58,705 nucleotides of DNA from Rhizaria sp. SCN 62-66 (taxonomy: Eukaryota): positions 1-58,705 of the forward strand of contig MEDY01000179.1 of the NCBI GenBank assembly GCA_001724265.1, written 5' to 3'. The translations under genes and the position numbers were made by a program. Shown piece by piece: positions 1 through 58,705 of the stretch. How positions within the stretch are numbered: the first letter of the stretch is position 1; every line of letters begins with the position of its first letter. Under the pieces are notes generated by a model. It ran no database searches and was not told where the DNA came from. It was given only the letters and a program-made list of their open reading frames with translations.

Positions 1-195
1 AACGCGATCATCCTCCCCGAGATGCTCGGCGCCCAGATCGGTGTCTACAACGGCCTCGGCTACCACCTGGTCGAGATCAAGCCCCAGATGATGGGCCACT
101 ACCTCGGCGAGTTCTCCCTTACCTACACCCCCGTCCGCCACGGTGGTAAGGCTGCTTCCTCCACCGCTGTTCAGAAGTTCATCGACCTCAAGTAA
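1..195 (+). CDS. RPS15: 40S ribosomal protein S15 (uS19), 3' partial
   Basis: Frame 1 reads [18 protein letters not shown]...[25 protein letters not shown]...FIDLK, then TAA at 193-195; this is the eukaryotic uS19 C-terminal signature. Confidence 0.96.
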
Positions 196-483
196 GCAAG
201 TCAGCGCGCGATCACACAATCGCCAATGTACACTGCTAACTAGCTTCACCACCACCAATAGCAACACTAAAATCGGTTCAGGATGGTTCTTCGTCTACAT
301 ACAATAACAATTCTTAACAAACCACCCTAGTGTATCCTCGTCCTGTTTAATATATTCACAATGGCCTTTCTTTATTCAGATTAATTCTGTGAAATGCTCG
401 ATCATGTGTGTGGCCTTCTGCTTGCAGAGATCACTGAAATGTATCAAAACAGCGATCAACGCGGACGCCCTCGTCGCGCGCGC

Positions 484-1785
484 TCACTCAGCGTACGCCG
501 CGCGCCTGAGCCCGAGCCTGCGCACGGTCTTGACGGGCAGCGCGTAGATGGGGTCAACCTTCTCGAGCCCCGGGTAGCCGAGCAGCGAGAGCCCGGCGAT
601 GCCGAAGTAGGTGTGATACACGTCGGTCATGCAGTCGGGCCGATCACTGATGCCGCCGTCCGCGGGGTCCTGCGCGCCGAGGATGAACTGCGCAAGCGCG
701 GGCCGGTCGATCCAGGCCAGCCGGTTGAGCGCGCTGAGCGAGGAGAGCACCCACCACGAGTAGCACACGTCCTCCTTCTTCTCGGGCCGGCCGTTGAAGC
801 TGGAGATTTCGGACGCAAAAACAAAAACAAATAGAGTTAGTGAGAATAAGACTAAAACAATTATATATCGCAAAATACTCCCATTTTAAAATCATTAAAG
901 TAGTGTACATCGACGTTTAAGAAAGCAAATTGGTGATGAAGAAGATGCGGATACGGAAACGTACCCGCCGCAGGGCAGCTGGCGCTCGCAGAGCCACCAG
1001 CCGAGCGCGTCGCGGTCCGCGTTGGCGTCGACGGCGTCAGCAATGGCGAGCGCGCCCACGCAGCAGAAAATCTGCCCCGAGTGCGACTCTGCGCCCGGCA
1101 CGGCGCCGAAGCCGCCGTCGAAGTTGCGGCAGTTTGCTATAAATCGCACGGCCTGCGCCACGTCGACCGTCGCGGCGGCCTCGGCGGCCGTCTTAGGCGT
1201 TGTCGCCGGCGCAGCCTCAGGAGCGTTGTCGCCGGCGCTGCTGCCGGCCTGCTGCGCGGTGCGGGCTGCCGCGGTGGTCTCGGCGCTGGGGAGCGCGTTC
1301 AGCAAAGCGAGTGCGTTGAGGGCGCAATAGGAGAAACGCGTGTCGATCTCGCCCCACTGGTCGCCGACGAACGAGCCGTCGGGCCGCTGCAGCGAAGCGA
1401 TGTACGCGGCGACGCGGGGCGCGTCGGCGCGTTCCAGCGCGTCGAACATGGCAAGGATTTGCAATGCGCTGAGCGTATGCAGGAGGTGCGGGTCGTGGCC
1501 AGCGTTGCCACCGTAGGCGCCAGTGGCGCTGTCGCGGCACTGGTCGACGAAGGCGAGAATACCCGCGCGGTCCATGCGGTGCAACGCGCCGACAAGGTCC
1601 ATGGCCATCATGGCCCAGTAGATGGCGCTGAGGCGGAGGTGCTCGGTGGCCTGGAACTCGATCGTCTCAGTGTGCTTATTGAGGTTCAGGACGTACTGCA
1701 CATGCGCTGCGCGCGCGAATGTGCGCTCGAAGTCCGCATCGATCGGGGTCGAAAACTCCGACAGGATATACTCCGACTCAGACAT
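484..1785 (-). CDS. RABGGTB: Rab geranylgeranyltransferase (GGTase-II) beta subunit, 378 aa, 2 exons (1785-965, 799-484)
   Basis: Motifs TEHLRLSAIYW, GDQWGEIDTRFSYC, NFDGGFG..PGAESHSGQIFCC, WWLCERQ, FNGRPEKKEDVCYSWW, DVYHTYFGIAGLSL. Intron 964-800 (GTACGT...TCCAG) restores frame; TGA stop. Confidence 0.95.
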
Positions 1786-2200
1786 GATGCTGCGGTGTCG
1801 TAGCAGAGCTCGAAAGGTAAGGCGGTAACTGACTCAGGGTGGGAGAGAGAGATTAAAGATCAGATAAGATTAGCACGTCATCAGCGACAAGTTTGAAGTG
1901 GCACAACGAAAGGTATCCGCGTCATTTGGCGGCTATAGGTCAATGCACAAATAGAACACAAACGGCCATTTCTGAATATTGCTATAAAACAAACAATGAC
2001 GGATGATATGAGTGGGGATAGGAAGTGATCGGGAGGTCACCACAAATCGAGTCTGGCGAAGTGAGCGAAGAATCGAAGTGACCGTGAGCGGCCTTGTTCC
2101 TAAAAAATAGTGTGGGCCACCTCGACCGAAAAGGTTGTGCGCAGTTCAGCAGACAGGCTTGAGGGCGATCTTTCGAGCACCCACATCTGAACGCATAACC

Positions 2201-3193
2201 ATGTCTCAGGCTGTCCAGGTTTACGGCAAGAAGGTACGTGTCCAATCTCTCTAAATTTTTATCTCACAGCGAAAGAAGTGCTCGCTGGGCTGTGTATGGG
2301 TGGGCAATGATATCCGCAAGCCCCTCGTTATCAGCTAGGTCTCGCGAAGAACATTCCTCCCCTGTATCATGCCCTAGCGGGGCCATGAAACGCACTGATG
2401 TAACCATCATAGGTGTGCTTGTCTTAATAGCTTGCTCTCTTTATTCTTCCATGCAAATCTCGAGTCGCATTCGTTCTCACCGCTCCCAATCTTAACCTCT
2501 CTCTTGTCCCTACCCATTCCTCTCACTTGCTCTGCGCTCTCCGCTTTCCCCCGCGAGTAGAAGTCTGCCATCGCCGTTGCGCACTGCAAGGCTGGCTCTG
2601 GCCTCGTTAAGATCAACGGCAAGCCCGTTGACACTATCGCCAACGAGACCCTGAAGCTCAAGGTCCTCGAGCCTATCATGCTCCTCGGCCTCCAGCGCTA
2701 CGGCAAGGTCGACATCCGCGTCAAGGTCAACGGCGGTGGTAACGTCGCTCAGGTCTACGCTGTCCGCCAGGCCATCGGCAAGGCCGAGTCTCGGCTCTTC
2801 CTAGATCTGCCCTTCAACACACCGGAGCGGTGCGCTTTTTAATCACCGAACGCTTTAGCGATGTATATTGCGATGATGCGCCCTTCAATCATGGCACGCG
2901 ATGTTATGATCATATCATTATTCGGACAAACAAAGCGTAAATGCTTTTTCATTCTCTTACAACATCCTCGCGTCACATGATTCCTCTCCACGCATCATCA
3001 CTCACCACCTGTCTTCATCTGTCTGTCTTCTTATCGCTCAATTACAGACGTCGACGAGGCGTCCAAGGTCGAGATCAAGAACCTCCTCCTGAGCTACGAC
3101 CGCTCCCTCCTCGTCGCCGACCCCCGTCGCCGCGAGCCCAAGAAGTTCGGTGGTCCCGGCGCCCGCGCCCGCTACCAGAAGTCCTACCGGTAA
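2201..3193 (+). CDS. RPS16: 40S ribosomal protein S16 (uS9); exons 2201-2233, 2561-~2785, 3048-3193; end of exon 2 and the second donor are missing in this sequence
   Basis: [21 protein letters not shown]...[18 protein letters not shown]...VDEASK...[34 protein letters not shown]. Intron 1 2234-2560 (GTACGT...TAG); last acceptor TTACAG ends at 3047. Confidence 0.93.
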
Positions 3194-3903
3194 AGTCAAT
3201 GCGTCTTGTTTGGCTTTTTTTACGGCTATGTTTGGAGGTGTGGTAAATCTAATACAAAAATATTTTCAACAACAATCGCCCCACTGCAATAATTTTCTCA
3301 TTTTCACACTTCTGACTCGGCCAGACGAATTTGTAAAGTTTCTCGGCAGCGGAGCCCACAGTCGACTCACCGTGCTCACGTTCGTGGCTGGTTTGGTGGG
3401 GGTAGCGATATCATCGTCACTGTCAGCAGAGCTTTGAGTGCGCTGTTCTTTGTCTCCCCGCGCGGCTTGTCCACCGGATGACGATCGTTGCGTTTGAGCG
3501 TGCAATTTATATGCTGTCATTTCTTGAAAGTTGCAAACCTGTCTGGCAAGGGTTGTGGCCAGAGACGATAGGCGACGCCAGGGCGCAGTTACCTCTCATA
3601 GTTCAGCGGGACGCAATCCTTGCCAATCTCCTTCGCTACAAACGTCATCTACAGCTCTAACTCAACCCAATCATATAATGTGCTGTTATCTTGATAATAT
3701 CTCTCATCCGTCCTCATATTGTTTGTTTTGTGCCTGGTTTGCGCCTTCTCCAGGCTACACTCAGCGTCGTTCGCATGGGTGGACACCTCCCGCTGCTGGC
3801 GAGGGCCGCCGCGCCCTTGGGTTCCAGCCCTCTGGTGTCTCTTCCCGGCACCACTTCCCTCAGCGCATATTTTACTCGCTCCCCGCTTTCCCGCTCAGGC
3901 CTG

Positions 3904-6900
3904 ATGCGCTTTCCCGCACTCGTGATGCTCCTGCTCTGTATCCTCGCCATCTCATCCACTCTCGTGACTGCCGCTGTTGCCCCGGCCGTCGCTGCAACCG
4001 CGACTGCTGTGCCCGCCGGTGTCACTGGCCGCGTCGGCATCCGCCCCACTGCGGTTTCCTCCGCTGCTGTCGCCGCCGCGCCCGCCGCCGCCGCTGCTGC
4101 TGCCCCCGCTGCTGCTGCTGCTTCTGCTGTGCCACCCCCCGCTGGCTCGATCAAGACCATCGGAGGGAACAAGAACAGCAACGCTGCCGCGGACAGCAAT
4201 GGTAAGATCATTGGCGTCCATGCCAACGCTGCTGCTTCCGCTGGCGCCGCTGCCGCCGCCCCTGTGGCCCCTGCCCCGGCCGCTGCCACTCCCACTACTG
4301 CCGCTGCCGCCCCTGTCAAGGCCGACAAGAAGGCCGATAAGAAGGCTGACAAGAAGGCCGCTGCTGCCGCGGCCGCTGCTGCTGCCGCTGCCCCCGCTGC
4401 CGACCCCAAGGCTGTTGCTGACAGCAAGGCCACTGACAGTAAGGCTGCGACGGACAAGCCCGCCGAGAAGAAGAAGAAGGACAAGAAGGCCAAGAAGGCC
4501 AAGAAGGACGTCGATGCGGCCGACCGCGAAGCCGCCGCCGGCAAGGCCGGGTCGCGCGCGAGCGTGATCAACGAGAGCGATGAGCCGCTGCACCTGTTTG
4601 TGTCGACGCCGCGCACCGTGCTGGTCCAGGACGATGTGCCCGTCGTACCGCGCGACGCCGTCGCCGGCGGCGCCGCGGCTGGCAAGGAGCCCTCGATGTA
4701 CACGGCGACCGAGGACGAGGGCTTCACGCCATTCTACGTCTCCTCGGTGTGGCCTGCCAGCGACGGCAAGGGCGAGCCCGTGGACGACAGCAAGCGGCCC
4801 GCCGTGTACCTGCACCAGCCCTTCCTCTTCTTCCCGCCCCAGGCGCTCCGCGTCTCGCTCCCCGGTACGTCGATATCCGTCGTGTGGACAAGAGATTTGA
4901 ACACGAATTTATTGTAATCGTGTTATGCATGCATTATTTTTTACTTTGGTGAAATATTTCTAGATTCTGACTCATCTGTATCAATTTACTGTTTTGAAAC
5001 TCTAGGCTGGGGCTCCCAGTTCACCAAGCCCGTGCCCGCGACCGTGCTCGCCAAGGCGGCCCCGTCGACTGTGTCAGCCTCGAGCGTCATCTCCGTCGGC
5101 CCCGGTGGCGGTAGCGATAGCTCCGGGCTCACGCCCATGGAGCAGGCTGCCATGGACCCGCTGGCCTTCACGATCGAGTTCCAGTGCCTGCAGAAGGGCG
5201 AGCACCAGGTACGGCTCAACCTGCGCTTCGTCATCGACGACGCATCGGCTGCGCTGGCCGACAAGGACATCACGCCCTCGCTGCCTGGCACTGACGGCGC
5301 GCTCGACGACTCGGTTGCCAACTCCGTCAAGGACCTCTTCGCGCGCAAGAACAAGCGCTTCCACCACGTGCCCATCCAGCTCACCAAGCGCTGCGGCGTC
5401 GTCGACCTGTCGGAGCAGCGCTCCGCCGTGCCAGGTTTTGCCGTGTCGACGCACTTCCGCTCCATGGCGGGCGACGCCGGCGTGGCGGGCTCCCAGGGCC
5501 AGCCGCGCGACGGCGACGACGGCAGCGCCGACGAGGAGACGGCCGTCATCCGCGACGGCGAGCCCACCCCCGAGTTCCTGCTCACGACGGCCACCGACGA
5601 CGTCGTGGGGCCCGCGGCGATGTTCGTGCTCGCCGAGCTCGTCCTCCCGCTCACCGCGACGTACCGCCCGCCCTCGTCCTCCGCGGCAGCGTCGCTCGAG
5701 CTGCTCCCGGTCTCGGTGCTGGCTCACGACGGCGCTGGTGTCGATGTGCATGTCACGGGCCGCGGCGCCAAGAAGACGGCGCTCACAGCGAGCTCCACGG
5801 TCAAGTTCGGCGTGCGCGCGCGCTGCCTCAAGGTCGGCGCGTGGCTCGTCACCGTCACGCTCAGCTTCGAGGACCTGGGCGCCGTCTCCCCCAAGTTCAC
5901 CTTCGTGCGCGAGTGCTCTGAGGGAGAGGTCGCCGGCTCCGCCATCGCCCCGGCCGCGGGCGCTGGGGCGCAAACTGACTCTGCCTCTGGCACTGGCGCG
6001 GGCGTTGGCGCTGGCGCCGTCGTGCCCGCTGCGGGCGCGACCGCCGCCGTGGTCGTCGAAGGCCTGTCGATCTCGACCAAGCCGCTTCTCTCGCTGGCGG
6101 ACATCGGCGACATCGCGCACAACGGTTTCGTGGCAGAGAAGTTCGCCACGGTCGACGCGCTGGCCGCTGAGTCGGGGCGCGCGCGCCTCACTGTGCCCGC
6201 CGACAAGGCCGAAGTGACGGTGTACATCGACAACACGCTGCCCGGCGACGCGCCCCGCGCCGGCGCGCTGCTCATCGACGCCGTGGCCGTGATGTCGTAC
6301 CCGCGCGGCATCGTTGCGCCCAGCGTCAAGGACGTCTACGAGTGGACGCAGTTCGACCTGCTGCCCGATATGCCGCCGCGCCCGCTCACCCTGCGCCTCG
6401 CGTGCCTCGCTCCCGGCACCGCGCAGATCCTCGTGCACCTGTCCACGGACGACGAGATCCGCTTCGTGCTGCGCAAGACGTGCACGGCGGCCTCGGTCGA
6501 CGCCGCCGCGCTGCTGCGCAACAACGGCGCTGGCAGTGACCGCGTGGTGCCGCTCGACAAGTCCGCACCGCCCGCGGCGAGCGCCGCCGGGACAAGCACG
6601 GCCGCGGCGGGCACCGCGCGCGAGGACCTGCTGCCCGGGCTCGTCGTCGCGCTCACCATGTCCCCGCAGGACATTGACTCGATCGCGGTGCACCACGGCG
6701 TGTCGCACAGCGACTTCAACCCGCACCTGGCGCTCCCGGAGCGCGCGCTGCGCATCCCGGCCTCGCAGCACTTCCTGACCTTCTTCGTGCTCGTGATCAA
6801 GCCGCAGAACGAGGCTGAGGCCGCGCTGTACAAGCCCGTCCGCTTCGGTCGGCCGCTGCTGACGACCACGTTCGATGTGGCGGACCCTACGCTGTCGGGC

Positions 6901-9900
6901 TACGGCTCCGAGGGCGCGACGCTGACCTCGGGGGACCAGACGTACTCGCTCATCTCGCTCACATTCCACTGTACGCAGCCCGGCTCCACGTCGGTGATGG
7001 TCTCGCTGCCGCTGCTGCCGCTCGAGGGCGAAGACGGCTCGGGCAAGCCGGCGCACCGCGCGCACGAGCACGTGTCCTTCTTCCTGGAGAAGAACTGCTT
7101 CACCTCGGGCGACGGCTCGGGCGCCAGCCTTCCCACCAGTGGCGTCGACGACCGGTACGAAACGTCCGGCATGGGCGGCGTCGGTCTGCCGGGCCTCAGC
7201 GTGGGCCTGACGCCGACGACGCACGAGATCGTCCATGACGGCTTCCCCACCAACATGTACTACGCGCAGCGCTCGCGCGAGCAGCCGCAGTGGGAGCGCG
7301 CGATCGTGCCTACGACGGCGCAGTCCATGACGGTGTACCTGCGCTACGCGCTGGCGCAGTACTCGGGCGTCGACCCTGACGAGCTGCTCATCCCGGGCGC
7401 CGTATCATTCTCCGCGCCCTCGGTCGTCGCGCACTCGTCCGCCGCGCGCCCCACGCTCTCCGGCGAGGCCTCTGCGGGCGGCGCGCTCACCTTCAAGGGC
7501 GCGCCGCTAGAGCTTGACATCACGTTCAACTGCCGCTACGCCGAGCTGGTCCCCGTCACCGTCACCATCCCGATCGAGCCCCGCGGCGCGATCGTCTTCA
7601 CCGTGCCCAAGAACTGCACCGGCCGCGACGCGCCGCGCGGCAAGACGGTGCCCGGCGTGCAGGTCGCCGCGCTCACGCTGACGTGCCATGACGTGACCGA
7701 GTTCGCTGACGAGGCCGACGATGGCGGCGACGGCGAGGCCAGCGAGGGCAACGGCGACGCCACGACCGGCGCCGTGACGGTAACTAGCCGCGTGCTCAAG
7801 TCGGGCCGCCGGCAGCGCTGCAAGTACTCGCCCGTGATGGCGGCCAAGGACGGCGTTGTCAGTGACGACTTCTCCGCGCTGTCGACCAAGCGCAAGGAGC
7901 GCTTCAGCGTTGACGCCAAGACGAGCCGCACGCCCTTTTTCATCCGCCGCGCGCCGCGCAACGGCGGCGACAAGGCCTCCGTGACGCCTGTGTTTGGCAC
8001 GGAGCCCATGGTGTTCGCGCACCGGCCCATCTGCCGCCCCGCGCTCGTGCACAACATGAACTTCGACGTCGACGCCTACCTCAAGAAGGCCGATTCCGCG
8101 GCCTCGACCAACGCGGCGGCGGCTGACGCGCTGAGCGCCGTGGTGCGCACGCTCGACACGGTGCCCATCACCATTGACGGCATCCTGCGCTCGCTCAACA
8201 TCACGTACCACTGCGTGTGGGTCGGCGTGACGCCCATCACGGTGACTATCCCCATCTACCCCGACACGCCCATCTCGCTCTACTTCTACAAGGAGTGCCC
8301 CGACGTCGACTCAAGCGTGCTGGGCTCGCGCATCGAGGTCGTCGACCACGGCGCACTCTCCGGCAGCGACAGCCACTCGGGCGAGGGCGCGCTGCACGGC
8401 GGCGAGGCGCTGCTCGGCTCCAAGGGCGCCGGCGTGATCGACACCGGCGACTGGGGCGGCCACGACGAGACCAACCCGGCCGCGCGCGACACAGCGTCCT
8501 CGCACACGCACACCGGCGCCGCGACGGGCGTCACCGGCGGCATCAGTGATACCGACGCCGCCGTGGCCGCCGCGGCCGCCGCCGCGGGCGTGTCGGTATC
8601 CGCGATGGACCGTAACCTCGTCGGCTACCTCGATGTCGGCACGGACAAGAAGACCTTCGATGGCCGCGCCAACGTCGTCTACCGCGGCGTGCCGCGCGCC
8701 GTGTACAGCGCCTTCCGCTCGGGCGGCGCCGACGGCGACGAGGACATCGAGGACGCCGAGGTGGCGTACCCGGGCGCGTACGAAGAGCGCGTGACGCTCG
8801 CGGCCAAGCTCAAGAAGCCCGTCCCGCCCCCCGCGCCGACCCCGCAACAGCCCGGCTCCGTGGCGGGCGGCGAGGAGCAGGCTGGGTTGGTGTCGAGCGT
8901 GACTTCGTCGGTGAGCAACTCGCTCAGCGCGTGGGCCGCGTGGCTGCAGACGACGCCGCCGCCGCGCCCCGGCGTGTCCGCGGGCACGGCGCTCGAGGCC
9001 GAGGAGGAGGCGCTGCTGGCCGACATCGACCCCGAGGAGGAGTACGCAATCATTCCGCCCTCGCAGAAGTCAAGCCGCTTCTACTTCTCGCTGCCGCCGC
9101 TGTCGCCCGGCAAGGCGCCCTTCCAGCCGTTCCTGGCGCCCTTCACCAAGACGCTGCACAACGCTTACGGCCAGCAGATCGTCGACGTCAAGCTCGCCGG
9201 CCCCGCGGCTAAGGGCGGCAACCTGACCGCCACTCTCAGAGGCAAGCGCCCCCCGAAGGTGCCCGGCTCCACGCTGAAGCAGCTCGCTGCGGGCGAGAGC
9301 TACATCGACGTTAAGTACCGCTGCATGCGCCCCGGCTACACGTCTGTGCTGGTGGCCGTGCCGCTGCTGCCGCATTCGCTGGGCTCGGTGTCGTTCCGCG
9401 TCATCAAGCTCTGCTCCGGCGTGCGCCCCAAGCGCGTGCTGTCGCGCCTCTTCTCCTTCCGCACGCTCGTGCTCATCGCCGCCGTGGCTATCCCGCTGCT
9501 GTTGCTGCTGGGCTACGCCGCGCTGCACTTCGACGCCGGTCGCACCGTGGTCGAGGCGCTGGGCCTCGCGCGCCTCTCGGTTGCGCTCGGCTTCGACGAC
9601 GGCTCGCTCGCCAACGGGCTCGACCTCCCTGTAACGGGGCTCTATGCTGGCATCGGCAGCAGCGAGAACGTGTACATGGGCTTCGGCGACAAAAACAGCG
9701 TCTACGCCAACGCCAACGCCGGCGGCTTCGACGACGACGAGTCTGGCGTCGAGATGGGCATCTCGGACATCGCGCGCACCCGCGCCGCCACCAGCGGCAA
9801 GCTCGGCTCCGGCGCCTCCTCCACGGCGACACCCAGCAAGAGCGCGCTCGCGCCCTCGGCGTCCGTGGCGGCGTCGGCGGCCTCCTACTCGGCGGCCAAC

Positions 9901-10056
9901 GCGGCGGCCAAAAACAAGCGCGTCACGTTCGCCGACGACCGCAGCGCCACTGCCGGCGCCGCGGGAGCCGCGGACCTGGCGAGCGCGGCCGCCGCGCTTG
10001 GCACCGCGCCGGCTGGCGACATTGACGCTGAGCTGGAGGAGCTGCTCAGTGAGTGA
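3904..10056 (+). CDS. Uncharacterised ~2003-aa type I membrane protein: signal peptide, Ala/Lys-rich linker, 7 Cys-bracketed beta-rich repeats, one TM helix, cytosolic tail; exons 3904-4864, 5006-10056
   Basis: N-terminus MRFPALVMLLLCILAISSTLVTA is signal-like; phase-1 intron 4865-5005 (GTACGT...CTAG) joins the two long ORFs; hydrophobic TLVLIAAVAIPLLLLLGYAALHF near 9460-9530; TGA stop. Confidence 0.8.
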
Positions 10057-10613
10057 AGGTCATAAGGTAGAAATAACGATAAGGCAGGGGAGTAGTGAAA
10101 TGAATTGAACGGAAGTGGGTTAACTCGGGTCTCAAAAGTTACATCCTTCATGACTCCTTCGTGATTTGTGAGGAATAAGAAAAACCAGCCTTGCGAAGAC
10201 AGGGCCGCGCTAGATCAATCACCAATCGTCGACAACTTGCAACTGTGCGCACGTTTGGTGTTTGTTGCTGGTGGCGCGTTGAATCTAATTGTGAATCTGA
10301 GAGCCGTATCTACCTCTGCGTCTCAGGCACTCCTGAAACGTTGATGAAGTATGGTTTTATTTTTCAACAAAACGAATCAACCAATTAACTCTGTGACTAA
10401 ATACTAAGAATAATACAATCATCAAACCATTATGTTGACAGAAATCCTGTTCCATCTAAGTTCAGCCGGGCTTGATTAAGATACCCTGTAAATGTAAATG
10501 CTATGTATAAAGTATGGAGTGGAATAAATAGTACGTGAGTTAAGTAATAAGCTTACACATAAATAACTTGATCAAAACACATTCCGAAATCCCGAAACGT
10601 CAATGTGTGGCAG

Positions 10614-13600
10614 TTACGCAAACCACGCAGAGTCGAACATCTTGGAGTGCCTCCAGGGCCTGTTCGCAGCGGCGATGTGCCTCCGCACAATAACACGCGC
10701 GCTCTCATAACCCTGAACATCCGCGTGGCTGATGCCATCATCCTCACCGCGACTATGCGTCGCCAGTCGAAGACGAGGCGTAAGCGGCGCAGAAGGAAGC
10801 GTAACAGAATTTAGGCTGGTCTGAGTCTGCGACTGCTGCTCAAAGAATGTGTCGTGTGTGACAGCGCGGTTCATCGCAGAGTGTGCCATGTTAGTGTCAG
10901 GTGTGTGCAATGCTGCAAGAGTCAGCGCGCGAGACCATAAAGAGTCACTGTCAACACTAACGCGAAGATTTTCGGCATCAGTGTTGTCACCCGGGATCGG
11001 GTTGTGTACTGTGAGCAGGAGAGGGTGTGTATGGGCGAGCAGGCCTGGCGCAACATCGCTCAATGCGCAGTCAAGCAGCCACAACGGTGTGCGCTCACTC
11101 AAAGACAGTGACTGCAACAGCGATGAGTTCTGATGCATGTAATTCTCGCTACTGGTGGCATCGGACTGTGAGAGAGCAGGAGTAAACGCAGTCATCTCAG
11201 CAACACCTGCTTTGTACATCATCGTGGCGTTCTCGGCGGAGCTAACCGGGCTGGTTCCGCTGCTTGAAGTGTCACGTTCGATGGCACGTGCACGCAACTT
11301 TGCAGCGCTGAGATCCTTGCTCGACACTGAGAGTGCATTAAGTGACGGGACAAGTGAGAACGCTGTCGGAGCAGCAGCAAAGCCGATGACAGTGCCACTC
11401 TTCTCTCGGCTATCATCACCAGTGTTCGAAGTTGTCATATGCTGTGATGCAGGGGCAGGCAAAGGCTCCGTGAGGTTGATGGCGGCCATACGCAGCGGCA
11501 CTCCGCCATGCAAGCAAGCAGACGTGTGGCTATGCTCTAGTTCTTGTGTGTGCGGTTGTGTGTCTTCAACTCTGTCGTTGTTGCGATGATCGGCCGGCAA
11601 AGGATAGGACAGATACTGACCACCCGACTCGAGCACATTAGCGTATACACGCAGCGCCAGCCTCGCCACAGCGACCTCCACCTCACGTGCACTGACGCGA
11701 GCAGCATTCGTGCTCATATCGGCACCAGTGGCGCCTTGAGTACTCGCACCGCCATTGTTCAGGGCAGGACGGGCCGCTGAAGGCCAGCCTTCTCCGGCCA
11801 GCACCTGTGGATGCACCAGCGTCCGCATCGACGGGTGCGCGAGCAGCGGCAGCCGCAGCGTCGACCACAGCCCGTCCAGCGCCTGTGCCGAGAAGATCGC
11901 CTTGCGTTGCGGCAACAGCGCCGAGGACACCGCAGCGGGCACGCCGCGGGGAAGAGTCGAGCGCGCGTAGGCAATCTCGGCGGCCGCGGCGGCGCGCACC
12001 GCGCTGTGCACGGTCGCAGCGTATACTGCAGGACCCACTGCAAGTCGGGAGCGAGCGCGAGAACGCGACTGGGACGCATTGGTGCCGCCACCGCCGCCGT
12101 TGGGGCCCGGCTGGAAAGGTTGTGCAGAAACTGAAGGGGCATCAAAGCGGATCGAGCGCAGAAACCGACTGGAAGTGTTTTCTTGCGGTGATGAGCTGCA
12201 GAAATCCACACTGTTTGTTGACACGACTGCGGCGATTGCCGCCACGGCCGAAGTTGCAGCGCGCGAACGGCGGGCCACGTCCTTGATCTGCGCACGGTAA
12301 GACTCAACTGCAGTGAGCAGCGCGCCACTGCCCGCAAACACTATCGCGCTGGGCGCTGTGGTGGACGGGATGAGCGCCAGTGCGTGCGTCGCGAACGAGG
12401 TGGACTTGGCGTGAGGAGTTGCACGACTTATGACGTCATTATTAGTCTTAGTAAGCGTGACAGCAGGGGGAACTGGAGAGAGAAGGCCGCGGGGAACAAC
12501 GGGAGCAACGCCCAGAAGCGCTGCAAATACAGAGCCAAACGCCGCGTATACGCTGGGCGAAACTGACACCGCACTGGAGCGCACCGACGCAGCAACATGA
12601 GGGAGCTTACTTTCAGACATAACTCCATGCCCAGCACGCACACACGCGTCACCGGCACTCGCGATCACGCCGCTTTGCTGTGTGTGGGTGGTAGTAGCAG
12701 CAGGCTCAAAGATAACAGCCGCATCAGTTGCAGTCAAAAGAGCCGTCGTTGTAGCAGTGATTGAGGGGGGTGAGATAAGCACGGGTGGGGCCAGTGCGGC
12801 TATCAAAGGCGGCAGTGCCGCATCGCTAGTCACAACATCACTAGCCTTGCTGGTGTCATCACGTTGTTCTTGCTGTGGTTGCTGCTGCTTCATAAACTGC
12901 TGATGTTGTTGCTTTTGATGCTGCTTATGCTGCTGCTTATCTTCGCGGTACGCGTTCATACTGGCGTACATTGTCGCGTTAGCCGCTGCTGCTGCCGCAA
13001 CCGCGCCTTGCCCCTGCATCTTCTGCAGCTGCTGCTGTTGTTGTTGTTGCATCATGTAGTGGTACTGTATCTGCAGCTGTTGTCCGTGGTGGCTCTGAGA
13101 GCTGTGCTGTGGCGGCGGCACGAAGGGCGTCGTCAGGGAGTCCCACAGCGGGAACGCGCTCGCCGCCGACTGCGCGCTTGTGGACGCTGATACTGCAAGC
13201 GCAGCAAAGGCGCGCACGCGCGGTGGCAGCGGGGACAGCGCACGGGGGTTCTCGGAAGACGCAGCTACCGCCAGGACGGTGCGGCGGCGCCATAGTGGCA
13301 GCGGCATGAACACCTGATGCTGCGCTGGCAACAATGCAGCTTCATCAACTGCACCTGAATCGATTGCATTTGTGACATCATAGTTGTCGCTAAAGTGAGA
13401 ATTACTCCCCGGTGACACCTGGGTAGACAATGGTTGTGGCAACGCTGTAGTGGTCGTGCGCCAGGGGACTTGCGCCGGGGCCACGCGGGCCGCGAACCAG
13501 GCGTCCGACACCGAGATCGAGAGCTGCTGCGCAGATGGCGGGCCACGGTGCGGTGTCGGGGGCGGCGCGCACAGGGCTACTTGCTGCAGTTGCAGCCGCG

Positions 13601-16600
13601 TCCACGCTCCGGAGTCGCTCTTGTCAGCGGCATTGGAGACAGCGTGATTGTTATTGCTGTTGCTGTAAGTCATTTCTGAGTGGATCCGCCCCAGCGCTGC
13701 GAGCGCGCGGCGGAAGCGCGAGCCCACCGGCGGCGCTCGCAGGTCCCAGCTGTAGGCGTCGCCAAAGTCCGTCAGCGACAGCACGCGCGCACGCGGAAGC
13801 AGCGGCAGCGCGTGCGACTGCGATTGGCACAAAGACGGAGACTGCGAGGGCGTTGAAGATTGCGTCTCGTGCGCCGCTGAGGCAGCGCAAAGCAGCCAAT
13901 ACAACTCATGATCGTCGCTGTTGCGCACACTTGCAGATGTGAGGATTGACCGGGCGAGCTCCAGCGCTGCGCGTGGCTCTGTCGGCAGTGTTGCTGCAGG
14001 TGCCGTCTGCAGGGCACTAGCAGCGGCCCAGGCTGCTGCAAATGTTCGGCGTGAAAGCGGCAACGGCGACGTAATGGGACGCGAAGCAGACGAAAAAAGC
14101 TCTGCCCTCGCCATGTTCGTATCACCCGCATAATTGTCACTAAAGTCATAATTATACAAGGATGCTTTATCAGTGATGTTGTCTTCAATCGCCTGGAGTG
14201 TTTGGGAAAGTGCAAGAGCAAGTGTTGCCGTCGCGGGTGACGAAAACGATGTCAGAACACCTTTGCTTGGGCCTTGGCGCAACTTGGCAGCGTACGGCTC
14301 GAGCAAAGCAGCATCGCAGTTGGCATCAACAACAGCAGTCACGCCAGCATGTGGGCGTGTGTTCGAAGTGTGTGCAGCTCCCGTATCGACATCACTTCTG
14401 CGTGGTTGCGGCAACTGAGATGAGGGCCAGAGCGCAAGAGATGCAGCTGTGGCCGCAAGCCCGCCGCGGCCAATGTTTCCGAGGGCCAGGTCCGCAGCGA
14501 GCACCGCGCCCGCGCGCTGGCGGGGCCGGCCGCGGCGCCTAAACAAAAGAACGGGCGCCTCTTTGCCCAAACGAGCAGCATTAGACACACGTTGCGATCT
14601 GATAGGGTTGGCATCCTCGCTACTATCAGTGGTGTGCTGGAGTTTAAGTGCAGCGGCGTGCGCGGCCGCAGATGCGGGCAGGCGTGAGAGCAACTCAGTG
14701 ACATCAGCAGCGTGGTCGTCGTCGTAGTCGCCGCCGATATTCGTGCGCTGCAGCGGTGGCGGTGCCGTGGTGGCGTGCAGGGCCGAGTAGCGCTGCGTCT
14801 GCGTCCGCGGCGTCCAGGCGGTCGCTGGCAGCAAAGCCGCGTGCAGCGCGCTGTTGCTGCCCACGCTCACGCTGGGGGCTTGCACGCCAGCGCGAGCGGC
14901 TGCCTCCCCGCCGGAGCCGGCGATTTCTTCGCTGGCAAGCGTGATGTAGGGGGAATACACCGAGGCGGAGCCAACAGACACGCCAGGCGGTGGCAACGGG
15001 CATCGCGCAGCTGCGGCGTCGGCGCGCGAAGCGGCTGCCGACATCCCGCTGGCCCGCAGCAGCGACCGAGTAAAGATGTTGGGCCGGTTCTCGCAGTGCT
15101 CGCGAAGTTTGGCATCTGGCAGTGTGGAGTTGTTCTGAGCAAGAGCGTCAGCAACAAGCTCGGGGTCATCATGATCGAACCCTTCTTCTTGATCTTGAAC
15201 TTGTTCATCCTCGAAATTGTCCGTAATAACATCAGCGGCGTCGGTGCGCGTGCGGTCTGCAACAGCCGTCGACGAATTAGCATGGTCACTCGTGGTCGTC
15301 GTCGCAGCTGAAGCTACAGAAGGCTTGGTGAGGCCGGCAACGTCGCTGTGGATACTGCCAGGCCGCGCCCGCGCCCTTGCAAGGGCCTTGCTCATCGTTG
15401 TAGGAGTCGCAGGCACTGCGGATAAAGCAAGTGCAACAGGGGCGCTAGACATCGATTGCGTTTCTGAGGCAGTTGAGCTCTCAGCTTGACCAGGAGCATT
15501 TTTGTTCGCACGCTTCGGCGGGAAGCTAGCCCAGCTCATCGGCGGCGTCAACGTGACGAAATTAGCGATGCTCTCACCCTCGCTCGCAATGGTGGTGTTC
15601 TTCCTCACCGCCAGCAGTGGCAGCACGGCGTCCTCGATGATGCTCAGCAGGTCGAGCCGCTCGCGCTCCGACAACGGGTGCAGCGCGGGCTGTGGGTCGG
15701 ACAGGTAGGGCATCAGCGCGCGCGTCGCGAGAGGAAGCGCGGACCCCGAATGGGGGAGCTGCGAGGATGATTTCGACGCTGTACCTAAAGTGACACTGCA
15801 GTCACTATGTGCAGCAGCATTGTCACGCACTACTTCAATGCGGCTACGGCGCAAAGATGACGAAAGCATGGCGCTATGCGCACTGCGGATGTCAGCGCAG
15901 ACGTCAGCAGGACTGAGCCACTGAAGCGAGCCCAGCGCCGGGCCAGTGCGCGCGCGCTTCGGCAACGTGACGATTCCGCCCGCGCCGCCCACAGGCAGCA
16001 TCGGCGAGCCCAGCGTGACGCTGCTGGAGCTCAGTGTGATGCCGTTGCCGGCATTGTTGCCGCCGCCCGCGCTGGCGACGGCGACCGTGGCCGTGCCCGG
16101 TTCCCCCGCGCCGCCAGTGCGGTGCGACGCGGTGCCCGCGTACACCGTCGCGAGCGGGAACTCGGACGCTGCCAGTGCGGCGACACGCTCGGCGGCCAGC
16201 GACTGCGAGTGCGAGAGCGCGGCGCCAAACGGCACGATGCGCGACACGCCGTCGCTTGCAGCGGCGGCGGCCACCAAAGCGGCGCGGGCAGCAGCGGTCG
16301 CGCCACCGCGGCCTATGCGCTGACGCAGCGGCAACAGCTTCTGTTGCTGCTTCTGGTCGTGCTCTCCGTCGTTGGTAGTGTCCGCAGTGTCAGCAGCGTC
16401 CGTTCTTTCGGTAATTGTCGCCCTGGCCGCCTTCCCCGCGGCAGCGGCAGCGGCGACAGCGGGAACGGCTATGACCGGCGGCAGCGAGCCCTGCAGCGTG
16501 GCGTTGAGCGCCTTGAAGCCTGTTTCCGCGGTCACCGCAAGCACGACGCCGTGATTGTGCGAGCCGCCCGGCGGCGGCGACGGCGGCGGCAGCGCGAGAG

Positions 16601-19600
16601 CGGGCACCGCGCCGACGGCCGACGCCGCCGCAAAGGCCCCCGCGTTGGCCACGACGGGCGCGAGCAGGCGCGAGAGCAGCGGGCGCGCGGCGAACGCGTG
16701 CACGAGCACGTCCCGCACTGCGCGCGGCACCGGCACGGCGCACAGCGCGGTCGCGGTGCCGCGGGCGCGCGCCGCTGCGGCGGACAGCTGCGACGATGGG
16801 GCGATGTTCGGCTGCACGCTGGCGCAGACAACGGCGCTGACGGTCGCAGTGGCCATGAGGAGTTCCTTCACGAACGCGGCGGCGGCGGCGACTTCGTCGT
16901 CGTCGAGCAGCCGCTGCAGGCGCGAGACCTGCGCAGCAGGGGGCAGGCGCGCCAGCGGGGACGAGAGGTGGAGCTGCGTGCGCACCGTCACCGTCACAGA
17001 CTCGCTGCTGCTGTCGCGCGCGGAGTCTGACTGCGCGACTGTGGACGTGGCGTTGACAAAGGCGCCTTGGCCGGGAAGCACAGCGCCCTCAGCAGTTGTG
17101 GAGGTTGTGTACTTGCTCTTAGAGTGAGCACCATTTGCATACGTCTCGACAAGTGAGGTAGCAAGGGCGGCAACTGAGCCCACGCTCAGCTCACCCTTTG
17201 TGTCTGCGTCTTTGCTCTGCGCGCTTGTCTTGCGAACACGGGCGCGAAACGTTGCAACTTTGAGTGCAGAGGCGATCGCGGTGTGTTGCGTCACCGCCAG
17301 CGGATGATACCATTCGCGCCACTCACTGTCGTCACTGGTAATGTCAATATCAGCATCAAAGTCATTACCGCTGTTTCCCGACAGCGCGTTACTGCTCGCA
17401 GCAAACGGACGGTCTGCGCCAAGCAGCGGCGCGTCCCGTGTCGCAGTCTCGGCCGCAGCGGCGCCGTGCGCCGCCCACGTGGCCGCCGCAAGCCCCGCCG
17501 CCACGGCCTCCGATTCAGCCACCGCGCGCTGCTCGTCATCGCCGCAGGCCGGGCCGCGTCCGCGCCGCCCGACCCTGCTGAGCGGGGTGACGGGGAGCGC
17601 GGCGGGGAACTGCGCGGCAAGCGCGAGCGGCGCTGTGACGGCCGAGGCGGCGACGGCGGCGGCGGGCGGCACGAGCCCCAGCATCGGCGACCGCGGCGAC
17701 GGCACCGGGCCCAGGGCAGCGTGGTGGAACGGGCGGTACTTGTACCGACTGGGGACCGCGGTAGCGGCGCCAGCGGGACTTTGTGCAGAGCTAGTGTGAC
17801 TTGTCACCGCCTTTGCCGGCGTCATCGTGCCTCGCGCGTAACGGTAAACGCCACCACCCCTCATAACCGGCTGTTGGAACTCTGACTGTGAGTCAGTCAA
17901 GCTACTCGCGCTGCCAGGAGGTTTGCGCGACAGCAGGCGCGCGAGGAGCCGGCCCGAGAGGGCTGGTCCGCGGTGCGCGCAGTCGTGGCTGTGCACGGGC
18001 AGGTAGGGGTCCCAGCGGGACTGTGGCGAGTAGTTGGTCATTTGCGAGAAGAACTGCTCGAAGCCTTCGTGGTCCTCCTCTTCCGCATCATCTAATTCGG
18101 CGTCACCGTTGTTCACATGCGTGCTTGCAGTGACAATGCCGGCTGTGGTACGCTGCTGCAGCCCGCCGCGCGCCTCAGCGCGTGCTGCTTCCGTCGCGTA
18201 GGCCTCTGCGAGCAGCACGCCGATGGGCAGCGGCGGCGCCGTCGCCAGCGGGCCCCAGCCCAGCAGCGCGCGCGGGCAGTGGAACTCGCTGTCGGCCGCC
18301 GCGGCAGCGCCGGCGCCGCGTGTCAGCGCTGCGGCGGGCAGCTGGGGCGCCGTGCCCTGCTTACTCTCGCCAGCACTGCCGCCGGCGCTGGTCACGGGAG
18401 TCGCACTTGAGTTGCTGTCATCATTCCCGGCGCTAGCCTTGTCGTTTCGTGCGAGATTTGCGGCGACCTCGGCATTGGCAGCTTCCCAGGCGGCCGCCTC
18501 GGTGAATCCCGTGACACTGGCCCATGTCGAGGTGACTTCGGCGCGGCGGCGCGCGCCCTTGGACGCTGCGTGCTCGAGCAGGCGCAGCAGCTGCGTGGCG
18601 CGGAGCTCGCCCTCGAGGTAGCCCTCGCGCGCGCACAGGCGGCGCAGCAGGTGCAGCATGGCCGGCGACAGCGCAATCGAGACCGAGGCGAAGAGGCGCG
18701 ACACGCGGGCGATGTGGTTATGCCATGGGGCGGGCGGCGCCGAGAGGGTGAACAGGCCGCCAGACCCAGCGTCAGCGAGAAAGTCACCATTTTCATTGTT
18801 GCTGTCGGTAGTCTTGTCTGAGTTACTACTGCTGGCGGTGACGTTCTCGAAAGACGACAGAATGCGTCCCAGAGTGCGGCGCTCGGCCTCTGCCTCGGCG
18901 ACTGCAGCCGCGGGGACCGCGGGCACGAGCAGCGCCGAGGGCGGCGGGAAGGAGAAGGGCGAAACCGGCCGCGGGTCGTGCGCATACAGCGCGCCCGCGA
19001 AGAGCGACAGCGGCAGCGGCGACTGCGAGCTGAGGGCGTAGTCGCCAAGCGACGAAAACAGCTGCTCCGCGCTAGCGACCGTGGCCGGCGCGCTCGCACT
19101 TGCATTAGAGCGAAAGGTGACGTTGTTGTCTTCGTCAGCACTCCGAATCGCGGCGGTCGCGGCATCGTAGAGGGTGCCGCGCACCATGTCCGAGTCTAAG
19201 TGCCGGCTCGCCGCGCCGTCTGAGCAGCCTGCAACGCCGGCACTGCCGTCGGGGCGATAGCCGTCGTACAGCAGGGCGGCGGCGGCGCCCTGAGGCGACA
19301 GCGGCTCCACCAGCGGTGACGGCGCCAGCAGGTGCGAGCTCAGCAGCAGCTGACTCGCCATGTGGTTGCTGCTGCCGCCACTGTTGTTAGAAGCATTGTG
19401 CATAGGCGTGGGCTGGACAGTGGACCAGTGCGGCTCGGCCAGCAGGGCCTCGCCCATAGTAGCGCCGGGGCCTGGCTTAGCGTGCGCCCACCACGGCACC
19501 GCAGCGGCTGCCGCGGCGGTGCTGCCGTGGGCCGCCGCCATCGCGGCCGCCAGCTGCACCGGCGCGCGCGCCGTGGCGCCGTACACTGTCGTCGCCACGG

Positions 19601-22600
19601 GCGGCTGCGCGGCGGCGGCCGAGGCGAGCGCCGCGACTGAAGGGTCGCCGCCGCCACTGCCGAGCGAGGACACCGACAGGCCCGGGTACGGCGGCTGCGT
19701 GCACACGGTCGGCGCGGGCGCCAGCGCCAGCGCCGGCGCGGTCAGCAGATGCGGCGAGTGCGGCAGCGCGCGCGAGCCCAGCGGCGGTGTCGGCACCAGC
19801 GCGCCCAGCGGCACCAGCGGCGCCAGCGGCACGACGTCGTCAGAAATCGGAGGTCTAGAGCCACCCTTGGTGGCGGGCTTATCGCCCTTCGTAGCACTGC
19901 CAGGGCGCTTGGTCTCTGTGGAGAGGCGGCGGACGGGGGCAGAGCCTGGACCAGGGAATGCAGGGCGCGACTGCTGCTGAATGTGTTGTTGGCGTTGTTT
20001 GCTGCCACTGACCCGAGCACTGTCAGGACTCGTCGTCGCAGAATTATAGTTCTGAGAAGACTTGTTCTGTTGCGGCTTCTGGTGTTCATTCTTATTGTTA
20101 TTGAAAGAACTCGTGCTACTGGCATTCGCGCCAGTGCTACTCTTGTTGTTACTCTTGTTGTTAACCGTGCTCTCTGTCACCGAGTGCGCGGGTGCGCCGT
20201 CGTTGTCCGTGCCGCTGAAAGAGGACTTGCCGAGCCGCGTGGCCTTAAAGCCGACAGTCTTGACAAGGTTCGTGTGCGAGAGCTGCAGCCCAGTCGAGTG
20301 CAACAGCGCCAGCGCCGTCGGCAGCGCAGCGCCCACCGCGTACTCGTACCCGCTCTGCGCGACGTCGTCGCTTGCGTTGTTAGACGCGAGAGCGGCGGAG
20401 CCCAAGTGGGAGCACCGCAGGCTCGAGTGCGACAAGCGTCTCAGCCACTCGCCCTCGGCCACGCTGCCGCTCGCGCGCGTGGGCAAGATGTTTTGCTCGA
20501 ATGCACGGCGCCTCATGTCGGTGCGTTCCCGCGCAAGGTTAAGCCGCCTGCTGCGCGACAGCATGAGCTCCCACACAGTGACATCTGCGCCGACTGCAGG
20601 CACCAGCGGCACGGGCCGCGAGCCGGTGTCAGTGGCGTCAACATCATCGTTGCAAGGGTTGCTGTGGGCAATAAGGGATTCAACACAGTTATTCACATTG
20701 TGGTTAGGGCTCCGCACAGGGCCAGCACTTCTGGTATTGTTGTTGGCCTGATGTTGCTGTTGCAACGCGCTGGGGTCGGCGGGCCGGCCCACAGTGGTGG
20801 CACCCTCGGCCGCGGTCAGCACCGCGTGCGCGAATAGCAGCTCGGCGACGGCCTGCGTCACCGGCGGCGCCGTGTAGGGCGGCGGCAGACGCAGCGCAAG
20901 CTCTGTGTTGCGCGCGAACTGCTCCACCTTGTCGTGGTCGCCCAGGCGGATGTGCAGTGCAAGCCGGCACGACAGCAGCGCGGGCGGCAGCGTCGCGTGC
21001 AGCGCCCAGGGCCGCACCGGGTGCAGGCGCGACAGGCTGGCGCGGCCGTTGTTGGCCGCGGTGCTGTCGCAGCCTTCTGAATGTGCATTGATGCCGCTGT
21101 TCGAAGCATCGATCGAGCTTCCAGCTTTGCTGCTGTTGATACTGACGCTGTTGGTATGATTGCTCGCAGTGCTGGGAGCGTCGTAAAGGCTATCAGACAC
21201 CGGCGTCGGCACTGGCATGGAGCACGACCCAGTAGACGCGGTTGAAGCGGCGGCATCTCCCGACGCCCAGGGCTGCAAGGGCATCAGGCGGCCGCTGGCG
21301 GTGTCACCGACGCGGCGCAGCGCGTTCGCGAAGGGGCCCTGCTCGCAGAAAGCCGGGTCTGTGAGGTCGCCCATCTGCCCGCCGCGCAGCCGCAGCAGCG
21401 CCAGCCCGCCGCCCGACACCGTTGTGCCCTCCACACCGAGCTGGGGACTCGACTGGCCGTCCGGCTCCGAGCGGCTGCGCGTGCCGTGCGCGCAGTGAGT
21501 GTCCGAGAGCAAAGGCACTGCGGCCTCGCGGTCGGCGATGCCGTCGAGCCCCAGTGTCAGCCCGCGCGCGTGCGCCCACGCGAGGTACCGGCTGCCGTAC
21601 ATAGTGTCGGGCCCCGTCGCGGGCAGGTGGCCACGCAGCGGCCACTGCGCCTGAGGTTGTGGCTGTGACTGGGTGTTGGCGGCGTTGCCGGTGCGCGGGA
21701 CTGCGGCGACTAAAGGGTAGTCCGCGACAAACCCGTGCATCAGCGCGGCGGCAGGCAGCGCGTCGGTCATGTGGGGCGCCTCCGCGCTCTCTGAACGCAA
21801 ACCGGGGCCACCGGTCTGGGAGGTGTCACGGCGACTTGACTTCTCGAGGTACGGATAGTCGTCGTCGCCGCGGCCGAGTCCAACGGTCCAGTCGCAGTCG
21901 AACGGGTCTGCGGGTGAGGCGCCGCGTGCAACGGCCATGTCGGTGACGCGGCGCAGCACGGCGAGCGCGTGGCGCGCGATCGCCTCGGCCGCGGGCGTGC
22001 GCGCAAGTGCCACGAGCGCCGAGGCGGGCACGGGCAGCGCGGCCGCCGAGTACGGCAGCGACGGCGGCGGCAGCACGGACACCGGAGCGGCCGGCGACGT
22101 GGCGTACGAAGACTGCCACACCGAGCTGGTCCTGGCATTGCTACTACTGTCGCCACTGTTGTCGGTTTGCGGGAACGTGTCCGAAGGTAGCAAGTGGTCG
22201 CTGGACAGGAACTGGCCCTGAGTCAACGCGTCCTTGGCGGGACTCGCGCCGCTGGCCACACCGGCGCCGGCGCCGGCCACGTAGCGCGCAGTGGTGAGGC
22301 GGGCCTTGGCCTCCGTGGGCGCGGTGTGGCCGTCCGCCACAAACGCGGGGGTGCCCGGCGCGCCCGCCGCAAACTCGGCCTGCGACTGCTGCGCCTGTGC
22401 TTGTGGCGGCGACTGGGAGCCGCCAGTGCGCGGCTGCGCGCCGTGCTGCGGCGGCCGGGGCGGCGCGGAGACGGGGCCCAGGCCGGCCGTGGCGGGCGAC
22501 GACAGCGCGTCGGCGAGCCGCAAACAGGCCTGGGCGTAGAACGTCGCCGCCTCCATGCGCAGCACACCGATCTCGGTCAACGACAGCGGCGAGAAGGGAA

Positions 22601-24428
22601 CCGCGAAAATAGAGTCGTCGATCCACTTCGCAGAAAAGTCACTGCTGTCTAATGTCTCTCCGCGACTCCCGTCATTGCTGCTGCGAGCGCGCTTGTTGCT
22701 TTGCGACGCCTCCACCTTCACCGCGGCAGCAGCTGCAGCTGCAGCGGGCTCTAGGTGACGGTCCTCGGCGCGCTCGTAACCCTCGAGCGTGGCGTCGAGC
22801 GCGGTGTAGAGCAGCTGCGCCGTCGCCAGCAGCGAGGGCGTCGGCGCGGCCGTGTTGCGCGCCAGCGCGACCAGCAGCGACAGCAGGCACTGCAGCGACG
22901 GCACCACGGGCTCCCGCGCCACGACGGCCGCGGCTGGGGGCACGGCGACCGCGGAGGCCGTGAGCGCGACGCGCAGCACGCGGCCCAAGGCGGCCCAGCG
23001 CCGCCCGCCCGCCAGCGCGGCGAGCAGCGCCTCGGTCACGCCCGCGTCGGTCACGGCGTCCGGGTAGGCGCAGAAGGCGGCCGTGGCGTCAGCCAGGCGG
23101 CCGTGGACGAGGTATGCCGCCACCGCGCCCTCGGGCTCGCTCAGCGCGCGCGGCGCCGAGGCCAGCGGGTGCGGCGGCGCCGGCGAGGCAGTCGTGAACA
23201 GCGTCAGCGTGCCGCGGCGAACAAAGCCAGAATCGTTGTCGTTGCGGACGGCAGTTTGTTTCAAGTCACTCCGAGGGCGATTCGCGTGCCGAGGAGGGAA
23301 AAGCACAGAAGATGATAGTATACCAGCAACGCTGTTGTTGTCGCTGCTGCTGTCAGCGCTGATATCGGGCGCGACTCCAGCGGCAGCAAGTTGGGAGTGG
23401 ACGGTCTCGGCCGCAAAGCGCTCGCACAGCAGCACCAGCGGCGCCAGCGGCGACAGGCCAAGAGCCTCAGTCTCCGCGTCTGCCTCAGCCTCAGCCGCAG
23501 CCTCAGCCTCAGCCTCGGCCTCGGCCTCCGCCTTCGCCGCAGCCGCGGCCGCGGTCTCGACAGTGTCACCGCCTGCGCTCCCTGTTGCCTGTGCGGCTTC
23601 CCTGGCTGCGCTGGCCGCCCGGGCCGCTCTGGCGTCGGCGCGCGCGTCCCGGAGAAGCGCCCGCGCGAAGGTGGCGGCGGCGGCGCGCGAGTACACGAGC
23701 GCCTGGATGGCCGGCGAGGGCAGGAACATCCCCGCCAGCCCGGACGCGGCGGCGGACGCGGACGCCGCCGCGGACGACAGGGCCGCTGGCGTGTCGGGCG
23801 AGCTGCCAGTCGAGCTCGCAGAGATTGTGGGGAAGAAGGGCTTGTGCGGGTCCAGCGGAGGCAGCGCGGCAAACGGCGGCGGCACAAACGCGCCGCGGCC
23901 AGTGGACAGCGACGGGGAGCTGTCAATGCCCGCAGTCAGCAAGGGCGCAGGCGCAGACGCAGACGCAGAGGCCTGTGCAGGCGCATGTGCAGGTAAACTG
24001 CCCTGCTCAGCGGCGGTGCGCAGTGGTGCTGAAGAGGCAAAAGCGCGCGTTGAGCCAGCAGCAGCGCTTGCGGCCGCAGCGGCAGTTGCAACATAAGGTA
24101 GAGCTGCAGCTGCGTTCAGAGAGCTTGCGCTGCGACTGTGATAAGAGTAATTGGGAACGAAGCTTTGCGTGGTGGCGCTGCGCACTGCAGTGCGTGTCAG
24201 CGCGGTTGTGCAGGCAGACAGCGTGTGTGCTGTAAGCGCGACGTGCAGAGGCCAAGTGGCAACACCAGACGCCGCAAAAGTCGTCGCACTCCTTGTGCTA
24301 GCGTGGCTGACGCCAGTACTCGCTCGGCTGTGAGAGGTGTCAGCCTGCGAGTGGTGCAGTGAAGAGACGGGTGTGCGCGCCCGAATGTTTCGCAACACGG
24401 TCGCCGCGCGGAAAATCGGGGTGCTCAT
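10614..24428 (-). CDS. Giant intronless 4604-aa low-complexity protein with a mitochondrial-presequence-like N-terminus and scattered PPR-like helical segments
   Basis: 13.8-kb stop-free frame flanked by AT-rich DNA; first ATG at 24428 gives MSTPIFRAATVLRNIRARTPVSS...RAFASSAPLR (Arg/Ser/Thr-rich, acid-poor); TAA stop. Function is inference only. Confidence 0.75.
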   Translation of the reverse strand: MSTPIFRAATVLRNIRARTPVSSLHHSQADTSHSRASTGVSHASTRSATTFAASGVATWPLHVALTAHTLSACTTALTRTAVRSATTQSFVPNYSYHSRSASSLNAAAALPYVATAAAAASAAAGSTRAFASSAPLRTAAEQGSLPAHAPAQASASASAPAPLLTAGIDSSPSLSTGRGAFVPPPFAALPPLDPHKPFFPTISASSTGSSPDTPAALSSAAASASAAASGLAGMFLPSPAIQALVYSRAAAATFARALLRDARADARAARAASAAREAAQATGSAGGDTVETAAAAAAKAEAEAEAEAEAAAEAEADAETEALGLSPLAPLVLLCERFAAETVHSQLAAAGVAPDISADSSSDNNSVAGILSSSVLFPPRHANRPRSDLKQTAVRNDNDSGFVRRGTLTLFTTASPAPPHPLASAPRALSEPEGAVAAYLVHGRLADATAAFCAYPDAVTDAGVTEALLAALAGGRRWAALGRVLRVALTASAVAVPPAAAVVAREPVVPSLQCLLSLLVALARNTAAPTPSLLATAQLLYTALDATLEGYERAEDRHLEPAAAAAAAAVKVEASQSNKRARSSNDGSRGETLDSSDFSAKWIDDSIFAVPFSPLSLTEIGVLRMEAATFYAQACLRLADALSSPATAGLGPVSAPPRPPQHGAQPRTGGSQSPPQAQAQQSQAEFAAGAPGTPAFVADGHTAPTEAKARLTTARYVAGAGAGVASGASPAKDALTQGQFLSSDHLLPSDTFPQTDNSGDSSSNARTSSVWQSSYATSPAAPVSVLPPPSLPYSAAALPVPASALVALARTPAAEAIARHALAVLRRVTDMAVARGASPADPFDCDWTVGLGRGDDDYPYLEKSSRRDTSQTGGPGLRSESAEAPHMTDALPAAALMHGFVADYPLVAAVPRTGNAANTQSQPQPQAQWPLRGHLPATGPDTMYGSRYLAWAHARGLTLGLDGIADREAAVPLLSDTHCAHGTRSRSEPDGQSSPQLGVEGTTVSGGGLALLRLRGGQMGDLTDPAFCEQGPFANALRRVGDTASGRLMPLQPWASGDAAASTASTGSCSMPVPTPVSDSLYDAPSTASNHTNSVSINSSKAGSSIDASNSGINAHSEGCDSTAANNGRASLSRLHPVRPWALHATLPPALLSCRLALHIRLGDHDKVEQFARNTELALRLPPPYTAPPVTQAVAELLFAHAVLTAAEGATTVGRPADPSALQQQHQANNNTRSAGPVRSPNHNVNNCVESLIAHSNPCNDDVDATDTGSRPVPLVPAVGADVTVWELMLSRSRRLNLARERTDMRRRAFEQNILPTRASGSVAEGEWLRRLSHSSLRCSHLGSAALASNNASDDVAQSGYEYAVGAALPTALALLHSTGLQLSHTNLVKTVGFKATRLGKSSFSGTDNDGAPAHSVTESTVNNKSNNKSSTGANASSTSSFNNNKNEHQKPQQNKSSQNYNSATTSPDSARVSGSKQRQQHIQQQSRPAFPGPGSAPVRRLSTETKRPGSATKGDKPATKGGSRPPISDDVVPLAPLVPLGALVPTPPLGSRALPHSPHLLTAPALALAPAPTVCTQPPYPGLSVSSLGSGGGDPSVAALASAAAAQPPVATTVYGATARAPVQLAAAMAAAHGSTAAAAAAVPWWAHAKPGPGATMGEALLAEPHWSTVQPTPMHNASNNSGGSSNHMASQLLLSSHLLAPSPLVEPLSPQGAAAALLYDGYRPDGSAGVAGCSDGAASRHLDSDMVRGTLYDAATAAIRSADEDNNVTFRSNASASAPATVASAEQLFSSLGDYALSSQSPLPLSLFAGALYAHDPRPVSPFSFPPPSALLVPAVPAAAVAEAEAERRTLGRILSSFENVTASSSNSDKTTDSNNENGDFLADAGSGGLFTLSAPPAPWHNHIARVSRLFASVSIALSPAMLHLLRRLCAREGYLEGELRATQLLRLLEHAASKGARRRAEVTSTWASVTGFTEAAAWEAANAEVAANLARNDKASAGNDDSNSSATPVTSAGGSAGESKQGTAPQLPAAALTRGAGAAAAADSEFHCPRALLGWGPLATAPPLPIGVLLAEAYATEAARAEARGGLQQRTTAGIVTASTHVNNGDAELDDAEEEDHEGFEQFFSQMTNYSPQSRWDPYLPVHSHDCAHRGPALSGRLLARLLSRKPPGSASSLTDSQSEFQQPVMRGGGVYRYARGTMTPAKAVTSHTSSAQSPAGAATAVPSRYKYRPFHHAALGPVPSPRSPMLGLVPPAAAVAASAVTAPLALAAQFPAALPVTPLSRVGRRGRGPACGDDEQRAVAESEAVAAGLAAATWAAHGAAAAETATRDAPLLGADRPFAASSNALSGNSGNDFDADIDITSDDSEWREWYHPLAVTQHTAIASALKVATFRARVRKTSAQSKDADTKGELSVGSVAALATSLVETYANGAHSKSKYTTSTTAEGAVLPGQGAFVNATSTVAQSDSARDSSSESVTVTVRTQLHLSSPLARLPPAAQVSRLQRLLDDDEVAAAAAFVKELLMATATVSAVVCASVQPNIAPSSQLSAAAARARGTATALCAVPVPRAVRDVLVHAFAARPLLSRLLAPVVANAGAFAAASAVGAVPALALPPPSPPPGGSHNHGVVLAVTAETGFKALNATLQGSLPPVIAVPAVAAAAAAGKAARATITERTDAADTADTTNDGEHDQKQQQKLLPLRQRIGRGGATAAARAALVAAAAASDGVSRIVPFGAALSHSQSLAAERVAALAASEFPLATVYAGTASHRTGGAGEPGTATVAVASAGGGNNAGNGITLSSSSVTLGSPMLPVGGAGGIVTLPKRARTGPALGSLQWLSPADVCADIRSAHSAMLSSSLRRSRIEVVRDNAAAHSDCSVTLGTASKSSSQLPHSGSALPLATRALMPYLSDPQPALHPLSERERLDLLSIIEDAVLPLLAVRKNTTIASEGESIANFVTLTPPMSWASFPPKRANKNAPGQAESSTASETQSMSSAPVALALSAVPATPTTMSKALARARARPGSIHSDVAGLTKPSVASAATTTTSDHANSSTAVADRTRTDAADVITDNFEDEQVQDQEEGFDHDDPELVADALAQNNSTLPDAKLREHCENRPNIFTRSLLRASGMSAAASRADAAAARCPLPPPGVSVGSASVYSPYITLASEEIAGSGGEAAARAGVQAPSVSVGSNSALHAALLPATAWTPRTQTQRYSALHATTAPPPLQRTNIGGDYDDDHAADVTELLSRLPASAAAHAAALKLQHTTDSSEDANPIRSQRVSNAARLGKEAPVLLFRRRGRPRQRAGAVLAADLALGNIGRGGLAATAASLALWPSSQLPQPRRSDVDTGAAHTSNTRPHAGVTAVVDANCDAALLEPYAAKLRQGPSKGVLTSFSSPATATLALALSQTLQAIEDNITDKASLYNYDFSDNYAGDTNMARAELFSSASRPITSPLPLSRRTFAAAWAAASALQTAPAATLPTEPRAALELARSILTSASVRNSDDHELYWLLCAASAAHETQSSTPSQSPSLCQSQSHALPLLPRARVLSLTDFGDAYSWDLRAPPVGSRFRRALAALGRIHSEMTYSNSNNNHAVSNAADKSDSGAWTRLQLQQVALCAPPPTPHRGPPSAQQLSISVSDAWFAARVAPAQVPWRTTTTALPQPLSTQVSPGSNSHFSDNYDVTNAIDSGAVDEAALLPAQHQVFMPLPLWRRRTVLAVAASSENPRALSPLPPRVRAFAALAVSASTSAQSAASAFPLWDSLTTPFVPPPQHSSQSHHGQQLQIQYHYMMQQQQQQQLQKMQGQGAVAAAAAANATMYASMNAYREDKQQHKQHQKQQHQQFMKQQQPQQEQRDDTSKASDVVTSDAALPPLIAALAPPVLISPPSITATTTALLTATDAAVIFEPAATTTHTQQSGVIASAGDACVRAGHGVMSESKLPHVAASVRSSAVSVSPSVYAAFGSVFAALLGVAPVVPRGLLSPVPPAVTLTKTNNDVISRATPHAKSTSFATHALALIPSTTAPSAIVFAGSGALLTAVESYRAQIKDVARRSRAATSAVAAIAAVVSTNSVDFCSSSPQENTSSRFLRSIRFDAPSVSAQPFQPGPNGGGGGTNASQSRSRARSRLAVGPAVYAATVHSAVRAAAAAEIAYARSTLPRGVPAAVSSALLPQRKAIFSAQALDGLWSTLRLPLLAHPSMRTLVHPQVLAGEGWPSAARPALNNGGASTQGATGADMSTNAARVSAREVEVAVARLALRVYANVLESGGQYLSYPLPADHRNNDRVEDTQPHTQELEHSHTSACLHGGVPLRMAAINLTEPLPAPASQHMTTSNTGDDSREKSGTVIGFAAAPTAFSLVPSLNALSVSSKDLSAAKLRARAIERDTSSSGTSPVSSAENATMMYKAGVAEMTAFTPALSQSDATSSENYMHQNSSLLQSLSLSERTPLWLLDCALSDVAPGLLAHTHPLLLTVHNPIPGDNTDAENLRVSVDSDSLWSRALTLAALHTPDTNMAHSAMNRAVTHDTFFEQQSQTQTSLNSVTLPSAPLTPRLRLATHSRGEDDGISHADVQGYESARVIVRRHIAAANRPWRHSKMFDSAWFA

Positions 24429-24734
24429 GCCCAAACACTCCGGTGGACAGAGCCACGCTGTGGAGTAGTGAGGATAAAAAGGGGGGCTTCGGGACGGAGA
24501 CGAGGGTCGGTAAGACCGGGCCAAAGAGTGTGCTGTAGGAAAATAAAACAAACAGCGCGGGGGTTAATCGCACACTGAAGAAATATAAAAAGAGTAACAA
24601 TAATTTGGACGTTAGGGTAGTTGTAGCGCGTGGGGTGTAGCAAAAATGACGATAAGAAGCTTGAGCATTTCAGTGCCGGAATTCAGTGCTGTCCGCGCAC
24701 ACCGGGCCAGTCCTCGTCCACTACTGCAGGTGGG

Positions 24735-25178
24735 TCAGGATCCATGTTTGGTGGGCGATCTCGAAGCACGCGCTCTTAGCGCCCATCGTCATTGTGGGGC
24801 GTCTCGACTCTGCGCGTTTTCAGTAGGTCCTCAAGAAGGGTCTCCTGCCGCTTATCTTCCCGGACCAGATCTTTCAGCAAGACAACACGCCGGTGCACGT
24901 TTCTAGCTCCACCCTCGAGTACCTGGGCGAGAGGGACGTCCCTCTGCTTGAGGGCTGGCCCCCGCAGCCGCTCGACCTGAGCCCCACTAAGCATGCGTGG
25001 ACTCAAGCACAGTGCAAGGTCCACGCGCGTCAACCTGCAAACGCTGAGCAGCTCAAGCGGATCACCCTTCATGTCCTCAAACGAGTTCCTGCAGGACATC
25101 ATCAACACCCTCATCGACAACGTGTCGAACACTTTCGGAAGGTTATTGCAAAGCAATGGCACTACATTGGGCATTTAA
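24735..25178 (+). mobile_element. Degenerate Tc1/mariner (DDE_3-type) transposase fragment
   Basis: Frameshifted pieces IHVWWAISKH, IFQQDNTPVH, LLEGWPPQPLDLSPTKHAW and QDIINTLIDNV match the Tc1 motifs MVWG.IS, FQQDNAP.H and WP.QSPDLNPIE..W. Third catalytic Glu is lost, N-terminal half absent, no clear TIR pair. Confidence 0.8.
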
Positions 25179-26454
25179 GTTTGTTTGATAATACATATGT
25201 TTTTTATAAATATTATATTCAAGTGTTATTCAAATCGCAATTAATCTGTGAGCTTACGGAGCAAGACAGGAAATTTTCGACTCGTTGGCTGTGTGTTCTG
25301 AAAAAATGCAGGCAGAAGTGGCGGGTGCCACAAAAGGCCGACATGGCTTTCGACAAGCACTCTTGTCGCTGTGTTGTGTTCGCAAAACAAGCATTCGCGT
25401 TCATGTACGGAAAGGCTTTTACTACAGACGAATACTATTGGTACGTCTCTACGTTGATTTCATTCTAGTAAATCCCACCAGGCGATTGCGCATGAGCTGG
25501 CACGTACACGGCGCAAGCTAACGGACGCTTTTATCTACCACCGCGAGAGCCGTATGAACTGGATCAACACAAAAGTTTTGCCTCAGTTGTACTTACCATC
25601 ATATTCAGTCAAACTTTAGCCCAATGCAAATGTTGATGGCGCATTCGAGGAGCGCCAACCAAGATAACAACGGTTGTCGCACTCAATAAGTCGAGGGAAT
25701 TCCAAATGTCACGGAGCTATTAAGCCGCGACTGCAAATATCAGGAATGGGGGGGATACAATTTGGCAATGCTATGTAATGGAAAAACATTAAAGAGAAGT
25801 AAACTTGGAAGTAAAATGTACCATATGATAGAGACAACTCCATGGGACGGGATATCGCGACGGCAAGCTGGAACATATTGTTATACGAAGATGATAATTA
25901 ACAAGATTGATCAAGGGGTGTGTGGAAGAATTATCATAGTTATCATTACCTGTGGGCAGTATTTGTCTTGAAATTGAGCGAACAATAAATACAAAGACGA
26001 CCAAAGATGTTAAGACAACACATGTCAGATCTTGAAGATACAAATTCAAGATTGTATGCGTATTTACACCATCAAAACAGCTCAGAACTAACTGTACCGG
26101 CAAACATAGACAGAAAACTCACAAAATACACAAATCTCACAATGAAAGACACACGAAGACTAGCTAACAAAGTAAATAGCATGACTTTGCACACAGGACT
26201 TTTGCATCATTGTAAGAGCACTCAGTTCGGAATTGTCACCAGTGATGATAAAATTTAAAATATATCAAGATGAATTGATATCATGTGTGTATTTACACTA
26301 TTTTGCGAAACTATGTAAGCGTAAAGCTATCGGAGTCCACCTCTCATATCTCAATCTCAAGCGGACCGAGCGGACGGCGGCCCCAGGCACACAGTAAAGC
26401 CTCCAAGGACAGTCCAGTGCACAAATACCGTCTCTTGAATCGGCATCCAAGCGT

Positions 26455-28431
26455 TCAACGGTGGTTCTGGAGACCCAGATGCTGCATGCGGGCCGGGTTG
26501 ATGAACAGCTTCTTGTTGCCGCCGCCAGTGCCGGTGGAGCCAGCGCTCGCGCTCGCGCCGCCATCGGCGCCAGCGCCAGCGCCAGCGCCAGCGCCAGCGC
26601 CAGCGCCAGCGCCGGCACCGGCGGCGGGGGCAGCAGCGCCAGCGTTCAGGCCCGGCGCACCGCCGTTGCTATTGTACATCGGCTGCTGCTGTTGAGGCGG
26701 GTAGCCCGGCCCCTGCGGCGGGCCCCAAGGACCCTGTTGCTGCGGCGGCGGATACTGCTGCTGCGGCGGGCCCCAGCGGCCGCCGGCCTGCGGCGGCGGG
26801 GCTTGGCCCCACTGCGCCTGCTGCTGCGGCGGCGGGCCCTGCGGCGGATACCCCGCTGCCCCGTACGGCGGCACGTTCGTGTTGTTGTTATTGAACATCA
26901 CGGGGGCGCGGCCCACGCCCACGGTCGCGCTGAGCGACGCCGCCACGGCCTGCGCCTGCGCCAGCGCCGCCGCGGCGCCCGCGTCCAGCCCGCCAGCGCC
27001 AGGGCCAGCGCCAGCGCCAGGGCCAGCAGCAGCGCCAGCAGCAGGAGCGCCAGTGCCAGGCGCAGCGCCGGCGGAGTAGAAGCCCTGCGACTGCTGCGGG
27101 GGCTGGCCGGGCAGTGGGGCGCCGGGGGCGGCGTTGCCCGCGGCTGCGGCAGCGGCGGCGGCGGCGGCGGCGCGGGCCTGGAAGAAGGCTGGCGGGGGCG
27201 GGGGCACACCGGGGATGAGGCCTGTGATAAGGGGGGGAAAGACATCATAAAGAGCAAGAGGAAAGTGGGAATAAGAATACATTATCAGTTTAAATGTGTG
27301 AACTTTTTAGTTCTGTGCCGTTTCATTGTTGTTTTAACGCCAAATATCGGGATATTGGTCGACATCACGTACCGGGCATCATGCCGCCGGGGCCGTGGGC
27401 CGCGAAGCCGCCCGGGCCGGGGGGGTACGGGCCGGCGGGGCCCGCGGGGCCGCCGGGGCCCATGAAGGGAGGCCCGCCGTGGGGGCCGCGCATCTGCATC
27501 TGCATCTGCATCTGCATGTGCGGCGGCATGTGCTGCATGTGCGGCGGGTACTGTTGTTGCTGCTGGGGAAACGCGGGGTTAAAGCCGCCGGGCGCGGCGC
27601 CCATAGGGCCGGGGCCGTGGCCGGGCCCGGGGGGGAAGCCGGGGCCCGCAGCGCCCATCGGACCGGGGCCGGAGACAGCGCTCGAAGCGCCAGCGCCAGC
27701 GCCAGCGCCAGTCGCGGCAGAGACAGCGGCGGAGTCAGCACCAGCGCCAGCAACACCAACGGGAGGACCAAAGCGGCTGGCGCGAGACTCGGAGCCGGCG
27801 CCGGGGCCACTGTTGTAGCCGCGGTTACGGTCGCTGCGGTCGCGGCCGCCCTCGGCGCCAGCGCCGGGGGGCGGGATGAGGCCGTCCTTGATGGCGCGCG
27901 CGCGGCCCGAGGCCTGCATCGCCGAATGCACGGAGGCCGCGGCGAGATCCTCGACGGCAGGGCCGCGGCCGGAGAGGATGACCTCGTTGCCCGGCAGTGT
28001 CTCGCCGGGAGTTGCGCTCTGACCCGTGGGCTTGCGGCGGTAAGCGCCGCTGGCGAGCTGCTGCTGCTGGCTTGCGCCGGGGCGGAACGCGGGCGGAACC
28101 AGCGGTACACCCAGAGTCTCGAGCTCGTCGCGCGGACGGGCGACGAAAGTCATCGGCGGCGCGTTCGGGATAAGCGTGTGCGTCTGCAGGAAGTGGATGT
28201 AGTAGTCACGGACGTTGTTCTGGTGAGGACGGCCGCAGGTGTGCGGGCGACGACCCGTGATCGAGTCATTCGTTGTGAAGGCTAAAGTAGATGCATATGG
28301 GTAGAATACAAGCAAGGCAGCGGTATAAGTGAGGCACAGGTACGAATATTAAGAGACAGATGAGTTCTTGGAAGTGAAAGCTGAGAGGAGGAAGACGTAC
28401 TATCGCAGTACCCACAGATGAACTTGGGCAT
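26455..28431 (-). CDS. SNRPC: U1 small nuclear ribonucleoprotein C, 568 aa with long Gly/Pro/Gln-rich tail; exons 28431-28401, 28281-27373, 27221-26455
   Basis: Spliced N-terminus MPKFICGYCDTFTTNDSITGRRPHTCGRPHQNNVRDYY has the U1C zinc finger (C6, C9, H24, H30). Introns 28400-28282 and 27372-27222 both start GTACGT and end AG; TGA stop. Confidence 0.9.
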
Positions 28432-29076
28432 CGAGCAAGACCTACAGGGGGAGAGATCGTGAAAAGAAAATTAAATATGGTAAGCCCCATGTACGGATGT
28501 ATCCGTGACGTGCATTATGAGTTAAACTAATGAGCGTTGATTGTGATATTGCTATCCAAGATCCAACGTTTTGACTCGCAGAGTCCGATTTTTTCAGAAC
28601 CGATCGCCTGCAACAGCACTGCCAACCAAGTCCCTCGATGCTATTTGACGCTTACCGAAACAGGACATCACACAGTTCCTTCATCGCTGCTTTGGAATGC
28701 CAACATGTATTATCAGTCCAACAAGATGTTAACTATAACTTTTATATTTCTTATCAACAGAAATTACCGGTATCCCTGCGAAATCTTTGCTTGACAGAGT
28801 CACGATCTCACCCATGCTCTACTATCTCCTCCCCTACTCTCGGCACGTCTCACAACATGCCAATGCTTCTGCTCTTCATGTGACCTGTTCAGCAGCACAC
28901 CCGCGCTTATTGGCGTTGCTATTGCTAGCGGCAATTTCTACAAACCCTTCGTCTTACGCCGCCCCGCCTCTCCGCGTGCGCCAGCGTTCCTCCCTTCCAC
29001 TCCTTCCCGAGTAACCCCCAGTCGGTCTCAGACTCGCGCTCGCGTTCGCGCCACTCACTAACTCTCTCCCAGTCCG

Positions 29077-29826
29077 ATGGCAACCATCCTGTCCCCCCCT
29101 GCCTTCGCCAACGCGGACCAGTGCAACTCCTGCCAGTCCAAGTTCAGCCTGTTCAACCGGCGCCACCACTGCCGCAACTGTGGCGTCTCGCTCTGCGGCT
29201 CGTGCTGCCCCTTCAAGGACCCCTTGCCCCACTTCGGCCTCACCGCGCCCGAGCGCACCTGCGCTGCCTGCCACAACATGCTTGAGGCCTCGGGGCCCGG
29301 CGGCGCGGCCCCCGCCGCCTCTGGTTCCCCCGCAGGCGACGCCTCGGCCCCCGTGGCCAGCGCGGCGGGCTCTTTCAAGCCCAAGCCCGCCGCGGCCAAG
29401 CCCTTCGTGGGCCTCGGCGGTGCGTCCTCCTCCTCGCGCGGTTTTCAGTCCTTCTCCGCGATGTCGTCGTCGATCGGCACCGCGGGCGCCTCGGGCCCCG
29501 CGTCGCGCTACAGCACCGCCGCGGGCGCGGACCTGGAGGAGCAGTGCCGCGAGGCCATCAAGAACGACGACAAGGACGGCGTGGCGTACTTGCTCGCGGC
29601 CAAGGCCGATGCCAACTACTGCGACCACACGGGCAACACGCTGCTGCACATGGCCTGCATCATGGGCCGCTACCCTGTGGTCCAGATGCTGTGCGAGGCT
29701 GGTGGCAACCCCTGGGTCCCGAACGCGCTCACGGTTCCGGAGACGGCCGTCGACGTCGCGCCGCCCGCGCTGCAGTTCCGCATCAAGGCCGCGTGGCCGC
29801 GCGAGAAGTTTGACACCAAGCAGTAA
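29077..29826 (+). CDS. FYVE zinc finger plus ankyrin-repeat protein, 249 aa, intronless
   Basis: CNSCQSKFSLFNRRHHCRNCGVSLCGSCC...RTCAAC (FYVE); DHTGNTLLHMACIMGRYPVVQMLCEAGGNP (ankyrin); TAA stop. Confidence 0.9.
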   Translation: MATILSPPAFANADQCNSCQSKFSLFNRRHHCRNCGVSLCGSCCPFKDPLPHFGLTAPERTCAACHNMLEASGPGGAAPAASGSPAGDASAPVASAAGSFKPKPAAAKPFVGLGGASSSSRGFQSFSAMSSSIGTAGASGPASRYSTAAGADLEEQCREAIKNDDKDGVAYLLAAKADANYCDHTGNTLLHMACIMGRYPVVQMLCEAGGNPWVPNALTVPETAVDVAPPALQFRIKAAWPREKFDTKQ

Positions 29827-30311
29827 GCCAGCCGCGTGATTCCCAATGCGATCGAGCGAGTGTGTTTAGTTGTGTGCGTGGCGCTCTATGAGTTTATTTT
29901 GTATAATAGTATTTTACACGTTGTTCTTGCGATATGAATTTCAATAAATAGTTGTTTCTCTAGCTACAAATATACTTGCCAGCTATTGGTCGTACTATGA
30001 CACAATTCCTCGACGTCGATCATAAAAGAAAACGCTTGTGAAGATGTGCTAGTTATGTATGCATGATAATGTCAAAAGAAAATGCAAATTTTCGGACTAC
30101 AGAGAGGAAAAATACATGCAGTCATGCTAAGTATGAGTTAAATAAACATATCACGCAAAACAAGTGATTTTTTTGCTATATATCGTCAGTGTGCCTCAAC
30201 CGCAGCAACTTAAATTGTAGTTACGGCGCAAAAGCTGTCATTAGAGACCTTATGGCATTACTGTTGCGATGGAATGATTCCAAAACGAGGCCTCCCACTC
30301 CCAGAGCCACA

Positions 30312-33300
30312 TTAATCTTTTTTGCTGCCATCGGTGTGGTTGCTGCCCTTCACAGCCGCCTCGTTGTTCGCTTGGTTGATCGCATCGAGGTAGCGCTGTG
30401 CCTCCTCTTCGCGCTGCCGCGCGCGCTCTTTGCGGTTGGCGTTGTAGATGCGCTGGTACTCCTGGTTCTTGAACTTATTCTCGGGCAGGGAGCGGTAGTG
30501 CGCCTGGTACTCGCGCTGCCACTGCTTGTGCGCAGCGTCGGACCGGTACAGCTTGCTCCACATTGACGCGGACAATGCATCGTGGATATTGTTGTTACCA
30601 TTATCAGTAGCGTTACCATTTCCGCCCGCAGCTGTGCTGCCACTGCTGCTACGGTCAGAGCTGTTCCTAGTCCTAGCTGGAGCCTTCGGTTCATTCTTCC
30701 TTTGCGCCCTGAGAGCGCGGCGCGCGGCTACGGTGAGCGCACTGGCGGGGTCTGCGGGGACACCGCGACGGCGGCGCCGCACTGTGCTGTCATCGTTTTG
30801 CGCTTGTTGCTCCGACTGCTGGAGCCGCTGCTGCTGCTCGTCTTGCTGCGGAGAGCTGTTGTTAGAATCATCGTCCGCTGCGCGGGCGCTGACATCGGCG
30901 TCGCTGGTATCAGAGTCGGACAGGATGATGACGCTGTCGCGCTCACTGCCGGCCTCGCTGTCGCTGTGGAAGTCGAGAGTGGTGGCAGCTCCGTTATCTC
31001 GATGCCGACGCAAACTAGGACTCGTAAAGCTAGAACTCGAGCTAGATGCTGAACTTGAGCTAGAACTTGATCTTGTGGCAACATTATCTTCTGAAGAGTC
31101 GGGGCTCGTCGAGTTATGGCGAGGGTCAGAAACAGGGTTCGCATTCGAGCGCGCGACTGCGATGGGAGCAGATTCCGACAGCAGCGTAGAGCCGGCGTTG
31201 TCCTGAGATGCCGCGGAAGCACTGTCTGCCTCCGCCTCCGACTCGGAGTCAGAGTCTGACTCGGAGCTGGAGCTGGAGCTGGAGCTGGAGCTGGAGCTGG
31301 AGCTGGAGCTGGAGCTGGAGCTGGAGCTGGAGTCGGAGTCGGAGAGGTAGATCACGTCCTCGGTCGGCGCGCAATTGGCAGACTCGGTAAGGCGCGCAGA
31401 CTGGGCGGGGAACTTAGCGGACAAGAGGTCTGGTGCGAGAGAGCTTACACATGGCTGGGGTTGCTGCTGCGGGCGCACAAGTGGTGCTTGTTGTTGCTCT
31501 TGTTCTTGATCCGTCCGTCCTTGCTCGAGAAGTGGATTCTGCTGCGGAGGTTGCCTCGGTGTGGCATCTTTACCTCGATATTTCTGTACTTCCTCGAGCA
31601 TAGTAGGTGGCTTCGGTGTGCGCACACGCTGTTTCTTGGGTTGTGCTGCTAACCCGAGCGCATCGCTCAAGGTATTGCTTGCTTCAGTGGCCGCAGCTGC
31701 AGCCGCAGCCTTAGCTTTAACGGCGGCATTTGCAGCAGCAAGTAATTCCTCCTTGGCAGCAGCAGTTGTGAGGGCTTTGGAAGCCGCGGCCTTCGCCCTC
31801 GCGACCTCCGCCTCAGCCTTGGCAGCAGCAGCAACAGCCAATGCTAGTTCTCGTGTTGCAGATGAAGGAACAGACCTGGGTAATGGGGTCGCAGCTGCGC
31901 CCTGTGCAGGCAAAGCGGAGGCCACTGAAGTAACGTTGACTGCAAGAGCAGCGGCGTTAGCTGGAGAAGCAGAAGCAGGCTTGCGCTTGCTGATCAGTTT
32001 TGGCGTAGAAACAGGCGCAGCTTCAGCTGGCTGAAGTGTCGCTGAGTGCGACTCCGTCAACCTTGCCTCTGGCCGAAGCTGTTGCGGCTGTGACGCTGAG
32101 TTAGACGCCTGCGACTGCGACTGGGACTGAAACTGAGACTGAGACTGTGATTGGGCTTGTCGCAAATGCGGCGGAACTTGCTGGATCTTGCCCTGTGTCG
32201 CTGTGGATGAGCTAACTGGCTTCATGAAGCTAAACGTGGAAACATGCTCGCTTGCACCTGCGTTGGTTGCCTGTTTAGACACGGAGTCAAACCTTGGGGC
32301 AACAGCTGGAGCAGCATCAGAGTCGGAGTCAGATACAAGTGCCAAACCAGCCTTAACTGATGGAGTGGCAGCTGCCGCAGCAACGGATGAAGATCTGTCA
32401 TTTGAGAGACCAGCCAGTGATGTTGCGTCGGAGAGTGTATCATCGGGGTGTGGTTCAGTCGAAGGAGCCATGGAGGGTGCGAAGGGCGGCGTGAGAGGCT
32501 CGAGTTCGGGCGGCATCACATCCTCCTCCTCGCGCTTAGTAAAGCGCATGGGGAAGAAGGAATTTGAGCTGGTCGTGGCCGCAGTCACTTCTCGCTTTAG
32601 CTGAAGCTGTGGAGGGTCAAGTAGGAATGTTTGGTTCTCCTTCGACTTCGAACCCTTCTTGTCTTGTTTCTCACTCTTGATAAAGGAAGTGGCAAGAACA
32701 ACATTGCCCGTCGCATCTTTCTCAGTCTTGATCTTGTTGTCACGCGTGACAGCGGGAGCGCCAGTCTCCACATTCTTAGTGCTCGCCCTCGCTTCTGCGT
32801 CGAAAATCTCATCCACACAGTCCGCGTAGAGTTGTTGAGCGGTCTCATGCTGAGACCAGCTCTCCGGAGTGACACTGAGAGTCACGCGAACAATGCGGTT
32901 CAAAGGGGCATGGCTTAACTTCTCGATGGGGCTGCGGGCGTCGTGAACGTCACCGTCATTTGCGCCATTGTGACGGTTGTCGTCGCGACTACCATTGGCG
33001 ATTGTGGCAGTAGTGGTGAGCACACTTGCACTGCTGTCACGGTCCTCGTCTTCCCCAGTCGTGATCTGCTTCTTCTTGGGAACAATTCTCATCACGCCCT
33101 GGGTCTGCAAGGCCACAGCGACTTTCTCGCCGTTACCGCTAACATTGCCAGTGGTCGCGTCGCCGAGGGCCTCAGACTGGAGTAGTTCCAGAGAGACCGT
33201 AAATCTAACACGGCCAAACGCTTCGACATCATCATTAGTCACTCGGCGGCTTTTATGTCCGTCACCATCGTCGCCATTATCGTCAGAATCAGCAGTGGCA

Positions 33301-35422
33301 CGGGCTCGCTTAAGCCGCAACTTCTCGTTGCGGTACGCGCGCGCCAGAGGCTGCGGCAGTCGCGCTGCAATCGCACACAGAAACCCGCAACTGCAGTTGT
33401 GATACTGGTGCTGTGGCGGTTGAAGTTGGGTTATTTGTTGCTCTAGCTGCTGCAGTAAGGGAAGTGGTGGGCCGCAGTCAAGCCGAGACCTCTTGACGTC
33501 TCCACTCGCACTCACCCCGTCATTGTCGCAACTCGCACTGATATTGCTGTTGATGTGCTCTGTCCCGGTGGCAATAGCAATGGTGCCCGGCTCATGCTTC
33601 ACCGTAATCTTGCTAATGCGGCGAGCGCCTACAGCGACGAGGATTTCACACTCGGAGTCTGAGTCAGAATCCAGGTCCGGGTCGAAATCATGCGCGCGGG
33701 TCTTGCTCTTGCCGCCTGTTCGGGCACTCGCACTCGATGAATTGTGGGAATCGCTGAAACTACGTTTGTTTCGTTTATCAGCGTCCACCCTTTGCCGCTC
33801 TTGCAGCTTCTCTTCGCAGTGGCAGTCTCGTCGCACACAGCACGTCAGCTCAACCCCGCAGTACGTGACCGTGGGCAACACCTCCATCATCTCGATTGAT
33901 GCCCCGGCGGCCCCTGTAGCCACGGCAGCGGAACCGCCGGACTTGGCCAAACCACCGGCTCCGAGAGCCCCGGCGGCCCCCGTGTTGCTTTGGAGCAGCG
34001 TCCCGAGCGGTACGTCAACGCTCCCGCTCTCGGCGGCGACGCAGCGCGTAACCTTGCCCCGCAGCGCGCGGACGTCAGCGCGCAGCGCAGCCGTGGTGGG
34101 CGTGAGCGACTGTGCGGCCCAGAGGCGCGGGCACGCGCCGGGGGCCCAGCGCGCGGGGGCCGGCGGACGCGCGGCGTCGTACAGCGTGCTCCGCAGGATG
34201 AAGTGCGCCAAGTGCGCGGCCAGGGGAGAGAATCTGTCCGCTCCGTGGCGCGCATCACCGGGGTGGGCGCTCGGAGCGGCTGAGTCAGACTTGCAACAGA
34301 AGCACGAGCACGCGCGGCGGGGGCCAGTGATGGCGTGCGCTTGCAGAGCGGGTATCGTGCTCGCAAGCTGGCGCGTCTCCGTAGTTGCCTCTGTGACAAC
34401 CCGCTGTGCCTGGGAGAAGCAATTCATGTTGTGAGCAGTATAGGTCGAGACTGCGCCGGCCGCCTCGCTTAGCAGCTGCTCAGTGTGCGCAATGCGATGT
34501 GCGGAAGCGGAAGAGTCCGACAGGCGGTGGTGAGCGCGAACACGCTCGCGCTCGAGCTTTGCTTCCGCCTAGGCATTGGCGTTCTGGCCAAAAACAAGCA
34601 AAAGCACAAACAAAGGCAAATTAAAAGAGTATGAGAGACTTAAAAAAGAAGCAAGAAACAAAAGAGCAAGAATTGTCCTTTATCCATAAAGAGTACCTTA
34701 ACATCTGTCTCAAACGCTTGGAGGTCCTCTCCTAGCGCAACCACAGCGTTGGTCAGCACGGTAAGCACGCGCATAACGTCACGCGGACACAAGCGGTGGC
34801 CGGGCTGGTCCGGACCGCTGCCCTTGGCCGGGAAGCAGCCGTGCGAGGCCGGCGCGCCGCAGTCGCGGCAATGCACGGCCAGCGGGGCCGCAAACCATTC
34901 GGCGTGCTCGGGACAGCACGGCGTCACGGGCACTGGAGTCGGCGCCGCAGCCGAGGCCGCAGCCGTTGGTGCGGGAGTCGCCAGCAGCCGCGCGGGCGCC
35001 GCAACCGATGCAGCAGCCGGTGTCGCAGCTGGTGCCGCGGCCGGCGCCGCGACCCGAGCCGCTGCCGGAGCCGTAGCCCGCGTCGCAGTACCAGCTCCAG
35101 TGGCAAGACTCGCAGCGGCTCGTGGGGTCGTCTTTGCAGCAGGCGTTGTGGCGGTGTTGTTGCGACTCGCGTTATTCGGGTTAGCAGGACTCGCAGAGGC
35201 TGCGACAGGAACGGGATGAAACTTGAATCGCTTGTTATTCGAGGTTTGGACCGCAACCCAATCGCGGCGGGCTGCGTGTGCATTGTTTGCAGCCGCAGTT
35301 TTCGGCGTGCTGGCACGAGCAGTTGACGGCGTTGATGTCGGATGAGGCCCTTGTCGTGATACACTCCCGCTGTCCGCAGGAAACCTTGACTTCAACTGGG
35401 TTTTTTGCCATGATGAGCTCAT
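30312..35422 (-). CDS. Hypothetical ~1665-aa Ser/Ala/Gln-rich protein with a Cys/His cluster (PHD-like fragment); exons 35422-34697, 34583-30312; in-frame TAG at 34571-34569
   Basis: Phase-0 intron 34696-34584 (GTACTC...pyrimidine tract...GCCAG) joins ORF 35422-34640 to the frame of ORF 34427-30312. Probable 5'UTR intron 35574-35425 (GTACGT...TTGCAG). TAA stop. Confidence 0.65.
31264..31329. repeat. (GAGCTG)11 coding microsatellite giving a poly-Ser tract on the minus strand
   Basis: Directly visible perfect hexamer array. Confidence 0.92.
34569..34571 (-). other. In-frame TAG (candidate sense codon, or alternative 3' splice site)
   Basis: After the strong acceptor at 34584 the frame reads AAC GCC AAT GCC TAG GCG GAA GCA AAG and stays open for more than 1400 codons. 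Confidence 0.6.
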
Positions 35423-36458
35423 ATCTGCAAATAAAAGGGTACATTAAAATAACAATAGTTGTACAATGTGGTGAGTGGAACCTTTCGACTGGCGTGAGAC
35501 AGATCTGCATATTACATGAGATGCACTCGGGCACCTGGCGGCAAGGCGAGAATGATGAGCATAGAGCAACGTACTGTGCGTTCCAAGTGCAGTAAGCTTC
35601 ACGGCGACTAAGCCGCGCGGGGCGTTAACTGTTACTGCGGACTTTCGTTTCTCAATGTGCGTTTGCGAAGCGCGCACAAAGACGGCAATACTCCGATTCA
35701 AGCAGAAGGGGGCTCACGGTGCGCAAAAGATCGCGGGACGCGCGTCGCACTGTGGTTTTAGCTCCAGTCGGTGTGCGTATGTGAAAAAGATACTATGAAA
35801 CAAAATTCAGATGGGCAAATGAGTATAAATGCTTTCTGGTCCGACCTTGCCCGTGAACAAGGGCTTAAAAGAGAAGCTAGGTCTGCGCGCAGTCACTCTG
35901 CAAACTCCTAAATTTGCAAGCCTAATACAACACAAATTGATCGTAAAACCATGCACCGTATGGCCAACAAATTTAAAAATATAACTTTTATATGTCAACT
36001 TAATGAATTGACGTGGCAAATCCTTTGTCGGCTGCGCCGGATGTTTTTCGAAATTCTCAGTTGACCATTGACCGCGCCACGAGTCACCACAAAAAGTACA
36101 AGCTTTCACAGTCTCAATCAAAACAAAGTGTAACGCACCATTATGTTGGCACTTTGACCTGAAACTGCTATCTCATGGCAGCCGGGATACTTATATATGT
36201 TCTCACACTATTTTTCTGCAAACTGAGTTTTGTTCGCACATATATCCCTCGGTAACCGCACAATGTTACGCGCGCATGACCGTGCCATAATCACCAGTCA
36301 CATCGTAAAGCGAAACTTTGCGTCAAACAAAGAAACTACATTAGATATGTTTATTAAAATACTACTATAACAGGATCTGATGACAAAAATAACTCTATAT
36401 ATTCCATAATTTATGCGTTGTCACAAGGACGCTGCTGTTACTGCGCGAAACTCCGTGC

Positions 36459-39400
36459 TCAGCAGCGCTCGAAGGCCTTGTACATCTGCCGCAGGTCTGC
36501 CACGAGGACGGCGCGGCCCGCGGCAGCGTCCTCAGCCGTGACAACACAGCCCGTGGCCCGCAGCGCCGGCACCACGCAGTCGCGCACCACGGCCTCCGCG
36601 CACGCCGCCAGCGCCGATGCCCCCAGCGATGATGCCAGCGCTGATCCGGCGGCGATGTCGCGGTCGGAGTCGTGCTTGGCTTCGCTCTCACCTGCAGCCT
36701 CGCCGCCGCGGGCCGCACTGTCACAGTTCTGCTGCTGCTGCGGCATGGGCAGCAGGGGCACGACGAAACTCGCGTCGCTGTAGCGGTGGTAGCGCGCGAG
36801 CGCGGCGATGACGAGCGCCAGACAGCGCTGCTCGCGCGCGTAGTCCGCGCACAGCCCCAGCGCCAGTAGCAGCCGCGGCAGCGCCGGCAGCGGCGGCGGA
36901 AACCGCGGGTGCAGGTGCGGCACCGTCAGCAGCCGCAGCCCGCGCCACGCATAGCTTGCGCGCCGCGTGTTGGCGCGCGCCTCGAGCCCGAACGTTAGGG
37001 AGAAAAGATCGGCCAGCATCGGCGCGTTGGCGAGCAGCGCCAGGCAGCCCGCGTCCGCCGCCGCCGCGCTCACTGCGCGCAGCAGCGGGCACACGGCGCG
37101 GTCGCCGTCGCGGCGGTGGTTAAGGCTGTCACTTTGAGGGAGACAGTGACAGAGCCAGCCGAAGCCAGCCGTGCTCTCGCTCTCGCCCTCGCTCGCACGA
37201 GCACCGCCGCTGCGGTCGGCAGGGCCGCTGGGCGCGTTGCTGAGCGGCACAGCCAGAGCGGCAAGTGCGGCGGGCAGCGGCCGGCGCAGGGGCCACGGGC
37301 CGCAGTAGGACGAGTCCTCCGCCGCGGCCAGGTGACCGTGGGCAGCCTCCGCGCGGCCGCGAGCAGCCTCGGCCGCCACAGAGGCGGAGAACAGCCGCGT
37401 CCGCTGCGCAATCCAGTGCCGGGCGCACAGCGCGGCCACCACCGCGGCCGCCGCGGTCGGCGCAGGCAGAGGCTCATTCGCACTCGCACTCGAAGAACTG
37501 TCACCGGCGTTGCTGCTGACCGCGTCCACCGCGTCCAACGGAGGCACCACGGGCGCCATCGCAGTGCTGAGCGCCGCAGGGCCGGCGCTGTGGCTGTGGC
37601 TGGTGGCGGCGGACGAGGCCAGGGCCGAGATAAACACAGGCACGGCCGCGGCGGCCCCGTAGGCTGCGGCCACGGCAGCGTCGGCAGCAGCCGTCGCCGC
37701 TGCTGTCGACGACTCGCGTTCACCGCCATCGTCGCTGGCGAGATCAGCCGTGGCAGGAGCGCTGGCGCTGGCGTCGCCAGGGAGCTTCACGAGGCCGAGC
37801 ACGAGCGACAGCACGAGGGTTAGCACGCGCGGCGCCCCTGCCTCCTTGCTATTGAGCGCGGCGGCCATCGTGGCGCCCACAGCGGCGGCCTCGCCGTCCG
37901 CGTTGCCGGCCACCGAGGCCACGGCGGCCGCCGCGGTGATGGCGGCTGGCGCGGCGGCGGCGGCGGCGGCCAGCGCGGCGGTCGCGGCAGCCAGCGCGCC
38001 GTGCACCCAGCCGCTCACGACGGCTACGCCGCCGCAGCCGCCGTCAGCGCCGCGCAGCAGCACGGCGCTCGGGCCGGCAGGGCGGAGCTGTTGTTGCTGC
38101 TGTCGAAACGGGGGCAGCATGGCCGCGAGCAGAAGCGGCCGCACGGCCACTCCAGCGTCAGTGCCGACAACGGCCACAGCGCCGCCCGCAGTGCTCTTGC
38201 GACTCGCAGGAGAGCTTGCGCTCGCACTTGGGCAAGCGCCAGTGACAGCGGCTGCGGCGGCAGCGGCGGCGGCGGCCACGGCAGCCGCACTGCTGCTGCT
38301 CCTGCTGCCTATGCCGACCGCGCTCACGTCCACCGCATCGCTGTCGCTGCCGTTCCCGTCGGCGCCGTCGCTGCCTTTGCTCTTGCTGCCCGCGGACGCG
38401 TCCACGCGAGCCGCGAGCCAAAGGCGCGGGAGGTTGCCGACGCGCAGGAGCAGCTGCTGCTGCGCCCAGCGCTCGGTGACGTCGGGCAGCGCGAGCAGCA
38501 GCAGCGCCGTGCCGCGCTGCACGAGCGCGAGCCCGCGCGCGGGCAGCCCCACGAACACGGCGCCCGCCAGGGTTACGCCGCCGGCCGCCTGGAGCGCGGC
38601 CGCCGCAGACGCCAGCGCCGCAGACGCGCCCGCAGCCGCGTCCGCACAAGCGTTGTCTGCGCCGTCGCTGTGGACCGCGCTGTGGGCCGCGCTGGCGTCG
38701 AGCGGGGGCAGGCCGGCGGCGCGGCGCAGCGTCTGCAGCGAGCGCAGCGCAAGCGGCGCCCACGCGCGGGGCTCCTGCAGCGCCGCAGCCATCTGCCGCG
38801 ACCACTGCGGCGACCACGCGGACTGCGACTCCGACTCTGACTGTGATTGAGCGGGCGCGGAAAGGGGCTGAGCGCGAAAGGGCTCCGCAACCGTCGCCAC
38901 AGAGGCAGTCGCGGCAGCACTGGCGCTGCCGCTGCCACCGCCCGCGCTGCTACCGCTGTCGCGGCTGCCGATCTCGCGGTGTTTGCTGACGCGGTCCTTG
39001 CCGGCCGCCGGCGCCGCCTCGTCCTCGTCGTCGTCGGCGCCGTCGCCGTCGCCGGTGTCGGCGTAGCGGCCGCCCGCAGCGGCACCGGCGCCGGCGCCGG
39101 CAGCGGGATAACCGCGAGCAGAGGGGGCGCCCTGGCTCTGGCTCCGGCTTTGATTCAGCGTGTCGGGGTGACTCTGGCTACTCGCGAGGTCGACCGCAGC
39201 CCCACTATCATTCGCACTGCGGCTGAAGCTGCTGCCGCTGCCGCTGCTCTTGGCGCTGCTTGCGGGCGCCTTGCGGGTGAGAAAACCCATGAGCGAGGAC
39301 TGCGACGCGTCCGTACGGACCGTCACACTGTCGTTACGCGCCGCGGCAGCGGCAGGCGCGGCCGCAACACCTGCACCAACACTCCCGCCAACACTGGCCC

Positions 39401-41939
39401 TGGCACTGACGTTAGGAGGTGAGGCGGCGTCAGCGCCGCCGGCAGCGGTGCGAGAGCGTTTGACGCGAGCCCTGCCCTCGCTTTCGGCCTCCTCCTCCTC
39501 CTCCTCCTCCTCCTCCTCCAGGCCCCGACGTGACCGCGACTGCCCTAGCGCAGCAGCAGCGTTGTCGTCGTCGTCGTTGTTGTCGCCGTCGTCATTAACA
39601 GCGATGACGGCGCGGCGACTGCTCTTCGCACTGGCGCTGCTGCTGCTACTGCTGCTGTTGCTGCCACTGCTCAGACTCGAGAGCCCCCAGCCGCCCTTAC
39701 TCTTCGCACTCGCATTGCTGCTATGAGCGCCGGCGCCCGGCAGCGCGGCGAGCGCGTCGCCGGCGGGCGGGAGCACGGGCAGCGTGAGCAGCGTCTGCGT
39801 GGCGAAGGTGCGCGAGGCCGCTGTGGCCGCCAGCGCGCGCTCCACCGCCGCCGCCACCGTCGAGATCACCTGCGCGAGGAAAACGAACAATGAAAGAGAG
39901 AATATAATGTGAGTTTACTCAAATACAGGTGCAACCGAGTAATAAAATATGAATTTGATTGCAATATATCCCTGTTTTTTTGTTGACCCCGACGCACCTC
40001 CTCCTGGTGGAGCATCTGAACCTCCTGCTTGGTGGGGTGCACGTTGACGTCGACGGCGCTGCCCGGCAGTGAGAGCGCCAGGAAGACCCAGGGCACGCTC
40101 TTGCGCGGGAGGTGCGCCGCGAAGACGGCCTCGACGGCGCGCTTGAGCGGCCCGCAGCTCACCAGCCGGCTGTTGATGAACAGCACGAAGTTGAGAGACC
40201 CGCTGACTCCCACGCCGCCGCCGCCGCCGCCGCCGCTGCCGCCACCGCCGCTACTGCTGCTGCTGGCGCTACGGGCGGCGCGGGGCGCGGACATAGACGC
40301 CGAGAGCGACGTGCCGCCGCTGACGCCGCTGGTGCCGCCGCTTGCGCTGTGACTGCCGGAGATGTCGCTCGAGTCGCCCGCACCACGCCCGCTGCCGGCG
40401 CCGGGGCCGTGGCTGTAGTTGGGGCTCGAGACCAGCCCGGTCACGGCCAGACCCAGCGCCGCCGCCGTCGCGGCCAGTGCGCCGCCACTCCCACTGTTCC
40501 TGTCGCGACCGCTGCTTTGACTGGGGCTGGGGGCCGGCGAGAGCGTGACGTCGATGAGCTCGCGCGCGAGGGCCGGGCCCCAAACGTGTGCCACCACGGC
40601 GCGGCGCGCGCGGGCGTCCGCCTCGGCCTCTACCGCAGCCGCCGCGGCCTCTGTCGCCGACACCGCGGCCGCTCGAGACCGACCGGAGCGAGAGCCGGAG
40701 TCGTCGGAGTCCGCGCTAGTGCAGTTGTCGCCACCGTTGTCGCTGCCGATGTCGTCGTTGATGTGATGCGCGTCGCCGGCAGCGACAAGCGCGGCCGCCG
40801 TGGCTGCCGCGTTCACGCTGCTCCCGTCACTGCTACTCGCCGAGCTGCTGCTGTTGGCGGCTGCATTCGCGATGCCTGTATTCGCAGCAGCAGCGGCGGC
40901 GCCGGCGGTGGCCAGGTCCGCGCCGGGCGCGCCCTTGCGGCGGAGCACAACGGCGCAGCGAGGGAACATGAGCGCGTACGCGGCGGCGACGTCGAGGCAG
41001 CGCCGGTGCTCCTCGTGCGGTGACCGCAGCGCCGCGCGGCGGGCCGGCACGTTGAAGAAGAAGGACGCCGCCGAGACCGTGGTCCCGAACGGCAGCGCGG
41101 CCGGCCGCGGCGCCGCCGACGAGGCCCACAGCGCCGCGCTGGCTGCCGCCGCGCTTTCCTCGCCGGTCAGCCGCGCCCCCGCCGCAGCGCCAGCGCCTGC
41201 AGTGGCTGCAGTGAGGTTGGGCGGCTGCCACGAGTCGGGGTCGACCAGGCGGCCGTCGGCGAAGGCCGCCGCGTAGCCGTGCGCAGGCACTTCGGGCGCA
41301 CCGCCGGGCACCGCGGGCCGCAGGGCGCGGGCGCGCGTGCGTACGGTCACCCTGGGGACGGGGTGTTCGCAAAGAGAGAGAAAGTCGCCGATATGACATG
41401 TGGTGAGATACGTGTTATTGTTATGACAGCAGAGTGACAGGAGAGCGAATTGGCACAGTGGTGAAATAAGATATACAGAACATAGAATTAACTTGTAACG
41501 CGAAGTTTTGGCGGATATCCTGTGCGTTCCCCGCGTACCTGGCAACGTGCGTGAGCGAGGCGAGCGCCTCCCCGCGGAAGCCAAAGGTGGCGATGCGGCC
41601 GGAGCTGAGGTCCGCGAACGAGCGCAGCTTCGACGTCGCAAAGCGCTCGCACAGCAGCGGCAGGTCCGCGGGCGCGATGCCCGTGCCGTCGTCGGCGATC
41701 TGCATCAGCGCGAGGCCGCCTTCGTGGAGCGTGACGGTGACGCGGGACGCGCGCGCGTCGAGCGCGTTCTCGAGCAGCTCCTTGAGCGCGTTGGCGGGCC
41801 TGTGAATCACCTCGCCCGCCGCGATGCGGTTCACCACGTCCGGTGACAGCCGCTAAATCGGCGCGGGCGGCGCGGCGAACGATGCCGGCACGGGCATGGC
41901 GGCGGTGGACGCAGACACAGATGCGAGCTCGTGAGACAT
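36459..41939 (-). CDS. MLH1: DNA mismatch repair protein MLH1, ~1721 aa with large low-complexity insertions; exons 41939(or 41897)-41539, 41351-39998, 39869-36459; in-frame TAG at 41855-41853
   Basis: [75 protein letters not shown] and the MLH1-specific C-terminus YKAFERC then TGA. Introns 41538-41352 (GTACGC) and 39997-39870 (GTGCGT). Confidence 0.95.
41853..41855 (-). other. In-frame TAG inside the conserved MLH1 N-terminal motif
   Basis: ATG...CCG ATT TAG CGG CTG TCA CCG GAC GTG GTG AAC CGC ATC = [12 protein letters not shown]. Confidence 0.88.
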
Positions 41940-43153
41940 GACCTGTGCGGACACACTTGCGGCTGCACAGCACGCGGTATACTCTGATCGCTAGAGTTGA
42001 CGTGTGACAAGTGCGTGTAAAAACGCGTGTTAAGGGTTACTTGCCGAGGGTTAATTGTAAGAGAGGTGATTATACGGTGGCAGATAGAAGAATGTGAGTT
42101 GGGAGGTGAGCTCGAAATAGCGTCCGCCAGATTGTCAACTAAGTCAGATATTTCACTACAATACATGCGACTTAGAGTATAATAATTTAGGAGTATAACA
42201 AAATGTTCGCGTTAGTACTATTAACGGCAAATATAACGACTGAGAACGGATTATAGTGACGCTATCAGTGGGTTTACAGTGCTTTCGAGAGCGCCATGAT
42301 GCTCGGATTGTTTACGGATTTGGCGCATCGAACAAGGCAAAACGTCATAGAACACATGCATAACGTCTGTCTGTAGATAAACAAAGTGTAGTTACAGCTA
42401 TGCCCGCTCGTTTAAATGAAGAATCTAAGTTATAGTAGACCTTAACCCTGGTCTATGACAAGAAATAGTATCAAAATCGTTTGCCGACGGCTGAAACGGT
42501 CCTAGCTAGACCAGTCGGTGGAGGCCTTCCTCTAAAAATACACAAAACCGATTTTTGTTCGACAGTAAGACGTCGTAAGCGCGCGTCATTTTGGTGGCCA
42601 GGGGTATTGTTGAGTTTTTTAGTATTTTTCTTTTTTTTATTGCGCCACGCTGTGTCTGTTTTGCCCCGCACGCGCCTCCTGTAAGGACCGACGCACCCCA
42701 TCTCTCTTCCACTGCTGGCCCGCGTCCCACTCGCTCGCTGCAGCCGAAATAAGCAGATATAACTGGCTGACAAAGACCCCAGTTTTATTTCTGCCTTTTA
42801 CATCTGGTGTGCTTGCTATAACCATTAGGGAAGTTGTATGATCGAGGTCTCGCTTGTCTTTTCACTCACCCACTCACCCCCTTCTTGTGTCGCTCTTCTC
42901 TCTCGCCCGCCGCTCTCTCCTACATGGCATCTGACGCAGCCGACCGCTTTCCCGCACAGCGCGCACTGGCCCGCGCTCCCCTTGTCCTGACCCGTCCCAG
43001 CGCTGGCTCCCTCCAGGAGTGCCAGTCCCTGCCGGCGCCGACCCGCTGCCGCTGCCGCTGCCGCCGTCAGTGCCGCGTGCGCTGCGCTGTGCCGTGCCAG
43101 TCCTTCCTTCCCTGCTCTCCTGAGCCTCGTCTCGCTGCGGACCCTTGCGCCCG

Positions 43154-44085
43154 ATGCCGCGCGGCCGCAGCAACAACAACAGCAGCAACAGCAATCACAA
43201 CAAGGCTGCTGCTGTGAAGCCTACTAAGCCCGCTGCCGCGAGCAGCAGCAACAGCAACAGCAACAGCAGCAGTAGCTGCACGGATTACAAGGCCAACGAC
43301 CGCGGCATGCCCGACTCGGCCGCGCTAACAGGCGCTAGCGTCGCCGCCGCCGCGAGCGTCATCGTCGCCAATGACAGCGCCCCCGCCGTCCCCCATAGTA
43401 ACTCCAGTAACACCGAACAGAGTCACACCGAGCCCGCTCCCGCTCCTGCTCCTGCTGCCACGACGACGACGCCGGTGCCCGCCGTTGCGCCTGCTGGGTT
43501 TTTCCCCCTATGGCCGCTCGACGACGACACGGTCACGCTCCCGCTGCTGCCCTCTCTGCTCCCGCTGCCGCCGCCCACCGCGACTGCGCCAGCCGCGACT
43601 GCGGCTGACTCTGTGGACGCGAGCGCCGCGGCCAACAGCAGTGCGAGGGCCGCTGCGGGCAGTCGCTACTGCTACACACCGGGCGCTGGCGACAACGCGG
43701 GCGGAAACGCCAGCGCTGTCAACGCCTGCCCTGTGAACGCCGGTGCTGCGAAAGCAAGCTGCAGCTCTGAGGCCAATGACCCAAGCCTCCGCTCCCGTTC
43801 CAATTCGGCCTCGGCTGCTGCGGCCGCGACAGGGACGACCCCCGCCGCCACGGCCGCCGCGATGGCCCTGGGCAGCGCCACGCCGCAACACCTGCCGCAG
43901 TCGCGCTCGCTGTCGCTGTCTCAGTCGTTGTCGCAGGCACAGTCTATGGTTCAGTCGGTGTTGCAGTCGCCGTCGCCGTCGATGTCGCAGTCGCCACAGG
44001 AGCAGCTGCAACTGCTTGAGCAGCAGCTGCAGCAGCAGCAACAGCAGCAGCTGCTGCTGCACCAGCAGATCGCAATGCTCCAGCT

Positions 44086-44124
<39 letters not shown>

Positions 44125-44992
44125 ACAACAGTCTTTCAGCGCAGGAGACGACGGCGCCAGCAATGGCAACGGCAGCGGCAGCGGGAGAGTGACTCTGCCG
44201 CAGCCGCTGCCGCTGCCGCAACCCCAGACTCAGCCCCAGTCGGCTCCGTCCCCGTCTCAGCCGGAGACGTACTCGCAGCAGCAGCAACGGCTGTTCATGC
44301 TCGCCAGCCCCGGCGCGCCCCGCTGCTCCGGCGGCTTGAGCAGCGACGGCGCTCGTGCCAGCGCCGGCGCCGGCGCCAGTGGGACACCTCCCAGTGAGAG
44401 CGCCTCCGCGACGAGTGCGACTACGCCTGCAGCCGTGGCCGGGGCGGTTGTGCCCGCGAACGGCGCGGACTCGGTCTCTGTGGCGCAGCTGCTGCTCCTG
44501 CTGCAGCACCAGCAGCTGCAGATCCTTGCCATGCAACAGCAACAACAACAACAACAACAACAACAGCAGCAGCAACAACAGCAGCTGTACAACAACGCCG
44601 CCAACCTTGCCACATTCACCCTCGCCGGCCCCGGCCCCGGGCCCGGCGCCGGCGCAGTCTCCGTCCCCGTCGCAGCGGCGGCTGGCGGCACGCTCTCGCT
44701 GCCGGCCACGCCGCTGCTGCTGCCGCGGTCCCCGGCCTTCGCGCCGGCCTTCGCGCCGGCCTTCGCGCCCGGCTCCGCCTCGGTCCCCGCCGTTGCACTT
44801 GCAGTCCCCGGTGCGATCCCCGGCGCAGTCCCGGTCGCGGGGGGCGACACGGTCTCGGTGGCGGCGTCGGTGGACGTGGCCGACGCCTCGGTCTCGGCCG
44901 CGCTGGCCTCGGCGGCGGTCGCGGCGGCGTCCGCGGGCGTGCCGGTCACTGTCACGCTGCCGATCACCATCTCGCCCGTCGCACCTGTCGCC

Positions 44993-45023
<31 letters not shown>

Positions 45024-45866
45024 GCAACAGCAACAGCAATAATGGCGGCTCGAACGGCGTTACTGGCGGCTACAATGGTCGCGGCAGCATGAGCAGCTGC
45101 TGCAGTCTCGGCAGCGCGCGCGCCAGCCTCAGCGCAGGCGCCAACGACGCAGCTGCTTTTGTGCCCAACAACAACAACAACAACACCAACAACGGGATCA
45201 ACAGCAGCAACAGCACTGACAACACCGCTGCGACGGCGACGCCCGTGAGTGCGGCGGCGGCTGCGGCGCCGACGCCCGGCAGCGCGAGCGCGATCGTGAG
45301 CGCGGGCGCCGGCATCACCGTCTCCGACATGGGCGCGGCGCTGTCCAGCGCGGCCGCCGCCGCCGTCTCGGGGCCCGTGGGACCGCAGGGCGCGGTCGAC
45401 GCCGCGGGCTTGTGGGTCGGGCTCAACCCGCCCCCCGAGCACCGCAGCGCGAACCCGGCCAAGGTACGGCCTGTTCTCCGAACAAGAAGATGATATTGTG
45501 GTTAATTTAATTTACCTTATGCGTATGTATGAATTTTATTTATTCTTTTCCATATCTCACCCATAACGTTCTTATATCTCTCATCAATACTTATCATGCC
45601 CCGGCCCACAGAATGTCTTCACGACGGCCGAGATCGCGCGGCACAACCACCCCGACGACTGCTGGTTGCACGCGCACGGGCGCGTCTACGATGTTACGGC
45701 CTACCTGCCGTACCACCCCGCGGGCGCGCGCACGATCGCGCGCTTCGCGGGCACCGACGCGGCCGTGCACTTCGACTTCCACCCTAAGTCGGCGCGCTCG
45801 GTCTGGGCGCAGTGCGAGATCGGCCGCGTGCAGGGCGCCGAGTGCACCGGCTGCGTTGTGATGTGA
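43154..45866 (+). CDS. Cytochrome b5 heme-binding-domain protein, 854 aa, long low-complexity N-terminus and C-terminal CaaX; exons 43154-45463, 45612-45866
   Basis: Exon 2 reads FTTAEIARHNHPDDCWLHAHGRVYDVTAYLPYHPAG...AGTDAAVHFDFH...ECTGCVVM then TGA. Phase-0 intron 45464-45611 (GTACGG...ACAG). Start codon less certain. Confidence 0.85.
44030..45040 (+). repeat. Coding trinucleotide tracts: CAG/CAA poly-Gln (~44030-44130, ~44534-44585) and AAC poly-Asn (~44993-45040)
   Basis: Directly visible repeats within the cytochrome b5-domain gene. Confidence 0.85.
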
Positions 45867-46817
45867 GCGCTGCGATGAGCGACGCCGGGGTGCTTCGTAA
45901 TGACGCACACTGTGCGTTGGGTCAAGAGAAGCAAGAATATGAGTACTGTTTGTATGGCATGGTGAGAACATAACATGCCTTACGACTCATACTCTTCAGA
46001 TTTACGACTGGCACGAAGTAAGTCCGATGTACAGCGCTTAGATATGACTGTGCGCACACGCGTCATAGCAGTCGTTGTTGCAGGCTCACTTCCAGCTCGT
46101 CGCAGCTCCATTGCTTTGTCGTTTTCGTTGTTGTGCTTTCATTGTTTAAACCAGTTGTGTACGTCCTTAAAATAAGAACCACTGCAATAGTTATAGTCAT
46201 TTGTACAGTGCTGTGCATTTTCAGAAGTCAGTCTGTCCTATTTTAAGTTTTTTTTGTATCGTTTCATTTTCCTTTCTTATTTAACGCTGTGACAGCATTG
46301 TCTGCTTGACAGCATTGTCCGTTTCATGAGTGTCGCTCACTGCGCGACTATTGCGTAGAGTATCATATCACGAAACGTAATCTCATTATATTGAAATGTT
46401 ATGATAAGTAAATAGAGTTACAATTTGATAAAAGTGTGTTTTATTGTTATATTTGTTGAAATGCTTGAGCGAATGCACGATTTTTGGAAATAAAATGAAC
46501 TGTGTAACTGAGTCTGTGCGCGCCCGAACAGCGTAATGGGTCATCCCCTCTCCCTCTCGTCTTGGCGCAGTGTGTGCGTGTGTGTGCGTGAGCTTGGAGT
46601 GCATGCTGTGTGTCGTGTGTGCATGGTGCACTCAAGTGTGTCGGTCTGCGCACTCGTGAGTGAGCATCCGTGTGTTCGCGAGTCTGTGCAATGACCTTGC
46701 AGAAGCATGAGCAGCAGCGTCAGACACGCGAGCACTGGCACTGTCGCGCCTAAGAGAGCATCTGTAGCCAGCATACAGCCTGACTGGCCGTAAGTTGTGT
46801 TGCTGTCGCGAGCAAAC

Positions 46818-47666
46818 TTAGAGCTCCTCAGCATCGGCCTCGACCTCGGCCTCGACCTCGGCCTCGGCCTCAAGGTCGAGCTCAGCGTCAGCCTCAGCCT
46901 CAGCGTCGGCCTCGGCGTCGGCCTCGGCGTCAGCGTCAAGGTAGAGCTCGGCGTCGAGCTCAGAGTCAAGCTCAGCGTCGGCCTCAGCCTCAGCCTCAGT
47001 CTCGAGGAAGGACGCCTCGGCCTCAGCCTCAGTCTCCGCCTCAGCCTCGGCGTCGGCCTCGGTCTCCTGCTCAGATTCCTGCGTGGCCTCGGTCTCGGTC
47101 TCGGCCTCAGCGTCGGCCTCGCCTTCCTCCTCTTGTTCCTGCTCGCCCTCCTCCTCAGCCTCAGCGTCGGCGTCGGCGTCGGCGTCGGCGTCAGCGTCGG
47201 CGTCGGACTCGACGAAGGTGACGGCAGTGGACTTGGAGGTGGGCGCCGACGCGGTGCCGGGCGAGACCTGGCCGTTGGCGCCGACGGACGGCAGCTGCTC
47301 CTCGGTCAGGATGCCGCCGTACATGCAGTCCTTGGCGTTGGTGTTATAGACCTGGGCGCACTCCATCGGCATCGGCAGGATGGCAGGGCCCTTGGCCTTG
47401 GGGGGGAAGACGCACTTGGTCATGTAGTGCAGCATCACATTGTGGCAGTAGGGCGTCAGCTGCATCAGCGGGGACGTCTCGGCGGCGGCCTCAGACGTGG
47501 ACAGAAGCTCCAGAAACGACGGGTTCTCCGCGAGCCACTGCTGCGAGTGGGCGAGCGCGTCGGTGAGCTCTTGGTGGAGCTGGGCATCGACCTCCGTCGC
47601 GCGCACCTGGGCGGCCAGCGCGAGCGCGGCCAACACTAAAAACGTCACAAAGCTCTGAAAGCGCAT
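46818..47666 (-). CDS. Secreted, highly acidic protein (282 aa): signal peptide, 4-Cys domain, Glu/Asp/Ala-repeat tail
   Basis: MRFQSFVTFLVLAALALAAQVRA signal-like start; YCHN...KC...EC...DC core; (EA/DA)n tail encoded by GCCGAG/GCTGAG/GCCGAC-like hexamers; TAA stop. Confidence 0.8.
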   Translation of the reverse strand: MRFQSFVTFLVLAALALAAQVRATEVDAQLHQELTDALAHSQQWLAENPSFLELLSTSEAAAETSPLMQLTPYCHNVMLHYMTKCVFPPKAKGPAILPMPMECAQVYNTNAKDCMYGGILTEEQLPSVGANGQVSPGTASAPTSKSTAVTFVESDADADADADADADAEAEEEGEQEQEEEGEADAEAETETEATQESEQETEADAEAEAETEAEAEASFLETEAEAEADAELDSELDAELYLDADAEADAEADAEAEADAELDLEAEAEVEAEVEADAEEL

Positions 47667-48292
47667 TGGATACTCTACCTCAGCGAGATAGAACGTCGGC
47701 AACGGTGACGAAACAGAAAATCCTCACCACTTTTACTCCTCGTCAAAGGAGCAACGATTGGACTCAAACCAAAATCACTTCCTTTTTTCGGTCCAGCCAG
47801 GTCAGCCACCAGCGAACGATTTCGATTCAGAAGTGCATGCTCACTTTGAAAGGCGTGTGTGCATTCTATTTTCCGTCTGTGCATTTAATTTCACTCTATG
47901 GTGTTGGAAGTGCTATTTTATAAATGGATATATTGGTAGATTTATAACAGTGTATGGTTGACCACCTCCCTCACTGGGTCTTCGAGCGCCCACTTTTGCA
48001 CTTGCCCGACCTCACATCGACTCACTCTTGTTCGTGTCCTCTGCTCCTGTCCTCCTTCGTTCCTTATAGCACACTTACCAGCTCACTTAGGCGTGCGATA
48101 CGTCGCTGTAATAGTCACTAGAGCGGGCGAACGCCTCTGTAACTCCTCCTGCATCCGCCAGCGTCAGTTGCATTAAGACCCTACCGGCTGACAGCTCGCG
48201 AGAGCACTCGCACTCAACACAACACAGCGCAGCGCAGCTCAGCGCATTTTGGCAAGGTACCAGCAGCCGTTGCTTTTACCCCCGCTCCCGCC

Positions 48293-51200
48293 ATGTCGTA
48301 CGACGAAGGGGAGGGCTTCCCCACCCTCGACGACATCCGCGCGTACGTCCTTGAACTATGCAACACAAAGATTCGCATTTTCTTGTTGCTACACACATAT
48401 TTGGCGCTAACTCAGCGAGACAACTACCCTTAGACTTATCTCTTAATTCGACAAAACCTCACCTAATATTATTTACTTGTATGCCAATTATTTTTCCGTA
48501 TCGCGTATATCCCTCTCGAATTCTCTCTTGGCACCCGCAGCGACGCGATCGAGTTCATCTCGCAGCAGTTCACGACGCCCGAGAGCCTGTGGGCCGTGGG
48601 CTCGGTGCGCCGCTCGTGCGAGCGCCGCCGCGACCAGCTCGCCGCGCTGTTGCGCTCCGCCGTGCGCTCGCACTCCGAGGAGGTGCGCCTGGGCATTGAG
48701 ACCGTCCAGCGCGCCCGCGCCTCGCTTCAGGTACGGACTGAGGGTCGCCTATGATGTCGTTTCGTTTCAAAACAACCCCATCGCATGTTCTCGATAACTC
48801 GCTAATATCTCTTGATATATCACTTCGAACTCACAATACCTCATTTCTCGTTTGTTGTTTGTTGTTTGTTGACTGACTGTGACTGTGTCCCCAGGCGCTG
48901 CGCGGGCAATTCAGCCGCATCGACTCGCTGGCCGCGCGCGCCTCGGCCCTGGTCGGCGTCGGCGCGGCGCCCGGCGCGCAGGCCGTCTCGGTGGCGCACG
49001 ACAACCTGGACGCGTCGACCCGCATGCTCGCGGACATCAAGTCGCTGCGCACCACGGCCGCGGAGCTGCTCGCGCTGCTCGATGACGACGACCACGCAGT
49101 CAAGTTCGTCTACAAGAAGTGCCGCGGGCTCCTCGCGCTGCGCGAGCGCGCGGGCGCGGGCGCGCTGGCCGCCGCGGGCGGCCCGGGCGGTGGCGGCGGC
49201 GGCACCGTCGCGGTCACGTCGTCGCTAACGGCGTCCCTCGACGCGACCTTCTTCGTCGTCTACGAGGTCGTGGCGGAGCTGGAGAACCGGCTGTGGGAGA
49301 ACCTGCGCGACGGGCCGATGCTGGCCGACTCGGAGCCTGCGGTGCTGGTGCGCACCGCGGAAGTCATCGAGATGGACGACCGCTCCGCCACGCCGCTCTT
49401 CATGCCCGGTACGGACAGACGCCTATCACTGCATATACGCGCTTCTTATTTCAATGCGTTTGAACTAAAATTTTGTGAAAATTGTGTATAAAATTTCTTG
49501 ACTAGTAAATTTTTATTGAGTGAACTGTCCGTAATTTCTGTTTGTTTATGTTTATGTTAATCGAAATCTATACTCATTTGCGGCAACTTTTCGTCTTTTG
49601 TCCCCCTGTTTTGCTTTCCTTTCTCCCCGACCCAGGCCACGGCAAAGCCACGGCTGAGGTGTACCAGGCCGCGCACGCGGAGCGCATGCGCCAGGCCGCC
49701 GCCGCCGCCGCCGCCGCCGCCGCTGAGCGCGCCGCCAACTCCTCCTACGGCAAGTCCGGCGGCGGCAGCGGCGGCGGCTACAACTACAGCGCGGGCAGCG
49801 GCTTTGCGCGGCCGCAGCAGGTGCGCGCCTTCGCGTCGATGCGCGAGCGGTGTCTGTACGCGATCGAGATGGCGGTCGCGGCACAGTACCGGCCGCTGAC
49901 GCTGACGCTCGAGGCGCGTGCGGCCGAGAAGGCCGAGGCGGAGGCCCGCGTGCGCGCGCGCAAAGAGGCCGCCGAGCGGCGCGCTCGCGAGGACGCCGAG
50001 GCCGAGGCGCGCCGCGTCAAGGAGGAGGAGGAGGCGCGCGTGCGGCGCGCCGAGGAGGAGAAGGTGGCGGCGCGGCGCGCGCGCGAGGAGGTGGCGGAGC
50101 GGCAGCGCGCGGCCAAGCGGCGCAACAAGGAGCGCGCGCGGCAGGAGCGGGCGGCCGAGCGCGAGCGCAAGCGGGCCTAGAAGGAGCGCAAGCGCGCCGC
50201 CAAGCTGGCCAAGAAGAGCCGCGCCGGCGCCGGGGCGCGGGGGCGCGCGCGCTGGGATGACGACGACGACGACGATGATGACGATGATGATGATGATGAC
50301 GACGACGACGACGAGGAAGACGAGGACGACGAGACTGAGACTGAGTCCGAGACCGAGTCTAAGTCCGAGCTCACGCCCACTGACGAGGACGACGACGAGG
50401 ATGACGACGACGGCAACAACGGTTTCGGCAAGGGCAAGGCCAAGACCATGGCTGGTGCCAAGAAGAAGAGTCCTTGGGGCGACGACAGCGACGATGACGA
50501 CGACGATGGCACCAAGGACGACGACGCTGACGGCAGTGCCAGCGGCGGCGGCGGCGGCGGCTGGGGTGCCAAGAAGGGCGGCGCCAAGGGCGGCGCCAAG
50601 GCGAACCCCTGGGGCAAGAAGAAGGGCCAGGACGCCGTGGTGAACTCCGACGATGAGGACGCCAACGGCAGCGGCAGCGCGCGCGGCCACAGCGACGACG
50701 ACGATGACGACAATGACGGCAGCGACAGAGACGCGGGCAAAGCGGCGGGCGGCTTCGGCAAAGGCAAAGGCGGCTTTGGCAAAGGCAAGGCCAAGGCCAA
50801 GAAGGGCAGCGACGACGACGATGACGACGACAAGAGCGGGGGCGACGACGAGGGCGGCGGCTTCGGCGGCTTCGGCAAGAAGGGCGGCGCCAAGAAGAAG
50901 GCCAAGGGCAGCGACGACGACGGCGACGGCAGCGACAGCGCCAAGGGCGAGGGCAGCGCCGGTGGTAGTGACAGCGACGGCGACGGCGACAACGCCTTCA
51001 CCAAGAAGGGCGCCAAGGGGGGCAAGGCAGCGGGCGCCAAGAAGGACGACTCGGACGCGGACGAGCGCCGCGAGCGCGCCGTGACGCGCGCGCTCGAGGC
51101 CAAGCGCGAGGCCGAGGCGCGTAAGGACCCGATCGTGAAGCTGCTCGAGGAGGTCTCAGTCGTGCTGGAGGACCTCACGCTGGTCGAGAACAAGATGGCG

Positions 51201-53282
51201 CGGTGCTTCCCGCCCGAGTACGAGCTGCCGGCGCACTATGCACGGCTGCACCGCAAGTGGGTGCGCACAGTCGCCATGGTGCATTTCGCGGACCCCAGCA
51301 CGCTCAACAAGGCCAACTCGCTCGAGTGCGTCAAGTTCCTCGAGAAGATGCTCACCGTCACGCGCACCATGGGCGGCGGCCGCGGCGGCAGCGCGGGTGG
51401 CGGCGGCGCCAGCAGCGGGCAGGCGGCGGCAGAGGCGGCGGACGAGGAGTTTTTCGACTCGCTGATGATGCAGGTACTGGAGGTGTATGTGGACCACGCG
51501 CGCGGCACCATCACGTCGCTGGTGACCAACATCCTCGCGCGCCAGGAGGAGGCCAAGGTGCTCGAGGATCACGAAGGCCGCTGCATCACCACCATCCCGC
51601 AGGACCTCTTCACCGTCATGCTGCAGCAGACGGACCTCAACAAGCGCGTCGGGCTGCGCGGCCGCGCTATGTTCCGCTTTGGCACGCTCTTCGTCGACTT
51701 GCTCACCGGCTTCCAGAACACCACCACGACCTTCTGCAACAGCGCGGCACGCCGGCCGGGCGCTGAGGGCGTGCATTTCGGCGCGCGCCTGCTGCCTAAG
51801 CAGCTCAAGGACTTCATCGCCATGGTCAACGACTGCGGCGCACTGGCCGACTCGACCAAGCAGCTCGAGAGCACTGTACTCGCGCTCGTCGAGGACGTCG
51901 CCGGCGGCATGCGCCTCGCCAGCGGCCGCTCGCTCGCAGCCGCTGACGCAGGCTCCGGCGCGGCCGCGGACGGCGCCGGCGGCGCGGCGGGCGCGGGGGC
52001 GGGCAAGAAAGGTGCCACCGCTGCTGCCGGCAAGGGCGGCAAGCCTGACCCCAAGGCCAAGGGCGGCGCGGCGGGCGGCGACGGCAAGGGCGGAGCGAGC
52101 GCTGAGTCGCCGTTCGGCGCGGACGTGAGCCCCGACTCGCCGCTGCTGCTGTCGCACACGCTGCGGCGCTCCTTCGCGGCCTGCGCGGCCGAGTTCGCGA
52201 CGGTGGGGTCGGCCGCGCTGGACGTGGTGGCGATGCTCGCTGTACAGCGCCTGCTGCCGCTGGTCGAGCGCCTCTTCCTGCCCGAGGGCACCATCGCCTC
52301 GGGCGGGCCCGGCGCGGGCGCGGCCATGGCCAAGCTGTCGAACGAGCTGCACTCGCTGCTCGTCGAGATCGACGAGGGCCTCGAGGACGAGGCACGCGTC
52401 GACCTCATCGCGCGCACGCTCGTCGCCGCCGTCGTCGTGCGCTACGTCGCGCGGCTCGGCGAGGCTGCCGTCAAGGGCGGCGGCGTCACCGCGGGGCCTG
52501 CGCTCGCGGACACGATCACCAACGACGCGCAGACGCTGCAGAAGGCACTGGTGCAGTTCGATGACCTGCTGCCGCCCGCGCGCATCAAGGTGTACCTGGA
52601 CAAGCTCTTCGCGCTGCAGGACCTGCTCGAGGCCGACCACGGCTTCATCTCGCTGCACTTCTCCAAGATTTGCGCGGCCTTCCCCGCGCCCGGCGACGTC
52701 ACCACGGTCGTGTCCAACCTGCTCATGCTGCGCACCGACCTCAGCAAGAGTCAGCGCAAGGAGCTGCTCGGCGACCTCAAGCTCCAGATCGAGCTGGCGG
52801 CGCTCGATGCGGGCGCGCCGCCGCCGGCGCCCGCCGCGGCGCCCGCGGATGAGGACGACGACGGCGGGAGCGGCGACAACGACGACGGCTCGAACCGTTC
52901 CGACAACGGCAACGACTCCGCCTCGGGCTCCGACTCGGACCGGCCCAAGAAGGCCAAGGCCGACAAGGGTAAGGGTGGCGCCAAGGCCGCCGCCGCCGCC
53001 GCCGCCGCCGCTGCCACCGCTGCCGTGAACGTGTCTGAGGAGTTCGAGGCTGCGCAGCGCGTGTTGGTGCGGCTGGCGACCCTGCCGACAGCGCAGCTGC
53101 CCGCGGTACCCGGCGATGACGCGTCGCTGGGCATCTGGGGCCGTCTCAAGAACAAGCTCGGCAAGGGCAGCGGCAAGCCCACCGCGCCCGCCGACGGCGC
53201 CGCCGCGGCCACGCCCGCCAAGCCCGCCGCGCCGGCTAAGGACGACGAGCCCGCGGTGGACCTGGCCGACTTCCTCGACTAA
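48293..53282 (+). CDS. SEC6: Exocyst complex component Sec6/EXOC3-like, ~1466 aa; exons 48293-48342, 48541-48730, 48895-49408, 49636-53282; in-frame TAG at 50178-50180
   Basis: N-terminal pattern (F..PESL...QLAALLRSAVRSHSEEVRLGIE), PAVLVRTAEVIE, EDLTLVENKMARCFPPEY, TTIPQDLF, FIAMVND and LLMLRTDLSKSQRK resemble Sec6 from memory. Three GTACG-AG introns keep frame; TAA stop. Confidence 0.82.
50178..50180 (+). other. In-frame TAG within Sec6 exon 4
   Basis: GAG CGC AAG CGG GCC TAG AAG GAG CGC AAG CGC = ERKRA*KERKR; the same frame continues without a stop to 53282. Confidence 0.88.
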
Positions 53283-53590
53283 GTCGTCGCAACAGCTGAT
53301 TGTCACCAATACCAAGTTGTTAGTGACCGCTGTCATGAATGGCGTGGACGCCTGTCTTGTTAATGTAAAGTATTTTTGTGCTAAAATATTGTTTACCAAA
53401 GTAGTTATAATAAAGTTTTATTTCGAATGTTCTCATCTTATTTATATCACAATAGTATCATTTATCTCGACAAGATGTAAACCACATTTACGCTCTCGTA
53501 CAAACAAAAATCACAGACCGCCCGATCAAAATACGTCCACACACTCTCCACTTCATAAAACTTGCGTTTTGACCGTGCTCAGCAGTTGCT

Positions 53591-56500
53591 TTACTTGCGG
53601 ATGCGGACGCGGATGGGCGGGATCTCAATCTCGTTGTCGTCCTCGTCTGTCACGGAGGCATCGAGGATGAGATACTTGGCGTCCTCGGCCAGCGGTGCCT
53701 TGTTGAACTGCTCCGCGAGCTTCGACAGCGGCACCGGCAGGCGTTCCTGGATGTTCTTCTTGAGACCCACTCCGAAGTCGACGTAGACCATGGCCTCGCC
53801 GAGGTTAAGCATCGACACGACGACGCCGAAGCGCGCGCGAAGCCACTCGACAAGCTCGCCGAGCGTGATGTCGCGCCCGCCGTCGACCTCGACGTCGACC
53901 ACGTCCCACAGCGACCACTTCCACTGCTCGCCCGACGGGAACACGGCCGTCTGCGACGCCATCGGGAAGGGCTCCGAGGCCACCAGCACGTTGTCGGCCA
54001 GGTTGCAGAAGGTCGAGCGGTAGCTCTCCAGCGGCTTGCGCTGCAGCAGCTTAAACATCTCGAGGCACACGAGTCCGGTCACGAGCGCAGTCGTGGTCGC
54101 GATGGCCGGGATGATCTTGCCCGCCACAAACTTGGTCTCGTGCGCGCTCGCCTCCTTGATATTGTAGTTGCGCGCGCGCAGGTTGGAGCAGGCCGTGATG
54201 AAGGCCACATGGTGGTTCGTGTCGTCGTCCTTCTCGAACTCGACTGCGTTGAGCCGGAAGCCCGCGAGCGTGGCCGGCGCGGGCAGCTCCGCGGCCAGCG
54301 CGCGCACTTGCGAGTCGAAGTCAAGCCCCGCGGCGCCCGCGGCGGCGGCCGAGGCGGCGCGCGCGGCGAGCTCCTTGGCCTCGGCGTCGGTGGTGGCGAT
54401 CTTGAGGTCGCGCGGCACGAAGGGAGTGGGTACGAAGCTCGCCAGCGCGGCGCGAGCGCGCACGGGGTCGTCGTGCCCGTGCAGCTTGTAGTTGAACGCG
54501 CGCAGGTTAGCCGCGGCGAGCACGAAGCCCATGTGCGTCTCGTCGCTGGCGTCGAAGACGAGCGGCAGCGGCGGGCGCTTGGTGCCGGACCAGAAGGGCG
54601 CGCCCTCGGTGGTGCGCGCGTCAGGCGGGTGCGTCGCCAGCAGCTGCGCGATGTTGTGCTCGAACTCGCTCTCGAAGCGCCAGCGCGCCCACAGCAGGCA
54701 GTCCTCGAAGGTCAGCGGGCGGCGCGTCACGAGCGACTCGACGACGCGCTGCAGCGTCGGCAGTGCCGTGTTGGGCTCCTTGAGCAGCGCCTCGACATAG
54801 CGCGGCGTCGACAGGTAGCTATTGACGTCGGCGGGCGCCTGCGCGAAGTCGCCCTCGAAGACGTCGCGCGCCCACTGGATCGTGTGCTCGATCTTGTGCG
54901 GGAAGTGCTTGAGCGTGCACAGAGGGATACCCTCCTCGGGCGGGTCGCGCGTCGAGCCATAGGATTCGCTCTGAAACGGTACCACGACCTGCGTGTTGCC
55001 CTTGGTGCCCTGCGTGCCCGAGTCCACCAGCGGCTTCTGGTACTGCACGCAGCGCCCGTCGACGTAGAGCCGCGCCTCGACGTTGTCCAGCGCCGTGTAC
55101 ACGCCTGACAGCGCGCGCCAGAAGTCGTCATTGTAGGTCGCCTCGCTCTCGCGGCCCACGCGCAGCGCCTGCGCAGTGATGGCCAGCGCCGGGTTCATCG
55201 CCAGAGCCGCGCGCGCGGCCGCGGCGGACTTGAGCTGCCCCACGTCGGTGGCGCGGAAGAGGAACTGCCGGTTCAGGTTGGACTTCTCGATGCTGTCCAT
55301 GTCCGTGACCGTGATGGAGCCGCCCGCGGCGGCCTGCCCGACGCCCATGAGGGCCCAGTTCTTGAGCATCTCGCAGCCGATGGCGCCCGCGCCGACCAGG
55401 AACACGCGCTGCGCCGCCGCGCGCGCGGTCAGCGTCGCGCCAAACACAGCGCGGTACGCGTCGTAGCGGTCGCCGCGCGGCGCGAAGGCGGCCCAGGGCG
55501 CGGCGGCGCCAGTCGCGGCGGCGTTAGCGGGCACGACGAAGCCGGCCTCGGAGGTGGCGGCCGCGACGGCGGGCCCGCACACGTCGGCCTCGGCGGCCTT
55601 GGCGGCGTCGGCGGCGTCGCTGTCGGTCGCGGCCGCGGCGGCAAAGGTGCCCGGCACGGCCGCGGGCAGCGCCTCGGCGTCGCGGTAGTAGAACCACTGC
55701 GCGATGGGCAGGAACTTGCCCGAGGCGGCCTTAACGACCTCCTGGCCGACGACGCCGCCCGCGACAGAGGTCACGGGCGCGATCTGCGCGCCGCTGCAGC
55801 GCGCCAGAGCCAGCAGGCGCGCGCGCAGGGCGGCGTCCTCGGCTGCGGGGGCCGCCAGGTCCTTGCCCAGCGCCGCCAGCGCGGTCGAGGCCACGGCCAC
55901 GGCGTCGGCGACCGAGTCGGGCGCGGGCAGCGCATTGCGGGCGGCCGCGGGTGCCGCGGAACCGTTGGCGCCGTTGGCAGCGGCGCAGGCAAAGGCGGAG
56001 AGCGCGGCGTAGAGCGCGTGGGTCTCCTGCGCGGCGCCGGTGAAGTCGTCGTTGGCGAAACAGGGCGCGGCGAGCGACTCAGCCAGCGGGAGCGAGGAGA
56101 CAGTGAAGGGCGTCTTTACCTGGTTGAAGTAGCCGCGCACGCCCGAGAAGGCGCCAAATGCCGTGGTATCAACGTCGATGGCGAAGGAGTAGGGCGAGAG
56201 CACACGCACGGTGGCGGGGCGCGAGAGCGCGCAGAGCTCGGGCATGCCCTCGACCTCCTCGAAGGTCACGCTCATGCCGTCCGAGAGCCCGTGGCGATGC
56301 TCGTCCGACACCGTCACCACGGCTGGGGACGCGTTGGACACGTGCGCAAGCAGCCCGCGGAAGGCGGGGTTGCCGTCGGGGTCCGAGACCACGTGCGCAG
56401 GCCCCACGTCGACGAAGACGCCAAAGGTCACGCCAGCCGAGGCGGCGCAGATGAACTTGGCGCCCGCCGCGCGCGCGAGCCCGGCCACGCGGAGCTGCTC

Positions 56501-57061
56501 GGGGCGCGCAAACTCGTCCAGCAGCACAACCACGGAGTACTTGGAGACGAGCTCGGCCGTGACGGCCGCGCCCGCGCCGGGCACGACGTGGACCTTGACG
56601 TAGGGGTTGAGTGTGGCGAGCTGCGGCAGCGAAGCCTCGGCCAGCGAGGTGCCCGCAGCGATGTGCTCGTCAGTCACGTAGAACTGCGCGCCGCGGTCCG
56701 ACTCCAGCGCGGGCGAGGCGTCGAGCAGGCCCACGGAGCGGACACCGGCCAGGACGACGTTCTTGGCTAAACAGGGGGAATAAAAATGGATCGGATGAAC
56801 GGAGAGTCCGGGTCGGCTGATGTTAGACGGGAGATAGCTAGAGGGATATGGACTGTGATAAAGATCTAAAGATTAAAATAGATAGAATTCAGATGTTTGC
56901 GTATTGCAGTAGTGAAGATATGACGTACCGACTTCGACACCAAGGCCACGAAGACCGATGATAAGAACATCTGCCGACCCAAGCTTAGCCTGGGCCTCAT
57001 GTCCATAGACATAAAGCTGACGCGAGTAAAGCGCGTCGTCAACAACAGGTGTCTCAGACAT
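53591..57061 (-). CDS. UBA1: Ubiquitin-activating enzyme E1, 1102 aa; exons 57061-56929, 56766-53591
   Basis: DDALYSRQLYVYG, GLRGLGVEV|AKNVVLAGV, FLVGAGAIGCEMLKN, DMDSIEKSNLNRQFLFR, catalytic IPLCTLKHFP, FEKDDDTN, AGKIIPAIATTTA. Intron 56928-56767 (GTACGT...TTTAG); TAA stop. Confidence 0.97.
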
Positions 57062-57477
57062 TTGCACAAACGGCACAAGGCTTTCTTCCTGTCACAGAGC
57101 GAATCGGAATAACGAACACGGCCGGTCTCAAATCTGTCCCCCAATTTGCCCTTCGTTCTGGAACCCGCCCTTCGGTCGGAGACCGGGCCGAAAGCAGTTG
57201 GTGGTGGAAGTGTGCTAAATGTGACTAAACATAGAATCTCTTGTTCATGATGTTAAGCAGTAATGACTAAACTCTGGAAAAACGTCAAGATTGCATTAAT
57301 TTATGTAAAATCGCGCAAAAATATAATATTAACCTCCAACACTTCAACCTACCCGCACAAAACAAGGACCCTCATAACCTATGTTACGAGAGAGCTTAAC
57401 AAGCCTTGTGTACGTGTCAGCTTGCTCGCCTCTCGCCTCGTCATGACCATGCCTCACGCACTCTCCCAACCGCGCCG

Positions 57478-58705
57478 TCAGTCGCTGGGCAAGGAGCTGG
57501 CGCCAGCGGCGACGTCGGGGCTGGGGCTGAGCCGCTCTGCGCCGTGGAGCATCTTGCCCTCGAGCATCACCAGCGAGGACCCCGCGCCCGAGGACACGAA
57601 CGTCACCTGCTCCGCTGCGGGCCGCCGCCCCACAACGAAGAGCCGCGCCGCGGTGGCCGCGTCGCCGCCCGCGATGACGGTGAGCGCGCCGCGCTTGGTG
57701 GCGGCGACCATGTCGGCCAGGACCGAGACGGTGCCCGCGGAGAAGGGCCCCCACTCGAAGCAGCCCACCGTGCCGACCATAAGCACCGTGCGCGCGCGCG
57801 CCAGCACGGCCGAGAAACGCGTCCGCGACGCGGGCCCCACGTCCAGCGGCAGCCACGCGTCGAGCGGCACGCCGTCCGCGTCCCCGTCCTCAGCGCCGAC
57901 GCCGCCAGCAGCGTTGGCGGCGGCAGCAGCGTTGGCAGCAGCAGTGGCGCCGCTGCCGCGCGCGCGGCGCATGAGGGCCTCCGCGGCGGCCTCGGCGGCG
58001 TCGGCGTCAGTGGCCACGCCGACGGGCGCGTCGGGGTCCAGGCTCTCGGCGATGGCGTGGTCCGACGGCACGTGGATGCGCGTGCCGCGCGCGCGCGCCA
58101 GCGCCACGAGCCGCTCGACGTCGCGCACAGCGTCGATGTCGATGAGGTTCGCGCCCAGCGAGAGCGCGCCCTCCAGCACGACCTTGAATGTGAAGGCCAT
58201 GCCGCCAGTCACCACCAGGTCGTCCGCCATCTCGATCAGACGCTCCAGGACCTGCGAGATATGACAGCAGAAAGCACACAAGAGAAGATAAAAGGCGAGG
58301 GAAACATGGGTGAGTGAGGAGTGAGTTGTGGTTTAGAAAAATGAAGAAAAAAAATATTTCGACTGAATGCAGGAAGATATCTCAGAATGTGTGTGAATAA
58401 ACAAAAATCGAAGCTCCATGAATCATATTCAGTCCTGCGTTGTTTGGCTTTGCTATGACGCACCTGGATCTTGTCGGTGACCTTCATGGCGGAGCCGACG
58501 ACGACCGCGACGGGGCCGCGGGGGCCCACGCGCGACTGCAACGCGGCCACGACGGCGGGCGCGCCCCGCTCCGCCGCGGCCGCGGTCACCGCGGCGGCCA
58601 CCGTCGCGCAGTCTGGCTCGCTGACCGAGACTGCGCCGCCGGAGGGGCCGCGCGGGGAGGCCGCGGCGGCCAGCGCGGCGGCCGCGGCGTCGGCGGGCGC
58701 GCCCG
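57478..58705 (-). CDS. PGK: Divergent phosphoglycerate kinase-like protein, 5' partial; exons >58705-58464, 58251-57478
   Basis: VVVGSAMKVTDKIQ|VL...GGMAFTF, LDVGP, GCFEWGPFSAGT, IAGGDAA, VSSGAGSSLVMLEGK follow the PGK C-domain motif order. Intron 58463-58252 (GTGCGT...GCAG); TGA stop. Confidence 0.85.

Follow-up and report, generated by a model that had tools for sequence, protein, structure and literature searches.

In-frame TAG codons in MLH1 and Sec6 of an uncultured wastewater rhizarian and a candidate UAG-only change of its nuclear genetic code

Genes and in-frame TAG codons of the window

The DNA analysed here (the window) is a 58.7-kb contig stretch from an uncultured cercozoan-like rhizarian protist known from wastewater and bioreactor samples. 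In a UBA1 tree, this organism groups inside Rhizaria, alongside Paulinella. A profile search of genome contigs with the UBA1 alignment gave one match, at 52% identity, to an unrelated 1.5-kb piece of eukaryotic DNA in a bacterial MAG, and a search of metagenome contigs with MLH1 exon 1 gave 80 loci with a top identity of 72%, none of them from this species. When dispersed repeats were sought in the window, only low-complexity coding repeats were found. An initial annotation had reported three in-frame TAGs, and their coordinates and reading frames were all reproduced: TAG 34571-34569 in an unnamed gene (gene 1, site 1), TAG 41855-41853 in MLH1 (site 2) and TAG 50178-50180 in Sec6 (site 3). The features at these sites are as follows.

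34569..34571, minus strand: TAG of site 1, 15 nt past the first acceptor of the gene 1 intron; codon, in the context NANA(TAG)AEAK, or acceptor (both acceptors are in frame)
34584..34696, minus strand: gene 1 intron, donor GT 34696-34695 to proximal acceptor AG 34585-34584, based on reference intron architecture
36459..41351, minus strand: MLH1 exons 2 and 3 (intron 2 end at 39870), closing with FERC and then TGA; DNA_mis_repair and Mlh1_C matches
41539..41939, minus strand: MLH1 exon 1, ATG 41939 to donor GT 41538-41537; HATPase_c match (E-value: 6e-10)
41853..41855, minus strand: TAG of site 2, MLH1 codon 29; also present in the DNA of runs X3 and X4
48883..49410, plus strand: Sec6 exon 5' of the TAG, with the N-terminal region and the start of the Sec6 domain; phmmer and Lapot gusevi alignment
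49636..53282, plus strand: last Sec6 exon, acceptor AG 49634-49635 to TAA 53280-53282; Pfam Sec6 match
50178..50180, plus strand: TAG of site 3, in a lineage-specific charged insertion of Sec6, ERKRA(TAG)KERKRAAK; colinear Sec6 homology on both sides

Homology on either side of the TAGs

The MLH1 TAG is flanked by a conserved isoleucine before it and a conserved 13-residue block after it; the closest homologues read PIVRLSPDVV, or a 17-residue counterpart, in this region. Of 118 database homologues, 117 share this isoleucine, and among 44 metagenome loci the position holds isoleucine in 39 and valine in four, with one locus having it one codon later. GC3 is high from the MLH1 ATG on, and the DNA upstream of this ATG is AT-rich. 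The first in-frame ATG 3' of the TAG lies past the ELLENALDA ATPase motif. Exons 2 and 3 are stop-free up to the terminal TGA, and the last position of the Mlh1_C profile matches the last MLH1 residue.

The Sec6 TAG falls between segments colinear with residues 257-274 and 304-543 of the Sec6 protein of the rhizarian Lapot gusevi, and GC3 is 0.83-1.0 around it, in one frame on both sides. Positions 86-347 of the Pfam Sec6 profile are matched downstream of the TAG only. For the upstream exon, a word-indexed homologue search returned no hits and a Pfam search 5' of the TAG gave no Sec6 match. An exhaustive phmmer search with the same exon returned 27 non-self matches, and in all ten of the long matches that were tested the Pfam Sec6 domain lies downstream of the matched part. 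The exon also aligns with Lapot gusevi Sec6 residues 113-238 (E-value: 4e-22). We had considered that the locus might hold two genes, an upstream gene ending at the TAG and a Sec6 gene beginning 3' of it, but rejected this arrangement, as colinear Sec6 homology flanks the TAG. Because conserved colinear homology is found on both sides of each TAG, the MLH1 and Sec6 products require read-through of TAG.

Site 1 is less clear, and the initial description of three intact genes with one TAG each is therefore firm for MLH1 and Sec6 and weaker for gene 1, where the TAG may itself be an acceptor. The reference introns of this organism (n = 12) are AT-rich, have long AG-free zones and end in a TAG acceptor in five cases. 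The proximal CAG acceptor of gene 1 is preceded by a 55-nt AG-free zone, whereas the nearest AG upstream of the TAG is 15 nt away; for all but one of the 12 reference acceptors this distance is 42 nt or more. The proximal acceptor is favoured because it matches the intron architecture of the organism and the TAG acceptor does not; judged from this architecture, the TAG would be left in frame and is a probable third in-frame TAG.

Base errors, which had been left as a possible source of the TAGs, are ruled out at sites 1 and 2 by an independent DNA run. Contigs of run X3, from another study, cover 33515-37921 and 41130-41924 with no differences and span both sites. Run X4 derives from a variant strain (approximately 0.6% divergent). 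Its contig over 41412-42260 has five differences, all listed, with none at site 2, and its contig over 34168-35470 has eight, with none at site 1 among the seven listed. Among the pieces listed, independent confirmation covers sites 1 and 2 in X3 and site 2 in X4, and none of these pieces spans site 3. The TAGs recur in runs of different studies, with dates from 2015 to 2025. In the RNA-labelled run X5, coverage extends to intron and intergenic positions as well (49548, 42754-42791 and 27 nt of MLH1 intron 1), and this run is therefore uninformative on splicing or the absence of editing.

Codon and terminator usage

Among 13,553 confident codons, TAG occurs in frame twice and TAA and TGA not at all, while out-of-frame counts in the same coding sequences are 92, 106 and 420, respectively. 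The initial annotation had called TAG very rare, which agrees with two firm cases and one probable case in approximately 13,500 codons. TAG lies approximately six times below the rarest ordinary codon (ATA 12, TTA 15 and AGA 18, against TAG 2). Of the 13 confident coding segments, ten are TAG-free, and regular sense use across many genes was not seen. The giant ORF has no in-frame TAG in its 4,594 codons. From the codon counts of this GC3-rich coding sequence, approximately 65% of random nonsense mutations would yield TAG, and for this reason the fact that the internal stop is always TAG is weak evidence when taken alone. Codon log-odds, scanned for stops that interrupt coding sequence, did not separate sense from antisense frames.

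Fifteen gene ends were read in the window.

193-195: TAA, RPS15
484-486: TGA, RabGGTB (Pfam profile end near stop)
3191-3193: TAA, RPS16
10054-10056: TGA, ORF 3679-10056
10614-10616: TAA, giant ORF
27365-27367: TGA, U1C
29824-29826: TAA, FYVE
30312-30314: TAA, gene 1
36459-36461, minus strand: TGA, MLH1 (Mlh1_C profile ends at last residue)
45491-45493: TGA, Q-rich ORF
45864-45866: TGA, cyt b5
46818-46820: TAA, acidic protein
53280-53282, plus strand: TAA, Sec6
53591-53593, minus strand: TAA, UBA1 (E1_UFD profile 1-93 of 93, with the match end 6 residues short of the stop), illustrating TAA as a working terminator
57478-57480: TGA, PGK (Pfam profile end near stop)

No gene ends in TAG; eight end in TAA and seven in TGA. 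The earlier tally of 14 ends was correct in its eight TAA ends and its lack of TAG, but short of one TGA end, that of the Q-rich ORF. Four of the 15 ends (MLH1, UBA1, RabGGTB and PGK) are backed by a Pfam profile reaching its final position near the stop. Two same-frame ORFs are separated by a further TAA (4915-4917), which falls within an intron. The sample is small (15 ends in one 58.7-kb window), and the chance of finding no TAG among them is P ~0.035 to 0.0025 if TAG makes up 20-33% of stops. In relatives such as L010 and L002-L004, the latter being the GC-rich contigs whose MLH1 is most similar, TAGs are found near ORF ends and are apparently ordinary stops, and these relatives lend the code change no support. 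As L002-L004 apparently stop at TAG, any code change would be lineage-restricted.

Interpretation and comparison with known codes

Based on the gene sequences, we give a probability of roughly 0.7 to the reading that TAG is decoded in this organism and terminates no more, with TAA and TGA still acting as stops. The firm evidence for decoding comes from two genes (MLH1 and Sec6) in one 58.7-kb window. The original proposal that UAG is reassigned or read through thus holds for the read-through that MLH1 and Sec6 need and for the lack of TAG at all 15 gene ends, but does not extend to the whole genome or to glutamine as the residue. UAG would no longer be an efficient terminator and would be decoded as an amino acid, leaving UAA and UGA as the sole stops. 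The decoder may be a tRNA with anticodon CUA, or strong near-cognate suppression may take its place, and recognition of UAG by eRF1 would be weakened. No tRNA genes or other RNA families were found in the 58.7-kb window with ARAGORN and Rfam, and eRF1 is absent from the same window.

Glutamine, initially described as fitting better than leucine or tryptophan, is mildly favoured as the UAG residue; this preference rests on one alignable, variable MLH1 position. In 118 homologues the residue opposite the MLH1 TAG is R (38), Q (24), K (17), V (14), E (10) or L (8), and in the 30 best homologues it is Q (11), R (8), E (5) or V (3). Leucine may also be the residue: it has a precedent in Cercozoa, and CTG stands at this position in L002, the nearest of the metagenome loci.

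Of the other explanations, the one that survives best, although we consider it unlikely, is that the standard code applies and that each case is local. Site 1 would then be a 3' splice site, MLH1 and Sec6 would depend on programmed or leaky UAG readthrough, reinitiation or near-cognate initiation, and the missing TAG ends would reflect chance or codon bias. The site 1 TAG is indeed usable as an in-frame acceptor, and TAG acceptors occur in five of the 12 reference introns. There is a CTG codon 4 nt past the MLH1 TAG and an ATG 83 codons past the Sec6 TAG, and few gene ends were sampled. Four points argue against it. First, the P-x-P-I motif just 5' of the MLH1 TAG is conserved as coding. Second, a restarted Sec6 product would lose the Sec6-homologous part 5' of the TAG. 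Third, the absence of TAG from all 15 ends would be improbable at usual TAG shares, as calculated above. Fourth, two special cases among approximately 15 genes exceed the programmed readthrough rates known to us, which are far below this frequency.

It is still less probable that the TAGs are nonsense alleles that followed a loss of mismatch repair, in which a knocked-out MLH1 led to a mutator state and to C-to-T or G-to-A nonsense mutations, mostly TAG, leaving MLH1 and Sec6 as recent pseudogenes or tolerated truncations. Such a history would fit the predicted 65% share of TAG among nonsense mutations, the presence of MLH1 itself among the genes affected and the fact that TAG is far rarer than every sense codon. 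Against it, the TAGs persist over a decade of runs and across studies, with that of site 2 also present in the divergent strain, and no frameshift, TAA or TGA was found in the 13,553 codons. The strain differences listed for MLH1 exon 3 are synonymous in all three cases. Sec6 is normally an essential gene, and the lack of TAG terminators would be left unexplained.

Removal of the TAGs from the RNA, whether through editing (U to C or A to I, for example) or through small GC-rich introns ending at TAG, is very improbable: all three TAGs end in an acceptor-like YAG and a GT lies at a codon boundary 66 nt 5' of the MLH1 TAG, but the introns needed would be GC-rich, tens of nucleotides long and lacking a T-rich tract, in contrast to the 12 AT-rich reference introns, the conserved P-I would be lost from MLH1 if an intron ended at its TAG, and we know of no nuclear mRNA editing of this kind in Rhizaria.

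Returning to a decoded TAG, its rarity (2-3 per approximately 13,500 codons) would be unusual for an established sense codon and is consistent with an assignment that is young or little used. UAG may have been lost as a stop, and mutation may now be bringing it back as a sense codon. We tentatively suggest, at somewhat less than even odds, that this organism represents a codon-capture intermediate independent of exLh, with UAG purged from gene ends, inefficient as a stop and re-entering coding sequence (approximately 0.02% of codons), with UAA and UGA still terminating; if so, no earlier stage of a nuclear stop-to-sense change would have been caught to date. If true, the case would bear on how reassignment begins, that is, by codon loss followed by capture or through an ambiguous stage. 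It also has a practical side: gene callers using the standard code truncate the genes of this organism, and the database copy of the MLH1 exon (P0124) has its start 3' of the TAG. Within the literature searched, no code of this kind is described for a rhizarian from wastewater.

A changed UAG next to an unchanged UAA stop is described for the nuclear codes of few lineages, namely exLh, Iotanema and some phyllopharyngean ciliates (PMC5304391, PMC11687900). In exLh (Sainouroidea, Cercozoa), UAG encodes leucine and UAA is the main stop, and 384 in-frame UAGs were counted in 71 genes, mostly at conserved leucine positions (Panek et al. 2017, PMC5304391). Under the reading favoured here, the two resemble each other in being rhizarian nuclear genomes in which UAG alone is changed, UAA is kept and in-frame UAG occurs in conserved genes. 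They differ in that our organism has 2-3 TAGs per approximately 13,500 codons, with none at a leucine-conserved position, and frequently uses TGA as a stop (seven of 15 ends). The UBA1 tree resolves the position of our organism to Rhizaria, next to Paulinella, and no further. If true, this would be a second rhizarian UAG-only case, and an informative one since TAG is almost unused.

In the fornicate Iotanema spirale, UAG encodes glutamine, UAA is a stop and a T32G change in eRF1 has been proposed (PMC5304391). The uncoupling of UAG from UAA is shared with our organism, as is glutamine, the residue mildly favoured here; Iotanema, in contrast, belongs to an unrelated supergroup and uses UAG regularly. 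Should the residue be glutamine, the formal code here would be NCBI translation table 15 (UAG = Gln), with TAA and TGA as stops. Another parallel is that of phyllopharyngean ciliates, in which UAG-only reassignment with UAA as a fixed stop was recognized in metagenome assemblies (2024, PMC11687900), as is proposed here for our organism. The ciliates make wide use of UAG as a sense codon, and their tRNA genes were identified, whereas here TAG is rare and its decoding is a candidate proposed from gene sequences alone.

In-frame TAG codons in MLH1, Sec6 and, probably, gene 1

The initial annotation described three intact genes, each with a single in-frame TAG. This holds for MLH1 (TAG at 41855-41853, minus strand) and Sec6 (50178-50180, plus strand), in which homology is found on both sides of the codon, while the TAG of gene 1 (34571-34569, minus strand) is ambiguous and may be a splice acceptor.

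The MLH1 reading frame opens at ATG 41939 (minus strand). Among 80 metagenome MLH1/MutL loci, the 44 with a match starting at query residue 1 or 2 were compared at the TAG: the preceding residue (I in the window) is I in 39 and V in 4 (43/44), and the remaining locus has the I/V equivalent one codon later. The closest loci read RPKPIVRLSPDVV and RILQLPQDVV across the site. Of 119 exon-size database fragments, 118 are readable at the adjoining position and 117 of these keep the I; one database homologue matches the window at all 14 residues past the TAG position. Because the flanking I is kept in nearly all homologues and identity continues downstream, the TAG lies between conserved N-terminal residues. 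At this site, the sole TAG position alignable to homologues, the 118 homologues have R (38), Q (24), K (17), V (14), E (10) and L (8), and the 30 best have Q (11), R (8) and E (5). The remainder of the gene (~1,740 codons) is open and terminates at a canonical FERC followed by TGA. P0124, a database protein copying this exon from the same organism (138 residues, 41541-41852, minus strand), begins past the TAG (MVNRIAAGE..) and exemplifies the truncation of genes called with the standard code.

In Sec6, GC3 remains at 0.83-1.0 in a single frame from 49614 to past 50900, uninterrupted at the TAG. Pfam Sec6 profile positions 86-347 match solely downstream of it. The upstream exon (48883-49410) has 27 non-self matches in an exhaustive phmmer search, and in 10/10 of those examined (the longest among the best 15) the Sec6 domain follows the matched N-terminal region. 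The window is colinear with Sec6 of Lapot gusevi on both sides of the TAG:

Colinearity of the window with Lapot gusevi Sec6
Upstream exon: residues 113-238, E 4e-22
Start of last exon: residues 257-274, E 0.023
TAG: between residues 274 and 304
Downstream part 1: residues 304-543, E 2e-14
Downstream part 2: residues 601-726, E 1e-12

This colinearity places the TAG inside one Sec6 gene, within an insertion that is charged, acidic and specific to the lineage, and rules it out as the boundary of two genes. Between profile positions ~85 and 86, Sec6 carries an insertion of ~420 residues in which Lys, Arg, Glu, Asp and Gly abound. The TAG belongs to the opening unit of a 21-nt tandem repeat (50163-50204, plus strand; ERKRA*K / ERKRAAK); its counterpart in the next unit is a GCC codon (Ala), which differs from TAG at all three bases, so the repeat is uninformative on the residue.

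For gene 1, two in-frame acceptors are possible:

34696-34695, minus strand: intron donor GT
34585-34584, minus strand: proximal acceptor (CCAG), after which the exon reads NANA-TAG-AEAK
34571-34569, minus strand: distal acceptor, the TAG itself, 15 nt beyond the proximal one, which would remove the TAG

The preceding AG is 55 nt away for CCAG and just 15 nt away for TAG. Among 12 reference acceptors in the window, picked by ORF or homology continuity, this distance is 42 nt or more in 11, the exception being a GAGTAG tandem, and five end in TAG; most intron donors read start with GTAC or GTGC. This spacing favours use of the proximal acceptor, which would leave the TAG in frame. The RPS16 intron ends in a GAGTAG tandem (2555-2560, plus strand); with GAG as acceptor, the first codon of that exon would be TAG, located three bases ahead of the AAG with which the conserved stretch begins.

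Stop codon usage and persistence of the TAGs

That no gene ends in TAG, as first noted for 14 genes, was borne out for 15 (8 TAA, 7 TGA, 0 TAG), with four of these ends confirmed by a Pfam profile that runs to its end there; RPS15 and RPS16 finish in what match canonical C-termini. Read out of frame, the sequences of the 13,553 confident codons tallied below contain 92 TAG, 106 TAA and 420 TGA. The TAA at 4915-4917 was ruled out as a gene end or in-frame stop, since the two ORFs flanking it are joined by an intron that contains it:

3679-10056, plus strand: one gene from ORFs 3679-4917 and 4918-10056, with donor GT 4865-4866 and an acceptor TAG ending at 5005
10614-24563, minus strand: giant single ORF, 4,649 codons, zero in-frame stops of any type

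Run X3, from a separate study, has contigs spanning the gene 1 and MLH1 sites with 0 differences. Run X4 represents a strain with ~0.6% differences. It carries TAG in MLH1, all 5 differences of the covering contig lying elsewhere, and very probably in gene 1, where 7 of the 8 differences on the covering contig are listed and fall at other positions. The support from X3 and X4 covers these two sites; among the listed pieces, none spans the Sec6 site.

Decoding of UAG and alternative explanations

We consider it likely (probability about 0.7) that UAG is decoded as an amino acid and has been lost as a terminator, with UAA and UGA still terminating. The standard code is hard to reconcile with three points taken jointly: two essential genes, MLH1 and Sec6, would each require readthrough of one TAG; the TAG persists across samples, in MLH1 also in the variant strain; and TAG is absent from the gene ends. 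Against a sense codon, no ordinary codon is nearly as rare as TAG (2 in 13,553 confident codons, with neither TAA nor TGA among them; the least used ordinary codons are ATA, 12, TTA, 15, and AGA, 18). The sample for code inference is one window, in which no tRNA genes were found.

The standard code with site-specific readthrough or reinitiation is an unlikely explanation. The first in-frame ATG downstream of the MLH1 TAG lies past the ATPase motif.

Nonsense alleles in a lineage deficient in mismatch repair are less probable still. By codon counts, ~65% of random nonsense changes would yield TAG, so the identity of the interrupting codon alone says little. Of the 71 strain differences, 40 are listed; we read 30 of these as non-coding (39939 and 39972 being placed in MLH1 intron 2) and 10 as coding. 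The 3/3 listed in MLH1 exon 3 are synonymous, a hint of purifying selection on the sequence after the TAG.

An RNA-level process that removes the TAGs is very improbable: an MLH1 intron ending at the TAG would be 66 nt long, GC-rich and without a T-rich tract, and would delete the conserved P-I residues. Run X5, labelled as a poly(A) metatranscriptome and sharing variants with X4 of the same study, also covers, within 33500-53400, intron positions (49548; 41512-41538) and part of a spacer (42754-42791). Its contigs thus include DNA or unspliced transcripts from the organism, and the run is not usable as RNA evidence on the TAGs.

The organism and known UAG reassignments

The window is eukaryotic, with GC-rich exons (GC3 ~0.8-1.0) and short, AT-rich introns and spacers. 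Pfam backs the genes initially listed as RabGGTB, U1C, the FYVE/ankyrin protein, MLH1 (HATPase_c, DNA_mis_repair and Mlh1_C), cytochrome b5, Sec6, UBA1, PGK and RPS16. Very large low-complexity insertions occur in MLH1 (36459-41939, minus strand) and Sec6 (49636-53282, plus strand); MLH1 has ~1,900 codons, a typical length being ~750.

UBA1 lacks a close relative among named organisms: its closest BLASTP match has 66% identity, and the best named ones come from Paulinella chromatophora (47%) and Nonionella stella (43%). In a quick IQ-TREE search with 33 sequences, the window and its 66%-identity sister group with Nonionella and Paulinella (SH-aLRT 100), nested with Paulinella (SH-aLRT 99), apart from stramenopiles, green and red algae, a haptophyte, fungi and animals. 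For the N-terminus of Sec6, the best match from a named organism is that of Lapot gusevi, a rhizarian. We take the organism to be an uncultured rhizarian, probably of the Cercozoa. Six studies (2015-2025) include runs with near-identical DNA, their samples being bioreactors, wastewater and activated sludge. A 1.5-kb contig assigned to a Fimbriimonadaceae MAG (L001:32-1540) encodes part of a eukaryotic UBA1 that shares 52% identity with the one in the window, probably as eukaryotic contamination of a bacterial bin. In the GC-rich metagenome contigs with the most similar MLH1 (L002-L004), TAG seems to serve as a stop.

In the literature searched, no rhizarian from wastewater is described as having such a code. 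One ciliate reportedly uses UAA and UAG for different amino acids. UAG alone is reassigned to Leu in the cercozoan exLh and to Gln in Iotanema (PMC5304391), and to Leu and to Gln in phyllopharyngean ciliates, with suppressor tRNAs identified (PMC11687900). Both exLh and the organism studied here are rhizarian, but exLh has 384 UAG in 71 genes, whereas the codon is nearly absent here. If real, this code would join the known UAG-only reassignments as a second rhizarian case, notable for the near-absence of the codon.

Follow-up and report, generated by a model that had tools for sequence, protein, structure and literature searches.

Two in-frame UAG codons, in MLH1 and Sec6, suggest a UAG-only sense code in a probable cercozoan

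The window, by which we mean the whole 58,705-nucleotide stretch of DNA analyzed here, is a eukaryotic contig of 58.7 kb with very GC-rich exons (GC3 of 0.8-0.97) and AT-rich introns and spacers. A run look-up placed the sources of this DNA in bioreactor and wastewater metagenomes. Pfam matches identified genes for uS19, a prenyltransferase beta subunit, uS9, a zf-U1 protein and a FYVE-ankyrin protein, as well as for MLH1, a cytochrome-b5-domain protein, Sec6, UBA1 and PGK; several long low-complexity ORFs of the window had no Pfam family match. A single frame on the minus strand (10617-24563) stays open for 4,649 codons, without any of the three stop codons, and is of low complexity, rich in Ala, Ser and Gln. 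The delimited introns are uniform and have lengths of 128-227 nt, with boundaries read from the sequence, and the eight that were measured start with GTRCG and have a GC content of 0.32-0.47 (0.29-0.60 in their last 86 nt). The length of the contig, the 14-kb ORF and the intron sizes are presumably unlike those of a ciliate macronuclear genome. Two of the genes, MLH1 and Sec6, carry an in-frame TAG:

41539..41939, minus strand: MLH1 exon 1, from the ATG at 41939, 133 codons plus 2 nt, GHKL ATPase N-terminus, GC3 0.91
41853..41855, minus strand: in-frame TAG, MLH1 codon 29, with a conserved Ile before it and Arg-Leu after it; unchanged in the contigs of sequencing runs X3, X4 and X5
41352..41538, minus strand: MLH1 intron 1, GTACGC...CCCCAG, 187 nt, GC 0.47
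39998..41351, minus strand: MLH1 exon 2, DNA_mis_repair domain and long low-complexity inserts, 451 codons without stops
39870..39997, minus strand: MLH1 intron 2, GTGCGT...GCGCAG, 128 nt, GC 0.38
36459..39869, minus strand: MLH1 exon 3, 1136 codons, Mlh1_C domain, ending in YKAFERC and a TGA at 36461-36459
48293..53282, plus strand: Sec6 gene, exons 48293-48342, 48541-48730, 48895-49408 and 49636-53279, then TAA
50178..50180, plus strand: second in-frame TAG, Sec6 (exocyst) exon 4, between RERKRA and KERKRAAK

The three MLH1 exons join in frame and, TAG aside, provide 1,720 codons without a stop. The predicted protein matched human MLH1 (PDB 4p7a) with a phmmer E-value of 5.3e-37. Its N-terminus carries the E-x-x-x-N-x-x-D motif and matched the Pfam families HATPase_c (E 1.2e-9) and HATPase_c_3 (E 5e-9), exon 2 encodes a DNA_mis_repair domain (PF01119, E 1.1e-18), and the Mlh1_C match in exon 3 (PF16413, E 3.3e-19) reaches the end of the profile (264/264) in a protein that terminates in FERC. 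By these matches, the gene is a eukaryotic MLH1 of the MutL family, intact apart from the TAG. It spans 36459-41939 on the minus strand and its 1,721 codons reflect extensive Ala/Ser/Gly-rich insertions that separate the conserved domains. The full-length homologues listed have roughly 630-1,660 residues (the longest 1,664 aa, usually 700-900 aa); the window protein is longer than every one of them and more than twice the usual length. None of the MLH1 relatives in either length class was closer than 72%. The gene is also represented by a public protein cluster (P0002; 41825-41845, minus strand), whose sequence starts with MVNRIAAGE at a GTG just past the TAG. Therefore, the N-terminus in P0002 is cut off by a gene caller that applied the standard code.

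On the minus strand, two ATGs (41939-41937 and 41897-41895) lead in frame to CCG ATT TAG (41855-41853) and on through CGG CTG TCA CCG GAC GTG GTG AAC CGC ATC GCG GCG GGC GAG GTG, which confirms the coordinates and reading given in an initial annotation of this DNA. The annotation had also noted that the TAG is followed by no in-frame ATG ahead of the ATPase motifs, and indeed the frame has its next Met at residue 79 (GGLALMQ), beyond the ELLENALDA motif. Its placement of the TAG within a conserved MLH1 motif agrees with the I-x-x-L...VVNRIAAGE context and with the alignment to human MLH1, where VIRRL stands opposite PIxRL of the window (PIQVL in E. coli MutL). We examined the conservation of this motif in a first search with 119 non-self matches, 110 of them matched at the site, and in a set enlarged by a search of longer proteins (239 examined, 227 matched). 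The column that precedes the TAG holds Ile in 109/110 homologues of the first search and in 226/227 of the larger set. All 110 matched homologues of the first search have 3 or more residues ahead of the TAG column, and all 16 of the best related metagenome loci have the I-x-(R/K/Q)-L motif unbroken and downstream of the start. Furthermore, the 84 nt between the ATG at 41939 and the TAG have a GC content of 0.70, with a GC3 of 0.79 in the 28 codons that precede the TAG, as expected from the annotation's description of this stretch as coding-like rather than intron-like. No GTRCG donor is present between 41856 and 42670. Because of the conserved Ile, the position of the homologue starts, the unbroken loci, the base composition and the missing donor, the location of the TAG inside coding sequence, and not at an intron acceptor, is well supported. 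Openness of the frame carries no weight in this conclusion, because 37 TAGs in the six frames of the window are preceded by at least 28 open codons and followed by 100, commonly in wrong frames. The case for a coding TAG is, instead, one of homology and codon-position pattern.

The letters of the MLH1 TAG are the same in contigs from three sequencing runs, one from 2017 (X3) and two from 2025 (X4 and X5). The X3 contig, assembled from DNA in another study, spans 41130-41924 with 0 differences, whereas the X4 DNA contig (41412-42260) comes from a variant strain with 5 differences, none of which affects the TAG. A sequencing error, listed in the initial annotation as a possible refutation, or an assembly error is thus highly improbable; nothing was found in its favor. 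The third contig, 353 nt long (41512-41864), stems from X5, a poly-A RNA library, and is colinear over the TAG, without change or joint. The annotation had proposed RNA across this region as a check; this molecule shows no editing and is unspliced at 41853, but it also contains 27 nt of intron 1. Because of this intron remnant, and of an end only 9 nt past the TAG on its upstream side, the contig may be pre-mRNA or DNA carry-over and does not establish a mature transcript. In the same library, depth was zero in bins 42010-42580 and 47720-48290. The coverage rows listed contained no real intron joint; most of the joints and loose ends in the coverage traced to low-complexity, GC-rich sequence that matched other organisms, and we left them out.

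The second TAG (50178-50180) lies in exon 4 of Sec6, which is preceded by three canonical introns. The 60 codons around it have a GC3 of 0.98, with G or C at the end of 59/60, and it falls within a low-complexity insert. Upstream of the TAG, exon 3 matches N-terminal residues 30-300 of proteins with 692-1,089 aa, and the Pfam Sec6 domain was found further downstream in 11/11 tested proteins that match this exon. In the window, the Sec6 domain (Pfam) is located after the TAG. Further, BLAST alignments with the homologue P0367, which has counterparts of both parts in one protein, revealed a charged segment, an acidic patch and the Sec6 core in the order of the window, the core alignments being the only significant ones. 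Because the exon 3 matches, the 11/11 Sec6 domains, the position of the domain after the TAG and P0367 all link these parts, they form one gene. In this arrangement, the second TAG interrupts a single conserved Sec6 gene.

Both TAGs follow a pyrimidine and hence resemble YAG acceptors, so we considered whether splicing removes them, the MLH1 site (TTTAG/CGG) as an acceptor to an upstream mini-exon or leader donor and the Sec6 site (CCTAG/AAG) as the acceptor of an in-frame GC-rich intron. Real introns of the window do use such ends: TTTAG is the acceptor of a UBA1 intron, and TAG that of intron 4865-5005. Donors can also be proposed. An ATG at 42701, followed by GTGCGG as a donor at 42671, could be spliced in frame to CGG CTG (41852), and a GTGCGG at 50040 would delimit a 141-nt in-frame Sec6 intron of typical length; the homologue P0019 also seems to carry an intron just before its equivalent ...ALSEDVVN. 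However, GTGCG is frequent by chance as Val-Arg codons in GC-rich coding sequence, and the donor at 42671 would generate an intron of 819 nt that includes a GC-rich leader and replaces the Ile with Arg, which we rate as unlikely. The supposed introns have a GC content of 0.70 (MLH1, last 84 nt) and ~0.8 (Sec6), compared to 0.32-0.47 in the eight real introns, and an in-frame GC3 of 0.79-0.98. Any such MLH1 product would lack the Ile of 226/227 homologues, a loss already pointed out in the initial annotation for a TTTAG acceptor. Moreover, ATH triplets are scarce (2.1% across the window, 0.8% where it is GC-rich), and the ATT in frame right before the TAG would be a 1-2% coincidence. All 16 of the best related loci, unbroken at the MLH1 site, and more weakly the X5 contig, unspliced at 41853, also speak against a splice junction. 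Splicing at both sites is, in our estimate, rather unlikely.

Across the 25 sense-frame segments of the window, which total 15,421 codons, we counted 2 TAG, 0 TAA and 0 TGA codons, and no frameshift was found in these frames. The frequency of in-frame UAG is ~0.13 per 1,000 codons, or ~1 per 7,700 codons. The 14 gene ends, a small sample in which several rest solely on where the ORF stops and an AT-rich spacer follows, use TAA (8) and TGA (6) but never TAG (0), in a window where ~90% of sense codons have G or C in third position. Taken alone, the TAG-free gene ends are weak evidence. TAA is the commonest terminator (8/14) despite a GC3 of ~0.9. Other TAGs were not counted. A third candidate (34568-34566, minus strand) is in frame if the first acceptor of intron 34566-34703 (minus strand) is used and is otherwise the acceptor itself; this intron has a donor outside the GTRCG pattern (GTACTC) and two in-frame acceptors (CAG and TAG) that are 15 nt apart. 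Another TAG is at residue 54 of a Tc1/mariner-like remnant (24665-25468, plus strand; Pfam DDE_3, E 6e-4, below the cut-off), an element that is truncated and looks decayed. We also set aside the TAGs with coding-like flanks at 9083 and 49262 (minus strand) and at 22537, 24536 and 33183 (plus strand), four of which are on the strand opposite a gene; the one at 24536 is at the upstream edge of the giant ORF, beside the transposase remnant.

The rarity of the in-frame TAG, with 2 in 15,421 codons, would also suit a standard code with UAG readthrough at both sites, or a dual UAG whose meaning depends on context, so that full-length MLH1 and Sec6 are made at some efficiency. Ambiguous stop/sense codes have been reported in some eukaryotes, and the window contains no cognate tRNA that we could find. 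Yet neither TAG is followed by unusual RNA structure (z-scores of -1.40 and -0.14 against shuffled sequences), and the downstream contexts are unlike each other (TAG CGG CTG versus TAG AAG GAG). Readthrough would, in addition, have to operate at codon 181 of Sec6 exon 4 in an organism in which TAG ends 0/14 of the genes examined. For these reasons, we consider readthrough unlikely. The standard code could also be retained if both TAGs were nonsense mutations in null or heterozygous alleles, with the loss of MLH1 giving rise to a mutator lineage. A single step separates CAG, AAG, GAG and TTG from TAG, and three of these codons are plentiful in the window (CAG 438, AAG 387 and GAG 575, versus 92 TTG codons); MLH1 is dispensable in many organisms, and a second allele can hide in contig data. 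Against this, nonsense mutations would have struck 2 of ~14 genes, one of them encoding the exocyst subunit Sec6, while leaving the remainder of MLH1 and Sec6 intact, with a strong codon bias, and all sense frames free of in-frame TAA, TGA or frameshifts. Furthermore, the MLH1 TAG is common to the 2017 (X3) and 2025 (X4, X5) runs, including the strain with 5 nearby differences. Two nonsense alleles are, accordingly, quite improbable.

Translation of the TAG itself is something we infer, and the two sites leave considerable latitude as to the residue. The initial annotation had restricted the MLH1 position to R, Q or K and had called it the best single site to assign the amino acid. Neither statement held in the alignments, which revealed 9 residue types in the TAG column of 227 homologues (R56 K50 Q42 V18 E16 A15 L13 T9 H8) and a similarly mixed column in 69 related loci (R25 K11 I8 L5 H5 A5 V4 E3 Q3). 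A lengthened TSK...GFRGE spacer is common to the window and four sequences (P0004, L001, P0112 and P0106); the window and the first three share a two-residue insertion before TFGFRGE, and P0106 has a one-residue insertion. Even these spacer-sharing relatives differ in the TAG column, with Q in P0004, L in L001 and R in both P0112 and P0106. L001 (1330-2940; GC 0.66), with its two-residue insertion before TFGFRGE, is the closest MLH1 relative found (72%); it has an unbroken ORF of at least 537 codons, without an in-frame TAG, and a Leu (CTG) at the TAG column. Hence the alignment of MLH1 N-termini that the annotation had recommended upheld the Ile column and the coding context but did not fix the residue at the TAG. 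The MLH1 site would show that something is inserted at the TAG rather than its identity and, because this column is mixed and the Sec6 site falls in a low-complexity insert, the two sites do not converge on one amino acid. Gln, Leu, Lys and Glu all fit both sites, and a single mutation turns a codon for each of them into TAG. For UAG reassignment, Gln has the most precedents and Leu has the cercozoan one.

We used UBA1, whose closest non-self match had 72% identity, to place the source organism. In a maximum-likelihood tree of this one gene, built quickly from 37 sequences, the window fell inside a 14-row clade (SH-aLRT of 99) in which a cercozoan (taxid 136419) is the one named member. Stramenopiles, opisthokonts and Plasmodiophora plus Reticulomyxa lay outside this clade. 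This placement suggests that the organism is probably a cercozoan, which we treat as a lead because it comes from one gene, one quick search and one label. A search of a metagenome contig collection retrieved no contigs of the same organism (best match 72%), and a scan of genome contigs with UBA1 produced a single match, at 52% and unrelated.

The explanation we favor, at a probability of roughly 0.6, is that UAG alone is translated as an amino acid in this uncultured, probable cercozoan, with UAA and UGA kept as stops. This reading follows from a coding TAG in MLH1 that persists in different runs and in a variant strain, another TAG in Sec6 and gene ends without TAG terminators, and thus from two firm TAG sites in one 58.7-kb window. 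In such a code, UAG would be decoded by a tRNA with anticodon CUA, and eRF1 would recognize UAG poorly or not at all. Within the window, ARAGORN predicted 0 tRNA genes, Rfam matched 0 families and no eRF1 gene was found. UAG could have dropped out of use at gene ends before it was captured again as a sense codon, and a very rare sense codon (2 in ~15,400) would be expected soon afterwards. More tentatively, and at somewhat below even odds, the window may represent a previously unreported free-living cercozoan lineage in an early phase of UAG codon capture in an extremely GC3-rich genome. Few eukaryote lineages are reported to have nuclear codes in which UAG alone is a sense codon and, to our knowledge, nearly all of them came to light when UAG was already frequent, with the early steps of reassignment unseen. 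If true, this genome would offer a natural snapshot of the intermediate stage, with UAG gone from gene ends and rare in frame. It would also have practical consequences, as standard gene callers shorten such genes and the metagenome annotation of the organism would be wrong at MLH1 and Sec6.

The window protein is like eukaryotic MLH1 proteins in its GHKL ATPase N-terminus, DNA_mis_repair and Mlh1_C domains and C-terminal FERC, and unlike them in the 1,721 codons of its gene, with their Ala/Ser/Gly-rich inserts, and in the in-frame TAG at codon 29. Among reported codes, the nearest parallel is the rhizarian exLh (Sainouroidea, Cercozoa), described from an insect, in which 384 in-frame UAG codons in 71 genes are read as Leu and the reported terminators are UAA (56) and UGA (15) (Panek et al., 2017; PMC5304391). 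Our literature search returned no rhizarian or cercozoan UAG reassignment beyond that source. As in the published account of exLh, UAG is the only stop codon found in frame in the window, and genes end in UAA or UGA, with UAA commoner. The window organism is probably of the same phylum, by one gene tree, and Leu, the exLh assignment, occupies the MLH1 column in the relative L001. On the other hand, UAG is ~100 times rarer here, with 2 in ~15,400 codons compared to the 384 in 71 genes described for exLh, and the window organism comes from wastewater and bioreactor samples rather than from an insect and has a GC3 of ~0.9. The lineage suggested by the window could be independent of the exLh UAG=Leu code or an early branch of it, alternatives covered by the same tentative reading. 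The reassignment of UAG alone, with UAA still a stop, is also reported for Iotanema spirale (Fornicata), where UAG encodes Gln (PMC5304391), and for phyllopharyngean ciliates (PMC11687900). Gln fits both sites of the window and is present in the MLH1 column of 42/227 homologues, including P0004. However, Iotanema and the phyllopharyngean ciliates belong to unrelated lineages, in which UAG is described as frequent.
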